From IMG/VR virus record IMGVR_UViG_3300029188_000076, positions 1-35,061 of that record: DNA of 35,061 nt. One strand, given 5' to 3'. The notes under the pieces were generated by a model. It was given only the letters and a program-made list of their open reading frames with translations. It had not been told where the DNA came from and did not search any database. This document shows positions 1-35,061 of this stretch, piece by piece; within the stretch, counting starts at the first letter, position 1; each line of letters opens with the position of its first letter. This DNA comes from a virus. A program made the position numbers and the translations under genes.

Positions 1-99
1 AGACAGCCAGTTTTACGATAATGTGAATGGCGCTTTAAAAGCAGGGCTGAAAATCGGCATTTATCATTATTCTTATGCATTATCTGACGATGTGGCAGG
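1..99. repeat. Terminal direct repeat copy 1 (identical to 34963..35061)
   Basis: agacagccagttttacgataatg...gacgatgtggcagg occurs exactly at both ends of the window. Both copies lie in the same endolysin reading frame. Confidence 0.95.
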
Positions 100-481
100 T
101 ATCGAGGCGGATTTTGTTATTCAGACGCTTGAAGAGTGCGGATTGACCACAGATAAATTGCCGATGGGCGTGTGGTTCGACATGGAAGATGGAGATGGTT
201 ACAAAGAACGTCATGGCATGCCGGATAATCAGGAACTGACAAATATCTGCAACGTCTTCATTAATCGCTTGTGGGATGCAGGTTATGAATATGTGGGATT
301 ATATTCTTGTTATGACTGGCTGGTGAATATTCTGGATGTTGATCAGCTGGGCGGATGTGCAATATGGTGTGCGCAGTTTGATTCAAAATGCGATTATCCG
401 GGTGCCCATATCTGGCAGTATACGGAATCCGAAAACATTGAAGGGAAACTGTTTGATGCGGATGTTGTGATGGGGGGATAA
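2..481 (+). CDS. GH25 muramidase endolysin, 3' portion (5' portion at 34853..35061, gene spans the circular junction)
   Basis: The frame is open from base 2 and in phase with 34853..35061 once the 99-nt overlap is collapsed. Motifs LKIGIYHYSYA, VWFDMED and IWQYTE are typical of glycoside hydrolase family 25 lysozymes. The joined product is about 196 aa. Confidence 0.9.
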   Translation, partial: DSQFYDNVNGALKAGLKIGIYHYSYALSDDVAGIEADFVIQTLEECGLTTDKLPMGVWFDMEDGDGYKERHGMPDNQELTNICNVFINRLWDAGYEYVGLYSCYDWLVNILDVDQLGGCAIWCAQFDSKCDYPGAHIWQYTESENIEGKLFDADVVMGG

Positions 482-484
482 AAA

Positions 485-739
485 ATGAACTATCAGGAAA
501 AAGCAATTCCTGTAGAAGCATGCGCATTGGACGGAAACCATGATGAATGGTTAAAGGATGCAATTAAAAAACAAATTGTAAAGATGAATACAGATGGAAC
601 GGCAGAAATTGAAACATTAGAAGGCGTTCAAAAAGCAAGAAAAGACGATTTTATTATCAAAGGTATTCGTAGAGAAATATATCCATGTCGAAGGGATATA
701 TTTGAAGAAACTTATGAAGAGTTCAAGGAGGATATCTAA
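485..739 (+). CDS. Hypothetical small phage protein (84 aa)
   Basis: ATG lies 4 nt after the lysin stop, with a G-rich RBS. The C-terminal pattern TLEG..KA.KDDFIIKG..REIYPCRRDIFEETYE is one I recall from a widespread conserved small phage protein of unknown function. Confidence 0.6.
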   Translation: MNYQEKAIPVEACALDGNHDEWLKDAIKKQIVKMNTDGTAEIETLEGVQKARKDDFIIKGIRREIYPCRRDIFEETYEEFKEDI

Positions 740-740
740 A

Positions 741-992
741 ATGGAATTAAATGAAACTGTAAAAATGATGGAGAGCACAGATTATAAAGAAAGATTCAAG
801 ACAGAATACTACCAAACAAAAATCCGGTATGACAAATTACACCAGATGCTTATTAAATATGAAGCAGGAACACTTGATTTTACTCCAACTTGTGATATTG
901 AAATATTAGAAAGGCAAGCAAGGTACATGGGGAATTATCTTAAATGCTTGGAGATAAGAGCAGAAATCGAAAAAATAAAACTGGAGGTATAA
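741..992 (+). CDS. Small helical protein, resembles the crAss001_48-related family
   Basis: The internal ATG at 741 is preceded by aaggagg (725-731). The sequence KERFKTEYYQTKIRYDKLHQML...ILERQARYMGNYLKCLEIRAEIE fits the two-helix pattern of that family, recalled from memory. Confidence 0.55.
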   Translation: MELNETVKMMESTDYKERFKTEYYQTKIRYDKLHQMLIKYEAGTLDFTPTCDIEILERQARYMGNYLKCLEIRAEIEKIKLEV

Positions 993-1415
993 ATGTGGAA
1001 AATCAAAAAAGGGCTTATTTTATCGGCGGTCTTGCTGTCGTTGTGGTTGTCGCCATCGTTGTATGGTTCACATGCGCAGGCAGAACAAGTATTCATGATC
1101 TCCGAAATGGAGCTGACACAGTTAGAAATGAACTTGACAACGCTCGAACAGCACAGCAGGGACAAGTCGATACTCTTAGACAAGCAAGCGAAGCAACTGA
1201 GCGAGGCTCAAGAGCAATTGAAAATAGCGAACGAGCAAATCAGGAAATCTCAAGAATTGAACGAACGGACGCAGAACTCATTGAAAATTGCCAGAGAATC
1301 ATTCAACAAGTACGAGCGCGAGGCAGAACGGAAAATCAAAATTAAAACACGACAACGGAATATGTGGATAGCGGCAACGGTTGTAGCCGTGGGAGCGGCA
1401 ATCTCCCGGAGGTGA
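993..1415 (+). CDS. Secreted/membrane coiled-coil protein (signal peptide ...HAQA/E, long heptad region, C-terminal TM anchor)
   Basis: ATG 993 follows GGAGGT (983-988). The N-terminus MWKIKKGLILSAVLLSLWLSPSLYGSHAQA is followed by Q/E/K-rich heptads and a C-terminal MWIAATVVAVGAAISRR. NCG codon use (tcg, gcg, acg) matches the rest of the genome. Confidence 0.6.
   Translation: MWKIKKGLILSAVLLSLWLSPSLYGSHAQAEQVFMISEMELTQLEMNLTTLEQHSRDKSILLDKQAKQLSEAQEQLKIANEQIRKSQELNERTQNSLKIARESFNKYEREAERKIKIKTRQRNMWIAATVVAVGAAISRR
995..1345 (+). CDS. Alternative-frame ORF overlapping 993..1415 (N-terminal TM plus coiled coil, GTG start)
   Basis: The frame is open for 133 codons (944..1345). GTG 995 shares the same RBS as ATG 993. 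It encodes YFIGGLAVVVVVAIVVWF followed by a helical R/E/N/Q-rich region. First codon positions are strongly G-rich, but there are many cga/aga Arg codons, which are atypical here. Confidence 0.25.
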   Translation: MENQKRAYFIGGLAVVVVVAIVVWFTCAGRTSIHDLRNGADTVRNELDNARTAQQGQVDTLRQASEATERGSRAIENSERANQEISRIERTDAELIENCQRIIQQVRARGRTENQN

Positions 1416-1434
1416 TCCAAAATTTATTAATCTA

Positions 1435-1443
1435 TGGTATAAT
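1435..1443 (+). promoter_or_regulatory. Extended -10 promoter TGgTATAAT for the downstream moron gene
   Basis: Exact TGnTATAAT in the 127-nt gap after the stop at 1415. There is no good -35. Confidence 0.5.
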
Positions 1444-1453
1444 ATAATTAATT

Positions 1454-1530
1454 GAGCCGTGGAGTATTGCACAAAGCGGACCAGAAAAAGAGTTCTGATG
1501 TGGAAATTGCATCAGGGCTCTTTTCTTTTT
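1454..1530 (+). promoter_or_regulatory. Structured 5' leader ending in a terminator-like helix plus U-tract (possible attenuator)
   Basis: An outer helix GAGCC(1454-1458)/GGCTC(1516-1520) encloses an inner 7-bp hairpin CTGATGT(1495-1501)/GCATCAG(1509-1515). TTTTCTTTTT (1521-1530) follows, immediately before the RBS aaggagg. Confidence 0.4.
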
Positions 1531-1542
1531 AAGGAGGATTAT

Positions 1543-2142
1543 ATGAGATGGTTTTTGTATGCGCCGTTACAATTACTCATTATGATAATCTGCTATATCA
1601 CCAATCCGATTGTAGTATTGTTTGCCGACAAGGACGGTGAATTGCACGGATTCTTAAGGAAGTGGCAGACATTTGATGATTCTTGTGACAGCGAAGACTG
1701 CGTGATAAAATATGTACCAGACTGGATGCGGTATGATTTCTATAAATACTACTGGGCGGAGAAACGATATGATTCGAACTATGGACGGGTTATGAAAAAA
1801 TCAATTAATATTGCACCGTTACCGATAATTGATAGATTAAAGAGGTATTACTGCCGTGTATTTTGGTTAATGAGAAACTGTGCATATGGTTTTGCTGTCG
1901 ACTGGTTCGGAGCGACAATCAATCCGGATAATGTAGTAGTCATTGATGATTATAGAGCAGGAGAATCCGAAAGAAATATATTTGTTACGCGGGATTTAAA
2001 ATACTGGAAAATATATAATTCCATGCGAATTCTGAACACGAATTACCGATGGAAAATATATTTAGGATGGAAAATTCATAACGTGCAAAGTATACATAGA
2101 GCAATGCTGGCATTTCGGATATGGTTCTGTAAAGCAAGTTAA
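1543..2142 (+). CDS. Membrane protein of unknown function (moron, 199 aa)
   Basis: ATG 1543 lies 6 nt after aaggagg. The N-terminal TM is WFLYAPLQLLIMIICYITNPIVVLFA, followed by the motif LRKWQTFDDSCD. The gene has its own promoter and terminator. Confidence 0.6.
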   Translation: MRWFLYAPLQLLIMIICYITNPIVVLFADKDGELHGFLRKWQTFDDSCDSEDCVIKYVPDWMRYDFYKYYWAEKRYDSNYGRVMKKSINIAPLPIIDRLKRYYCRVFWLMRNCAYGFAVDWFGATINPDNVVVIDDYRAGESERNIFVTRDLKYWKIYNSMRILNTNYRWKIYLGWKIHNVQSIHRAMLAFRIWFCKAS

Positions 2143-2147
2143 AAGAC

Positions 2148-2180
2148 GGGGCGGGGAGAAATCCCTGCTCTTTTCTTTGG
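2148..2180 (+). terminator. Rho-independent terminator of the moron gene
   Basis: Stem GGGGCGGGGA/TCCCTGCTCT around a GAAA tetraloop. The G-U pairs work only on the + strand, and TTTTCTTT follows. Confidence 0.6.
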
Positions 2181-2181
2181 G

Positions 2182-2203
2182 CGGCAAAAATACGGCAAAA
2201 ATT
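2182..2203 (+). repeat. Tandem CGGCAAAAA motifs (candidate integrase arm-type sites)
   Basis: cggcaaaaa-ta-cggcaaaaatt. The 12-mer ACGGCAAAAATT (2192-2203) recurs exactly at 2385-2396. Confidence 0.4.
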
Positions 2204-2340
2204 TTAGCTAAAATACCGCATTTTAACGGTTATTGTTTTTATCATTATTTCTTGGCCACTCGGTAAAATCGACAAAACACAAACACAACGATTCTCAACA
2301 TATCTTAATAAGGCTTATGCTATAAAAAGGTATAAGCTGA

Positions 2341-2367
2341 AAAGTCCCCGTTATTTGGGGACTTTTT
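2341..2367. terminator. Bidirectional stem-loop downstream of the integrase
   Basis: Perfect 9-bp stem AAAGTCCCC/GGGGACTTT with a 7-nt loop, flanked by A/T runs. It lies 29 nt beyond the integrase stop on the minus strand. Confidence 0.55.
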
Positions 2368-2373
2368 GTGTAG

Positions 2374-2396
2374 ACGGCAGACAAACGGCAAAAATT
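2374..2396 (+). repeat. CGGCAGA / CGGCAAAAATT motifs (second set of candidate arm-type sites)
   Basis: acggcagacaaacggcaaaaatt. The exact 12-mer copy abuts the integrase stop codon. Confidence 0.4.
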
Positions 2397-3466
2397 CATT
2401 TGTACATGGTTTCTATATATTGGTCTGCTTCTTTGCGAATATCATCTGTATAATGAATATAGGTAGCTGCTACGGTAGCGACATTATCCCCTAAAACAGC
2501 CGCAACAAGATTAATATCCTTTGATTTTGATAAAAGCATGGTGGCAAAGGTGTGTCGCAGGGTATGAACGGAAATTCCCTGTTTTAATTTACGCAGCTGC
2601 CTATTCATGAGAGCATGTGTACTTGGTGTTGTCGGGATAACGCGCCCGTCAATAGCTACAGGGGTATTCAGTTTCCACGTATTTAATCTGGCTGCCAATT
2701 TCGTATTCATATGTATGGTTCGGTTTCCGTTTCGTGATTTTACGGCTTTAAATCCCCGTTTTTCGGGAGATATCCAGTTATACTGTTTATCTATGGTGAT
2801 TGTTTGTCTGGTGAAATTGATACTGTTCCATGTCAATCCGGCTATTTCTCCATATCTCATGCCGGTATTAAGAGCAATGAAAGCGATCATGTAAAAAATG
2901 GATGTATCACTTAATGCGTCAAGCAGTTGCAATGATTCTTTTTCTGTCAATGCTTTTATTCTCCGGATGGTTTTATCTTTTGCTTGTGTGACACTGTCTG
3001 CCGGATTCGCTGTAATAATTTTATACGGATTGATGGCATAGTTAAAGATGGCACGAATCTGGGCGAAACGATTCTTTCTTGTGCCTTCGCTGAATCGTCC
3101 CATATCTTGATAGACATTGATCACATCTCCGGCGGTGATCTCCCGTATTTGTTTATTGCTCAGTGTAGGAATGCTGCGGAGCATAAAGAAATAATTCCTT
3201 TTGGTGCTATATTCTAAAGAGGATCCTTTATCCCGCAAGTATATATTCTGTGTGAAACTTTTAAAGGTAATATCCGCAAGTTCTGGATCTGCTCCGCAGG
3301 CGGCATCTTCTTTTGCGGCAGCTAATAATTTATCTTGGTATTGTTTGGCTTCCCGCAAGGTTTTAAATCCTTGTTTGGTTTTCTGCTTCCATTTACTGTT
3401 CACTTTGTATGACAGAATAAGGCAAATACTGCCGTTCTTCTCACGCGTCGAAAATGAATATTCCAT
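2396..3466 (-). CDS. int: Tyrosine recombinase / phage integrase with N-terminal arm-binding (AP2-like) domain
   Basis: 356 aa. Motifs are NTGMRYGEIAGLTW (Arg), HTLRHTFATMLL (H-x-x-R) and VAATYIHY (catalytic Tyr). The N-terminus has the pattern SWKQKTKQGFKTLREAKQY. Confidence 0.93.
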   Translation of the reverse strand: MEYSFSTREKNGSICLILSYKVNSKWKQKTKQGFKTLREAKQYQDKLLAAAKEDAACGADPELADITFKSFTQNIYLRDKGSSLEYSTKRNYFFMLRSIPTLSNKQIREITAGDVINVYQDMGRFSEGTRKNRFAQIRAIFNYAINPYKIITANPADSVTQAKDKTIRRIKALTEKESLQLLDALSDTSIFYMIAFIALNTGMRYGEIAGLTWNSINFTRQTITIDKQYNWISPEKRGFKAVKSRNGNRTIHMNTKLAARLNTWKLNTPVAIDGRVIPTTPSTHALMNRQLRKLKQGISVHTLRHTFATMLLSKSKDINLVAAVLGDNVATVAATYIHYTDDIRKEADQYIETMYK

Positions 3467-3484
3467 AATAAAAATCAGCTCCTT

Positions 3485-3513
3485 TTCTGAAACAGGGCTG
3501 ATTGTGCTATAAT
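3485..3513 (+). promoter_or_regulatory. Extended -10 promoter (TGcTATAAT 3505-3513, weak -35 ttctga 3485-3490), divergent from int
   Basis: Exact TGnTATAAT. It points into 230 nt with no plausible ORF. Confidence 0.4.
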
Positions 3514-3519
3514 ATATGC

Positions 3520-3686
3520 GTAACCAGCCTGTGGTAGGGTTGTTACAATTGCCGGAAGGATACTCTCTATCGTTCCGGTTCCCGTCGTCATATTTGCGGT
3601 ATGGCGGCGGGATTTTATATTGAATAAAAAATAGGGATGGTATCTATAACGAAACCATCCCCGCAAAACGGAAACCCGTTTTTTGT
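3520..3686 (+). ncRNA. Candidate structured small RNA between int and dinD
   Basis: Four consecutive hairpins: 3520-3546, CCGGAA/TTCCGG 3552-3578, a 13-bp stem at 3580-3612 with two G-U pairs possible only on the + strand, and GGGATGGT/ACCATCCC 3634-3661. These are followed by AAAACGG-aaac-CCGTTTT plus extra Ts (3665-3684). Confidence 0.3.
3622..3662 (-). terminator. Rho-independent terminator of the dinD-like gene
   Basis: On the minus strand, GGGGATGGT...ACCATCCC is followed by TATTTTTTATT. It lies about 80 nt downstream of the stop at 3744. Confidence 0.65.
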
Positions 3687-3743
3687 TCTAGTTTCATTAT
3701 ACCTTAGCGAGAGATAATAGGGAATTACAACTATATCTGAAGA

Positions 3744-4610
3744 TTACTCTAATGGATTTTTACAATTTTCCTTTTCTGATTCTGCTATCAGTTGTTTCTT
3801 TTGTTCTCCTTCAATCTGTTTGATGCTTTTTTCAGGAGTCGGCAAATCTTCCGGCATTGTACCGCCCAATTCCTTAATCGTCTTGCGAACCTTTTGTCCT
3901 ACTTGGTAATGGGTGCGATTAGCGGCATCTTTTCCCTTTATATGTTCTCTTCGTAATTTATCATCTGTCTGTGTTGCCCGGAATAGATTTGCCGCCAATT
4001 CGGTACTTTCCATATGATCAAGGATTGCCTGTCCTTTTTTTAATCCTTTCTTTTTTGCAATATCTTGGGCGCTTAATCCCCCATAAAGCCCCATATATCC
4101 ATAATTCTGGAAAACTGCATATTCCAACCCGGACCTTACACCAGCCTGTTGTGCCGCCGCTGCCAAAGATTTATTATGGGCCTTTAATTCATTCCGTATG
4201 GCTAAACGCTTTTGATCCTCGGTGAGTAAATCATAATTATCTATAATTTCCTGTTGACGGGTTTTAATCGCAAAATAAGTCTGGGCAAGTGCAATGGCTT
4301 CTTTTCGCGGATCTCCATTCATTGCAATTAAATAACAGGCATATCGTGACAGCTTGTAATTATCAATATATTTTACGCCGCCGTTAGGCATGGGAGATGT
4401 TTTGCGGTCGTTCGCAAAATGTTCTGAAGGACTATTCCCACTTATTTCACAGGCTTTTTTAGCACGTTCTATCGTATCAGAAAATTGGCGCCATTGTTTA
4501 TATTCCAAGACAGGCATCAGTTCTCGTGCTGACCAATATTCCTGATTATATTCATTAATATGTTTTATGGACTCAAAAAGGTTTTCACTAATAGATGTAA
4601 AGCTTTCCAT
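3744..4610 (-). CDS. dinD: DNA-damage-inducible protein D (DinD) homologue
   Basis: Blocks match E. coli DinD as I remember it: LSRYACYLIAMNGDP, QTYFAIKTRQQE, RNELKAHNKSL..AAQQAGV, FQNYGYMGLYGGL, KKGLKKGQAILDHMESTELAANLFRATQT and ELGGTMPEDLPTPEKSIKQ. The start is taken at the ATG (4610) 7 nt after AAAGGAG rather than the upstream GTG at 4628. Confidence 0.88.
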   Translation of the reverse strand: MESFTSISENLFESIKHINEYNQEYWSARELMPVLEYKQWRQFSDTIERAKKACEISGNSPSEHFANDRKTSPMPNGGVKYIDNYKLSRYACYLIAMNGDPRKEAIALAQTYFAIKTRQQEIIDNYDLLTEDQKRLAIRNELKAHNKSLAAAAQQAGVRSGLEYAVFQNYGYMGLYGGLSAQDIAKKKGLKKGQAILDHMESTELAANLFRATQTDDKLRREHIKGKDAANRTHYQVGQKVRKTIKELGGTMPEDLPTPEKSIKQIEGEQKKQLIAESEKENCKNPLE

Positions 4611-4641
4611 AGATGTACTCCTTTTCACTTCTTAATAAAAA

Positions 4642-4780
4642 TTACAATTTCCCTCTGATTTCAACAACTTTTCCAAGAATAGTCACCGGAAGTTCCTTAC
4701 ATTCTTTTTTATTGTATGTCTTCGGTGTGTAAACGGACGGATTCCAGCCTATCAGAGTCAAGCCGGCATCTGATTTACTG
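4642..4780 (-). pseudogene. Remnant of the 3' end of an S24 repressor gene (paralogous to 6261..6399)
   Basis: Gapless alignment to the intact repressor 3' end gives 103/139 identical nt by my hand count. It translates to SKSDAGLTLIGWNPSVYTPKTYNKKECKELPVTILGKVVEIRGKL*, versus SKSENGLTLIGWNPAVYTPMTYTKKECQEFPVSILGKVVEIRRKL*. No N-terminal part is present. Confidence 0.85.
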
Positions 4781-4782
4781 AT

Positions 4783-4950
4783 TTACTTTTCTGATTCTTC
4801 TATTAGTTGTTTTTGAACTATTTTAGCAAGTTCGCGGCGTTCTTCTTGTGTCGGTGGCGGAACATTGGGATCTAAAGGATTACACATGAAGCCTGTCATA
4901 TTTTTCATGATGTAGTCCAGATCGTCAAGTCTTGGGTCATGTTTTGGCAT
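4783..4950 (-). CDS. Small ORF (55 aa) downstream of the nuclease gene
   Basis: The ATG is preceded by gaaagaagg. It encodes MPKHDPRLDDLDYIMKNMTGFMCNPLDPNVPPPTQEERRELAKIVQKQLIEESEK. It is below the ORF-track length cutoff and its TAA is in frame with the repressor remnant. Confidence 0.45.
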   Translation of the reverse strand: MPKHDPRLDDLDYIMKNMTGFMCNPLDPNVPPPTQEERRELAKIVQKQLIEESEK

Positions 4951-4979
4951 TGGGATACCTTCTTTCTGGGTAAATACTA

Positions 4980-6242
4980 TTAGTTGAAATAATGCTTTTT
5001 AGCTCGTCTAAAACCTGCTACTTCTGCTTCTACTACAGTCAATGCATAAAATTCTTCAGGGCCACTAATTTTAGTGGCATCATATTGCTGATCAAACGGT
5101 AGATGATATATTTTTTCTTGTGTAGATTTATTTATATTGCATTTTATTATTGGGTATGGTAGAAATTTTTTATTTTCTATGAAGTGAACGCCCAATGTAT
5201 TTGCTACTCTTTTTGCGATACCAGATAATTGCGTTGATGTAATAAAAAGAGGTGTTAGAATTTTGCCAGTTAATAAAGAGTGAAATTCAGAAAAATCACC
5301 GCTCTCATTTATCTTTGATAAATAAAAATTTACTGTTGTTCCAAATAGTTGATTAATATGTTTTTCGTGAATAACCTTATGTGTATTCCAGTTTTTACAT
5401 TGAATTACAAGATAATTGTCATCTTTTTGGCAGATTAGATCAATGCCTTGATCTTTTAGCCCTTTTTGGATTCCGTTATATGTCACATCCCATCCGTCCA
5501 ATTCATAAGAATAACCTATATACCTTTCATAATCAGAGCCAATCTCTTCCCTGGTTCTCTTTCTACTCCACCATCGATCCAAAGCTAATTGATATTTCTC
5601 GGTATCGGATAAATTATTGTATTCTTTTGGCGTTAGCCAATTTTTTGCGTTATCGTCATGAGATTGATGGGATTGATTAAGAAGGATATTATCTATATCA
5701 GCAATAGAATCCTCTTCGTCTAATTCGCTTAAGTATGGAACCAATGATTCATATAGCCAGCATTTGTATTGATATTCTTTTGCTTGTTGTTTTAATATTT
5801 GCTTTTCTTTATTTATTATTCCAAGTATCTCGGCCGCTTTAAATGCGGGTCTTCGTTTTCGTATCAAATAGTCAACCAGTCGATTATCTTTTTCCAGTTT
5901 TATATCTGAAGATATTTTAGCTAAACTAGGAATATCTCTTATCTTGGAATTAAGCAACTTTTGAGTGAAGTTTATTTCTTTTTGCAGATTTTCGATTTTC
6001 TTTCTTTCCTTTATTATTAATTCATTTTGGTTAGATAAATTAGATTTAAGAAGGGACATTTTTTGTTTATTGCCCTTCATAACATTGTCTTCTTTATGCA
6101 GATTAAATAAAAGATATAAAATAACCCCAATTATAACAATATATGCCATGAAGTGTACAAGTTTGAGAGGAAGCAGATATGCAATTATACAACTCCATAC
6201 AGCTAAAGGAAATAATGTCCCGAAAAAATTATTCATGAACAT
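4980..6242 (-). CDS. Membrane-anchored coiled-coil protein with C-terminal Mrr-cat (PD-(D/E)xK) restriction-endonuclease-like domain
   Basis: Two N-terminal TM helices are followed by about 200 aa of K/E/Q/N heptads, then YERYIGYSYELDGWDV...GIDLICQKDDNYLVIQCKNW...INQLFGT and a C-terminal KIYHLPFDQQYD...EAEVAGFRRAKK motif. The gene starts 18 nt after the repressor stop (ATG 6242, or ATG 6236 with better RBS spacing) and is AT-rich. Confidence 0.75.
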   Translation of the reverse strand: MFMNNFFGTLFPLAVWSCIIAYLLPLKLVHFMAYIVIIGVILYLLFNLHKEDNVMKGNKQKMSLLKSNLSNQNELIIKERKKIENLQKEINFTQKLLNSKIRDIPSLAKISSDIKLEKDNRLVDYLIRKRRPAFKAAEILGIINKEKQILKQQAKEYQYKCWLYESLVPYLSELDEEDSIADIDNILLNQSHQSHDDNAKNWLTPKEYNNLSDTEKYQLALDRWWSRKRTREEIGSDYERYIGYSYELDGWDVTYNGIQKGLKDQGIDLICQKDDNYLVIQCKNWNTHKVIHEKHINQLFGTTVNFYLSKINESGDFSEFHSLLTGKILTPLFITSTQLSGIAKRVANTLGVHFIENKKFLPYPIIKCNINKSTQEKIYHLPFDQQYDATKISGPEEFYALTVVEAEVAGFRRAKKHYFN

Positions 6243-6260
6243 ACCTTCTATTTAACAAAA

Positions 6261-6893
6261 TCACAGTTTTCTTCTGATTTCAACCACTTTACCTAAAATG
6301 GAAACTGGAAATTCTTGGCATTCTTTTTTTGTATATGTCATTGGCGTATAAACAGCTGGATTCCATCCAATTAAAGTAAGACCGTTTTCTGATTTACTGA
6401 CTTGCTTGACTGTAGCATCATTTCCGTTGACCAAGACTACTGCTACATCACCGCTGTCTACATCTGCTTGACGGCGGACAATGACGACATCCCCATCAAG
6501 CATGTGGGGTTCCATGGATTTTCCGGCTATTTTCAGCGCAAAGTATTCGCCCATCTGGGTCATGTTTTGTGGAATTTCCTCCCAGTCTTCAATATCGGTA
6601 ATAGCTTCAATCGGAATCCCCGCTGCCACTCTGCCGAGGACAGGGATACGCACGCCTTTGGCAAGGGAAGATTGTTTATCAGTTTTATCTTCTATAAGAT
6701 CAGATTTTTCTATATGAAAAATAGTAGCAAGTTTTTCTACTGTATTCATTCTTGGATAACGGGTACCGCTTAGCCAGGAAGAAATGACGGATTTATTTAC
6801 TTGCATTCTGGTTGCTAAATCAACTTGATTCATTTGAAAGACATCCATATATCTCTTTAGATTCTTAATAAAAATTAGTCTATATTTATCCAT
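6261..6893 (-). CDS. LexA/CI-like prophage repressor (XRE HTH plus S24 self-cleaving peptidase)
   Basis: The N-terminal HTH is MNQVDLATRMQVNKSVISSWLSG. The candidate cleavage site is RVAAGIP (Ala-Gly), with catalytic Ser in AGKSMEP and Lys in ATVKQV. RBS is aaggagg. Confidence 0.92.
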   Translation of the reverse strand: MDKYRLIFIKNLKRYMDVFQMNQVDLATRMQVNKSVISSWLSGTRYPRMNTVEKLATIFHIEKSDLIEDKTDKQSSLAKGVRIPVLGRVAAGIPIEAITDIEDWEEIPQNMTQMGEYFALKIAGKSMEPHMLDGDVVIVRRQADVDSGDVAVVLVNGNDATVKQVSKSENGLTLIGWNPAVYTPMTYTKKECQEFPVSILGKVVEIRRKL

Positions 6894-6914
6894 AGAGAAG
6901 GCCTCCTTGATTTC

Positions 6915-6943
6915 ATTTTATTACAAAAAGTGAACCGAATCAA
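6915..6943 (-). promoter_or_regulatory. Candidate repressor-maintenance promoter (TTGATT-17-TAAAAT on the minus strand)
   Basis: The hexamers read on the minus strand at 6943-6938 and 6920-6915. The spacer contains AAGTGAACC, an operator half-site. The predicted start would leave a very short leader. Confidence 0.4.
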
Positions 6944-6959
6944 TACTTAAACAAAAAAT

Positions 6960-6998
6960 AGTTTACTTTGGGTATTGACAGTACACTTAAAGTAAACT
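6960..6998. promoter_or_regulatory. Operator inverted repeat AGTTTACTTT ... AAAGTAAACT overlapping the early promoter
   Basis: Perfect 10-bp arms at 6960-6969 and 6989-6998. The 14-mer CACTTAAAGTAAAC (6984-6997) fills the promoter spacer. Confidence 0.65.
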
Positions 6999-7003
6999 AT
7001 AAT
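6975..7003 (+). promoter_or_regulatory. Early lytic promoter, perfect consensus TTGACA-17 nt-TATAAT
   Basis: TTGACA is at 6975-6980 and TATAAT at 6998-7003 with a 17-nt spacer. It lies 36 nt upstream of the cro-like ATG. Confidence 0.8.
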
Positions 7004-7038
7004 ACAGATAACGAATTGAAGAAAGGAGGGGTGACAAG

Positions 7039-7239
7039 ATGAAGGTTTCTTTACCGGCGGCAAGGGTAAATGCTAAACTGACTCAATCAGATGTAGCGAA
7101 ACGATTAAGAAAGAACAAACAGACAATCGTAAATTGGGAAAATGGCAAAACTGAAATTGATAAAGCGAATTTTGAAGCTCTTTGTCGTTTATATAATTGC
7201 AAAATGGACGATATTTTTTTACCCTCAAGGTTCACTTAA
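7039..7239 (+). CDS. Cro-like XRE-family HTH regulator (66 aa)
   Basis: The HTH is LTQSDVAKRLRKNKQTIVNWENGK, with RBS gaaaggagggg. The gene is divergent from the repressor. Confidence 0.85.
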   Translation: MKVSLPAARVNAKLTQSDVAKRLRKNKQTIVNWENGKTEIDKANFEALCRLYNCKMDDIFLPSRFT

Positions 7240-7246
7240 AGTAAAC
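7229..7246. promoter_or_regulatory. Distal operator copy GGTTCACTTAAAGTAAAC at the cro stop codon
   Basis: CACTTAAAGTAAAC (7233-7246) is an exact copy of 6984-6997. GGTTCACTT (7229-7237) is the reverse complement of AAGTGAACC at 6928-6936. Confidence 0.55.
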
Positions 7247-7314
7247 AAAAATTAACAAAAACTAAGTTATAACAACCTACCACGGAATTTATAGAAAGAA
7301 GAAAGGAGCGAAAA

Positions 7315-7617
7315 ATGGAACGAAGAACGTATACTGTCGCGGAAACTGCCGAAATTCTCGGTGTATCAACGGATGTCGTCTACCGCATGAAAAATGACGG
7401 CATCCTTCCGGCGGTGAAAAATCTGTCTGCTATCCGTTTTCTAAAGCGGGATGTGCTGGCAATGGTCGGTGAGAAGCCTGACGATTTCCGCCCTTCCGCA
7501 TTGCGAAGACTACGGAATGAATTATCGTTTGAGAAGCAAGAAAACGAACGCCTACGAGGTATTATTCGACAGATTTGCGCCGCCGCCAATACGGCGGCGG
7601 TGCAGGAGGGATTATGA
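7315..7617 (+). CDS. Excisionase/MerR-type (HTH_17-like) DNA-binding protein
   Basis: YTVAETAEILGVSTDVVYRMKNDGILPAV is the winged-helix pattern of excisionase-family DNA-binding proteins. Confidence 0.6.
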   Translation: MERRTYTVAETAEILGVSTDVVYRMKNDGILPAVKNLSAIRFLKRDVLAMVGEKPDDFRPSALRRLRNELSFEKQENERLRGIIRQICAAANTAAVQEGL

Positions 7618-7913
7618 ATAAACCGTTGATTTTCACAGCGGCGCTAATGTCAGCCGTACTGGTAGCAGGTGCCGCGGTGGATGCGGAAAAAATCTGCAAC
7701 AGGCTTTTTCCGGAAACTCGAATTGTCGAGTACCGCCGGGAGGTAAGGGCAGGCGACACGCTCTGGGATATCTGTGGCGAAATAGCCACGGATAAAGAAG
7801 ACCTGCGAAAACTTGTCTGGCAGGCAAAGAAAGATAATAGGATAAAGGACGTCGGGAACCTGCAGCCGGGAACCTTAGTGATTGTAAGAGTTGAGGAGGC
7901 GCGGAATGGATGA
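7614..7913 (+). CDS. Signal-anchored LysM-domain protein
   Basis: The ATG overlaps the previous stop (ATGA) after aggaggg. The N-terminus is MNKPLIFTAALMSAVLVAGAAV, followed by the LysM pattern YRREVRAGDTLWDICGEIA...NLQPGTLVIV. Confidence 0.65.
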   Translation: MNKPLIFTAALMSAVLVAGAAVDAEKICNRLFPETRIVEYRREVRAGDTLWDICGEIATDKEDLRKLVWQAKKDNRIKDVGNLQPGTLVIVRVEEARNG

Positions 7914-8067
7914 CAGACAATTTACCGTAACACTGGCTAAAGAAGATTGGAACATAGTGCTGAAGATATTAGAAATATGTAAAGAAACATACCGGTATTT
8001 GTGGGGACACGAAATCGAATGCATTATCCGCGAAATAAAGTCAGATTTAGACAGTCAGGGTTTTTAA
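7906..8067 (+). CDS. Hypothetical small protein (53 aa)
   Basis: The ATG follows gaggagg and overlaps the upstream stop (ATGGATGA). The ORF is below the ORF-track cutoff and fills an otherwise empty 160 nt. Confidence 0.5.
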   Translation: MDDRQFTVTLAKEDWNIVLKILEICKETYRYLWGHEIECIIREIKSDLDSQGF

Positions 8068-8076
8068 AAGTAAAGG

Positions 8077-8283
8077 ATGCACGAAATGGATAACACAGAA
8101 AAGTTTGGACAGGTAGTCAAATATTTAATCCGCAGGTATAAGGAAGAGTCGAATATTTATGCGGAGTTGGGTAAAAAAGGCGACATGATAAACGCAGCTA
8201 AAGCGAGTGTACGTTTAGAAATTTTCTGGGAAATAATTCTTTTTATTAACAAGTTGGATATCAATGAGATGAAAAATCAATGA
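8077..8283 (+). CDS. Hypothetical small protein (65-68 aa)
   Basis: ORF with RBS aaagga. The start is ATG 8077 or ATG 8086. Confidence 0.5.
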   Translation: MHEMDNTEKFGQVVKYLIRRYKEESNIYAELGKKGDMINAAKASVRLEIFWEIILFINKLDINEMKNQ

Positions 8284-8318
8284 AAAAGCCGACTGATAAC
8301 TGCAATTATCAATCGGCA

Positions 8319-8355
8319 GGCGGAAAATGTGAGTGATATTTCCGCCTCTATATTA
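8319..8355 (+). terminator. Possible terminator/attenuator hairpin in the early operon
   Basis: Stem GGCGGAAA(8319-8326)/TTTCCGCC(8339-8346) is followed by TCTATATTAT. It is preceded by an imperfect palindrome at 8288-8317. Confidence 0.35.
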
Positions 8356-8378
8356 TCAGAAAATGGAGGATTAGACAA

Positions 8379-8579
8379 ATGGACAAAGAATTACAAAAAG
8401 TAACAAATGAGTTATGTGATTTTTTAAGACCGGTGAACATAAAGCTTGAAAAATGGATAGTAGAAAACAAAAAAAGGCTTATTGCATCTGACGGAAAACT
8501 GACAGAGCTCGGGCTATTAGTCGGAAATGCTTATGCGGTTTATATCCTTATTGATGATCTGCTGAACAACGCTGATTGA
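8379..8579 (+). CDS. Hypothetical small protein (66 aa)
   Basis: ORF with RBS ggagga. Confidence 0.5.
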   Translation: MDKELQKVTNELCDFLRPVNIKLEKWIVENKKRLIASDGKLTELGLLVGNAYAVYILIDDLLNNAD

Positions 8580-8596
8580 TTAATTAAGGTAAAAGC

Positions 8597-8791
8597 ATGG
8601 AACGTGAAGTATTTAATACCTTGAAAGTAGGAGCAAAAATCAGTGAGCCAAGAGGGCGTGAAGCTCCGCCAATCAATGGGATATTGGCGGATAAGGTCGG
8701 AGAAACGGCCTTGATGAGAACGGGGTATACTCCCGGAGGGAAACCAATTCTGCGATGGGCACATTATACAAAATTAAAAAAGGAGATATAG
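8597..8791 (+). CDS. Hypothetical small protein (64 aa)
   Basis: ORF in the operon context. No recognisable motif. Confidence 0.4.
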   Translation: MEREVFNTLKVGAKISEPRGREAPPINGILADKVGETALMRTGYTPGGKPILRWAHYTKLKKEI

Positions 8792-8793
8792 CA

Positions 8794-9762
8794 ATGGATA
8801 CAAAAGAACAAAAAACAATAGATACGAAAGCTGAAATAACAGAGATTCAGATTGTTGAACCGCAGATTCTTTCCGCGGATCTCAACGTAACGACTAATTT
8901 TGAAGATGTAAAGAAGAATTTGCAGATAATCACAGAAAAATATAAAGGATTAGTCGTTACTGATCAAAACCAAAAGGACATGGAAAAAACTCTCCGCGAA
9001 GTGGTGTCTCTCCGGACGAGTATTCAGAAATTTGAAGTCAACGGGAAACGACAGCTCCGCCGGCCGATGGACCAGTTCACGGATGCCTGCAAGGAACTTT
9101 TAAAAATTGTGAATGAAGCGGAACGACCACTGCGGGAACAGCTTGACGCTTATGAGGCGAGACGGCAGGAAGGCGTAACAAAAGTCATTCTGCACAAGTA
9201 TGAAGAAATGGCATTTGACGCGGGAATACGTGAAGAGTTCCGCTCTTGCGAGATTCTGTCCAAGTGGATGAATAAAACAGCAAAATTAAAGGACACCTAT
9301 GAAGACATTGCTCGCTTAGTATCTGAACAGGTGACTGCGCAAAAACAGCATGATGATCTCAAAGAACTCCGCAATTCCCGCCGTGAGCTGGCACTTCTAC
9401 AGATAGAAAAAGCCAATAGAGACTATGCTTTGGCGACGCCCATTACGGAATATTTCCTGACAGACGAGCTGCTGGACACATCAGCCGAAATCATTAAAAA
9501 CACAATCAATGAGGAAGCGCTGCGCCGCCATGAGATGGATGAGAATGCAAGGCAGGTATCCTCGCCCGCTGTTTCAGCTCCACCGCCGGCGGCTAAGCCT
9601 CCTGTAGTACCGATACCGCAGGTTGAACCCGGTGTGTCATGGCCTAAGGTAATGACGGTCACAATCACACTTAACAGTTCATTTGACTATCAGGCAGTAG
9701 AAAACGCATTAAGCAGTCTTCCGCCGCAGATTCGATGGAATTCCGATATAAAGGAGATATAA
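8794..9762 (+). CDS. DUF1351-like recombination-module protein
   Basis: The start is taken at the ATG after aaaaaggag. The long helical N-terminal half (TNFEDVKKNL..KYKGLVVTDQN..DMEKTLREVVSLR) and the position upstream of a Sak4-type ATPase fit the DUF1351 family, recalled from memory. There is a Pro/Ala-rich linker near the C-terminus. Confidence 0.45.
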   Translation: MDTKEQKTIDTKAEITEIQIVEPQILSADLNVTTNFEDVKKNLQIITEKYKGLVVTDQNQKDMEKTLREVVSLRTSIQKFEVNGKRQLRRPMDQFTDACKELLKIVNEAERPLREQLDAYEARRQEGVTKVILHKYEEMAFDAGIREEFRSCEILSKWMNKTAKLKDTYEDIARLVSEQVTAQKQHDDLKELRNSRRELALLQIEKANRDYALATPITEYFLTDELLDTSAEIIKNTINEEALRRHEMDENARQVSSPAVSAPPPAAKPPVVPIPQVEPGVSWPKVMTVTITLNSSFDYQAVENALSSLPPQIRWNSDIKEI

Positions 9763-9764
9763 CC

Positions 9765-10787
9765 ATGGCGATTGAATTTAAAAAAGCACATCGATCCAAA
9801 GCCAAGCTCAGGCTGGCTATTGCGGGTCCGTCAGGAGCGGGGAAAACATATTCGGCACTTCTGATTGCAAGCGGAATCGTACCGCTGGAAAAAGTGGCGG
9901 TAATTGACACCGAATCGGGGTCTGCAGATTTGTATGCAGACTTGGGCGGATATTCTACATTGACGATCAACCCGCCGTATAGCCCTCAGAAATATATTGA
10001 AGCCATTCATGCGGCGGAAGCGGCAGGATTTGAGCTTGTTATCATCGATAGCCTGTCACACGCATGGAGTGGAGAAGGCGGCCTGCTTGACCAGCAAGGA
10101 AAGGCAGCGGACAGTAAATACCATGGGAATAGCTGGGCGGCATGGCGTGAAATTACGCCGCTTCACAACCAGTTGGTAGAGACCATGCTGCATACGCCAC
10201 TCCACGTTATTGTCACCATGCGAAGCAAGACGGAATATATACAGACCGATGTAAATGGAAGGAAACAGATCCAGAAGGTCGGCATGGCACCTATTCAGCG
10301 TGACGGGATTGAGTACGAATTTACCACTGTCTTTGATTTATCGCAGAACCATACAGCTACGGTCAGTAAGGACAGGACAAAGCTGTTCGATGGGCAGTAT
10401 TTTACACCTACGGCTGATTGCGGCAAGGCCCTCCTACAGTGGCTCAACGCAGGAAACGTTCCGCAGGTGTCTTCTGCCCCTCAAAAAGCAATACCCGTAA
10501 AAGCCGAAACACCATCCGTAAATGGGAAACAGAAAACACACAGAGAACGGCTGGAACGTATCTGGAGACAGCTTGGCTGGGATAAAACGCAGCTGCTTGA
10601 TGCGTATATGACATCCCGTATGCAGTCTATTTACGGCGAGAGCGCTACGGTGGACAAGGCGCAGGAAGCAGACTGGGAATCAGCGGATAGAGAAATTACA
10701 AATTATTTAATTGAACAGAAACAAAATAAAATCGCCGAGGTTCTTCCGGGAGAACCGGATTTAGAAAAAGATGAAATTCCATTCTAA
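9765..10787 (+). CDS. Sak4-like RecA-fold ATPase (AAA_24 family) single-strand annealing protein
   Basis: Walker A is AIAGPSGAGKTYSAL, followed by VIDTESGS and Walker B VIIDSLSHAW. The gene is adjacent to SSB. The C-terminus ends DLEKDEIPF. Confidence 0.75.
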   Translation: MAIEFKKAHRSKAKLRLAIAGPSGAGKTYSALLIASGIVPLEKVAVIDTESGSADLYADLGGYSTLTINPPYSPQKYIEAIHAAEAAGFELVIIDSLSHAWSGEGGLLDQQGKAADSKYHGNSWAAWREITPLHNQLVETMLHTPLHVIVTMRSKTEYIQTDVNGRKQIQKVGMAPIQRDGIEYEFTTVFDLSQNHTATVSKDRTKLFDGQYFTPTADCGKALLQWLNAGNVPQVSSAPQKAIPVKAETPSVNGKQKTHRERLERIWRQLGWDKTQLLDAYMTSRMQSIYGESATVDKAQEADWESADREITNYLIEQKQNKIAEVLPGEPDLEKDEIPF

Positions 10788-10802
10788 GAAAGGAGAAAAA
10801 TT

Positions 10803-11291
10803 ATGATTACAGCAACACTTTACGGCAGGCTTGCCAGAGATCCAGAACGAATGCAGCCGTCTAACGGAGGAGAATCGTATGTACGATTCTCCATGGCGAT
10901 AGAAACGGGTCGTAAAGATCAGGATGGAAATCGTATTGCCCAATTTATCAACATATCTGTTTTCGGAAAACAGGGTGATGTTATTCAGCAATATTTTCAA
11001 AAAGGGAATCGTATTGTCTGCCATGTGCGAAACATTGAAGCAAGAGCGTACGAGAACCAGTCAGGACAGCCGCGAGCCGCCCTGCAGGCGGTTTTGACGG
11101 GGATTGAATTTGTAGAAACAAGAGCGGACCAAGAGAAACAGGGAGAGAACGGCGGTCCTTTTGCGCGATTTGGTACACCGCAGACGCAGGCAGCTCCTGC
11201 TTACGGTACACCTATGGGATCCACTCCCTCCCCACAAGCGCTTCCGGGCATGCAGACAGAGGGGACAATTCCTGCCCCGTGGGATAGGTAA
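10803..11291 (+). CDS. ssb: Single-stranded DNA-binding protein
   Basis: The OB-fold pattern is ITATLYGRLARDPE...VRFSMAIE...FINISVFGKQGDV...KGNRIVCHV, with a Gly/Pro/Gln-rich tail. The tail ends TIPAPWDR rather than the canonical DDDIPF. Confidence 0.85.
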   Translation: MITATLYGRLARDPERMQPSNGGESYVRFSMAIETGRKDQDGNRIAQFINISVFGKQGDVIQQYFQKGNRIVCHVRNIEARAYENQSGQPRAALQAVLTGIEFVETRADQEKQGENGGPFARFGTPQTQAAPAYGTPMGSTPSPQALPGMQTEGTIPAPWDR

Positions 11292-11306
11292 AGGGGGTAT
11301 CAATTA

Positions 11307-11702
11307 ATGGAAGAAATTAAGAGAAATCCTCTTCCGGGAACGGAGTGTGGGATGGCCTATCTGGCTCATCCCTACACTTTCACATCTCATTCTCCCGGTC
11401 AGTATACTTCTCCGCAGCTGAACCGTGAGGATACTGGAAAAATTACGTGGCGGCTCATGAGACGTTACACGAATTTGACAATTATTTCCCCGCTTCATGC
11501 GTATTCATTTTTAGACAGCAAGAATTTGACTGAAACGGAAATTCTTTACTATGATTTCAGGCTTCTTTCCCGGTGCGATATGCTGATTCTTTCCGGCGAT
11601 TGGCGGCATAGCCTCGGCTGTATGTCCGAATACGGCTATTCAAAAGCAAAAGGAATCCGGATCTATGAGTATGTAGACGGAACTCTGTATCCGCTGGAAT
11701 GA
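11307..11702 (+). CDS. DUF1937/nucleoside 2-deoxyribosyltransferase-like protein
   Basis: AYLAHPY, ISPLH and LLSRCDMLILSGDWRHSLGCMSEYGYSKAKGIRI fit the pattern of that family, recalled from memory. Confidence 0.4.
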   Translation: MEEIKRNPLPGTECGMAYLAHPYTFTSHSPGQYTSPQLNREDTGKITWRLMRRYTNLTIISPLHAYSFLDSKNLTETEILYYDFRLLSRCDMLILSGDWRHSLGCMSEYGYSKAKGIRIYEYVDGTLYPLE

Positions 11703-11739
11703 GTAAATTTCGTTGTAAACCTTTAAAGGGGGTGATAAC

Positions 11740-12567
11740 GTGGGGCGCCAGCTTAAACAAGGGTTGGACTATCTCACACTGGATGTTGATTTCTTTGAAA
11801 GCGTAAAGGTCCGGAAGATAAAAAAGGACTGTGGCAATCAATCAATACCGATACTGATCGCGTTGCTCTGTAATATTTTTCGAGAAGAGGGGTATTACGT
11901 GAAATACGATAACGATCTGGCATTCCTCATAGCTGAGCAATTCGGCGTGAGCGAGGGTGCAGTAGAGGATACCGTTCGAAAGGCGGTTTCAGTTGAGTTT
12001 TTTGACAGCCACATGTTTCAGAATTACGGAATTCTCACTTCACACGGTATTCAGCAGCGCTACTTTGATGCAGTAGCCCGTCTGAAAAGAAAGTCGGTGA
12101 AGGTCACGGGGGATTTTCTATGCAAAAATATTTCCCCTGGAATAAATACCGATTTCCTCCGTGATAAATCGAATAACCTCTGGAATAAATCCGACAAGGT
12201 AGAGGAAGAGGTAGAGGAAGAGGTAGAGGAAGAGGTAGAGGACAAAGCGTCTTCTCCGAAAACTGAAATCACCAAAGCATTTTCTTCCTCTTCTCCCGGA
12301 CTGGAGAAATCAATCAAAAAGTGGATGGACATGAGGAAACAGAGGAAAGCTTCTGTATCACCGACGGCTCTTAAAAAGAACCTGACACAACTCAAGAAGT
12401 TATCAAACGGGAATATAGAGGACGCCACTCTCATTGTAGAGCAGTCAATTGAAAATCAATGGCTCGGGTTCTGGCCGCTCAAAAGACCGAAGCAGAAAAA
12501 AGCGGGAGGAAGCTATGGACATATCGCCTCTCCGAAAGAATGGAAAGGCATCAAAGACGGGTGGTGA
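11740..12567 (+). CDS. Replisome organiser / DUF4373 (Lin1244-type) N-terminal domain replication protein
   Basis: GTG start after aaaggggg. The pattern is LDYLTLDVDFFESVKVRKIKK...GILTSHGIQQRYF. It lies upstream of a DnaC-like loader and contains an internal 12-bp repeat array. Confidence 0.6.
   Translation: MGRQLKQGLDYLTLDVDFFESVKVRKIKKDCGNQSIPILIALLCNIFREEGYYVKYDNDLAFLIAEQFGVSEGAVEDTVRKAVSVEFFDSHMFQNYGILTSHGIQQRYFDAVARLKRKSVKVTGDFLCKNISPGINTDFLRDKSNNLWNKSDKVEEEVEEEVEEEVEDKASSPKTEITKAFSSSSPGLEKSIKKWMDMRKQRKASVSPTALKKNLTQLKKLSNGNIEDATLIVEQSIENQWLGFWPLKRPKQKKAGGSYGHIASPKEWKGIKDGW
12199..12243 (+). repeat. Tandem 12-bp repeat (GTAGAGGAAGAG x 3.75), iteron-like, in frame as (VEEE)n
   Basis: Three exact units (12199-12234) plus a partial fourth (GTAGAGGAC). 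Confidence 0.9.
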
Positions 12568-12569
12568 CA

Positions 12570-13271
12570 ATGGAACGAATCGGACAGGATATGGATGCTC
12601 TCCAGAAAAAAATGGAGACATTTATCAAAAACAATGGACGCTTAAATGAGCAAAATCCAAAAACGGAAGCGGAAGAGGCGGCAGAAGAAAGAAAAAAATG
12701 GACGAATAGGCTGTATAAAGCCGGAATAGGCAGGCGGTACCATGCTTGCACGTTTCAGAACATTGAAAGAAAAGGATTACCGGATTCCAAGCTGCTGAAA
12801 AGCCATTATGCCATCGCGAAAGATTACGCTAAGAATTTCAAGGTACACAAGGCAAAAGGGCAGGGGCTTATCTTCGCCGGACCGGTAGGACGTATGAAGA
12901 CCACGATGGCGGTCGCCATAGCGCAGGAGATCATGAAAGATTATAACCGGGCGTATTTCATCACGATGCCGGAATTGATGGACAGCCTTCTGCAGAATAA
13001 TCTTTCACAAGAGGTGAGAACACGCACAAAAGAAACGGACTTACTGATTCTTGATGACATGGGAGCGGAGTATCAAAATGACTGGGTACTGAACGCGGTC
13101 GATGCAATTATATCGAAGAGATACAACGAACTCCTGCCGGTAATTATTACGACGAATAAGACACCGGAAGAGATGAATCAGAGGTATATGGCACGGATTT
13201 TTGACAGGTTGAAGCATGCGAACAGGTTGCTTATAGAAGCAGGAGAAAGCCTGCGAAAAAATGAGGTTTGA
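12570..13271 (+). CDS. DnaC/IstB-like helicase-loader ATPase
   Basis: P-loop is GPVGRMKTT, Walker B is LLILDDMGAE, and a VIITTN sensor motif is present. The start is taken at ATG 12570, just after the upstream stop. Confidence 0.75.
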   Translation: MERIGQDMDALQKKMETFIKNNGRLNEQNPKTEAEEAAEERKKWTNRLYKAGIGRRYHACTFQNIERKGLPDSKLLKSHYAIAKDYAKNFKVHKAKGQGLIFAGPVGRMKTTMAVAIAQEIMKDYNRAYFITMPELMDSLLQNNLSQEVRTRTKETDLLILDDMGAEYQNDWVLNAVDAIISKRYNELLPVIITTNKTPEEMNQRYMARIFDRLKHANRLLIEAGESLRKNEV

Positions 13272-13289
13272 GAAAGGAGAGATTGATAC

Positions 13290-13505
13290 ATGGGAAATAA
13301 TCGATTTATGGTTGTGTCAGAAGAAAAGGATATCATCGCAATGAATCCGTCCTACGTTGAGCAGAAAGGGAAAAATCTTATCATCTACATGCCCGGGACG
13401 TACAAACAGCTTGAGCTGGAATACGAAACGGAAGAAGAGGCGAGAAGCGTTTTTGACGATATAAGGAAGGCTTATGAATCCGGGAGAATAGACGTTTATA
13501 TCTGA
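13290..13505 (+). CDS. Hypothetical protein (71 aa)
   Basis: ORF with RBS aaaggagag. Confidence 0.5.
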   Translation: MGNNRFMVVSEEKDIIAMNPSYVEQKGKNLIIYMPGTYKQLELEYETEEEARSVFDDIRKAYESGRIDVYI

Positions 13506-13522
13506 TCTAAGGGGTGATAGCA

Positions 13523-13660
13523 ATGAATACGGTGATAGATGTAGCAAGCGTTGTAGTGTTTATTGTCTTGATTATGTACACGGCTATCAAGCTTGACAAA
13601 GCGGCAAGAAAGCTGCGCGATGAGGAAGAGCGGATTTACGGAGGGAGGCACGAAAAATGA
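13523..13660 (+). CDS. Small single-TM peptide (45 aa)
   Basis: ATG after aaggggtga. It encodes VIDVASVVVFIVLIMYTAI followed by a charged tail. The ORF is below the ORF-track cutoff. Confidence 0.4.
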   Translation: MNTVIDVASVVVFIVLIMYTAIKLDKAARKLRDEEERIYGGRHEK

Positions 13661-13711
13661 ACAACCTGATCACCATCGTTGCCACTTTTGGCAACGAGAG
13701 AGGAGCATGAA

Positions 13712-13852
13712 GTGAAACTTTACAGTGACAGAGGGGATAAATATTATCTTTTCGGACAGTTTGAACTATATCTGATGCTCATACAGTGCGTTATTATCGG
13801 AATATTAGCAGCGCTGACATACGTTTTGATTCGATTAGGCGGTGGAGTATGA
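13712..13852 (+). CDS. Small single-TM peptide (46 aa, GTG start)
   Basis: GTG after gagaggag. It encodes LYLMLIQCVIIGILAALTYVLI. Its stop overlaps the rusA ATG (GTATGA). Confidence 0.3.
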   Translation: MKLYSDRGDKYYLFGQFELYLMLIQCVIIGILAALTYVLIRLGGGV

Positions 13853-14211
13853 AGCTCATAATACCCGGGCGCCTTCCCTGCATGAATGACTTGATTGCTG
13901 CCAACCGGCTGAATAAGTACGCCGGAGCGGGTGTGAAGAAGAAAACGCAGAGGCAGATTATTCTGATATTGCAGCCGCAGGTAAAAGAGCGGAAGTTTAC
14001 CGAAAAAGTGAATATCCGTATCGAATATTACGAAAAGGATATGCGCCGGGATGAAGATAATGTGATGAGCGCGGCAAAGTTTATACTTGATGCGCTGCAG
14101 GATATAGGGCTTATCCAAAACGACAGCAGGAAATATGTGCACTTGACGCAGGAAGTATTTACCGATCGGGATAATCCGAGAATTGAGATAGAGGTGGAGA
14201 GAGCCGACTAA
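13849..14211 (+). CDS. rusA: RusA-family Holliday junction resolvase
   Basis: MKLIIPGRLPCMNDL...RRDEDNVMSAAKFILDALQDIGLIQNDS matches the RusA catalytic Asp cluster pattern. Confidence 0.8.
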   Translation: MKLIIPGRLPCMNDLIAANRLNKYAGAGVKKKTQRQIILILQPQVKERKFTEKVNIRIEYYEKDMRRDEDNVMSAAKFILDALQDIGLIQNDSRKYVHLTQEVFTDRDNPRIEIEVERAD

Positions 14212-14400
14212 ATGAGAATGACATTCATAGACTTCTTTGCCGGCATTGGCGGGTTTCATAGCGGATTTGAAAAAGCAGGATGTAATTCCGTTGATGAAAC
14301 AAAGATTGATGAAAGCTGGACGAAAGAGGATATTGAAGAAGCCGCAAGCGACATATTTTTTAATCAATGCAATTATTCTTATGAGGTTGTAGACGAATAG
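14212..14400 (+). pseudogene. Truncated remnant of a C5-cytosine DNA methyltransferase (motif I only)
   Basis: TFIDFFAGIGGFHSGFEKAG is the AdoMet-binding motif I (F-x-G-x-G) of Dcm-type enzymes. The ORF is only 62 aa and lacks the PC catalytic motif IV and all later motifs. Confidence 0.6.
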
Positions 14401-14416
14401 AGGATGGTAGATTGAA

Positions 14417-14617
14417 ATGGATAAAATTGGCATAGTAGATGGGGAATTGTATTTTTATATCCATCGTGATGGAAGGATAAGCAAGGCGAGATATTTTAGA
14501 GATCTGACGTTTGATTGTCTTAACCGTTGTGCTGGGAATTGTTTTAGAACGGAGGAATCAGCAAGAATGCATAGAGAGGAAATACTGAAAATGCTAAAAG
14601 GAGAAGATGATGAATAA
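14417..14617 (+). CDS. Hypothetical protein (66 aa)
   Basis: ORF in the operon context. Confidence 0.45.
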   Translation: MDKIGIVDGELYFYIHRDGRISKARYFRDLTFDCLNRCAGNCFRTEESARMHREEILKMLKGEDDE

Positions 14618-15149
14618 CGGAATGCGACCAGGCATTTTTCATAATCCAGATCCGACTTATGAAAAAACGAAGACAAATTTGAATCGTGAATCTAAGCGGG
14701 TACGCTGTGAAGTTGAAGCGTTTTTTGAAGAAATTCGGCGCTGCAGGAAGCATATTGATTCTCTTAATCAGTACCGCCTGCAGTACGAAATGGATCTGTT
14801 CTCACTCAAAGGCTGTAGATATGATAAGGAGCCGGTAGACGGCGGCGTGTCTTCCGATTTGTCAGATATCGTCATTGCTTTTGAGCAGAAGATGGCACAA
14901 GCAGAAGAACTGCGGATAAAAGAGCTCAACAGGTATGGAGATATGATTACAAGAGGGTTCAGGCTGCTTGCTTTGCTTTCCGACCCAGAGCAAAAGTCGA
15001 TTATGATTGACCGGTATTTTATGAATATACTTTGGGAGAAAATATCGCTGGATCATCATTTTGACAGGAGTACATGTATGAGAATGAGAGACCGGGCGAT
15101 TCAAGAAATTTCACGAAAAACACAAGTTGCGACTAAATGCGACTTTTAA
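14607..15149 (+). CDS. Sigma-70 region-4-like late transcription regulator (ArpU/RinA/DUF1492-like)
   Basis: The C-terminal LSDPEQKSIMIDRYFMNILWEKISLDHHFDRSTCMRMRDRAIQEI resembles an ECF-sigma region 4 HTH. The gene sits immediately upstream of terS. Confidence 0.5.
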   Translation: MMNNGMRPGIFHNPDPTYEKTKTNLNRESKRVRCEVEAFFEEIRRCRKHIDSLNQYRLQYEMDLFSLKGCRYDKEPVDGGVSSDLSDIVIAFEQKMAQAEELRIKELNRYGDMITRGFRLLALLSDPEQKSIMIDRYFMNILWEKISLDHHFDRSTCMRMRDRAIQEISRKTQVATKCDF

Positions 15150-15152
15150 ATG

Positions 15153-15161
15153 TGGTATTAT
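15153..15161 (+). promoter_or_regulatory. Possible extended -10 element TGgTATTAT
   Basis: It lies 4 nt after the regulator stop, with no convincing -35. The first six bases (TGGTAT) match the promoter at 1435. Confidence 0.25.
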
Positions 15162-15201
15162 GATAGTGTAAAAGTTCAGGAATTCCTCCCTGAAATAAGA
15201 A

Positions 15202-15240
15202 AGCACGTACTTCGGTCATGGGTGCGTGCTTTTTGTTTGT
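15202..15240 (+). terminator. Strong rho-independent terminator immediately upstream of terS
   Basis: A 9-bp stem AGCACGTAC/GTGCGTGCT (one G-U pair, valid on the + strand) is followed by TTTTGTTTGT. Only about 23 nt remain before the terS start. Confidence 0.7.
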
Positions 15241-15263
15241 TTATCTAAAAGGTGGTGATTGCT

Positions 15264-15725
15264 GTGGGCGCAAAAGGCAAGTATGCAAAGTGGCTTCTTC
15301 CGGATAATCTTTTGCGCTTGCAGGCATGGGCGCGAGACGGATTAAGTAATGAGCAGATTGCACATAATATCGGAATTAATCAAGATACATTGTACACATG
15401 GATTAAGAAGTACCCCGAATTTTCCGAGGCTTTATCGCGCGGAAAAGAAGTTGTGGATATTGAAGTAGAGAATGCGCTTTTAAAAAGAGCCAAAGGATAT
15501 GACTATATAGAGACTACATCGGAGCTGATTGCGGATAAAAACGCAAGAAATAAAGCAGTGATGAAAGTAACTAAGCGTGTGACGCGGCATGTACCGCCGG
15601 ACGTAAAAGCTATTGTATTCTGGCTGACGAACCGAAAACCGGAATGGCGCGACAAGCAGGAGAAAGAATTATCTGGCAACATCGGGATTAATTTGGTGGT
15701 AGATGATGACATTGCAGACGATTAA
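15264..15725 (+). CDS. terS: Terminase small subunit (HTH type)
   Basis: LSNEQIAHNIGINQDTLYTWIKKYPEFSEAL...ENALLKRAKGY. The start is GTG 15264 after aaaggtggtga (ORF open from 15252). The 3' end overlaps terL. Confidence 0.75.
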   Translation: MGAKGKYAKWLLPDNLLRLQAWARDGLSNEQIAHNIGINQDTLYTWIKKYPEFSEALSRGKEVVDIEVENALLKRAKGYDYIETTSELIADKNARNKAVMKVTKRVTRHVPPDVKAIVFWLTNRKPEWRDKQEKELSGNIGINLVVDDDIADD

Positions 15726-17064
15726 TCTTGTCAATGACATTATTCATCCGACGCCGAAACAGCGTGAATTTATGCGGACGGTCAAAGATAATACATACAT
15801 CTTGTATGGTGGTGCTGCAGGCGGCGGGAAATCGTATATTTTGCGCTGGGAACTGGTTTATCTCCTGATCATCTGGTACAAGCATCTGAAATTAAAAGGT
15901 ATTCGCGTCGGGCTGTTTTGCGAAGACTACCCGGCACTGCGGGATAGACAGTTGTCAAAGATAAAAATGGAGTTCCCGGACTGGCTCGGCAGTTACAAAG
16001 AAGCGACTCATGAATTTACGCTGAATCCGGCATTCGGCAGTGGAGTGATATGTTTCCGCAACTTAGATAATCCGTCAAAGTATTTATCGTCCGAGTTTGC
16101 GGCCATCGCAATTGATGAATTGACGCTGAATGAGCAGACTGTCTTTGATTTTTTACGTATGCGTCTGCGTTGGGTCGGTGTTGAGGATCCTAAGCTGATT
16201 GCCGGAACGAACCCTGGTGGCAAAGGACACATGTGGGTTAGAAGCTTATTCATTGACCGTAATATACCGCCGGAAATGCAAGATTTTGCGAATAAAATTG
16301 CTTTCGTTCAGGCGCGGATAGATGATAATCCGTATTTACCGGCGGGCTATTCCGATGCACTGGATACATTGCCGGATAAACTCCGGAAAGCATATCGCGA
16401 AGGCGACTGGAATATATTCGAAGGGCAGGTTTTTGAAGAGTTCAGGACGGATATACACGTTGTTGAACCGTTTGGAATCCCACAAAGCTGGCAGCGTGGA
16501 CGATCGATGGACTGGGGATACAGCAAGCCGTATGCAATCTACGAATATGCAGTCGATTATGACGGTGTTGTCTATGTAATTAACGAATGGTACGGCTGCA
16601 AGCCGGGAACGGTCAACACGGGTACGCAGGAAACAGCGCGGGAAGTCGCGCAGAAGATTAAACATTTGGGCAGTGAGTTCGGTATTGCAGATCCGGCAAT
16701 TTGGCAGAAAACAGGTCATGACGGGCCGTCAATCGCAGAAGTGTTCACAGCGGAAGGCGTGCCGTGGTATCCGGCGGATAATGATAGATTGGCCGGGAAA
16801 ATGCAGGTGCACTTACGGCTGAAAGAACGAAAGCTCAAGATATTCAAAACGTGTTATCACTTGATACGGACGCTGCCGGCTCTGACGTACGATAAACACA
16901 AGGTTGAAGATGTAGATACACAGCAAGAAGACCATAGTTACGACAGCGTCAGATATTACCTGATGAGCCGTCCGATTCAGCCGGTAAAAGCAGAAAAGCC
17001 ATTCAATGATGGATACAGATATGAAGATGAGGAAGGGGATGAACCGACGGCATGGGGCGTGTAA
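15703..17064 (+). CDS. terL: Terminase large subunit
   Basis: Walker A is YGGAAGGGKS and Walker B-like is IAIDELT. The C-terminal nuclease region includes ADPA and DHSYDSVRYYL. Confidence 0.9.
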   Translation: MMTLQTINLVNDIIHPTPKQREFMRTVKDNTYILYGGAAGGGKSYILRWELVYLLIIWYKHLKLKGIRVGLFCEDYPALRDRQLSKIKMEFPDWLGSYKEATHEFTLNPAFGSGVICFRNLDNPSKYLSSEFAAIAIDELTLNEQTVFDFLRMRLRWVGVEDPKLIAGTNPGGKGHMWVRSLFIDRNIPPEMQDFANKIAFVQARIDDNPYLPAGYSDALDTLPDKLRKAYREGDWNIFEGQVFEEFRTDIHVVEPFGIPQSWQRGRSMDWGYSKPYAIYEYAVDYDGVVYVINEWYGCKPGTVNTGTQETAREVAQKIKHLGSEFGIADPAIWQKTGHDGPSIAEVFTAEGVPWYPADNDRLAGKMQVHLRLKERKLKIFKTCYHLIRTLPALTYDKHKVEDVDTQQEDHSYDSVRYYLMSRPIQPVKAEKPFNDGYRYEDEEGDEPTAWGV

Positions 17065-17255
17065 TGAGCGACAGAGCGCTTAGAGATTACGCTTATAGAG
17101 TGCTCAAATCAGAGTACGGTGAACATATGGAGAACGGGATTTTAATTCCGGCAAAGAAAAGCGATGAAGAGCTGGCGGCGTTCGCAGCGCAGATGCCAGA
17201 ATGGCAGCTTAGGCAGATGTATGGAATGATGTTTGAAGGAGAACTTGTCGAATGA
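17064..17255 (+). CDS. Hypothetical protein (63 aa)
   Basis: The ATG overlaps the terL stop (TAATG). It lies between terL and the portal gene. Confidence 0.5.
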   Translation: MSDRALRDYAYRVLKSEYGEHMENGILIPAKKSDEELAAFAAQMPEWQLRQMYGMMFEGELVE

Positions 17256-19213
17256 GTTTTGATTTATCTGAAGCGCGGAATAATGTAAAAAAGGCACTGC
17301 AGCTAACCAGTGAATGGCGCAAAAGCGCGAAAGAAGATTATGATTTCATGCGCGGTAAACAGTGGACAGACGCGGATTTGAAAGTAATGAAACAGAAATC
17401 TCGTCCGGTCATTACAATTAACCGGATACGTCCGGTTATTAATCTTCTTTCCGGCTATGCAGCGCAGAATGAAACGGAGCCGGATTTTCTGCCGCGCTCG
17501 GAAGAAGATGACCGGGTAGCACGTGTGGCCAAGGGTATTACAAAGTACACTTTTGACAAGACGAATTATCAGAGCGTTAAGAAAAAAGCGTTCAAAGACG
17601 CGGTGATATGCGGTGTCGGAAATTACTGGGTCAGTTATGAATTTGATTACGCCCGGATGGATGGTCGGATACAGATCAAAAACGTCAGCCCGTTCGATGT
17701 ATTTGTGGATCCGGAGTGCAAAGAAGATGATTTGTCCGATGCTTTTTACTGCGGCCGGTATAGTTGGGAAAATCCGGAGAAGTTAAAACAGGTTTATCCG
17801 GATAAAGCGGATGAAATCACCATGATTGCGCACAAGTACGACGACAGCGAATTGGAAACGGTTAATACGGAGCCGCTCTGGTATTCGCGGGATTTAAAGA
17901 AATTAAGGGTCGTTCAATATTGGTACAAAGAGTACACGCGGAAGAAAATTTTCTCTGCAGATGGAATGATCGTCGATGAATCGCAGCCGGATTTATATTC
18001 GGCTTTTTTAATGTCCGGAGCGGAACCGGAAGAAATCTCGGTTACGAAAATCAGATATGCGACGTTTTGTGGAGAAGTGCTGCTTGAAGATGGCGAAAGT
18101 CCATACAAACACAATCAATTCCCACTTGTGCGGCAGTATTGCTACTTATCCGGTTACGGCGAGGACTTAGATGACGGATTGGAACCGGCGGGCATTGTGC
18201 GGGATCTAAAAGACGCACAGCGCGAACTCAACAAGAACCGCAGTCAGCGCATGCATATCGTCAATCAGCAGTCGCTCGGTGTCCGGTTCTGGACTGGACC
18301 GCAGTTTGATGAAAAAGAAAAACGGGAAATTCGGAATCTGTCTACAACGCCGGGCGCTAATATTTTCTTAAAGCCGGGCGTGACATTTACCGATGGGCTT
18401 CCATCGGCACAATCCGTCAATAATATAGAACTCGAAAACCGCTCAAGCAGTGATTTCTACACGATTTCAGGCATTACTCCGGAGAGCCTGTCCGGCAGTA
18501 TTGGGGCGATGAGCGGCAAGGCAATTGATCTTCGTCAGTCGGTTACCACGGTGCAGACGGCTGAAATATTCGATAAAGCCAAAGAGGCGGAACTGCAGAT
18601 TGTAAAACTCTTATGGGGAGACACCTACGCACCGGGATTGATTCCGCAGTTTTATAACAAAGACAAGGTTATGCGGATCCTCGGCGAAGACGGCAAAAAA
18701 GAGTTTGTGCGGATACAGCCGGGGTTAGGTCAAGCCATTCAGGAACAGCAAGCGGTAGATCAGAACGGTATGCTAGTAACAGATGAAAACGGCGACCCGG
18801 TTATGAAAGTACTGTATGATTTGTCCGCTTTTGATTTCGACATTGTGATCACAACATCGCAGGCAAGCGCTACCGCACGGCGGGCGAATCTGTATCAGCT
18901 GCTTGAAGCAAAGAAAGCGGGCGTCGATATTCCGATGGATATTATTCTTGATTTCATGGATTTCCCGGAAAAGGAAACTGTCAAGAAGCGTATGCAGCAG
19001 GCTTCCGAACAGCCGAAAATGCCGGACTTTAAAGTCAACGCAAGTATTGAGGATTTACCGGCGGAAGCACTGTCAACGGCGCTGCAGTCTATCGGCGTGA
19101 ATATTCCGCCGCAGCAGATTATGCAGGAAAGATTAGCACTGAAAGGGCGTGCAATCGCTCCGCCGGTGCAACCGCAAATTCCGATACAACAACCACAGCT
19201 ATTAGGGCAGTAA
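17252..19213 (+). CDS. Portal protein
   Basis: 653 aa, directly after the terminase. The N-terminal pattern is WRKSAKEDYDFMRGKQWTDADLK...SRPVITINRIRPVINLLSGY. Confidence 0.8.
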   Translation: MSFDLSEARNNVKKALQLTSEWRKSAKEDYDFMRGKQWTDADLKVMKQKSRPVITINRIRPVINLLSGYAAQNETEPDFLPRSEEDDRVARVAKGITKYTFDKTNYQSVKKKAFKDAVICGVGNYWVSYEFDYARMDGRIQIKNVSPFDVFVDPECKEDDLSDAFYCGRYSWENPEKLKQVYPDKADEITMIAHKYDDSELETVNTEPLWYSRDLKKLRVVQYWYKEYTRKKIFSADGMIVDESQPDLYSAFLMSGAEPEEISVTKIRYATFCGEVLLEDGESPYKHNQFPLVRQYCYLSGYGEDLDDGLEPAGIVRDLKDAQRELNKNRSQRMHIVNQQSLGVRFWTGPQFDEKEKREIRNLSTTPGANIFLKPGVTFTDGLPSAQSVNNIELENRSSSDFYTISGITPESLSGSIGAMSGKAIDLRQSVTTVQTAEIFDKAKEAELQIVKLLWGDTYAPGLIPQFYNKDKVMRILGEDGKKEFVRIQPGLGQAIQEQQAVDQNGMLVTDENGDPVMKVLYDLSAFDFDIVITTSQASATARRANLYQLLEAKKAGVDIPMDIILDFMDFPEKETVKKRMQQASEQPKMPDFKVNASIEDLPAEALSTALQSIGVNIPPQQIMQERLALKGRAIAPPVQPQIPIQQPQLLGQ

Positions 19214-19337
19214 TGCCTTGATATATCGTCCTAAGCAACGACGTTAAAAGGCTTTTTTCTTTCGTCCGAAAAGAGACGGTAAACTACAAAAAATCATTCG
19301 ACCGCCGACGTCGTTAAACCGGCAGAAGGAGATAATT

Positions 19338-20246
19338 ATGGAGAATGAAGCAATGCTTAACGCAGAAGATTTAGGGTTTGATGCAGAAGATTTGAAAGAG
19401 GCAGGTCTTGATAATCAGGAACCGGCAACTCCGGCGGGTAAAGCACCGGCAAAAGAACCAGAAGACAATCTGGCAGGTGGGCAGACGAAAACTGAACCTA
19501 ATCCAGAATCGGAACCTAAAATGGAAGTCGAACCAAAAGAACCGGAAGACAATCCGGCAGGTGGCGATTTAAAGAAAGCGCTGGCAGAAGAACGGGCTCG
19601 CAGGAAAGCGGCCGAAGAAGCGGCTAATACTTTGCGTTCACAGATGAGCATGTCACAGAAACCGGTATTATCTCCGGAAGATTTGAATCAAATTAAGAGT
19701 TATGCGCAGCAGGAAGCCGCACGTCGGCTCAAGATTGACGACGCGTCTGATTTGATGTTTACAGATGCACAAAAGTATCAGGAACTGCTTCATGAACAGG
19801 CACGGATTGAATATCAGATGACGCGCCAGCAAGAAGAGGCACAGGCTGTATATCAGCAAAATGTAGCGTTTATTGGAGAGCTTAGGGCTATTCCGAATAT
19901 CAGCGAATTATGGCAGAAAGGCGCTGAAATGCTGGACGGCATGACGCGAAAAGACGCCGCCCCGATTGATGCAGCATTTGCGCGACTGGATCAGGGGATA
20001 GGTACGAGTGAAGATTTCAAAATTATTCGTGATTTCGCCGAAAAGGTAAAATCGTCGATGACTGCGCCTGCACAAAATCCGCTCGAAACGGCTAAAACAC
20101 TGCCGAAAGCAAGCGCGTTAAACGGCGGCGCTCCGACCGGCGCGAAACTGTCTGAGGAAGAAATCCTCAAGTATGTAGAAGAAGGTCGTGAAAACGAGCT
20201 TCCGGCGGAAATTAGAAAGCAGATTGATGACCTCTGCGGTGATTAA
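19338..20246 (+). CDS. Scaffolding protein
   Basis: Located between the portal and capsid genes. It is acidic and helical and contains an internal KEPEDN(L/P)AGG duplication (19452-19480 and 19536-19564). Confidence 0.65.
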   Translation: MENEAMLNAEDLGFDAEDLKEAGLDNQEPATPAGKAPAKEPEDNLAGGQTKTEPNPESEPKMEVEPKEPEDNPAGGDLKKALAEERARRKAAEEAANTLRSQMSMSQKPVLSPEDLNQIKSYAQQEAARRLKIDDASDLMFTDAQKYQELLHEQARIEYQMTRQQEEAQAVYQQNVAFIGELRAIPNISELWQKGAEMLDGMTRKDAAPIDAAFARLDQGIGTSEDFKIIRDFAEKVKSSMTAPAQNPLETAKTLPKASALNGGAPTGAKLSEEEILKYVEEGRENELPAEIRKQIDDLCGD

Positions 20247-20272
20247 TTATTTTACAAAAAGGAGAATGAAAT

Positions 20273-21241
20273 ATGGCAAACGAATTTAAAATTCCTGTAA
20301 ATTTAGTTCCCAAGATCTGGACGAAAAAGGTATGGAAGGAAGGCTTGAAAGCTTCTTATTTTGATAAGTTTACATCAACCAGCGGGGACAATGTCGTTCA
20401 TGCGAATAAAGATCTTAAGAATGCTAAGGGTGATAAGGTTTATTTCGGGTTGATGATGAACCTGAAGGGAGCTGGTGTAACTGGCAACAATACACTCAAG
20501 GGCAACGAAGAGGAGCTTAAGGTGTATGATTTCGGCGTAGATACGACGCTTATCAGAAATGCGGTAAAACGTTTTGAAGCGGATGATCAGAAATCCCCTT
20601 ATGCAAACCTGCCGATGATTAAGAGTGCACTTACGCAGTGGCTTTCTGACTGGAAAGATAATTCTCTTATAAAGTCTTTGACGGTTAACCCCACAGCTGG
20701 CGAACGTCTTATCGCGTCTACGGCGGGAACAGAGGTTTCTTTGACGGCTAATGACAAGCTGACTTGTGCTGTGATCAGCCGTGCGAAACGGAAAGCGATG
20801 ATGCATGAGCCGAAGGTGAAACCGATTAAAGTTGACGGGCAGGAGAAATACATCATGCTTGTCGGCACGTGGGCAGCGCGTGACTTGAAAGCAGATCCGG
20901 TATGGCAGGCGGCACAGCAGAACGCGGCAATCCGCGGCAGCAAAAACCCGATTTTCACCGGAGCGCTCGGCGAATATGACGGCGTCGTTCTGTATGAATA
21001 TGAACGTGTCATGAACACGACCACGGGTGCGTCTTCTGCAAACGTTGTTCACAATTTGCTTTTAGGGCAGCAGGCGGCATGCTTCGCTGTGGCTCGTGAA
21101 GCACGTTTCATCCACGATGAGGACGATTACGGCAACTTGCAGGGGAGCGGTATCGCGTTCTACGGCGGCATTGTCAAGTCAATCTACAACAGCAAAGATT
21201 ATGGCGTGATTCAGGTCATGACCGGCGGTGCTGTAGAGTAA
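20273..21241 (+). CDS. Major capsid protein (N4-gp56-type, HK97 fold)
   Basis: 322 aa. The pattern is KIWTKKVWKEGLKASYFDKF...KGDKVYFGLMMNLKGAGVTGNNTLKGNEEEL. A strong terminator follows. Confidence 0.85.
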   Translation: MANEFKIPVNLVPKIWTKKVWKEGLKASYFDKFTSTSGDNVVHANKDLKNAKGDKVYFGLMMNLKGAGVTGNNTLKGNEEELKVYDFGVDTTLIRNAVKRFEADDQKSPYANLPMIKSALTQWLSDWKDNSLIKSLTVNPTAGERLIASTAGTEVSLTANDKLTCAVISRAKRKAMMHEPKVKPIKVDGQEKYIMLVGTWAARDLKADPVWQAAQQNAAIRGSKNPIFTGALGEYDGVVLYEYERVMNTTTGASSANVVHNLLLGQQAACFAVAREARFIHDEDDYGNLQGSGIAFYGGIVKSIYNSKDYGVIQVMTGGAVE

Positions 21242-21259
21242 TTTCAATGGAGATGAGGT

Positions 21260-21290
21260 GAGGGCTTTTTACAGCCCTCTTTCCTTTTCT
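21260..21290 (+). terminator. Rho-independent terminator/attenuator after the capsid gene
   Basis: Stem GAGGGCT(21260-21266)/AGCCCTC(21273-21279) is followed by TTTCCTTTTCT. Confidence 0.7.
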
Positions 21291-21302
21291 TAAGGAGTAA
21301 CT

Positions 21303-21854
21303 ATGACAGTAAGAGATTTGATTAACCGTGCGTATATGCAGGTGGGCGATACGTCGCAGGTGAATTATACGCCGTATCAGTTTCTGGAGTTTTATAACGA
21401 AGGCAATCATATTCTGCATAAGCTTATAGCGCGGTATATTCCGGATATAGTGAGCAAAACTGAAAACGGACACCAACTGCGTCCGGATGTGGAATTATCA
21501 AAAATGGCACTCCGCATTCTTTCGGTGAAAGATGCAAAGGGGAATGATATTGATTACGATTTAACCGCCCATCAGCTGGTAACGGCAAAAGATAAAAACC
21601 AACGCGGATTAATTGTAGTATATATCCCGTCTGCAGATTACAAAGACATGAGTGACAACAGCGGTTATCCGTCAGAAATGGAAAGTATGCTCGTCAATTA
21701 CATGGTGGCACGCATCCTGAAAGCGGATTTATCGTTTGTATCGAACTGGGAAAATGAAGTCTCTGAAATAGCGCGCCAAATGGACGATGAAGGTGGTTTC
21801 ATAGCAGGGGGGTACTGGCCGTATGACAGTAGGCGAATTGATTACGATGATTAA
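21303..21854 (+). CDS. Head completion / connector-type protein (183 aa)
   Basis: Called from its position after the capsid gene. The N-terminus MTVRDLINRAYMQVGD... resembles gp6-type head-tail connector leaders. Confidence 0.4.
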   Translation: MTVRDLINRAYMQVGDTSQVNYTPYQFLEFYNEGNHILHKLIARYIPDIVSKTENGHQLRPDVELSKMALRILSVKDAKGNDIDYDLTAHQLVTAKDKNQRGLIVVYIPSADYKDMSDNSGYPSEMESMLVNYMVARILKADLSFVSNWENEVSEIARQMDDEGGFIAGGYWPYDSRRIDYDD

Positions 21855-22293
21855 TCTGGATACGAATGAAATCTTAGATAATAGCACGGAATATATCCCT
21901 TATATTAATGCGGCTATTGATTATTTGACTATGGCGCTTATCCCGATGAAAGACAGGGAAGTGGTAAGGTCTATGGATATAACTAATAATAATCCGGTAC
22001 CCGGTGATTTTACAGCGTTTGTGCCGGCGGCGGGATATCCGGTCCGCATTGTGAACGGGTCTTTCCAGACGTACGGTGGAAAGACTGTCAATGATGTATT
22101 TTACGCTGTGAAAAAGCCGCATGTATCGGATGAAACTGATTCAATTCCATTCAGCGAAATCTTCCATTTCATTTTGGTACAGTTGGTTTCGTTTCTTGTC
22201 AAGAAGAAATCATTAATGCTGGATTATGCCAATGCGGATAAAGCGTTCATCGCTGATCTGACATCGGCAATCCAAGCGGCAAGAGGGCGCTGA
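21823..22293 (+). CDS. Head-tail connector protein (gp6-like pattern, 156 aa)
   Basis: MTVGELITMINLDTNEILDNSTEYIPYINAAIDYLTMAL fits the connector N-terminal helix pattern. It overlaps the upstream gene by 32 nt. Confidence 0.4.
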   Translation: MTVGELITMINLDTNEILDNSTEYIPYINAAIDYLTMALIPMKDREVVRSMDITNNNPVPGDFTAFVPAAGYPVRIVNGSFQTYGGKTVNDVFYAVKKPHVSDETDSIPFSEIFHFILVQLVSFLVKKKSLMLDYANADKAFIADLTSAIQAARGR

Positions 22294-22294
22294 T

Positions 22295-23719
22295 ATGGGA
22301 GAACGTTTCTTTGCTTCGACGAACGGTTTTAGGTTAGGTTTGGACTGGAGCAAGCCGGCAGAAAGTATTGATTTGCAGAGTTTGACGCAGGCAATAAACT
22401 GCGAATACAGCCCGACGGACGGCGCGCTTCAAACAGTGCCGGGCGTGAAAATAATTTATACGGGAACGGCGAATATTGAAAGTTTGTATTATGACAATTA
22501 CCGCCATCAGTATTACTTTTCATGTAACCATGATTTGTATAAAACAGCTGATTTTGTGACGGTCACCCGGCTGGGAACATTAACCGGTAACAGCACTCCG
22601 AAATACCACGCTTTTGACCATGATATATTGATTGCGTCCGGCGGTAAGCTGCAGGCTGTTTCTGGTACTGGCGTATTGTCTACTGTGGACGAAAGTCCGA
22701 CTTGCGAATTTGTGAGCAGCCATTCTGGATCTGTCATAGTAGCGTCAATCTATGGACACCGTATCACATGGTCAGCTGTCGGAGATTATAAATCATGGAC
22801 AACGAACACGAACGACGCGTCATCGGCGCAATATGTAGAAGTTGGTTATAAAGATCCCGGCTGTATTGTATCTATTGATTTCTTGTCAAAGGCAATCATT
22901 GTATATAAAGAATACGGTAGGGCATATCAAGTTGTGGGTAATCCCCACGAGAAGACACTTGCTGTTTATCCTCTTTCTGAAACGGCTTTGTGCTGCGGCA
23001 GTTCTATCAGCATTGATGACCGAAGTTATTATTTGGGTGATGCGGGGCTGATGAGTTTTGTTCCGACAAATACGTATGCGAATATTCAGCCGTTCGAAGT
23101 GGGTCTTAATATTAATGCACAACTGATGACGATTACCTCAGAGCAAGCCCGGATGTGGCATGTTCCTGGAAGAAAACAGCTGTGGATTAAACCCGGGAGA
23201 AATCAGGATATATTTATTTATCATTATCTGCCGCGGTACGAGGACGGACGCGGTGTATTCACGTCAAGGTCTTTCGTTCATAATCTGCATGATGTGTTGA
23301 CAGTCAGCAAGGATGTCTATATTGCCTATGGTAATAAAATAGGCATTCTTGATTCAAGTATAGATACTGATGACGGAGAACAGATTACGACGTCGATTGT
23401 TTCAGGGAACAGATTGGCGCAAAGACTGTTCTTACTGCTATTCTCTTATAATTTCGTATCAAGCAACCGTATCGAAGGTTATGGCAGTATTACGATTAGC
23501 GATAAACGGGCAAAACCTGTTACATTCAAAGCGGCCGGTACAAAGTTATACTATGCGAATGAAAAGTTGATTAACGCAACCGGCAGGCTGAATAGCAATG
23601 AGTATACGAAAGTAAATAAGATCGGCGGCGGAGCGAACCGCCATCTGCAGATAAAAATATTTGTTGCCAAGGGCGCTATCGCTTTGCGGCAGTTTGATTA
23701 TACTTACGAGGAGGTTTAA
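22295..23719 (+). CDS. Tail hub / packaged-DNA stabilisation protein (P22 gp10-like by size and position)
   Basis: 474 aa, compared with 472 aa for P22 gp10. It has beta-rich repeated blades and lies between the connectors and the fibre. Confidence 0.4.
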   Translation: MGERFFASTNGFRLGLDWSKPAESIDLQSLTQAINCEYSPTDGALQTVPGVKIIYTGTANIESLYYDNYRHQYYFSCNHDLYKTADFVTVTRLGTLTGNSTPKYHAFDHDILIASGGKLQAVSGTGVLSTVDESPTCEFVSSHSGSVIVASIYGHRITWSAVGDYKSWTTNTNDASSAQYVEVGYKDPGCIVSIDFLSKAIIVYKEYGRAYQVVGNPHEKTLAVYPLSETALCCGSSISIDDRSYYLGDAGLMSFVPTNTYANIQPFEVGLNINAQLMTITSEQARMWHVPGRKQLWIKPGRNQDIFIYHYLPRYEDGRGVFTSRSFVHNLHDVLTVSKDVYIAYGNKIGILDSSIDTDDGEQITTSIVSGNRLAQRLFLLLFSYNFVSSNRIEGYGSITISDKRAKPVTFKAAGTKLYYANEKLINATGRLNSNEYTKVNKIGGGANRHLQIKIFVAKGAIALRQFDYTYEEV

Positions 23720-24880
23720 ATGCCTTATACGGAAAAATATCCTTTGAACCCGACGCCGCAAGGAGACAGCACGAAAGAAGCTGTACTAAAGAATAGGGAA
23801 GAAATCAAGACGATTGGGGATGCGCTTTCCGCACGGTCGAAAAGTGGTGGGAGCGGTCTTCGGCAGCGCATTTTATACGGGAAAAACAGCGGCGGGAAGT
23901 ATAGCTTCCTTTCCGGCGATGGATTGTCGGTCATTATTGACGGAAGTACAATACCTGTTGTTTTAACGCTGGCAGACGGCTTTAATGAAAACGGCGCGAA
24001 AGATTATGTAGAAAGAATTGATAAGAAAATCAGTGCATGGACGTTGCCGATTAATACAACAAGCTATCTGTTTGTAGAACGAAATAACGCAAGTGCTTTG
24101 TCTTACGGGAGCGCAACAACAAAACCGGTATTTTCTGCTTCTTTGCCATCCGGCATTGCCACAAACACTCATGTTTTCAACACACTTGAGCAGAAGATGT
24201 ATTACTACAATGGTACAGAATGGAAAGCAGTCGTAAGAGTTTTTGTTGCAGTGGTAACGACGAATGCAACCAGCGTAACAAAGATTGAATATATGAATAA
24301 TGCGGCAGCGGTAGAAATGACGGATGCTGAAAAAGAAAAGCTGTCCGGTATTGAAGACAAAGCAGAAGTTAATCAAAACGCATTTTCTAAAGTAAAAATT
24401 GGTGACAAAGAACTTGTTGCGGCTGTGAAACAGGCTGTGCTTGGATTAATCGCAGGTGACAACATAGAATTTACTGTAGATTCCAAAGAAAAGAATATAA
24501 CGATTAGTGTTAAGGGCTCTGTTCCGAATGCTGATAAAGCAGATAAGGATGCCACCGGAAATAATATCGAAAACACGTATATGAAAAAATCGGGTGGCAC
24601 GATGACTGGGGCGCTTGTATACAAAAATCCTTCTTCTTTTTTAAATGGGCGAACAAGAGCAGTTATTCAGACACGACGTGACGACATACAAGCGTATCAG
24701 GCATGTACAAGCATGAAAACACCTCAGGGAACGTGGGTGTTAGGAACATATGACACCGAAGCGCTCTTTTTTACCTATATAGCTGATACAGCTACAACAG
24801 ATCAGGAAGCACAACACTTTCAAATAACCCCCGATGGTCATATCATATTCCCGAATAAGGCTGAGTTTTGGATAGAGTGA
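23720..24880 (+). CDS. Tail fibre / receptor-binding protein
   Basis: The fibre repeat is DAEKEKLSGIEDKAEVNQNAF, and KKSGGTMTGALVY is a motif typical of phage tail fibres. Confidence 0.75.
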   Translation: MPYTEKYPLNPTPQGDSTKEAVLKNREEIKTIGDALSARSKSGGSGLRQRILYGKNSGGKYSFLSGDGLSVIIDGSTIPVVLTLADGFNENGAKDYVERIDKKISAWTLPINTTSYLFVERNNASALSYGSATTKPVFSASLPSGIATNTHVFNTLEQKMYYYNGTEWKAVVRVFVAVVTTNATSVTKIEYMNNAAAVEMTDAEKEKLSGIEDKAEVNQNAFSKVKIGDKELVAAVKQAVLGLIAGDNIEFTVDSKEKNITISVKGSVPNADKADKDATGNNIENTYMKKSGGTMTGALVYKNPSSFLNGRTRAVIQTRRDDIQAYQACTSMKTPQGTWVLGTYDTEALFFTYIADTATTDQEAQHFQITPDGHIIFPNKAEFWIE

Positions 24881-24890
24881 GGATAGCGAA

Positions 24891-25724
24891 ATGGGTCTTT
24901 CAGTTTTAAAAATGTACTGCAAGAAGGGCAACACTACATATCCTGTTGACCTATATACGTCATCACAAGAGACAGGAATGCAAACAAATCTCTGTAAAAA
25001 AATAGTCACAGGAACACAGTCAGAGTTTTTTCGTTTAAGTACTTGCTTACAAAACGGGGCCGCGGGCGGTGATACACCAATGCGTGTCAAGTTAAATAAT
25101 AACGTCTATAAGGTTACACAGCATGGGGAATTTAAAATTACAATAACGCCTTCTGAAAATCAAACAATTACATGTACTGCTAATGGGATAACGTGGACAA
25201 GCGGCACAAAGTGGTTCCCTTATGGCACAAAATGGACAGCAAAAGTAGAAGGGATATCCGGTTATAATCCTGGCACGCTTAGTGCGACATCGGGAACATT
25301 GATTAACAATGATGTCACACTATCTGCTACCCCGGCTACACTTGCGGAGCTTCGGTTTGAGCCGTATCCATCGGGGGTTTATCCAAATGGATCTCGGGAA
25401 ACTTCGTGGGTTTGCCCTGATGGTATAACAAGGATAGAGCTGGACGGGAACAGAAATAAACCGCATTATATTGATGTCGTTCCCGGGCGTGAGTATAAAA
25501 TCTCTGTGAGCGAGGGGGATCATTGGTATATGTGTTATTACACAGGGGAAACCTGGAAAGAAAAAGTCGGTAAGCGTACATATATACGAAAAGAACAAGA
25601 GTACATCGGTGATGATTATCTTGACGCGAGACTATACATCAGAACCGGTGGTGATTTAATCATCCGTTATAATGTTAAAACAACACAAAAATCGCAATGG
25701 TTGCTTTATACCAATCATAATTAA
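24891..25724 (+). CDS. Hypothetical virion/tail-associated protein (277 aa)
   Basis: ORF with an RBS. It is beta-rich and T/G/N-rich and lies directly after the fibre gene. Confidence 0.45.
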   Translation: MGLSVLKMYCKKGNTTYPVDLYTSSQETGMQTNLCKKIVTGTQSEFFRLSTCLQNGAAGGDTPMRVKLNNNVYKVTQHGEFKITITPSENQTITCTANGITWTSGTKWFPYGTKWTAKVEGISGYNPGTLSATSGTLINNDVTLSATPATLAELRFEPYPSGVYPNGSRETSWVCPDGITRIELDGNRNKPHYIDVVPGREYKISVSEGDHWYMCYYTGETWKEKVGKRTYIRKEQEYIGDDYLDARLYIRTGGDLIIRYNVKTTQKSQWLLYTNHN

Positions 25725-25734
25725 AGGACGCAAT

Positions 25735-26136
25735 ATGCACTTATCAAACCTGAAAGAAATGATAAAAGACTATGAACGCATTACGGGGGAATCTATTAGT
25801 TTTGATGGGTTCTTTTTTGATGATGATTTTCATGATAAACATGGAACTCATTTCAAATTTTTCCCGAATATAGGATTTCTTTTCTGGCAGTTGATAAAAC
25901 ATGAAGGTGTAATTTATTTCCAGATTCTTGAAACGTACGGCAGATTTCATAAAATGACCGATTATATCCGAGAGGTGATGATACTTAATGACGTGAAAGA
26001 TATTGTGACAATGACGACACGCAATCCGAAAGGACATATCAGGCGATGGAAAATGGTACACCATCCGGAACATGATTATGATTACGAAGGACGTCATTAC
26101 TATGTGCTGACCGGCACAATTGAAAATTTACATTAG
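25735..26136 (+). CDS. Hypothetical protein (133 aa), AT-rich
   Basis: ATG after aaagga. No recognisable motif. Confidence 0.45.
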   Translation: MHLSNLKEMIKDYERITGESISFDGFFFDDDFHDKHGTHFKFFPNIGFLFWQLIKHEGVIYFQILETYGRFHKMTDYIREVMILNDVKDIVTMTTRNPKGHIRRWKMVHHPEHDYDYEGRHYYVLTGTIENLH

Positions 26137-26148
26137 AAAGGAGATTGC

Positions 26149-27786
26149 ATGCTTTTATTTGATTTACAGCTTTTCGGGAAAAAGGGAACAAAGATAACAA
26201 CTACGGATCCACAGGTTCCCAAAATGTCCGATGAGGAAAAGGGGTTACTCGGCGAGCAGCTAAAATGGGCACAGACCACACAGCCGGTGGCACAGAATTT
26301 ACTCAACATGGCAAATCAGGCTTTAAGCAGCCAGCAGGTCACGCCGAATCCGAACTGGCAGACGCTGTATGACCGGGCGCAGAACCAGACAACTGCTAAC
26401 AATCAGTTGGTGCAGGGACTGATTCCTCAAGTGAACGCAAATACAGACGCCAACGCGGCAGCTAATAATCGTTTCTCGGGCTTACTTGGGAATGCGATTC
26501 AGTCGATGTCGCAGGGAAACAAAGAATTGGCGTCTGAGTATAACGCGGCCATGCAGAACAATAATACTGCTATGCAAGGCCTGTTGAATGGCGTGCTGCC
26601 GTCTTCTTATTCAGAAAACCGGCAGAAGGCCTTGCAAAGTGATTTGACTAATACGGTCGGAAATACATTGTCTGGGCTGGCCAGCAGGGGAATTATCAAT
26701 TCTTCACAGGCGGACAGTGCATTCAATGACATTTCACGCAACGCGTCCAACACTTTGGCAGCACAGTATGGGAATGATATGCAGACGGCCGCGGGGTTGG
26801 CAGGGCAGGCATATCACAATCAGCTTGCAGGAATCAATGGTAAGGCTGGTCTTTTAGGTGATATGTTCAAAAACCAGCTTTCCGGCTACGGACAGCAATC
26901 TGATTTGAGCAACACAAATTTCAATAACAGAATGCAGGGGCTGTCTACTTTATCACAGCTGGCGAACCAGTCACAACAGATGGCTATGGATCCGATTCAG
27001 ACGGCGGCAACGGCACAGGAAGCGGCTATCAATACGCCAATGAAGTACTTGGCTATGGCCACGGGGCAAAATGCACCGACGCAAGGATTATTATCTCAAT
27101 TATCACAACAACGTTACAGTGTAGCCACCCCGGGACAGACAATTGTCCGGCAGGGGAGTGGCGGATTTTTTGGAGGTCTTATGAGCGGATTAGGAAGTTA
27201 TTTAGCATGCTTTGTAGCCGGAACAGAAATTTCAACGCCGGAAGGTGCAGTTGCTATCGAACGGATGACGTTTGGTGATCAGGTTATTTCTCTTGGCGCA
27301 GTGAATGAGGTACAAGAACTTCATGATATGGGTGAAGCGGATATTTATGAACTCAATACTCCGTCTTTTGCAGTAGAAACCACGCAAACGGAAGTATTCA
27401 TGACGCCTGATGGAAATAAACATTTATCCGAACTTTCCGATGGTGACAGTGTCATGACGGTAAACGGATTCGAGCCGATTACAGCAATTATTGCTACCGG
27501 TAAAAAAGAAAAGGTTTATGAATTGGAGTTGACCGGAGATAACATGTTCTATGCAAACGGCATTCTTGCAGAAGGGTTGACGGAAGCTGACAAGACAGCA
27601 AATGAACCGGATGGAGACATTATCCCTGCAGAGGCGGTTAACGTTGTTTCTGTAAAGGAACCGACAGAAGAGCCTGCTTCGGAGAAAGAACAACCTGCAG
27701 AAACAAAGAATGAAACAGAGAAAAAGTCGGCAGCTAAAAAAACGGCAACAAGAAGAAAGACGGTTACTAAGAAAGCGGGTAAATAA
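26149..27786 (+). CDS. Q/N-rich ejection/internal virion protein with L27-like N-terminal leader and C-terminal Hint domain plus basic tail
   Basis: The N-terminus is MLLFDLQLFGKKG. The Hint module runs from CFVAGTEISTPEG to MFYANGILAEG. The tail is KKSAAKKTATRRKTVTKKAGK. Confidence 0.65.
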   Translation: MLLFDLQLFGKKGTKITTTDPQVPKMSDEEKGLLGEQLKWAQTTQPVAQNLLNMANQALSSQQVTPNPNWQTLYDRAQNQTTANNQLVQGLIPQVNANTDANAAANNRFSGLLGNAIQSMSQGNKELASEYNAAMQNNNTAMQGLLNGVLPSSYSENRQKALQSDLTNTVGNTLSGLASRGIINSSQADSAFNDISRNASNTLAAQYGNDMQTAAGLAGQAYHNQLAGINGKAGLLGDMFKNQLSGYGQQSDLSNTNFNNRMQGLSTLSQLANQSQQMAMDPIQTAATAQEAAINTPMKYLAMATGQNAPTQGLLSQLSQQRYSVATPGQTIVRQGSGGFFGGLMSGLGSYLACFVAGTEISTPEGAVAIERMTFGDQVISLGAVNEVQELHDMGEADIYELNTPSFAVETTQTEVFMTPDGNKHLSELSDGDSVMTVNGFEPITAIIATGKKEKVYELELTGDNMFYANGILAEGLTEADKTANEPDGDIIPAEAVNVVSVKEPTEEPASEKEQPAETKNETEKKSAAKKTATRRKTVTKKAGK

Positions 27787-27788
27787 TC

Positions 27789-29057
27789 ATGAGTGTTATC
27801 TATGTACAAGATAAATCACCATGGGATCAGATTGGGAATCTGGCGGGGCTGTGGGCAGCAAACCGTCTGCAGAAAATACAGGATACTCGTAATGCTAAAG
27901 ATTATGCAACAAAGGTTTTCGGTGGCTATCAAGATGAACAGTCCCCGGGACTTTTGTCTCAATTGACACAGCCGCAGACTCCACAAATGGGCAGCGGCCT
28001 TTTTGCGCAGGACGGTCTTGAAAAAGCAATGCCCCATTTCAAGATTAACACTGCCGGGATACAGCCTTTGCAAGTTTCAATGCTTGCAATGCAGGACGCA
28101 TTGGAACAGGCGGCGCCTCATTATCAGCTGAATATGCAGCAGGCGCAGCCACAAACACAAACGCAGCCAAGTGCCCCTGATAGGAGTCAGATAAAGCAAT
28201 CACTTAGGAATAAAGCCGGGGCGGCGTATGTCAGCTTTATCAAGAGTGGTTACGGTCAGCAGGAAGCAGCGCGTATGGCAAAAGAAATGCTCGAAAATGA
28301 CACAGCAGAAGAATATGGTAAACAGCTTAGCGCTTATCAGGATAGCGTGCTTGAGCCGGCAAGGCAGGACATCTTGAATCAGCTTGTTTATACGACAGAC
28401 GGAGACGGGAATGAAACGGTCAGTGGCTATGATCCTAAAAAGCTTAAAGCAATGGCTCCGCGGATTGCCGCTTATAATTACCGTGCCCAGCAGCTGGGAC
28501 TTCCGCAGATTGATATGAATACACTGAACAATATCAACTCCCTAGATAAACCGAATATTTCTTATAAGACGATGCCAAACGGCCAGCTTGTCGCTATTAA
28601 CGGCGACACGGGAGCCGTACAGCAGATGGGGAATTATGCACCGCCGCAAGATCCGCGACGTTTTTATGTGAATACCGGCGGCGGATTATTTGATGTCAGA
28701 AGCGGGCAGGTTATTCCTGGTACGGCAAGAGAAGTGCAAGGGCCCGGAACGAGCGGGTACAATTCACAGATTATTTCACAGCTAAGTCACTTGCAGCAGA
28801 TGTACGAGAAGCAACATATGTATGATGATGATTTCGATCCCGCAAAATCTCCTTATTATGCACAGCTGCAACAGGTTTTAGGCTTGCAGCAGCCCGGACA
28901 GCCGGGAGATATAACAGGCGGGCAGAAACAGCTTGTGAATGATGAGCAAGGTCTCAGTAATAAAATCATGGAAATGCGGCAGCATATGTCCAAAGAAGAA
29001 GTACAGCAGGCATTACGAAACGAAGGACTCGGTTTCTATGCAGCATGGGTACCGTAA
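27789..29057 (+). CDS. Q-rich ejection/internal virion protein (422 aa)
   Basis: Called from its position between two ejection-type proteins. It contains low-complexity Q/P tracts. Confidence 0.45.
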   Translation: MSVIYVQDKSPWDQIGNLAGLWAANRLQKIQDTRNAKDYATKVFGGYQDEQSPGLLSQLTQPQTPQMGSGLFAQDGLEKAMPHFKINTAGIQPLQVSMLAMQDALEQAAPHYQLNMQQAQPQTQTQPSAPDRSQIKQSLRNKAGAAYVSFIKSGYGQQEAARMAKEMLENDTAEEYGKQLSAYQDSVLEPARQDILNQLVYTTDGDGNETVSGYDPKKLKAMAPRIAAYNYRAQQLGLPQIDMNTLNNINSLDKPNISYKTMPNGQLVAINGDTGAVQQMGNYAPPQDPRRFYVNTGGGLFDVRSGQVIPGTAREVQGPGTSGYNSQIISQLSHLQQMYEKQHMYDDDFDPAKSPYYAQLQQVLGLQQPGQPGDITGGQKQLVNDEQGLSNKIMEMRQHMSKEEVQQALRNEGLGFYAAWVP

Positions 29058-29068
29058 AGAGGTAAAAT

Positions 29069-32000
29069 ATGGGTTATTTTGATGAATTTCAGCGCGCTGG
29101 CGGTAATACTGGCGGTGAAAGATATTTTGATGAATTCAAGAATCAGCCGCCGCAGGATTCGTCTTTGCTTGATAAGGCCAAAGGCTTTTTAAATAGCATA
29201 GATGAATCCTATGAAGAAGGGCGTGCGGCACGCAAAGCACAATGGGAGAAGACGAAAGCCAATGTGCTGAACACTCTTTCTGACTACGCGGCTAATGCCG
29301 GCAAAGCCATAGAAAATTATGGCAATGAAATTACAGCGGCCGGAGAGCGTGCTTTTGCGGCATATAAAAACGGGGAATCAATCAATATGGAAGACCCGAC
29401 ACAAGGCTTTGAGGGCGAAAATTATAACCGGGCGAAAATGAATGTCTACAATGAACTGGTAGGCAAACCTGCCGGATACGCCGCCATCACACCCGGTATG
29501 CCCGGCATTGTCCGCATGGCAGGCGGTGCTTTAGCTGTCCCGACTCTTGTCGATTCTACGATGCAGACTTATGACCAGAACATTGCAAACGATGATGGCA
29601 CGCCTGTTATCAGCACGGCAAAAGGGGCTCTTTTGGATCCGGTCATTAATCCCGTTAAAGAGGCGGTTACTAATCCCGGAGAATATGTACAGAGCCTTGT
29701 TGATAATCCGCTTGAAGCGTGGGATAAAGTATTCTTGCCGGGGGCTATTATTCACGGAGCGGCCAAAGGCATAAAAAAAGCAACGCCTAAAAGTATCAGC
29801 GAGCCTATCCGCGAACATATAACGGAACCGTTTAATGAACATGTTATTGATCCGGTAAAGAACGGCCTTGCTAATGCGAAAGGTCGTTTTTTTGATTCTT
29901 TTAAACGTGGCGGAGAAACAGGTTTTGACGATTTAGTCCGTGATACAGAGATGGGTACACAGGCACTTAAAGAAACAAACCTGCCGCCTGAATACGGTGA
30001 AACGGGAGATATAAAAACAGATGTTTATAACCGTCTCCGTCAGAATGGATTTACCGATTCCGAAGCGGCAGGGATTACCGGAAATATTGCGCAGGAATCC
30101 ATGTTTGATACAGAAGCGCTTTCAAAAGATGGATATAATTCCCACGGGCTGGTGCAGTGGACAGGCGATAGAAAGGCACATTTAGAGCAATTTGCCCGGG
30201 AAAACGGACTGGATCCCAAAGATTGGCGTACACAGGTAGATTTTATCTCCGAAGAGATGAATACTACAGAACGGGCGGCTTTTGAAGCACTCCGCAAAAA
30301 TCCGAATATCACTCCGGAAGAAGCGGCGCATATTGTCCGCGAACAGTATGAACGTCCGGATCCGGCAGTGGCCAATGACGCATACCGCCAGCAGGTGGCC
30401 AGAGAAGTCTATGATGGCCGCAGTGTCCGTCCGATGCAGCGTCCCATGCAGAACGGGCTCAATGATTTTGCGGAAGATGTGAAACAAGCCGCGCCGGAAG
30501 AAGCAAATTTAAATTTCATGAAGGATCCGGTGAAAGATATTACTCCGGAAGAATTATCCGATCATATCAAAAATGGAACTATTCCTAAGGAAGTATTCCG
30601 TACATATGACGAAACGGAATATAGCGCATTCAAAGATTTACCGGAAAAACAGAAGTTTGAATATGCACGTCAGGAAACGCTTAAACTTGCTGACGGAATA
30701 GACGATCCGATGGGAGAAAAAGTAAGAGTTATTTTTGACAAAGAAAACAAAAATGCAGTAGATGACGCAGTTAAAGCTTTTACTTCCGGACATGGCGAGA
30801 ATATGTCTATTTCTGACAGCCGGGCATTTGCAACCGGGTTGATAAAAGATACTGTTCAAAATCCGGATTTTATTCTTAAGCAAAAGAACGGAAGAAAACT
30901 CTATGTGAATCTATGGCGCGGGAAAGATAATTTGTTACATCAAATAGCGGTCAGCATGGATAAAACCGATAAAGGGAAAATTATCTCTTCAAGTACGGCT
31001 ATGGATAAGCCAAGACATCGCAACAATGCTATTAATCAGCTTTCAAGGGATATAAAAAACGCCGACGAATTAATTTACGTCGGCGAAAATATTCGAGGTC
31101 GTCAGTCAGGGTATCCTCTGCAACCCTCCAGTGATAGGGGTTCAACGCCGGATACCCAGCTCCACCCATCTGGCAACTCTATTGTAGCAGAAGAAGTAGG
31201 AAAAGTAAAATTGCCGGGTGATGAACGATCATTTATGGCAAGACCGCTTGAGGAGGCGGCCGGTAATGACTTGACCACATGGCAGGGAGAGACGATTTCA
31301 CGCAAACAAATTCTTGATGATGTAAATAGTATTTTCGGCGCTACTATCAAGAAGGGGCGTGTCGGCAAGAAGGGCACTAACGGCTGGTATAACCCTAAAA
31401 CGGACATTATACGAACAAGAACATTCGGGGATCCTCGAACTGTTATGCATGAACTTGGCCACTATGTGGATGCAAGGTTTAAATTCAGCAATCGTCCCGG
31501 TTTTGATACGGAATTTTCTAATGTTATCCATAAACGTTTCGGAAATGCCTACAATAAGGGCGGTATAAAAACCATCCGAAAGGAAGGGATTGCTGAATTT
31601 TTCCATGATTACGTCACAAGCAGAAAGAAAGCAGCTGCTGAATTCCCGACGTTTTACAAAGAATTTAAGCAGATACTGGAAGGTGATAAAGAACTGCATG
31701 CGGCAGTAGATAAATTGTCTTATGTCGGTCATCAGTGGTATGCGCAGCCGGTCTGGGAACAGATGAAAGGGTCTGTTTCTTTTGGCGGTAAAGAAAATCT
31801 GCTGCAGAAAACGATAAAATTCTTCAAGGATTCTAAGGAAGTCGCGCGGAAAGTTTATCATGAACCGTATACTACACTGGTGGATGAGCTTCATCCGTTA
31901 GAAGAACTTATCATTGAAGTGGAAAAACGCGCAGGAAGAAAGTTAAGAGTAGAAGAAAACGCATTTAAGCAGGCGTGGCTTGCGCGCGGATGGGCAGGCA

Positions 32001-34222
32001 AAGCAGAAGCACTTCTGCAGAATGGTTCGCCCAAGCATAAAATACCTGCTTTTAAGGATATTATCCGAAAAATCCCGGATAATCAGCTGAAAGATTTTTC
32101 TACATATCTGACCGCATTACGCGAATTGGATATGAACCACTGGAATACATTCTTACCGCGAGATGAAACACCACTGATTACGAGATTTACAAAATCAGAA
32201 TGTTTTGACGTCATCAAGCATTATGAGAGGAATCCTGTTTTTGCGAAAGCTGCTGCGGAAATCCACAGATATAATGATTTCCTGCTTGCAAATGCTGTAG
32301 ATGCCGGTATGTTATCGGTAAAGGCCGCAATGGCTATGAAGAATAAATATCCGCATTATGTACCTTTCTTCCGTGAATTTTATGAAGCTGCAGAAGCACA
32401 AAGAAATGGAACAGGAAAAGGATTTGCCAATGTGGGGGCTGTCACAAAGAAAATGCGCGGCAGCACTTTGGACGTGGTAGACCCATTGGAAGGAATAATC
32501 CGGAATACTTTCTCAATAATGAGCGCCATCGAACGGAATAAAGTCGGGCAGTCTATTGTAAAACTGGCGAATGTCGACGGTATGGGAGCATTGATTGAAA
32601 AAGTGTCCGGTGCTGCAAAAGTAACGGATCATAGTTTCAGCGTTTGGGAAAACGGAAAGAAAGTCGTTTACAACACAACGCCTGAGTTGTATCAGGCATT
32701 TAAAATGCTGAACCCAGAAGGCGCGAACATGTTTACAAAGCTTCTTTCTTATCCGGCAAAATGGCTCCGTGCCGGGGCGACGCTGGGGCCGGAATTTATT
32801 CTGCGTAACCCCGTACGCGACATGATTTCCGCTACGATCTACTCTAAGCACGGATTTATCCCGGTGGTGGATACCCTTAAAGGGTTAGGGCTGTATCTGC
32901 AGAAAGGTGAAACTTACTGGGAATACATGCGATCAGGCGCGGCACAGGCTAATCTTGTTTCTCTTGATAGGAATTACCTTTCCGGACAGATGAGAGACTT
33001 GTTGCAGCGGCCAAGCGTCAAAAAGATGGTAACCACAAATCCTATTGAAATACTGCGCGGACTGTCCGAAGCCACAGAAATGGCTACACGCTTGGCGGAA
33101 TTTCATAATGTCCGGAAAGGGTATACAGGTATCGGAAATCGGCTGTTCAGCAGAAAGCGAAATCCGGGCAGTATTCAAGAAGCGGCGCTTGAAAGTCGTG
33201 ATGTGACGCTGGACTTTTCACGAATAGGTTCTCATACAAAATCACTGAATAAGACGATTGCATTTTTCAATGCAGCCATTCAGGGGACGGATAAGATGTT
33301 CCGCGAATGGAAAGCTAATCCACTGGATATGACGGTAAAAACGGCTATGTGGATTACCTTGCCGTCAGTCCTGCTCTGGGAACTCAACAAGGACGATCCA
33401 CGGTATCAGGAGTTACCACAATGGCAGAAAGATATTTTCTGGATTATCCCTACGAAAGACATTCTGATTAAAATTCCCAAACCCTTTGAACTGGGAATTC
33501 TTTTTGGAACGGTACCGGAACGCATGCTGCAGTGGGATTATGACAAAAAAAGGAAACAAAAGGGAGCGGGATTCAAAGGCCTTGCCGGCTCTGTACTTGA
33601 TTCTATGGCTCCATCATTCCTGCCGACTGCATTAGTGCCGGCTATTGAAGCAATGACCAATCATTCCATCTTTATGGGGCGCGATATCGTACCGCAAAGC
33701 CAGCAGAATACAATCCCTGAACTGCAGTATGGCCCTTACACATCGGCAGTCGGCAGAAAGATTGGCGAAACGTTCGGTATTTCTCCCCGCAAGGTAGATA
33801 ATACCATTCGCGGATACGGCGGCAGCCTTGCCGGGCTGGGGTTGACGTTTACAGACGGAATGGTCGGACTGGATGAAACACGTCCGGCAAAGAGATGGAC
33901 GGAACAGCCGGGGATTCGTGGATTTACTGCCACACCTTATTCCAGCAGTGAAAGCGTGCAGGAAGTTTATGATGCATATGATAGGCAGTTGAAACTGTTC
34001 AATGCAGGACGGGAACTGCATAAGCAGATGGACGGATTCGATCCGCGAGAGTTTGAACAGATGAAGAATGCAGTGAAAGCTTTTCAGAATATTAATCAAG
34101 CAAAAAAGGCAGTCATGAAAAGTAATTTATCCAGTGAAGCTAAACGAAAGAGGCTGGATGAAATACAAATGTCGCAAGTCCGAATTGCAAGAAAAGCATT
34201 AGGAAAGGAGAGTATTAAATAA
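29069..34222 (+). CDS. Polyvalent virion protein (1717 aa): lysozyme-like murein hydrolase domain, HExxH metallopeptidase-like motif, large conserved C-terminal region
   Basis: The lysozyme-like domain (about nt 30020-30365) reads GFTDSEAAGITGNIAQESMFDTEALSKDGYNSHGLVQWTGDRK...EQYERP. HELGH is at nt 31448-31462. About 770 aa of C-terminal region (nt 31900-34222) has unknown function. Confidence 0.75.
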   Translation: MGYFDEFQRAGGNTGGERYFDEFKNQPPQDSSLLDKAKGFLNSIDESYEEGRAARKAQWEKTKANVLNTLSDYAANAGKAIENYGNEITAAGERAFAAYKNGESINMEDPTQGFEGENYNRAKMNVYNELVGKPAGYAAITPGMPGIVRMAGGALAVPTLVDSTMQTYDQNIANDDGTPVISTAKGALLDPVINPVKEAVTNPGEYVQSLVDNPLEAWDKVFLPGAIIHGAAKGIKKATPKSISEPIREHITEPFNEHVIDPVKNGLANAKGRFFDSFKRGGETGFDDLVRDTEMGTQALKETNLPPEYGETGDIKTDVYNRLRQNGFTDSEAAGITGNIAQESMFDTEALSKDGYNSHGLVQWTGDRKAHLEQFARENGLDPKDWRTQVDFISEEMNTTERAAFEALRKNPNITPEEAAHIVREQYERPDPAVANDAYRQQVAREVYDGRSVRPMQRPMQNGLNDFAEDVKQAAPEEANLNFMKDPVKDITPEELSDHIKNGTIPKEVFRTYDETEYSAFKDLPEKQKFEYARQETLKLADGIDDPMGEKVRVIFDKENKNAVDDAVKAFTSGHGENMSISDSRAFATGLIKDTVQNPDFILKQKNGRKLYVNLWRGKDNLLHQIAVSMDKTDKGKIISSSTAMDKPRHRNNAINQLSRDIKNADELIYVGENIRGRQSGYPLQPSSDRGSTPDTQLHPSGNSIVAEEVGKVKLPGDERSFMARPLEEAAGNDLTTWQGETISRKQILDDVNSIFGATIKKGRVGKKGTNGWYNPKTDIIRTRTFGDPRTVMHELGHYVDARFKFSNRPGFDTEFSNVIHKRFGNAYNKGGIKTIRKEGIAEFFHDYVTSRKKAAAEFPTFYKEFKQILEGDKELHAAVDKLSYVGHQWYAQPVWEQMKGSVSFGGKENLLQKTIKFFKDSKEVARKVYHEPYTTLVDELHPLEELIIEVEKRAGRKLRVEENAFKQAWLARGWAGKAEALLQNGSPKHKIPAFKDIIRKIPDNQLKDFSTYLTALRELDMNHWNTFLPRDETPLITRFTKSECFDVIKHYERNPVFAKAAAEIHRYNDFLLANAVDAGMLSVKAAMAMKNKYPHYVPFFREFYEAAEAQRNGTGKGFANVGAVTKKMRGSTLDVVDPLEGIIRNTFSIMSAIERNKVGQSIVKLANVDGMGALIEKVSGAAKVTDHSFSVWENGKKVVYNTTPELYQAFKMLNPEGANMFTKLLSYPAKWLRAGATLGPEFILRNPVRDMISATIYSKHGFIPVVDTLKGLGLYLQKGETYWEYMRSGAAQANLVSLDRNYLSGQMRDLLQRPSVKKMVTTNPIEILRGLSEATEMATRLAEFHNVRKGYTGIGNRLFSRKRNPGSIQEAALESRDVTLDFSRIGSHTKSLNKTIAFFNAAIQGTDKMFREWKANPLDMTVKTAMWITLPSVLLWELNKDDPRYQELPQWQKDIFWIIPTKDILIKIPKPFELGILFGTVPERMLQWDYDKKRKQKGAGFKGLAGSVLDSMAPSFLPTALVPAIEAMTNHSIFMGRDIVPQSQQNTIPELQYGPYTSAVGRKIGETFGISPRKVDNTIRGYGGSLAGLGLTFTDGMVGLDETRPAKRWTEQPGIRGFTATPYSSSESVQEVYDAYDRQLKLFNAGRELHKQMDGFDPREFEQMKNAVKAFQNINQAKKAVMKSNLSSEAKRKRLDEIQMSQVRIARKALGKESIK

Positions 34223-34546
34223 TTGGAACAGGAACTTTTTCATGCACTGCTTCCGATCGCAAGCAACATTGTATATGTGGCACTTTCAATGGCTGTAGGC
34301 TTTCTTTGGAATAAAGCTAAAGGCCTGCAAGAAAATAGGGAAAAGACAGAGGACGGCGTCAGAGCGCTTCTCAAGGATAGGCTTATCAGTATTCATGCCT
34401 GTGCCGTAAAGCGAAATGCCATCACATATACAGAATTGGAACGAGCGTCTACTATGTATGAGGCTTATCACGGTTTAGGCGGCAACGGTACAGGGACAGC
34501 GATTATGGAAGAACTTAGACGCCTTCATATTCAAAAGGACAATTAA
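34223..34546 (+). CDS. Putative holin / lysis membrane protein (single N-terminal TM, TTG start)
   Basis: The TM is LLPIASNIVYVALSMAVGFLW, followed by a charged helical domain. RBS is aaaggagag. It is the first gene of the lysis cassette. Confidence 0.4.
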   Translation: MEQELFHALLPIASNIVYVALSMAVGFLWNKAKGLQENREKTEDGVRALLKDRLISIHACAVKRNAITYTELERASTMYEAYHGLGGNGTGTAIMEELRRLHIQKDN

Positions 34547-34548
34547 TC

Positions 34549-34875
34549 ATGATGGATAAAATTAAAGGACTATGGACGCGATATGTTCCGCGTATTTCAA
34601 GACGTGCGAACACATCTTTAAAAGTGGTTTATCTTTACGGAGCCGGACTTCTGATTCTGTTTTTTATGGTAATCGCGGCATGGATACATGATTTTTACCG
34701 AACAGGCACAGCTAATACGGCACAGTTGATTACATTTTTCAAAGAGTATGCAGCTCCGGCAGTAGTCGGGGCTGTTACTTTTATATCAGTTTTTTCAGTG
34801 AATAAAAATCGGAATGGTGATTCCGACGCAGCGGAGAAAGGAGCGGCAAACAATGAAGGGAATAGACGTATCTGA
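34549..34875 (+). CDS. Putative holin (two TM helices)
   Basis: The TM helices are VVYLYGAGLLILFFMVIAAWI and AAPAVVGAVTFISVFSV, followed by a charged C-terminus. It overlaps the endolysin start by 23 nt. Confidence 0.55.
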   Translation: MMDKIKGLWTRYVPRISRRANTSLKVVYLYGAGLLILFFMVIAAWIHDFYRTGTANTAQLITFFKEYAAPAVVGAVTFISVFSVNKNRNGDSDAAEKGAANNEGNRRI

Positions 34876-35061
34876 AAATAATGGAGTGGTAGACTGGGGC
34901 GCTGTAAAAGCGGCAGGTTTTGAATTTGCCATCATCCGCATCGGCTATGGTAAAGGACACTTAGACAGCCAGTTTTACGATAATGTGAATGGCGCTTTAA
35001 AAGCAGGGCTGAAAATCGGCATTTATCATTATTCTTATGCATTATCTGACGATGTGGCAGG
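34853..35061 (+). CDS. GH25 muramidase endolysin, 5' portion (continues at base 100 of the window after collapsing the overlap)
   Basis: MKGIDVSENNGVVDWGAVKAAGFEFAIIRIGYG is the canonical GH25 N-terminus. The frame runs off the window end. Confidence 0.9.
   Translation, partial: MKGIDVSENNGVVDWGAVKAAGFEFAIIRIGYGKGHLDSQFYDNVNGALKAGLKIGIYHYSYALSDDVA
34963..35061. repeat. Terminal direct repeat copy 2 (identical to 1..99)
   Basis: Exact 99-nt identity with the window start. Confidence 0.95.

Follow-up and report, generated by a model that had tools for sequence, protein, structure and literature searches.

A fragment of a foreign repressor gene, found at positions 4642–4782 (minus strand) of the 35,061-nucleotide stretch of phage DNA analysed here (hereafter the window), is in our reading the scar of an illegitimate, out-of-register recombination between two related temperate phages, to which we assign a probability of about 0.8. 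A preliminary description of this DNA had proposed an exchange of repressor allele and cargo at this point. Its overall conclusion was essentially right, and what is refined here is the mechanism.

The intact repressor, a 420-aa ORF, the small ORF orf55, the remnant, dinD and the integrase are all encoded on the minus strand. The intact prophage repressor, designated allele A (6261..6893, 210 aa), contains HTH_3 and Peptidase_S24 domains according to Pfam, and its last 46 codons (6261–6401) are the paralogue of the remnant; a cro-like gene (7039–7239) runs in the direction opposite to the repressor–dinD genes. Following the repressor are an AT-rich cargo gene for an Mrr-type nuclease (4980..6242; 420 aa, or 418 aa from the second ATG), orf55 (4783..4950), the remnant, consisting of 46 codons plus a TAA stop (4642–4644), and dinD (3744..4610; 288 aa from the ATG at 4610), a member of the DNA damage-inducible protein D family (NCBIfam NF008573, E=1e-116; PADLOC candidate PDC-S13). 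A tyrosine integrase (2396..3466; Pfam PF00589), whose search against GTDB genomes gave only matches of ≤36% identity, closes the lysogeny module, the cargo slot being the interval between repressor and integrase. The low GC content already ascribed to the nuclease was found again, with 0.27–0.35 across the nuclease region (4951–6300) versus about 0.40–0.44 in the flanks. No tRNA gene was present in the window. Since no minus-strand terminator-like site was detected between 6893 and 3744, that is from the repressor promoter region to the end of dinD, the repressor, the nuclease, orf55 and dinD may plausibly share one transcript in the lysogen.

Two further features were seen on the integrase side. 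Late phage genes occupy 1–2314, including an ORF (23–481) that is lysin-like by eye, and the similarity to prophage contigs L076 and L077 ends at 2314/2315, where those contigs run on into different genes; judging by this break, the window looks like a phage genome in excised or circular form, in which attP would lie between about 2143 and 2395. A hairpin element of ~45 nt (AAAATCCCGCCGCCATAC...ATATGACGACGG) is located at 3582–3628, being terminator-like on the plus strand at 3580–3612. Copies of the same element flank a 284-aa PemK-like gene as a direct repeat in contig L001 (about 7002–7048 and 8088–8134; L001 and L019 are one IMG/VR contig, UViG_3300045988_130410) and flank the PemK-like gene of L069 (9751–9801 and about 10841–10890). 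The window holds one hybrid copy and no PemK-like gene, which points to another repeat-bounded cassette gain or loss.

The remnant was recognized as a gapless partial copy of the resident repressor tail. Positions 4642–4780 match 6261–6399 at 103 of 139 nt, exactly as counted by hand in the preliminary description, and a repeat search of the window stretches the match to 4638–4793 versus 6257–6412 at 74% identity. The significance of this similarity, set beforehand as the test that could overturn the claim, was clear (blastn E=1e-22), and shuffled remnants (n=200, best ungapped match anywhere in the window on either strand) never exceeded 64/139. Chance similarity or an assembly chimera, for which nothing but the AT-rich composition speaks, is therefore a negligible prospect, also because the same junction is present on contigs from independent ENA/Logan samples. 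In translation, the two tails agree at 36 of 46 residues (36 of 45 in the earlier count), and their codons differ by 17 synonymous and 10 non-synonymous changes, distributed 11/3/22 over the three codon positions. Such mostly synonymous differences argue for the divergence of two working alleles, not for decay.

The description of the remnant as a "decayed" copy could not be maintained, given that no frameshift or internal stop interrupts it and that it has 100% amino acid identity to the C-termini of the full-length repressors of L006, L010 and L012. It is nevertheless incomplete. As previously reported, the N-terminal half is absent and a TAA (4783–4785, minus strand) is found directly upstream; this TAA is in the remnant frame and is the stop of orf55. 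The remnant is the counterpart of residues 165–210 of the intact repressor, and alignment to LexA structures shows that the catalytic Ser (GKSM) and Lys (ATVK) both precede the break, which falls at ATVK|Q, directly past the Lys. The HTH domain, both catalytic residues and the start codon are thus missing, and the 46 aa had no Pfam match. Homology to a functional gene and loss of functional parts, as expected for a gene remnant, are hence both present, and signs of neutral decay are not. Because the HTH domain and both catalytic residues are missing, a protein made from the remnant would most likely be inert. Two more details of the preliminary description were borne out: the dinD RBS follows the remnant stop in the way that the nuclease follows the intact one (31 nt from remnant stop to the dinD ATG at 4610, with RBS AAAGGAG, versus about 20 nt from intact stop to the nuclease ATG at 6242/6236), and the motif duplicated at the junction is, on the gene strand, TAAATCAG in tandem at 4785–4778 and 4777–4770. 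Additionally, an exact 16-nt repeat, TTCTTAATAAAAATTA, occurs at 4629–4644 (remnant stop and dinD leader) and at 6862–6877 (repressor N-terminus); being an A/T-only sequence, it was judged by rough estimate as likely due to chance.

Full-length repressors with the same S24/LexA-like tail as the remnant, here called B-type, are carried by L006 and L009–L018. The closest, that of L010, differs from the remnant by 4 synonymous changes and no non-synonymous one (137/141 nt and 46/46 aa identical), and amino acid identity to the C-termini of the full-length repressors in L001, L006 and L009–L018 is 95–100%. By these comparisons the remnant is the intact 3' end of a foreign B-type repressor allele, and the absence of non-synonymous change, against four synonymous ones, indicates that the truncation is either young or has had its sequence refreshed by recombination.

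The arrangement expected on the recipient side was found in L001, which matches window positions 3582–4793 at 98.0%. There, this segment is the end of a full-length B-type repressor (...ATVKQISKSDAGLTLIGWNPSVYTPRTYNKKECKKLPVTILGKVVEIRGKL and stop) abutting dinD, with a 13-nt gap from the repressor stop to the listed dinD ORF. By segment, identity is 866/867 nt for dinD, 31/31 for the 31-nt spacer and 90.1% for the remnant. The adjacency of repressor and dinD that had been postulated for an ancestor is thus present in a relative, and the window dinD together with its spacer (4611–4641) seems to keep its native context behind a repressor stop codon. L001 is best taken as a model of the recipient and not as the actual parent, since its repressor end and the remnant agree at only 90% (97% for L010). 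Among GenBank phages, only partial dinD matches were retrieved. A protein matching only the C-terminal half of dinD (residues 127–280, about 57% identity) is encoded in L033, L037, L038, L042, L053 and L056, and such proteins lie at variable distance downstream of the repressor in related loci.

On the donor side, the 420-aa protein carries an Mrr_cat nuclease domain (Pfam PF04471/PF13156) and a C-terminal "sunset" domain, matches NCBIfam NF051437 below cutoff, and has a hydrophobic N-terminus that looks membrane-spanning by reading of the sequence. A 98% identical relative (P0001) is encoded in L069/L070, where a 212-aa repressor is followed by the 418-aa nuclease, orf62, a sunset-domain ORF of 73 aa, a PemK-like gene of 284 aa and the integrase, with neither dinD nor remnant. 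Window positions 4797–6740 match L069 at 97.8% in one contiguous block, from which the S24 domain of repressor A, the nuclease and the small ORF would be one imported block, in line with the earlier proposal that a different repressor allele arrived together with the nuclease and 55-aa cassette. No relative was found when the nuclease was queried against IMG/VR, and exact-product look-up of the 420-aa ORF returned nothing because gene callers take the second ATG. The protein family itself is large, with 4451 members at E≤1e-5 out of the 8000 candidates that were scored. One member with 62% identity, P0002, is found in four contigs (L071–L074), again immediately after an HTH_3 repressor-like gene, and the sunset domain occurs alone as 73–94-aa ORFs in L069, L013 and L007 and also ends a 371-aa cargo protein in L002.

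To the left of 6740, the repressor HTH domain and cro belong to a third type. The intact repressor is hence itself a mosaic at about 6740, its S24 domain (6261–6740) being 97.8% identical to L069 and its HTH domain, operator region and cro being of another origin (nt identity with L007/L008 is about 79%, and cro is 94% identical in aa).

The small ORF proved to be composite as well. Orf55 is a 3'-truncated copy of a conserved 62/63-aa ORF (tblastn 93% to L006). The 62-aa version of L069 ends ...KQLIKAEERKNEKKTT, and the 63-aa version of L006, like that of L066, ends ...KQLIAESEKENGKNPLE. In the L006/L066 version, the final 65 nt, which comprise the tail, the stop and 11 further nt, match the end of the window dinD (3733..3797, likewise dinD 3' tail, stop and 11 nt downstream) at 97% and 90%, respectively, the L006 segment 7967–8031 corresponding to window 3797–3733. 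Within the window, the same relationship appears as a direct repeat, absent from the preliminary description, between 4774–4812 and 3759–3797 (33/39 nt; none of 500 shuffles reached this value, the maximum being 28). The dinD-like tail of orf55 (KQLIEESEK, 4786..4812) thus looks like a second, older in-frame scar of the same kind, in which a dinD tail was fused to the small ORF. Either scar, the dinD tail within orf55 or the repressor tail behind it, could have come first: the two dinD-tail repeats flank the remnant and dinD, so that both could be deleted between them, and such a deletion in a window-type genome could equally have given rise to the L006 type. No exact donor contig was found, as the orf62 tail differs in L069, and L006/L066 have the right tail without the nuclease; the small ORF with a full dinD-like tail expected in the donor ends ...ESEKENGKNPLE. 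In L006, which has no counterpart of the 179-aa gene of L075, the 20–21 nt upstream of the orf63 RBS (TTAGATTTATAGGTTGGTAA, about 7785–7805) are identical to the 3' end of that gene (about 5955–5975 in L075) and may be another 3'-end scar.

The joint was resolved by three-way alignments of the window with donor-type (L006, L066, L069) and recipient-type (L001, L009–L018) contigs. On the gene strand, the donor type reads ...GAATCAGAAAAG GAAAATGG..., the window ...GAATCAGAAAAG TAAATCAG TAAATCAGATGCC... and the recipient type ...CCACAGTAAAG CAGATCAG TAAATCAGATGCC..., with CAA instead of CAG in L009; over the pair of 8-mers (4770..4785) recipient alleles are CAGATCAG-TAAATCAG or CAAATCAG-TAAATCAG. 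Close similarity switches abruptly, being 98.0% to L001 up to 4793 and 97.8% to L069 from 4797, and the change of parent type falls within 4783–4793, with the partners in the same reading frame. The crossover lies in the orf63 tail on the donor side and at the repressor codon 46 from the end on the recipient side. The only sequence that the partners have in common there is CAGAAAAG (4793–4786), against CAGTAAAG in the recipient (7/8 nt), and it is followed by the new stop TAA (4785–4783), whose T at 4785 is in neither parent type (G in the donor, C in the recipient). The switch is therefore that of a mosaic junction, at a single point and without extended homology between the parents, and no conserved "linker" present in both partners was found at the orf55/remnant joint. 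Recombination within the repressor 3' end, as previously suggested, thus holds for the recipient breakpoint only: the donor breakpoint is in the dinD-like tail of the 62/63-aa ORF and, since this is the tail of another gene, the event would be illegitimate and out of register, and not a homologous exchange within the repressor. The exact junction pattern was not matched by any of the viral, genome or JGI metagenome contigs searched.

The following history would account for this joint. A donor with repressor A, the membrane/Mrr nuclease and the 63-aa ORF, in this order towards the integrase side, would have recombined with a recipient in which a B-type repressor was followed directly by dinD and the integrase side, the tail of the 63-aa ORF being joined to the B-type repressor 46 codons before its end, at CAGAAAAG / CAGTAAAG. 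The recombinant would have retained the donor immunity region and nuclease, together with the recipient dinD and the last 139 nt of the recipient repressor. One substitution, from GAA in the donor or CAA/CAG in the recipient to TAA, would have provided the stop of orf55, blocking an orf55–repressor-tail fusion, and might have been selected for; an 8-nt slippage duplicating TAAATCAG is an alternative source of the stop to point mutation. As a first effect, dinD would keep its native 31-nt spacer and RBS and sit in the repressor operon; as a second, the unit made of orf55 and remnant would supply homology for continued swaps of neighbouring cargo, so that crossover and nonsense change would have been followed by homology-based exchanges around the scar.

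A joint between a dinD-type tail and a repressor tail is also the expected product of a head-to-tail duplication. Accordingly, the segment comprising repressor 3' end and dinD might have been duplicated in situ by unequal crossing-over in a repressor B–dinD genome, with later replacement of the upstream repressor and of most of the first dinD by repressor A, nuclease and orf62, the replaced dinD copy leaving its tail in orf55. That in-situ duplication occurs in this phage group is indicated by the remnant of L036, nearly identical to its resident repressor. In the window, though, remnant and resident tail are 26% diverged, mostly at synonymous sites, and L069 has repressor A, nuclease and orf62 as one block. 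The fusion of orf62 to the dinD tail at AAACAACTGATA would moreover require either an origin in this lineage with later transfer to L006/L066 or two separate origins. We consider this order of events unlikely, and retain illegitimate recombination between two phages as the preferred reading.

Some integrative elements, such as phage 21 and e14 in icd and the tRNA-gene integrators, supply their target gene with a new 3' end, and the present layout, namely a gene with a replacement 3' end, inserted DNA and the displaced original 3' end, resembles theirs. A site-specific cassette integrated into the repressor 3' end, bringing a new 3' end with it, would produce just this order. Unlike those elements, the insert has no recombinase between 4794 and 6260, the interval 4783–6242 coding only for the Mrr_cat protein and the 55-aa ORF; the two copies are 74% identical with no long identical core at a constant position; and breakpoints vary among loci, with remnants of about 46, 55, 63 and 76 aa. 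In addition, the donor homology continues past the repeat, through the repressor to 6740, and the donor breakpoint is in the tail of another gene. Site-specific integration is consequently extremely improbable, and the illegitimate joint remains the explanation that we follow.

The scar is not confined to the window. The exact 55-aa product was found on 11 contigs, and the scar on at least 8 contigs read, from independent ENA/Logan samples, in contexts comprising three upstream cargos and two downstream. L076, L077, L079, L080 and L081 share the configuration of the window at 99–100% identity. L078 has repressor A, the nuclease and the orf55/remnant unit followed by Abi_2 and a PemK-like gene; L075 has another repressor with 157-aa and 179-aa genes upstream of the unit, and Abi_2, a 52-aa ORF, a PemK-like gene and the integrase downstream; L082 has a third upstream sequence, the unit and dinD. 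The shared unit (4642–4968) is 98.8% conserved, and its similarity ends precisely with the remnant stop on one side and slightly ahead of the orf55 RBS on the other. The same scar in independent samples with differing flanks argues that it is real and established in nature and that cargo has been reassorted around it on both sides. The subsequent exchanges around this 327-nt unit, like those at the B-type stop, are compatible with homologous "linker" exchange. As to the cassette boundary formerly drawn at the remnant, the remnant does mark one edge, but the cassette is not a single travelling piece, as the nuclease alone is swapped in relatives, and orf55 and remnant travel together. Spread by a homing endonuclease was discarded, as the scar persists in L075 without the nuclease and membrane-anchored Mrr_cat proteins are not known as a homing family.

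The conservation of this unit among contigs with differing flanks, the absence of disabling mutations and of amino acid changes relative to live alleles, and the frame common to orf55 and remnant could also be taken as signs of function: a 39-aa ORF from a TTG (4642–4761), or read-through of orf55, might modulate repressor dimerisation, or the remnant might act as a cis element for dinD. Recency explains the conservation, as only 4 nt differ, at sites that are also polymorphic in full-length alleles. The TTG has no Shine-Dalgarno sequence in front of it, most of the S24 fold is missing along with the catalytic Ser and Lys, and in L075/L078 the remnant is followed by Abi_2 with its own promoter-like sequence, so that it is not tied to dinD. 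A functional remnant is hence very unlikely, and we keep to the view of a recombination scar; in annotation, 4642–4782 should read as a repressor fragment, not as a gene, and orf55 as a truncated small ORF.

Beyond the scar itself, the search for relatives with other cargo at the same junction, suggested in the preliminary description, was productive: behind the stop codon of the B-type repressor, relatives carry at least 7 different sequences. Cargo families at the slot include Abi_2, T5orf172/MUG113/DUF4041, DUF4352, DUF3800, DUF6978, DUF1828/1829 and PemK-like, so that conserved flanks enclose diverse exchangeable cargo, as in a defence/moron hotspot. Judging by family names (Abi_2, PDC-S13, T5orf172, PemK-like), the cargo probably consists of accessory genes of defence type. 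A B-type repressor followed directly by Abi_2, as a parent for the Abi_2 contexts, was not found, and the remnant/Abi_2 flank pattern gave 0 matches in viral contigs.

Other repressor 3' remnants were observed at four loci (L031, ~76 aa; L036, ~55 aa; L045/L047, ~46 aa; L068, ~63 aa), that of L068 being B-type. They are independent, with start residues differing among loci, and lie downstream of a full repressor and its cargo, with more cargo before the integrase where the contig continues. L062 has two full-length S24 repressor genes in tandem (3416–4075 and 4092–4718), 17 nt apart. Repressor 3' ends, full-length or remnant, might then serve as portable homology "adapters" for cargo in this phage group, a possibility that we regard as rather doubtful. 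Many cargo genes lie right behind a B-type repressor stop, and a remnant further downstream would allow such cargo to be captured once more, so that defence-type genes would stack in the order repressor, cargo 1, remnant, cargo 2, integrase, with reassortment on both sides. This reading would fit the five independent remnant junctions and the four combinations of flanks seen around one scar.

The model of phage mosaicism by illegitimate recombination is reportedly that of Hendrix and Juhala. In it, mosaic junctions arise by illegitimate (non-homologous) recombination followed by selection for function (summarised in PMC3029335). The joint described here agrees with this model in its abrupt switch of similarity, in having microhomology only, in lying near gene ends and in leaving the surviving genes intact. 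It differs in being placed inside a gene, with a 46-codon remnant left behind, and goes beyond the model in that the configurations of both sides are available and that a new stop lies exactly at the in-frame joint. A small, near-identical case is gene 68 of the Cluster I mycobacteriophage Island3, an inserted gene that ends in 18 residues repeated from the C-terminus of gene 67 upstream of it, over about 50 bp (PMC3029335). In both, a duplicated gene 3' end flanks inserted cargo, and the orf55/orf63 tail copying the dinD tail (17–18 codons, 65 nt) is nearly the same situation; unlike in Island3, the remnant is longer (139 nt), is cut off from the cargo ORF by a stop and belongs to a different allele, at 74% identity. 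The repressor-tail scar is ordinary phage mosaic evolution, clearly resolved, and not a new kind of element.

The slot also recalls the anti-phage hotspots of prophages and satellites described for P2/P4 (PMC9122126, PMC13586616), as it has a fixed position between repressor and integrase and diverse cargo, much of it of defence type by family (dinD/PDC-S13, Abi_2, T5orf172/DUF4041, PemK-like, Mrr-type nuclease, DUF3800). Unlike P2/P4, it belongs to another phage group, that of gut metagenome phages, and to another slot, and its defence role is predicted. Homologous and illegitimate recombination are listed in hotspot reviews as open alternatives for cargo exchange (PMC13586616); at this locus an illegitimate join seems to have been followed by apparent homology-based reshuffling around the scar. 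The locus thus offers a fully resolved example, at base level, of a temperate phage gaining accessory, probably defence, genes, and it provides a lead on repressor tails as adapters for cargo stacking which, if true, would represent a concrete mechanism for the growth and shuffling of prophage defence hotspots.

Follow-up and report, generated by a model that had tools for sequence, protein, structure and literature searches.

The 35,061-nucleotide virus record analysed here (IMGVR_UViG_3300029188_000076; the window, below, is this whole stretch) carries, directly behind its prophage repressor gene, a reading frame whose product was originally predicted to be a membrane-tethered nuclease acting in exclusion or abortive infection. 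The locus raises the question of what this protein is, and whether its place behind the repressor is that of a gene by which a lysogen could defend itself against incoming DNA.

The gene and its place in the lysogeny module

The open reading frame at 4980..6242 on the minus strand (420 aa) is a real, intact gene, and its product is a predicted membrane-anchored Mrr-type nuclease. Of the two candidate ATG codons, the one at 6242 lies 1 nt and the one at 6236 lies 7 nt from a ribosome-binding site, AGAAGG. Because of this spacing, and because the 418-aa form is that of the public gene calls (the exact 418-aa product is found on 8 public contigs), the true start is probably the ATG at 6236. Upstream, in the same predicted transcription unit, lies a cI/LexA-type repressor gene (6261..6893, minus strand), whose product matches Pfam Peptidase_S24 (1.2e-26) and HTH_3 (1.2e-6) as well as PHROG 4, transcriptional repressor. 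The original prediction had placed the nuclease gene 18 nt past the repressor stop, on the same strand and with no terminator between them. This gap was confirmed at 6243..6260 (minus strand, with the ribosome-binding site inside it; 24 nt from the probable start), and no terminator-like site was found in the spacer or on the minus strand before ~3675. A consensus scan returned divergent promoter-like sites of a genetic switch at 6915..7003, which are pattern matches only: one for the repressor operon (6943..6915, minus strand) and one, a perfect TTGACA-17-TATAAT, for the cro-like gene at 7039 (6975..7003, plus strand). The arrangement supports the proposal that the nuclease gene is placed for co-transcription with the repressor, with which it would share a transcript.

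On its other side, the nuclease gene is followed by a 55-aa ORF (4783..4950, minus strand) with a good ribosome-binding site, whose 3' end is truncated by a recombination junction at ~4798. A 62-aa homologue of this ORF was found in the two closest relatives (L001 and L002) only, and the window and L001 differ in its last few codons; as it is found only in 98%-identical relatives, we rejected it as an obligatory partner of the nuclease. Beyond it, at 4642..4779 (minus strand), lies a non-coding remnant of the 3' end of a second S24-repressor gene (SKSDAGLTLIGWNPSVYTPKTYNKKECKELPVTILGKVVEIRGKL*). Judging by its direct repetition of 6261..6400, the remnant is a recombination scar that forms the boundary of an acquired cassette. 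The same leftward unit includes a second cargo gene, a DinD-like/Bro-N gene (3744..4628, minus strand; NCBIfam DinD, 1.4e-116; PADLOC candidate PDC-S13, 6.7e-114), and the lysogeny module ends with a tyrosine integrase gene (2396..3466, minus strand; Pfam Phage_integrase, 3.3e-17). The portal protein of this phage is only ~25% identical to P22-like portals, and no tRNA genes were found.

We found that the GC content of the nuclease gene is 30.9% (GC3 24%), as compared with 39-40% in the repressor gene, the 55-aa ORF, the dinD-like gene and the integrase gene, 43.5% in the window and 45% in 7000..35061. The rough estimate made beforehand, about 30-35% against about 45-50% in the flanks, had pointed the same way, and the gene looks horizontally acquired. 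The closest homologue (98% identity) lies in the same gene arrangement. Related phages with the same integrase hold different cargo in the repressor-integrase slot. Its absence from related phages shows the gene to be dispensable cargo, and it occupies a repressor-linked 'moron' position: directly downstream, on the same strand, with no terminator, and in a slot that varies between related phages.

Domain organisation of the protein

The putative catalytic core spans residues 231-355 (5178..5552, minus strand), where the presence of an Mrr_cat PD-(D/E)xK domain is indicated by Pfam, by the predicted fold, by Foldseek and by invariant residues. Both Mrr_cat (30.2 bits, gathering score 21, 5.2e-7) and Mrr_cat_2 (29 bits, gathering score 22, 1.1e-6) match above the gathering score, as they do in 50 and 52 of 52 homologues, respectively. 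E239 and the motif D268-x12-Q281-x-K283 are invariant in the 52 homologues; on the minus strand, their codons lie at 5526-5528 (E239), 5439-5441 (D268), 5400-5402 (Q281) and 5394-5396 (K283). The AF2 model (pLDDT 87.5) shows an alpha-beta-beta-beta-alpha-beta topology in the core, formed by a helix at 231-248, strands at 252-254, 269-273 and 276-283, a helix at 293-311 and a strand at 329-335. Foldseek matched this model to AF1548 (1y88, E 1.4e-4), Cdn1, MspJI, EndoMS and Hjc, and also to AspBHI. A sequence search of the PDB, run with both the protein and the family profile, returned only coiled-coil noise and a weak match to AF1548. The D-x12-Q-x-K reading of the Mrr-cat core thus held, and the structural model, a check that the original prediction had proposed, agrees with it in fold. 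The results support a PD-(D/E)xK nuclease of the Mrr type whose catalytic residues are intact and which carries a predicted membrane anchor.

The retrieval of MspJI and AspBHI, both modification-dependent, together with a catalytic domain that is that of Mrr and a public annotation as 'restriction endonuclease', would be expected if the protein were a tethered classical restriction enzyme, either Type IV-like (modification-dependent) or Type II-like (sequence-specific), whose target is picked by DNA chemistry. We consider this improbable, as Pfam detected neither Mrr_N nor SRA nor any other modification reader in the protein or the 52 homologues, there is no conserved methyltransferase neighbour, and such an enzyme would leave unexplained both the near-universal anchor and the split TM/zinc-ribbon partner described below.

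The N-terminal hydrophobic anchor at residues 6-50 (6093..6227, minus strand) is predicted from hydropathy to form one long TM helix or a hairpin of two. On the Kyte-Doolittle scale, two adjoining hydrophobic stretches at residues 6-26 and 27-50 are followed by a K-rich segment, in line with the two hydrophobic helices predicted originally; however, AlphaFold draws residues 10-97 as a single continuous helix (pLDDT >90), and two TM helices are best regarded as plausible. Among the 120 homologues listed, 97 have one N-terminal hydrophobic segment, four have two and 19 have none. The sequence of the anchor is unconserved, yet an anchor is found in nearly all family members. The positive charges after the anchor fit a cytoplasmic nuclease, a topology read from the positive-inside rule and hydropathy rather than from a dedicated predictor.

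The anchor is followed by a variable, K/E/N/Q-rich helical stalk at residues 51-97 (5952..6092, minus strand), a low-complexity segment of ~50 aa that is helical in the AlphaFold model and shows low conservation (27%). Across homologues, the N-terminal region varies in length from 68 to 306 aa (consensus 19-27%), in contrast to the C-terminal module, which is of fixed length (317-344 aa; consensus 51-74%). A heptad-like coiled coil of about 200 aa had been expected here, of which only the stalk stands: residues 98-230 (5553..5951, minus strand), comprising a helical mid-domain and the pre-nuclease helices, appear as a conserved domain with fixed motifs and not as a simple tether. Invariant or near-invariant columns of the homologue alignment define the motifs DIPxLAK, RPAxxAAE, YExLxPxL and WLTxxEYxxLSxxEKYQLALDR, and AlphaFold places helices at residues 101-128, 134-167 and 198-226. 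Across phyla the mid-domain shows high conservation; some homologues carry it in duplicate, and it had no Pfam family match in the window protein or the 52 homologues.

The C-terminal residues 356-420 (4983..5177, minus strand; IKCNI...KIYHLPFDQQYD...EAEVAGFRRAKK) resemble the NCBIfam 'sunset' domain NF051437 and form a small beta-beta-beta-alpha fold in the AlphaFold model. This is the most conserved part of the protein, with a consensus identity of 74%. The motif taken originally for an accessory module at this end resembles the domain at E=1.1e-5, with a score of 25.3 bits that falls just short of the cut-off of 27; among family members, 47 of 52 match at E<=1e-3, with a best value of 5.2e-9, and PHROG 21287 matches the C-terminus at 2.2e-7. 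We found no description of the sunset domain in the literature. Kinship with a 73-aa Ada_Zn_binding-like protein of sister phages was rejected, as BLASTP gave no similarity between the two.

Family distribution, neighbours and split anchors

More than 4,451 homologues were found at 40-60% identity over 80-95% of the length, and the family comprises ~1,100 clusters at 50% identity. The family occurs in many bacterial phyla and spreads from Bacteroidota to CPR bacteria and archaea, where its members carry only the annotation 'restriction endonuclease'. It was absent from 50,697 deposited phage genomes searched by tblastn with the protein, and megablast with the region was empty too. Plasmid matches were confined to four Hymenobacter records, in which the gene lies among metal-resistance cargo. 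PADLOC, run on the protein and the 52 homologues, gave no system-level match and only marginal ones to ZorD, ZorA and coiled-coil models, and in the literature on TM+Mrr defence and on Mrr_cat in prophages the family is undescribed. Together with the lack of detectable homology to SNIPE (see below), this agrees with the original statement that the family is no named defence system.

Membrane anchoring recurs throughout the family in two arrangements. By hydropathy, 114 of 161 family loci encode an N-terminal hydrophobic helix in the nuclease itself, and another 26 lack it but have a small upstream protein carrying a TM helix and a coiled coil, tightly coupled to the nuclease gene (most gaps fall between -4 and +7 nt). 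Ten of these 26 partners cluster as zinc-ribbon proteins, and seven of those scanned match Pfam Zn_ribbon_Top1. An anchor, own or coupled, is therefore found in 140/161 loci; the remaining 21 mostly have weak TM segments, miscalled starts or truncated genes. These data suggest that membrane anchoring is conserved by selection and not by sequence.

The genomic surroundings differ between viral and chromosomal copies. A survey of homologues, called for by the original prediction, covered 36 independent viral lineages: in 17 of them the nuclease gene directly follows a same-strand gene for an HTH/S24 regulator, and in 8 an integrase lies no more than three genes downstream. Chromosomal neighbours are heterogeneous and mostly unrelated genes, among which a search for defence-island enrichment brought up just single scattered defence genes. 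Such surroundings bear on whether the protein has instead a role in the phage life cycle or in general DNA metabolism, such as membrane DNA processing, a block to transformation or conjugation, or a stabilising toxin paired with the upstream HTH protein as its antitoxin. An HTH protein followed by a toxin is a common layout, and some of the upstream HTH proteins weakly match MqsA; the presence of the family in CPR bacteria, archaea and the Hymenobacter plasmid cargo would also suit a function outside immunity. We nevertheless hold a non-immune role to be quite unlikely. In phages, the upstream HTH protein is a genuine switch repressor that has an S24 domain and faces a divergent cro-like gene, an HTH neighbour is found in only 4 of 71 chromosomal lineages, and the gene is lacking in related phages, which marks it as dispensable. 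On the first two grounds, we rejected a toxin-antitoxin pair as the main explanation.

Proposed function and comparison with known systems

The reading we prefer, with slightly less than even confidence, is that the protein is a lysogen-expressed, membrane-localised nuclease defence that would cut DNA at entry; from the features above we infer that it is active, faces the cytoplasm, serves in defence and cleaves DNA where it enters. Carried as acquired cargo between the repressor and integrase genes of a temperate phage, the gene would be read through from the repressor promoter, and lysogens would therefore make the nuclease constitutively. The N-terminal anchor and the helical stalk would hold the Mrr_cat DNA nuclease at the cytoplasmic face of the membrane, and the mid-domain and sunset domain would complete a fixed effector module of ~320 aa. 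With the tether holding it off the nucleoid, a nuclease that is always on may be tolerable; stationed at the point of entry, it would cut the DNA of other phages or other incoming DNA and thereby protect the lysogen. This would be the logic shown experimentally for SNIPE, reached via unrelated domains: SNIPE is a nuclease that tells foreign from host DNA by its location at the membrane where the phage genome enters (Nature 2026, PMC13190303).

The protein could alternatively be an abortive-infection effector, a tethered nuclease that stays inactive until a disturbance of the membrane or envelope triggers it to degrade host and phage DNA, killing the lysogen. Mrr_cat is the effector in triggered systems (Avs/NLR-like, Lamassu, Epona), the conserved mid-domain might serve for autoinhibition or sensing, and rexAB of lambda occupies the same place behind the repressor. 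However, no recognisable sensor, NTPase or signalling domain was found with Pfam and NCBIfam (by Pfam in the 52 homologues), and SNIPE, the sole characterised protein of such a layout, cuts phage DNA during injection in a direct, non-abortive defence (PMC13190303). We judge the abortive reading rather unlikely on these grounds. The sequence itself holds nothing that separates a direct from an abortive mode, which leaves the abortive infection and the 'membrane sensing' of the original prediction unsupported.

If the preferred reading of a direct defence at the site of entry is true, the nuclease would join the exclusion genes known from the repressor-integrase slot. In lambda, the exclusion genes rexA and rexB lie behind cI, and their membrane-associated products are made in lysogens; Sie2009 and Ltp, encoded between repressor and integrase in lactococcal and streptococcal phages, are membrane-associated and act at DNA injection. 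The slot and the logic of expression are the same, whereas the proteins are unrelated to the nuclease, and none of rexA, rexB, Sie2009 and Ltp is known to encode a nuclease.

Other known systems share the catalytic domain or its combination with a membrane. E. coli Mrr and the Mrr_cat (PF04471) enzymes belong to the same catalytic family, with the D...(Q/E)xK signature. The family described here differs from E. coli Mrr in having an anchor, a mid-domain and a sunset domain and in lacking the N-terminal modification-reading domain: Pfam and NCBIfam gave no match of the Mrr_N type, and the N-terminus consists of the predicted TM anchor and helices. Zorya (ZorAB with the Mrr-like nuclease ZorD) and Shedu variants with an N-terminal TM segment also set a membrane component and a PD-(D/E)xK nuclease against invading DNA. 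Zorya, unlike the single-gene family, is a multi-gene, motor-based system, and its similarity amounted to marginal nuclease-domain and coiled-coil matches (E ~1e-3 in 4 of 52 members); Shedu (SduA, DUF4263) had no Pfam or PADLOC match in the protein and the 52 homologues.

The original prediction took the architecture to be without precedent, but SNIPE/PD-lambda-1 and Epona are validated membrane-anchored nuclease defences. Epona of V. cholerae is an active single-protein defence in which Mrr_cat is fused to a 2-TM domain (bioRxiv 10.1101/2024.07.02.601686). Compared by its published description alone, it shares with the present family the presence of Mrr_cat and TM segments in a single protein. 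The description is of a holin-like 2-TM fusion in a short cassette of the sedentary chromosomal integron, found almost only in V. cholerae, and it mentions no stalk, mid-domain or sunset domain.

SNIPE/PD-lambda-1, first reported as PD-lambda-1 in 2022 (PMC9519451), combines a TM segment, DUF4041 and a GIY-YIG nuclease (PMC13190303). Like the present family, it is broadly distributed and encoded by a single gene, with a TM anchor, an elongated helical region, a middle domain and a C-terminal nuclease that is cytoplasmic (by prediction for the family here). By hydropathy, the window protein shows this layout of anchor and C-terminal nuclease, with the segments at residues 6-26 and 27-50 and then the K-rich stretch. 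SNIPE homologues have one TM segment in 59% and two in 7% of cases, and likewise combine a variable N-terminus with a conserved nuclease (PMC13190303). The E. coli SNIPE copy that we retrieved lies in a lambdoid prophage.

The domains themselves are different. SNIPE carries a GIY-YIG/T5orf172 nuclease and the family here PD-(D/E)xK Mrr_cat, with an extra sunset domain, a far more conserved middle domain and an anchor that is split in some members. The E. coli SNIPE gene was recovered via a published primer, a 35-sequence profile was built from SNIPE sequences, and homology to DUF4041/SNIPE was rejected by hhalign (probability 0.4% against E. coli SNIPE and 2.6% against the profile). Neither DUF4041 (PF13250) nor T5orf172, MUG113 or GIY-YIG had a Pfam match in the window protein or the 52 homologues, and the PADLOC PD-Lambda-1 model was empty. 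As there is no homology to DUF4041 or GIY-YIG, the analogy is architectural only. DUF4041 is moderately conserved and is thought to diversify against tape-measure proteins; by comparison, the high conservation of the mid-domain argues for a generic target (for example DNA, the mid-domain itself or the membrane), with any specificity for phages residing elsewhere.

We suggest, tentatively and as a possibility on the doubtful side, that a widespread unnamed family has independently evolved what SNIPE does, distinguishing self from non-self by location through a membrane-tethered nuclease that cuts incoming DNA, with different parts and an anchor that is sometimes split. If true, the family would add a defence gene missed by detectors, given the empty PADLOC result and the annotation 'restriction endonuclease', and its split variants and conserved mid- and sunset domains would offer handles on how the host chromosome is spared. 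A second, unrelated family with the SNIPE layout would point to a general convergent solution and not a single case, and entry-site nucleases would constitute a general class of immunity that evolved convergently and is commonly encoded behind temperate-phage repressors.

The phage genome and its leftward lysogeny unit

The first and last 99 nt of the window are identical (1..99 = 34963..35061), indicating that it is a complete, circularly assembled temperate-phage genome of ~34.96 kb and not a fragment of an integrated prophage. The junction lies within a GH25-like lysin ORF. The structural module ends with an ORF of 1,717 aa (29069..34222, plus strand). Phage_lysozyme2 and LPD38 domains in its equal-length counterpart on sister contig L166 point to a large polyvalent protein with a tail or injection function. 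The leftward lysogeny unit comprises, all on the minus strand, an HTH/S24 repressor (6261..6893), the nuclease ORF (4980..6242), a 55-aa ORF (orf55, 4783..4950), a DinD-like/Bro-N gene (3744..4628) and a tyrosine integrase (2396..3466), with divergent promoter-like sites predicted by pattern on both strands at 6915..7003. The DinD-like gene (NCBIfam DinD, 1e-116; PADLOC candidate PDC-S13, 7e-114) is a second possible defence cargo in this unit.

The original prediction placed the nuclease directly behind the repressor on the same strand with no terminator between them, and regarded it as more AT-rich than its flanks. Both points were borne out: the spacer is 18 nt, terminator-like sites were found neither in it nor on the minus strand before ~3675, and the gene has 30.9% GC, as compared with 39-40% in its neighbours and 45% in the remaining genome. 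An AGAAGG ribosome-binding site lies 1 nt from the annotated ATG (6242) and 7 nt from a second ATG (6236), which it fits better; the 418-aa product of the latter is the form recorded in eight public contigs.

Nuclease core and membrane anchor

Both Mrr_cat and Mrr_cat_2 exceeded the Pfam gathering scores in the nuclease protein. In an AlphaFold2 model from a 52-sequence alignment (mean pLDDT 87.5), residues 10-97 form a single long helix of hydrophobic anchor and stalk, residues 101-230 a helical domain, and residues 231-355 an alpha-beta-beta-beta-alpha-beta nuclease core, with a small beta-beta-beta-alpha domain at the C-terminus. In agreement with the Mrr-type fold proposed earlier, Foldseek against the PDB returned PD-(D/E)xK proteins alone (AF1548, Cdn1, MspJI, EndoMS and Hjc); against viral models it returned 'restriction endonuclease' proteins of uncultured siphoviruses. 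Since E239, D268, Q281 and K283 are invariant across the alignment, the D-x12-Q-x-K motif (D268, Q281, K283) had been correctly recognised and the enzyme is probably active. At the C-terminus, the KIYHLPFDQQYD...GFRRA motif, previously taken for an accessory module, probably corresponds to the NCBIfam 'sunset' domain, matched at E<=1e-3 in 47 of the 52 homologues, with the window protein scoring just under the cut-off. Conservation within the protein peaks in this region; a literature search on the domain found nothing.

The N-terminal half conformed only partly to the expected two hydrophobic helices and ~200-aa heptad-like coiled coil. By hydropathy, residues 6-26 and 27-50 are adjacent hydrophobic segments and the sequence after them is rich in lysine, an arrangement compatible with a cytoplasmic nuclease on one or two membrane spans, but the AlphaFold2 model draws one helix. 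Residues 51-97 are the sole part resembling a simple stalk, whereas residues 98-230 constitute a conserved domain that has fixed motifs but matches no Pfam family. Across the family, the N-terminal region is poorly conserved and 68-306 aa long, and the C-terminal module (317-344 aa) is highly conserved. The conserved ~70-aa helical module of the domain at residues 98-230 (DIPxLAK ... RPAxxAAE ... YExLxPxL) is doubled in tandem in some longer members (P0013, P0018 and P0037), suggesting that it acts as a repeatable stalk unit.

We found that 114 of 161 loci encode their own N-terminal hydrophobic helix. At 26 others, the nuclease begins at the coiled coil, and an immediately upstream gene of 86-170 aa (gap mostly -4 to +7 nt) encodes a product with an N-terminal TM helix and a coiled coil. 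The remaining 21 'anchorless' loci mostly have a weak TM segment, a miscalled start or a broken gene. This natural splitting and fusion of anchor and nuclease, the strongest evidence in the analysis, suggests that tethering to the membrane belongs to the function, and indicates that the anchor is under selection. Ten of the small upstream proteins, forming one cluster, also carry a C4 zinc ribbon, confirmed by Pfam as Zn_ribbon_Top1 in seven of those scanned. These split loci (L091, L096, L121, L125, L137, L139, L142, L150, L152 and L161; upstream of the match at ~6001) occur in CPR and other bacteria and represent a two-gene version of the system, in which a nuclease without a TM helix is preceded, mostly at -4 to +6 nt, by a partner with TM helix, coiled coil and topoisomerase-type ribbon.

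Distribution and the repressor-integrase slot

A word-indexed search gave >4,451 relatives with 40-60% identity over most of their length, called 'restriction endonuclease' where named at all, and 1,106 clusters were recovered at E<=1e-30 when 1.84 billion representatives were searched exhaustively by profile. Strict peptide patterns detected the family on 439 contigs of GTDB species-representative genomes and on 141 IMG/VR viral contigs; the best 80 of the 439 include Bacteroidota, Bacillota, Pseudomonadota, Verrucomicrobiota, Chloroflexota, Acidobacteriota, Patescibacteria (CPR) and two archaea. There was no match in 50,697 deposited phage genomes, and plasmid matches were confined to four Hymenobacter records.

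The 82 viral loci form 36 lineages at 80% identity; 17 of these have an HTH_3 or HTH/S24 regulator as the next gene upstream, on the same strand, and eight have an integrase within three genes downstream. The anticipated association with repressors was thus seen in part of the lineages, but enrichment in defence islands was not demonstrated by the survey of chromosomal neighbours. These were heterogeneous (recombinases, metal-resistance cargo, housekeeping genes), and the defence genes among them were few and single (DpnI-like enzyme, AbiE, AbiQ, SoFic, PD-Lambda-3_B and DUF4238). In Hymenobacter, the family member lies amid metal-resistance cargo, with FRG-domain and DUF4942 proteins nearby. 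It is preceded there by a protein of 415-617 aa, hypothetical but conserved, which may be a lineage-specific partner (L172 5604..6851, on a Hymenobacter aerilatus plasmid, and the upstream genes of L085/L086/L088/L090).

The repressor-nuclease-small ORF order is retained around the 98%-identical homologue on viral contig L001, with yet another gene set downstream of the nuclease (9523..10694), including a PemK-like 284-aa protein. Other genes fill the interval between repressor and integrase in phages whose integrase belongs to the window's 90%-identity cluster; the slot is therefore a variable cargo hotspot. One alternative set, in sister phages L164-L171 (~4591..5734 in L164), encodes 200-aa and 93-aa proteins without Pfam hits and a 73-aa Ada_Zn_binding-like protein. 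In the window, a non-coding remnant of a second S24-repressor 3' end (4642..4779, minus strand) shares ~78% DNA identity with 6261..6400, forming a direct repeat that brackets the nuclease-orf55 cassette; the junction removes the last codons of orf55. This remnant is a recombination scar at the cassette end and suggests that the repressor formerly adjoined the dinD-like gene directly.

Possible role and relation to known systems

Taken together, these data make it very probable that this is an Mrr-type nuclease anchored in the membrane, its catalytic residues intact and the enzyme hence probably active, and that its gene travels as mobile cargo behind a phage repressor. A role in defence or exclusion is likely. 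The original prediction recognised no named defence system here, and PADLOC gave no system-level hit for the protein or for any of 52 relatives. By layout, the closest characterised system is SNIPE (PD-lambda-1; TM anchor, DUF4041 and GIY-YIG nuclease), which is reported to reside constitutively at the membrane, to become toxic upon TM deletion, to cleave lambda DNA during injection and to spare induced prophage DNA (PMC13190303). By analogy, the nuclease would cut DNA at the entry site, with self DNA spared by sequestration; we consider this mechanism tentatively, and abortive infection is a live rival to it.

SNIPE is phage-borne cargo as well, since the E. coli gene, recovered via a published primer, lies within a lambdoid prophage of strain 118UI (L163, 1776..3278), with ren/replication gene P on one side and a P22AR C-terminal domain protein on the other. 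Membership of SNIPE was rejected, because comparison of the family with the E. coli SNIPE sequence and with a profile built from its homologues showed no homology (probabilities of 0.4% and 2.6%, respectively). The mid-domain speaks against the family simply repeating the SNIPE model: its strong conservation across phyla makes DNA, the membrane or the domain itself a likelier binding partner than fast-evolving phage proteins. Any phage specificity would more plausibly lie in the variable N-terminal region. Epona, which comes from a Vibrio integron cassette and is active against phages, is described as Mrr_cat fused to a 2-TM domain (bioRxiv 10.1101/2024.07.02.601686); the comparison with the family covered this published domain description. 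The original observation is thus confirmed and its interpretation supported in part. The family, widespread and unnamed, merits experimental follow-up; it probably adds a new form to the membrane-anchored nuclease defences, a class recognised only recently, rather than being a categorically new system.

What the first reader, a model, noticed from the sequence alone, without database searches (positions are those of the whole stretch)
26149..26187. Ribosomal protein L27-type leader (MLLFDLQLF/GKKG) on an ejection protein: predicted cleavage by the host Prp protease
Seen in sequence: the 545-aa protein starts MLLFDLQLFGKKGTK.

Established knowledge: in Firmicutes and a few other phyla, L27 is made with an N-terminal extension (B. 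subtilis MLRLDLQFFASKKG, as I recall it). The Prp cysteine protease removes it after the Phe-Phe. Staphylococcal phage 80alpha capsid and scaffold carry the same motif and are cut by host Prp.

Inference: this virion protein is matured by host Prp, cutting between F9 and G10. That points to a Firmicute-type host. Here the motif is not on the capsid or scaffold (their N-termini lack it) but on a putative ejection protein, which is unusual.
Basis: partly seen in the sequence, partly recalled or inferred. Interest (0 to 1): 0.6.

Follow-up and report, generated by a model that had tools for sequence, protein, structure and literature searches.

The report
Host L27 leader on phage protein
A gut-bacterial virus has put the exact nine-residue "cut here" tag of its host's ribosomal protein L27 on one of its internal virion proteins, so the host's own ribosome-maturation protease (Prp) very probably trims it; this extends a trick known from a staphylococcal phage but is not a new principle.

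Summary
ORF 26149-27786 (545 aa, good RBS) starts MLLFDLQLF|GKKG. This is the only such motif in all six frames of a complete 34,962-bp circular temperate P22-like podophage.

- **Host:** Dialister (Negativicutes, a diderm Firmicute).
- **Host L27:** Dialister invisus, D. hominis and CAG L27 start MLLFDLQLF|AHKKG. That is 9/9 identical to the phage leader, yet all four Leu codons differ.
- **Host protease:** a Prp gene (PF04327) sits between rplU and rpmA.
- **Phage protease:** the phage encodes no Prp or head protease.
- **Family pattern:** among 150 distant representatives, 76 carry an L27-like leader, 28 a different leader, and 22 start with Met exactly at the predicted F|G cut. This mirrors long versus short L27.
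- **Exclusivity:** in 79 related viral loci (1.4 Mb) this gene is the only ORF with the leader.

Caveats:
- P1' is Gly, not the Ala/Ser of known substrates.
- Cleavage is not demonstrated.
- "Ejection protein" rests on synteny only.

The protein also has an intact but splice-incompetent Hint domain. Verdict: new member of a known kind, moderate interest.

The parts
26136..26143 (+). Ribosome-binding site GAAAGGAG, 5 nt before the ATG
   Evidence: Conserved in related prophages.
26149..26175 (+). Leader / predicted pro-peptide M1-F9 (MLLFDLQLF). Predicted Prp cut after F9, between nt 26175 and 26176.
   Evidence: 9/9 identical to the Dialister L27 N-terminus. Matches the published P-side motif (PMC9405229). 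Lies in a disordered N-terminus, pLDDT below 50.
26176..26187 (+). P1'-P4' GKKG, the predicted new N-terminus. It resembles the mature L27 start A(H/S)KKG but has Gly at P1'.
   Evidence: 22/150 distant homologues begin M-G-(G/K)-K-G at exactly this point. P1' is G in 64/76 and K in 10/76 leader-bearing representatives.
26230..27123 (+). Long alpha-helical (coiled-coil-like) body, aa 28-325, with the family-conserved RG(V/I)xNSS motif
   Evidence: AF2 model, pLDDT up to 94. Family consensus. Only generic coiled-coil fold matches.
27154..27207 (+). Gly-rich hydrophobic stretch GSGGFFGGLMSGLGSYLA immediately before the Hint Cys
   Evidence: Low confidence in the model. The GGGxxxGLxGGLG consensus is conserved.
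27208..27576 (+). Hint / intein-like domain, aa 354-476. It starts CFVAGT and ends ANGILAEG.
   Evidence: Pfam Hint_2, E 2.6e-10. pLDDT 95-98. Foldseek to the gp41-1 mini-intein (TMt 0.91) and BIL domains.
27577..27786 (+). Disordered Lys/Glu/Ala/Thr-rich C-terminal tail (aa 477-545) plus the stop codon
27789..29057 (+). Second gene of the putative ejection/internal-protein trio (422 aa). No family assignment, no leader.
   Evidence: Conserved synteny in prophages.
29069..34222 (+). Third gene of the trio (1717 aa): polyvalent protein with Phage_lysozyme2 and LPD38 domains. No leader.
17252..21241 (+). P22-like portal (17252-19213), scaffold-position gene (19338-20246) and major capsid protein (20273-21241). 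None has the leader, and no head protease lies between them.

Best explanation
The first nine residues (MLLFDLQLF) are a removable pro-peptide that copies the pro-peptide of the host's ribosomal protein bL27. The host is Dialister, a diderm Firmicute. Its cysteine protease Prp normally cuts pre-L27 after the same nine residues (MLLFDLQLF|AHKKG). Prp is therefore predicted to cut the phage protein between F9 and G10 in the cytoplasm of the producing cell, before or during its incorporation into the procapsid. This would leave a protein that starts GKKG.

The phage supplies no protease of its own. The substrate is an internal, probably ejected, virion protein of a temperate P22-like podophage. 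It consists of a helical body, a Gly-rich hydrophobic segment, a Hint domain and a basic tail.

Shown here:
- the sequence identity with host L27;
- the presence of host Prp next to L27;
- the absence of a phage protease;
- family-wide conservation of the leader;
- exact coincidence of the predicted cut site with the start of leaderless homologues.

Inferred:
- that Prp actually cuts;
- when it cuts;
- that the leader's role is to keep the protein inactive or assembly-competent until then;
- that the protein is packaged and ejected.
For: - **Motif fit.** It matches MLxx(D/N)LQ(F/L)F' (PMC9405229).
- **Host.** A syntenic prophage sits in a Dialister MAG. Other prophage copies are flanked by bacterial genes, including a TonB-dependent receptor and RND components, i.e. 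a diderm host.
- **Identical host leader.** The L27 sequence starting MLLFDLQLFAHKKG is named Dialister by an exact look-up: BBK24999.1, CDA46996.1, CDD81359.1, and D. invisus EEW96200.1. Other Negativicutes differ at positions 2-3: Veillonella MFTF, Megasphaera MFKF, Megamonas MFNF, D. pneumosintes MLQFN.
- **Host Prp.** In locus L119 the order is rplU, a 108-aa PF04327 Prp (E 1.1e-19, with GHA and CAA motifs; identical to Dialister sp. CAG:357 CDD81358.1), then rpmA.
- **Selection on the peptide.** Phage and host encode the leader with different codons: all four Leu codons differ and 18-21/27 nt are identical. The identity is therefore maintained at the protein level, not by recent DNA capture.
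- **No phage protease.** The complete circular phage genome has no Prp or prohead protease (Pfam scans; Prp HMM against 411 six-frame segments, best E 2.2).
- **Family pattern.** Of 150 representatives at 50% clustering, 76 have an L27-like leader and 22 have none and begin M-G-(G/K)-K-G exactly at the predicted P1'. 28 have a different leader ending ...HF|KGG. Sequences are alignable from the junction onward.
- **Variants track L27 variants.** The phage leader variant MLQFDLQLF and the DLQRF variants both have L27 counterparts: L036, L071, L076, P0400-P0402, P0418, P0428.
- **Accessibility.** The leader lies in a disordered N-terminus.
- **Precedent.** 80alpha capsid and scaffold proteins are cut by host Prp, and the motif has been noted on other phage proteins (PMC5744158).
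Against: - No experimental evidence of cleavage exists for this protein or any relative.
- P1' is Gly. Across the family it is Gly or Lys, whereas all documented or proposed Prp substrates have Ala or Ser there. Lys at P1' in 10/76 relatives sits badly with the reported steric limit at P1' (PMC9405229).
- Prps are narrowly specific: C. difficile Prp does not cut the S. aureus substrate (PMC9261936). Motif similarity alone is therefore not proof, although here the P-side is identical to the cognate host substrate.
- In 80alpha, cleavage is dispensable for viability (PMC5744158), so the biological importance may be small.
- Host assignment of this exact phage is at genus level, through relatives.
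Confidence: 0.72

Rival explanations
1. The leader binds Prp (or the machinery that handles pre-L27) but is not removed. It would act as an assembly or chaperoning tag, or be kept in the virion and cut only after ejection into the next host cell, as a host-triggered switch.
For: - P1' is systematically Gly or Lys rather than the Ala of L27, which could slow or block hydrolysis.
- In 80alpha the scaffold leader is needed for assembly but its cleavage is not (PMC5744158).
- If the protein is ejected, it meets Prp again in the next cell.
Against: - 22/150 homologues lack the leader entirely and start at the junction, so the body works without it. This is the pattern expected of a removed pro-peptide.
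- Gly is smaller than Ala and fits the stated size limit at P1' (PMC9405229).
- The protein is made in a Prp-containing cytoplasm with a disordered, exposed N-terminus.
Confidence: 0.14
2. The leader is a pro-peptide or packaging signal handled by something other than Prp (another host protease, or a phage factor). The resemblance to L27 would be convergent, or a relic of an old gene fusion.
For: - A second leader class (...HCHF|KGG, 28/150) in the same family clearly needs a different recognition system.
- 23/76 leaders have Arg at P2, outside the published motif.
Against: - The leader is 9/9 identical to the cognate host L27 leader, including host-specific positions 2-4, despite different codons.
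- L27s with DLQRF also exist.
- Prp is the only factor known to recognise this sequence.
- No phage protease is found.
Confidence: 0.1
3. Chance resemblance or a mis-called start: the nine residues are not translated or carry no function.
For: None beyond the shortness of the motif.
Against: - The ATG is the first start after a stop and has a strong RBS.
- The motif is unique in six frames.
- It is conserved down to about 25-30% identity in 76/150 representatives.
- It is the only N-terminal hit in 1.42 Mb of related phage DNA.
Confidence: 0.02

Closest known systems
Staphylococcus phage 80alpha major capsid protein (gp47) and scaffolding protein (gp46), cut by host Prp (Wall et al. 2015; PMC5744158, PMC9405229)
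   Same: - A phage virion-assembly protein carries an N-terminal copy of the host pre-L27 leader.
- The phage encodes no head protease.
- The cut is predicted after the aromatic residue of ...LQxF.
- The host is a Firmicute with the rplU-prp-rpmA arrangement.
   Different: - The substrate here is neither capsid nor scaffold. It is an internal, ejection-type protein of a P22-like podovirus.
- The leader starts at Met1 with the same length as the host L27 leader and is 9/9 identical to it. The 80alpha leaders are longer and only similar.
- P1' is Gly, not Ala.
- The host is a diderm Firmicute (Negativicutes).
- Nothing is experimentally shown.
Ribosomal protein bL27 pro-peptide / Prp (MEROPS C108) system of Firmicutes, Fusobacteria and others
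   Same: - The nine N-terminal residues are identical to Dialister pre-L27.
- The predicted new N-terminus GKKG resembles AHKKG.
- The long-versus-short dichotomy of L27 (MLxxDLQLF|AHKKG versus M-AHKKG) is reproduced in the phage family (leader class versus M-GKKG class).
   Different: - There is no homology beyond the leader.
- P1' is Gly and the His/Ser at P2' is missing.
- The biological purpose cannot be protection of the peptidyl-transferase centre.
Motif noted on other phage proteins: capsid protein of phage 80, major tail protein of phi13 (PMC5744158); proposed FlhB substrates (PMC9405229)
   Same: These show that the L27-type leader has been grafted onto non-homologous proteins of large self-assembling machines.
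   Different: - Those cases are single observations in staphylococcal siphoviruses or in flagella.
- Here it is a large metagenomic family in which about half of the representatives carry the leader.
Podovirus ejection proteins (P22 gp7/gp20/gp16; T7 gp14/gp15/gp16; PMC8954989)
   Same: - Three consecutive genes lie after the tail genes of a P22-like module.
- The last is very large and carries a cell-wall hydrolase.
- The host is diderm, the envelope type for which such proteins are described.
   Different: - No detectable sequence or fold similarity to any characterised ejection protein.
- A Hint domain is present.
- The reviews consulted do not report an N-terminal pro-peptide for P22 or T7 ejection proteins.
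Bacterial intein-like (BIL) / Hint_2 domains
   Same: Intein fold with a conserved first Cys.
   Different: - It lacks the C-terminal His-Asn plus nucleophile, and the block-B His.
- It therefore cannot splice.
- It sits inside a phage virion protein.

Membership tests
Prp (C108) substrates with an L27-type N-terminal pro-peptide | Short extension at the extreme N-terminus (about 8-14 residues from Met1) | tested here: met
   9 residues from Met1. It is the first start after a stop and has an RBS.
Prp (C108) substrates with an L27-type N-terminal pro-peptide | P-side consensus MLxx(D/N)LQ(F/L)F, with Gln at P3 essential (PMC9405229, PMC9261936) | tested here: met
   MLLFDLQLF fits all positions and is identical to Dialister pre-L27.
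Prp (C108) substrates with an L27-type N-terminal pro-peptide | Small residue (Ala/Ser) at P1', followed by (S/H)KK | tested here: inconclusive
   P1' is Gly, followed by KKG. Gly is within the steric limit, but no documented substrate has it. Family P1' is G in 64/76 and K in 10/76.
Prp (C108) substrates with an L27-type N-terminal pro-peptide | The host encodes Prp and an extended L27 | tested here: met
   The Dialister rplU-prp-rpmA locus L119 has PF04327 at E 1.1e-19. Exact matches are named Dialister.
Prp (C108) substrates with an L27-type N-terminal pro-peptide | Demonstrated cleavage by Prp at the F|X bond | not testable with these tools
   Needs virion N-terminal mapping or a cleavage assay.
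Podovirus ejection / internal virion proteins | Encoded in a run of about three genes after the tail genes of the structural module, next to a large protein with a cell-wall hydrolase | tested here: met
   The order is terL, P22-like portal, scaffold, MCP, tail genes, then the 545-, 422- and 1717-aa genes (the last with lysozyme + LPD38), then lysis genes.
Podovirus ejection / internal virion proteins | Sequence or structural homology to a characterised ejection protein | tested here: not met
   No Pfam or PHROG functional hit. No tblastn hit in 50,697 phage records. The helical part gives only generic coiled-coil matches.
Podovirus ejection / internal virion proteins | Present inside the capsid and released on infection | not testable with these tools
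   Needs virion proteomics or cryo-EM.
Hint / intein superfamily | Hint fold | tested here: met
   Hint_2 at E 2.6e-10. pLDDT 95-98. TMt 0.91 to the gp41-1 intein.
Hint / intein superfamily | N-terminal nucleophile (Cys/Ser) at position 1 of the domain | tested here: met
   C354 in CFVAGT. CFxxGT is the family consensus.
Hint / intein superfamily | Splicing-competent C-terminus (His-Asn plus downstream Cys/Ser/Thr) and block-B TxxH | tested here: not met
   The domain ends ...ANGILAEG|L, and the block-B region reads TTQTE (comparison with the gp41-1 sequence is from my own knowledge).

The most novel reading that the evidence does not exclude
This family of podovirus internal proteins may be matured at both ends by borrowed and built-in chemistry, with an exchangeable N-terminal pro-peptide keyed to whatever protease the host offers. 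The L27/Prp leader would be used in Negativicutes and other Prp-bearing hosts. A distinct ...HCHF|KGG leader would serve an unknown protease elsewhere, and some members have no leader. At the C-terminal end, the degenerate Hint domain would use its conserved Cys to cleave, or form a thioester, at the Gly-rich hydrophobic segment. As in Hedgehog, that could covalently attach the helical body to a lipid or another envelope component during genome ejection. Leader type would then be a sequence-readable marker of host phylum for uncultured phages.
Probability: 0.15. Interest if true: 0.8.

Novelty: new member of a known kind. Interest (0 to 1): 0.5.

Why it matters
- **Wider reach of a known mechanism.** Host-Prp processing of phage virion proteins would extend from one staphylococcal siphovirus system to abundant human-gut and oral Negativicutes podophages, and to a new substrate class (an internal, ejection-type protein).
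- **A natural data set for Prp specificity.** The family offers hundreds of leader variants, apparently tracking host L27 variants. Prp is being pursued as a narrow-spectrum antibiotic target.
- **Simple tests.** The predictions are easy to test: the N-terminus of the virion protein, and cleavage by recombinant Dialister Prp.
- **Host prediction.** The leader may help assign hosts to uncultured phages. MLLFDLQLF is the Dialister type, MFTFDLQLF the Veillonella type and MFKFDLQLF the Megasphaera type.
- **Limit.** It does not change the principle, which is established.

Tried and rejected
- **Cultured phages.** tblastn of the protein and of two distant relatives against 50,697 phage records found nothing. 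No cultured phage with proteomics could be used.
- **First attempt at the host L27.** A chimeric 51-aa L27 query returned only unnamed metagenomic L27 fragments.
- **P0182 lead.** I followed the L27 starting MFVFDLQLF (P0182) to locus L012. It showed an L21-Prp-L27 operon, but the taxon is unknown and GC is 48%, so I dropped it.
- **Prophage names.** The exact look-up of prophage proteins gave only 'Hint [Caudoviricetes sp.]' and no host name.
- **Host of the MLQFDLQLF phage variant.** The contigs of P0055 show no host flank within 10 kb, so co-variation between phage and host leaders remains suggestive only. The same holds for the group-2 phages (L169-L214).
- **Dialister Prp against PDB sequences.** phmmer gave no hit at E <= 0.001. 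Pfam was used instead.
- **Fold searches.** Both PDB and viral searches identified only the Hint domain and generic coiled coils. They gave no functional clue for the helical body.
- **Literature.** A string search for DLQLF, NLQLF, NLQFF, DLQFF and DLQRF found only the known Prp papers. Searches for Hint domains in ejection proteins, and for Dialister podophages, found nothing specific.
- **Rejected readings.** I rejected a signal peptide or lipoprotein signal: the stretch is too short and has no basic n-region or lipobox (read directly from the sequence). I also rejected recent capture of the rpmA 5' end, because the codons differ.
Full report
**1. Observation.**

The window carries an ORF at 26149-27786 (+) of 545 codons that begins MLLFDLQLFGKKGTK. 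The ATG is the first start codon after an in-frame TAG and follows GAAAGGAG by 5 nt. The pattern LQ[FLH]F occurs once in all six reading frames of the 35 kb window, at this N-terminus.

The window has a 99-nt terminal direct overlap. It is therefore a circularly assembled, complete genome of 34,962 bp, and the GH25 endolysin gene spans the junction.

It is a temperate phage, with the following genes:
- lysogeny genes: integrase at 2396-3466 (-) and a CI/S24-type repressor at 6261-6893 (-);
- a P22-like structural module: terL, portal (PF16510, E 1e-113), a scaffold-position gene and the major capsid protein;
- tail genes;
- the 545-aa gene, then a 422-aa gene and a 1717-aa polyvalent protein with Phage_lysozyme2 and LPD38;
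- holin-like genes and the endolysin.

Capsid and scaffold N-termini lack the motif.

**2. Fit to the known motif.**

The published L27/Prp motif is MLxx(D/N)LQ(F/L)F'A(S/H)KK (PMC9405229). The phage sequence satisfies every P-side position, including the Gln at P3 whose mutation abolishes cleavage by S. aureus Prp (PMC9261936). It departs at P1' (Gly instead of Ala) and lacks the His/Ser at P2'. The structural work reports a size limit at P1', which small residues satisfy (PMC9405229). Gly is compatible with that limit but is undocumented as a substrate residue.

**3. Host.**

- Close homologues (93-100% identical) lie in prophages inside long bacterial contigs of up to 1.9 Mb. Flanking genes include a TonB-dependent receptor and RND efflux components, which indicate a diderm host.
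- In a scan of species-representative genomes, the only confirmed hit is a syntenic prophage in an uncultured Dialister sp. MAG. The protein there is 73% identical. terL/portal, this gene and the 1717-aa gene are 76-82% identical at the nucleotide level.
- Dialister belongs to Bacillota, class Negativicutes.
- Ejection proteins are described for podoviruses of diderm hosts (PMC8954989), so a diderm Firmicute is a natural place for such a protein to meet Prp.

**4. The host's L27 and Prp.**

Sixteen of them begin MLLFDLQLFAHKKG.

An exact look-up names these sequences as Dialister L27:
- 'bL27 n=3 Tax=Dialister' (BBK24999.1, CDA46996.1, CDD81359.1);
- a second variant that is the D. invisus protein (EEW96200.1).

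The phage leader is therefore 9/9 identical to the pro-peptide of its host genus.

Other named Negativicutes differ at positions 2-5:

| Organism | L27 leader |
|---|---|
| Veillonella parvula | MFTFDLQLF |
| Megasphaera | MFKFDLQLF |
| Megamonas / Selenomonas | MFNFDLQLF |
| D. pneumosintes | MLQFNLQLF |

In locus L119 the L27 gene is preceded by a 108-aa ORF that matches Peptidase_Prp (PF04327, E 1.1e-19). That ORF has the GHA and CAA motifs and is identical to a Dialister sp. CAG:357 protein. It is itself preceded by rplU. This is the canonical operon (PMC12324487).

Phage and host encode the same nine residues with different codons. All four Leu codons differ and 18-21 of 27 nt are identical. 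The identity is thus maintained at the protein level rather than inherited from a recent DNA capture.

**5. No phage protease.**

Pfam scans of 40 ORFs found no Prp and no prohead protease. The only peptidase domain is the S24 domain of the repressor. A Prp HMM built from two Dialister Prps and one other was searched against all 411 stop-to-stop segments of 40 aa or more in the circularised genome. Nothing scored better than E = 2.2.

**6. Family evidence.**

A full HMMER scan with residues 1-350 against 1.84 billion cluster representatives found 189 relatives, and the best 150 were examined. Their N-termini fall into classes:

| Class | Representatives | N-terminus |
|---|---|---|
| A | 76 | L27-like leader of 6-18 residues ending ...(F)(D/N)(L/I)Q(L/R)(F/H) |
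| B | 28 | longer, unrelated leader ending ...(Y/F)F(R/K)x(C/A)HF before KGG |
| C | 22 | no leader: Met placed exactly at the predicted P1 position, then G(G/K)KG |
| Other | 24 | mostly fragments |

Details of class A and the junction:
- 41 of the 76 have the strict (D/N)LQ(F/L)F.
- The residue after the cut is G in 64 and K in 10.
- From the junction onward the sequences align (G-rich, then S/T-rich, then ..P..T..E..L).
- The majority consensus of a 65-sequence alignment begins xxxFDLQxFGG.
- The leader-bearing versus leaderless pattern mirrors long versus short L27 (MLxxDLQLF|AHKKG versus M-AHKKG). I regard this as the strongest evidence that the nine residues are a dispensable, removable module and that F9|G10 is its boundary.
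- Arg at P2 occurs in 23/76 and lies outside the published motif. It does occur in real L27s (P0418 and P0428, MLQFDLQRFAHKKG).

**7. Exclusivity.**

I examined 80 related viral contigs. They form two clades, at 77-95% and 44-48% identity. In 79 of them (one is truncated) the homologue of this gene is the only ORF of 60 aa or more with an N-terminal L27-like leader. Across 1.42 Mb in six frames there are 95 relaxed-motif hits, and 79 are this N-terminus.

The second clade has GC 0.41 and leaders MFTFDLQLF, MFKFDLQLF and MFTFNLQLF. These are the Veillonella- and Megasphaera-type L27 leaders. This suggests that leaders track host L27, but the hosts of that clade were not established.

**8. Architecture.**

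The AlphaFold2 model (mean pLDDT 75) shows five regions:
- a disordered N-terminus, residues 1-27, which contains the leader;
- long helices, residues 28-325 (pLDDT up to 94);
- a low-confidence Gly-rich hydrophobic linker;
- a very confident beta-rich domain, residues 354-476 (pLDDT 95-98);
- a disordered Lys/Glu-rich tail.

Foldseek matches the beta domain to mini-inteins (gp41-1, TMt 0.91) and BIL domains. The helical part gives only generic coiled-coil matches. Assignment as an ejection or internal virion protein therefore rests on gene position and neighbourhood only (PMC8954989).

**9. Mechanism proposed.**

The protein is synthesised late in a Prp-containing cytoplasm with an exposed copy of the host pre-L27 leader. 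Prp cuts after F9, and the mature protein (G10 onward) is incorporated into the procapsid. By analogy with L27 and with the 80alpha scaffold, the leader may keep the protein inert or assembly-competent until that point. This last step is inference. I put the probability that Prp cuts at F9|G10 at about 0.7.

Rival explanations:
- binding without cleavage, or cleavage deferred until ejection into the next cell (about 0.14);
- a different protease or signal (about 0.1);
- chance (about 0.02).

**10. Comparison and novelty.**

Host-Prp processing of phage virion proteins is established for 80alpha capsid and scaffold proteins. The same authors already noted the motif on non-homologous proteins of other staphylococcal phages (PMC5744158).

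New here:
- the substrate class (an internal, ejection-type protein with a Hint domain);
- the host clade (diderm Firmicutes of the human gut);
- the perfect identity to the cognate L27 leader;
- Gly at P1';
- the size and modularity of the family.

I found no mention of this family or its leader in the searchable literature. I classify it as a new member of a known kind, of moderate interest.

Noticed in passing
window 27208-27576 (aa 354-476): Intact Hint / intein-like domain inside the virion protein. The first Cys is conserved (CFVAGT), but the C-terminus is ...ANGILAEG|L rather than His-Asn plus a nucleophile, and the block-B region reads TTQTE. It therefore cannot splice. At most it could cleave, or form a thioester, at G353|C354. 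Many family members carry it.
   Followed up: partly
window 27154-27207 and 27577-27783: A Gly-rich hydrophobic segment (GSGGFFGGLMSGLGSYLA) lies directly before the Hint Cys. A 69-aa disordered Lys/Glu-rich tail follows the domain. If the Hint domain self-cleaves, the helical body would end in a membrane-like glycine-zipper segment.
   Followed up: no
family representatives P0251-P0385 (class B, e.g. P0257, P0258, P0265, P0279, P0290): 28/150 distant homologues carry a different, longer N-terminal leader ending ...(Y/F)F(R/K)x(C/A)HF|KGG in place of the L27-like one. This may be a pro-peptide for another, unidentified protease. The hosts are unknown.
   Followed up: partly
loci L169-L214 (viral contigs, 44-48% identical homologues, GC 0.41): A second phage clade has leaders MFTFDLQLF, MFKFDLQLF and MFTFNLQLF. 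Veillonella parvula L27 starts MFTFDLQLF and Megasphaera L27 starts MFKFDLQLF. This suggests that phage leaders co-vary with host L27 leaders, but the host of this clade is not established.
   Followed up: partly
P0418, P0428 (L27 proteins): Some Negativicutes-type L27s have Arg at P2 (MLQFDLQRF|AHKKG). This is outside the published (F/L) consensus and matches the DLQRF|GG leaders seen in 23/76 phage family members.
   Followed up: no
window 1-99 and 34963-35061; 1-481 and about 34853-35061: A 99-nt terminal direct overlap shows a circular assembly with a true genome length of 34,962 bp. The GH25 endolysin gene is split across the window ends.
   Followed up: yes
window 23720-26136 compared with L001-L010: The genes between the conserved 474-aa tail gene and the 545-aa gene differ among otherwise near-identical prophages (386 aa versus 454 or 466 aa; 277 aa versus 179, 181 or 201 aa; 154 aa versus 133 aa). 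This looks like a swapped receptor-binding cassette.
   Followed up: no
window 29069-34222: The 1717-aa polyvalent protein has Phage_lysozyme2 (aa 317-449), LPD38 (aa 1443-1615) and a weak PBECR2 nuclease-like hit (aa 563-658, E 0.0017, below the Pfam cut-off).
   Followed up: no
window 4980-6242 (-): A 420-aa protein with an Mrr-type restriction-endonuclease catalytic domain (E 5e-7) lies between the BRO-N gene and the repressor in the lysogeny region. It may be a prophage-borne defence gene.
   Followed up: no
window 702-992 (+): A small ORF (96 aa, TTG start) matches Pfam crAss001_48 (E 3e-20), a family named after a crAss-like phage protein. Here it sits in a Negativicutes podophage, next to the lysis region.
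   Followed up: no
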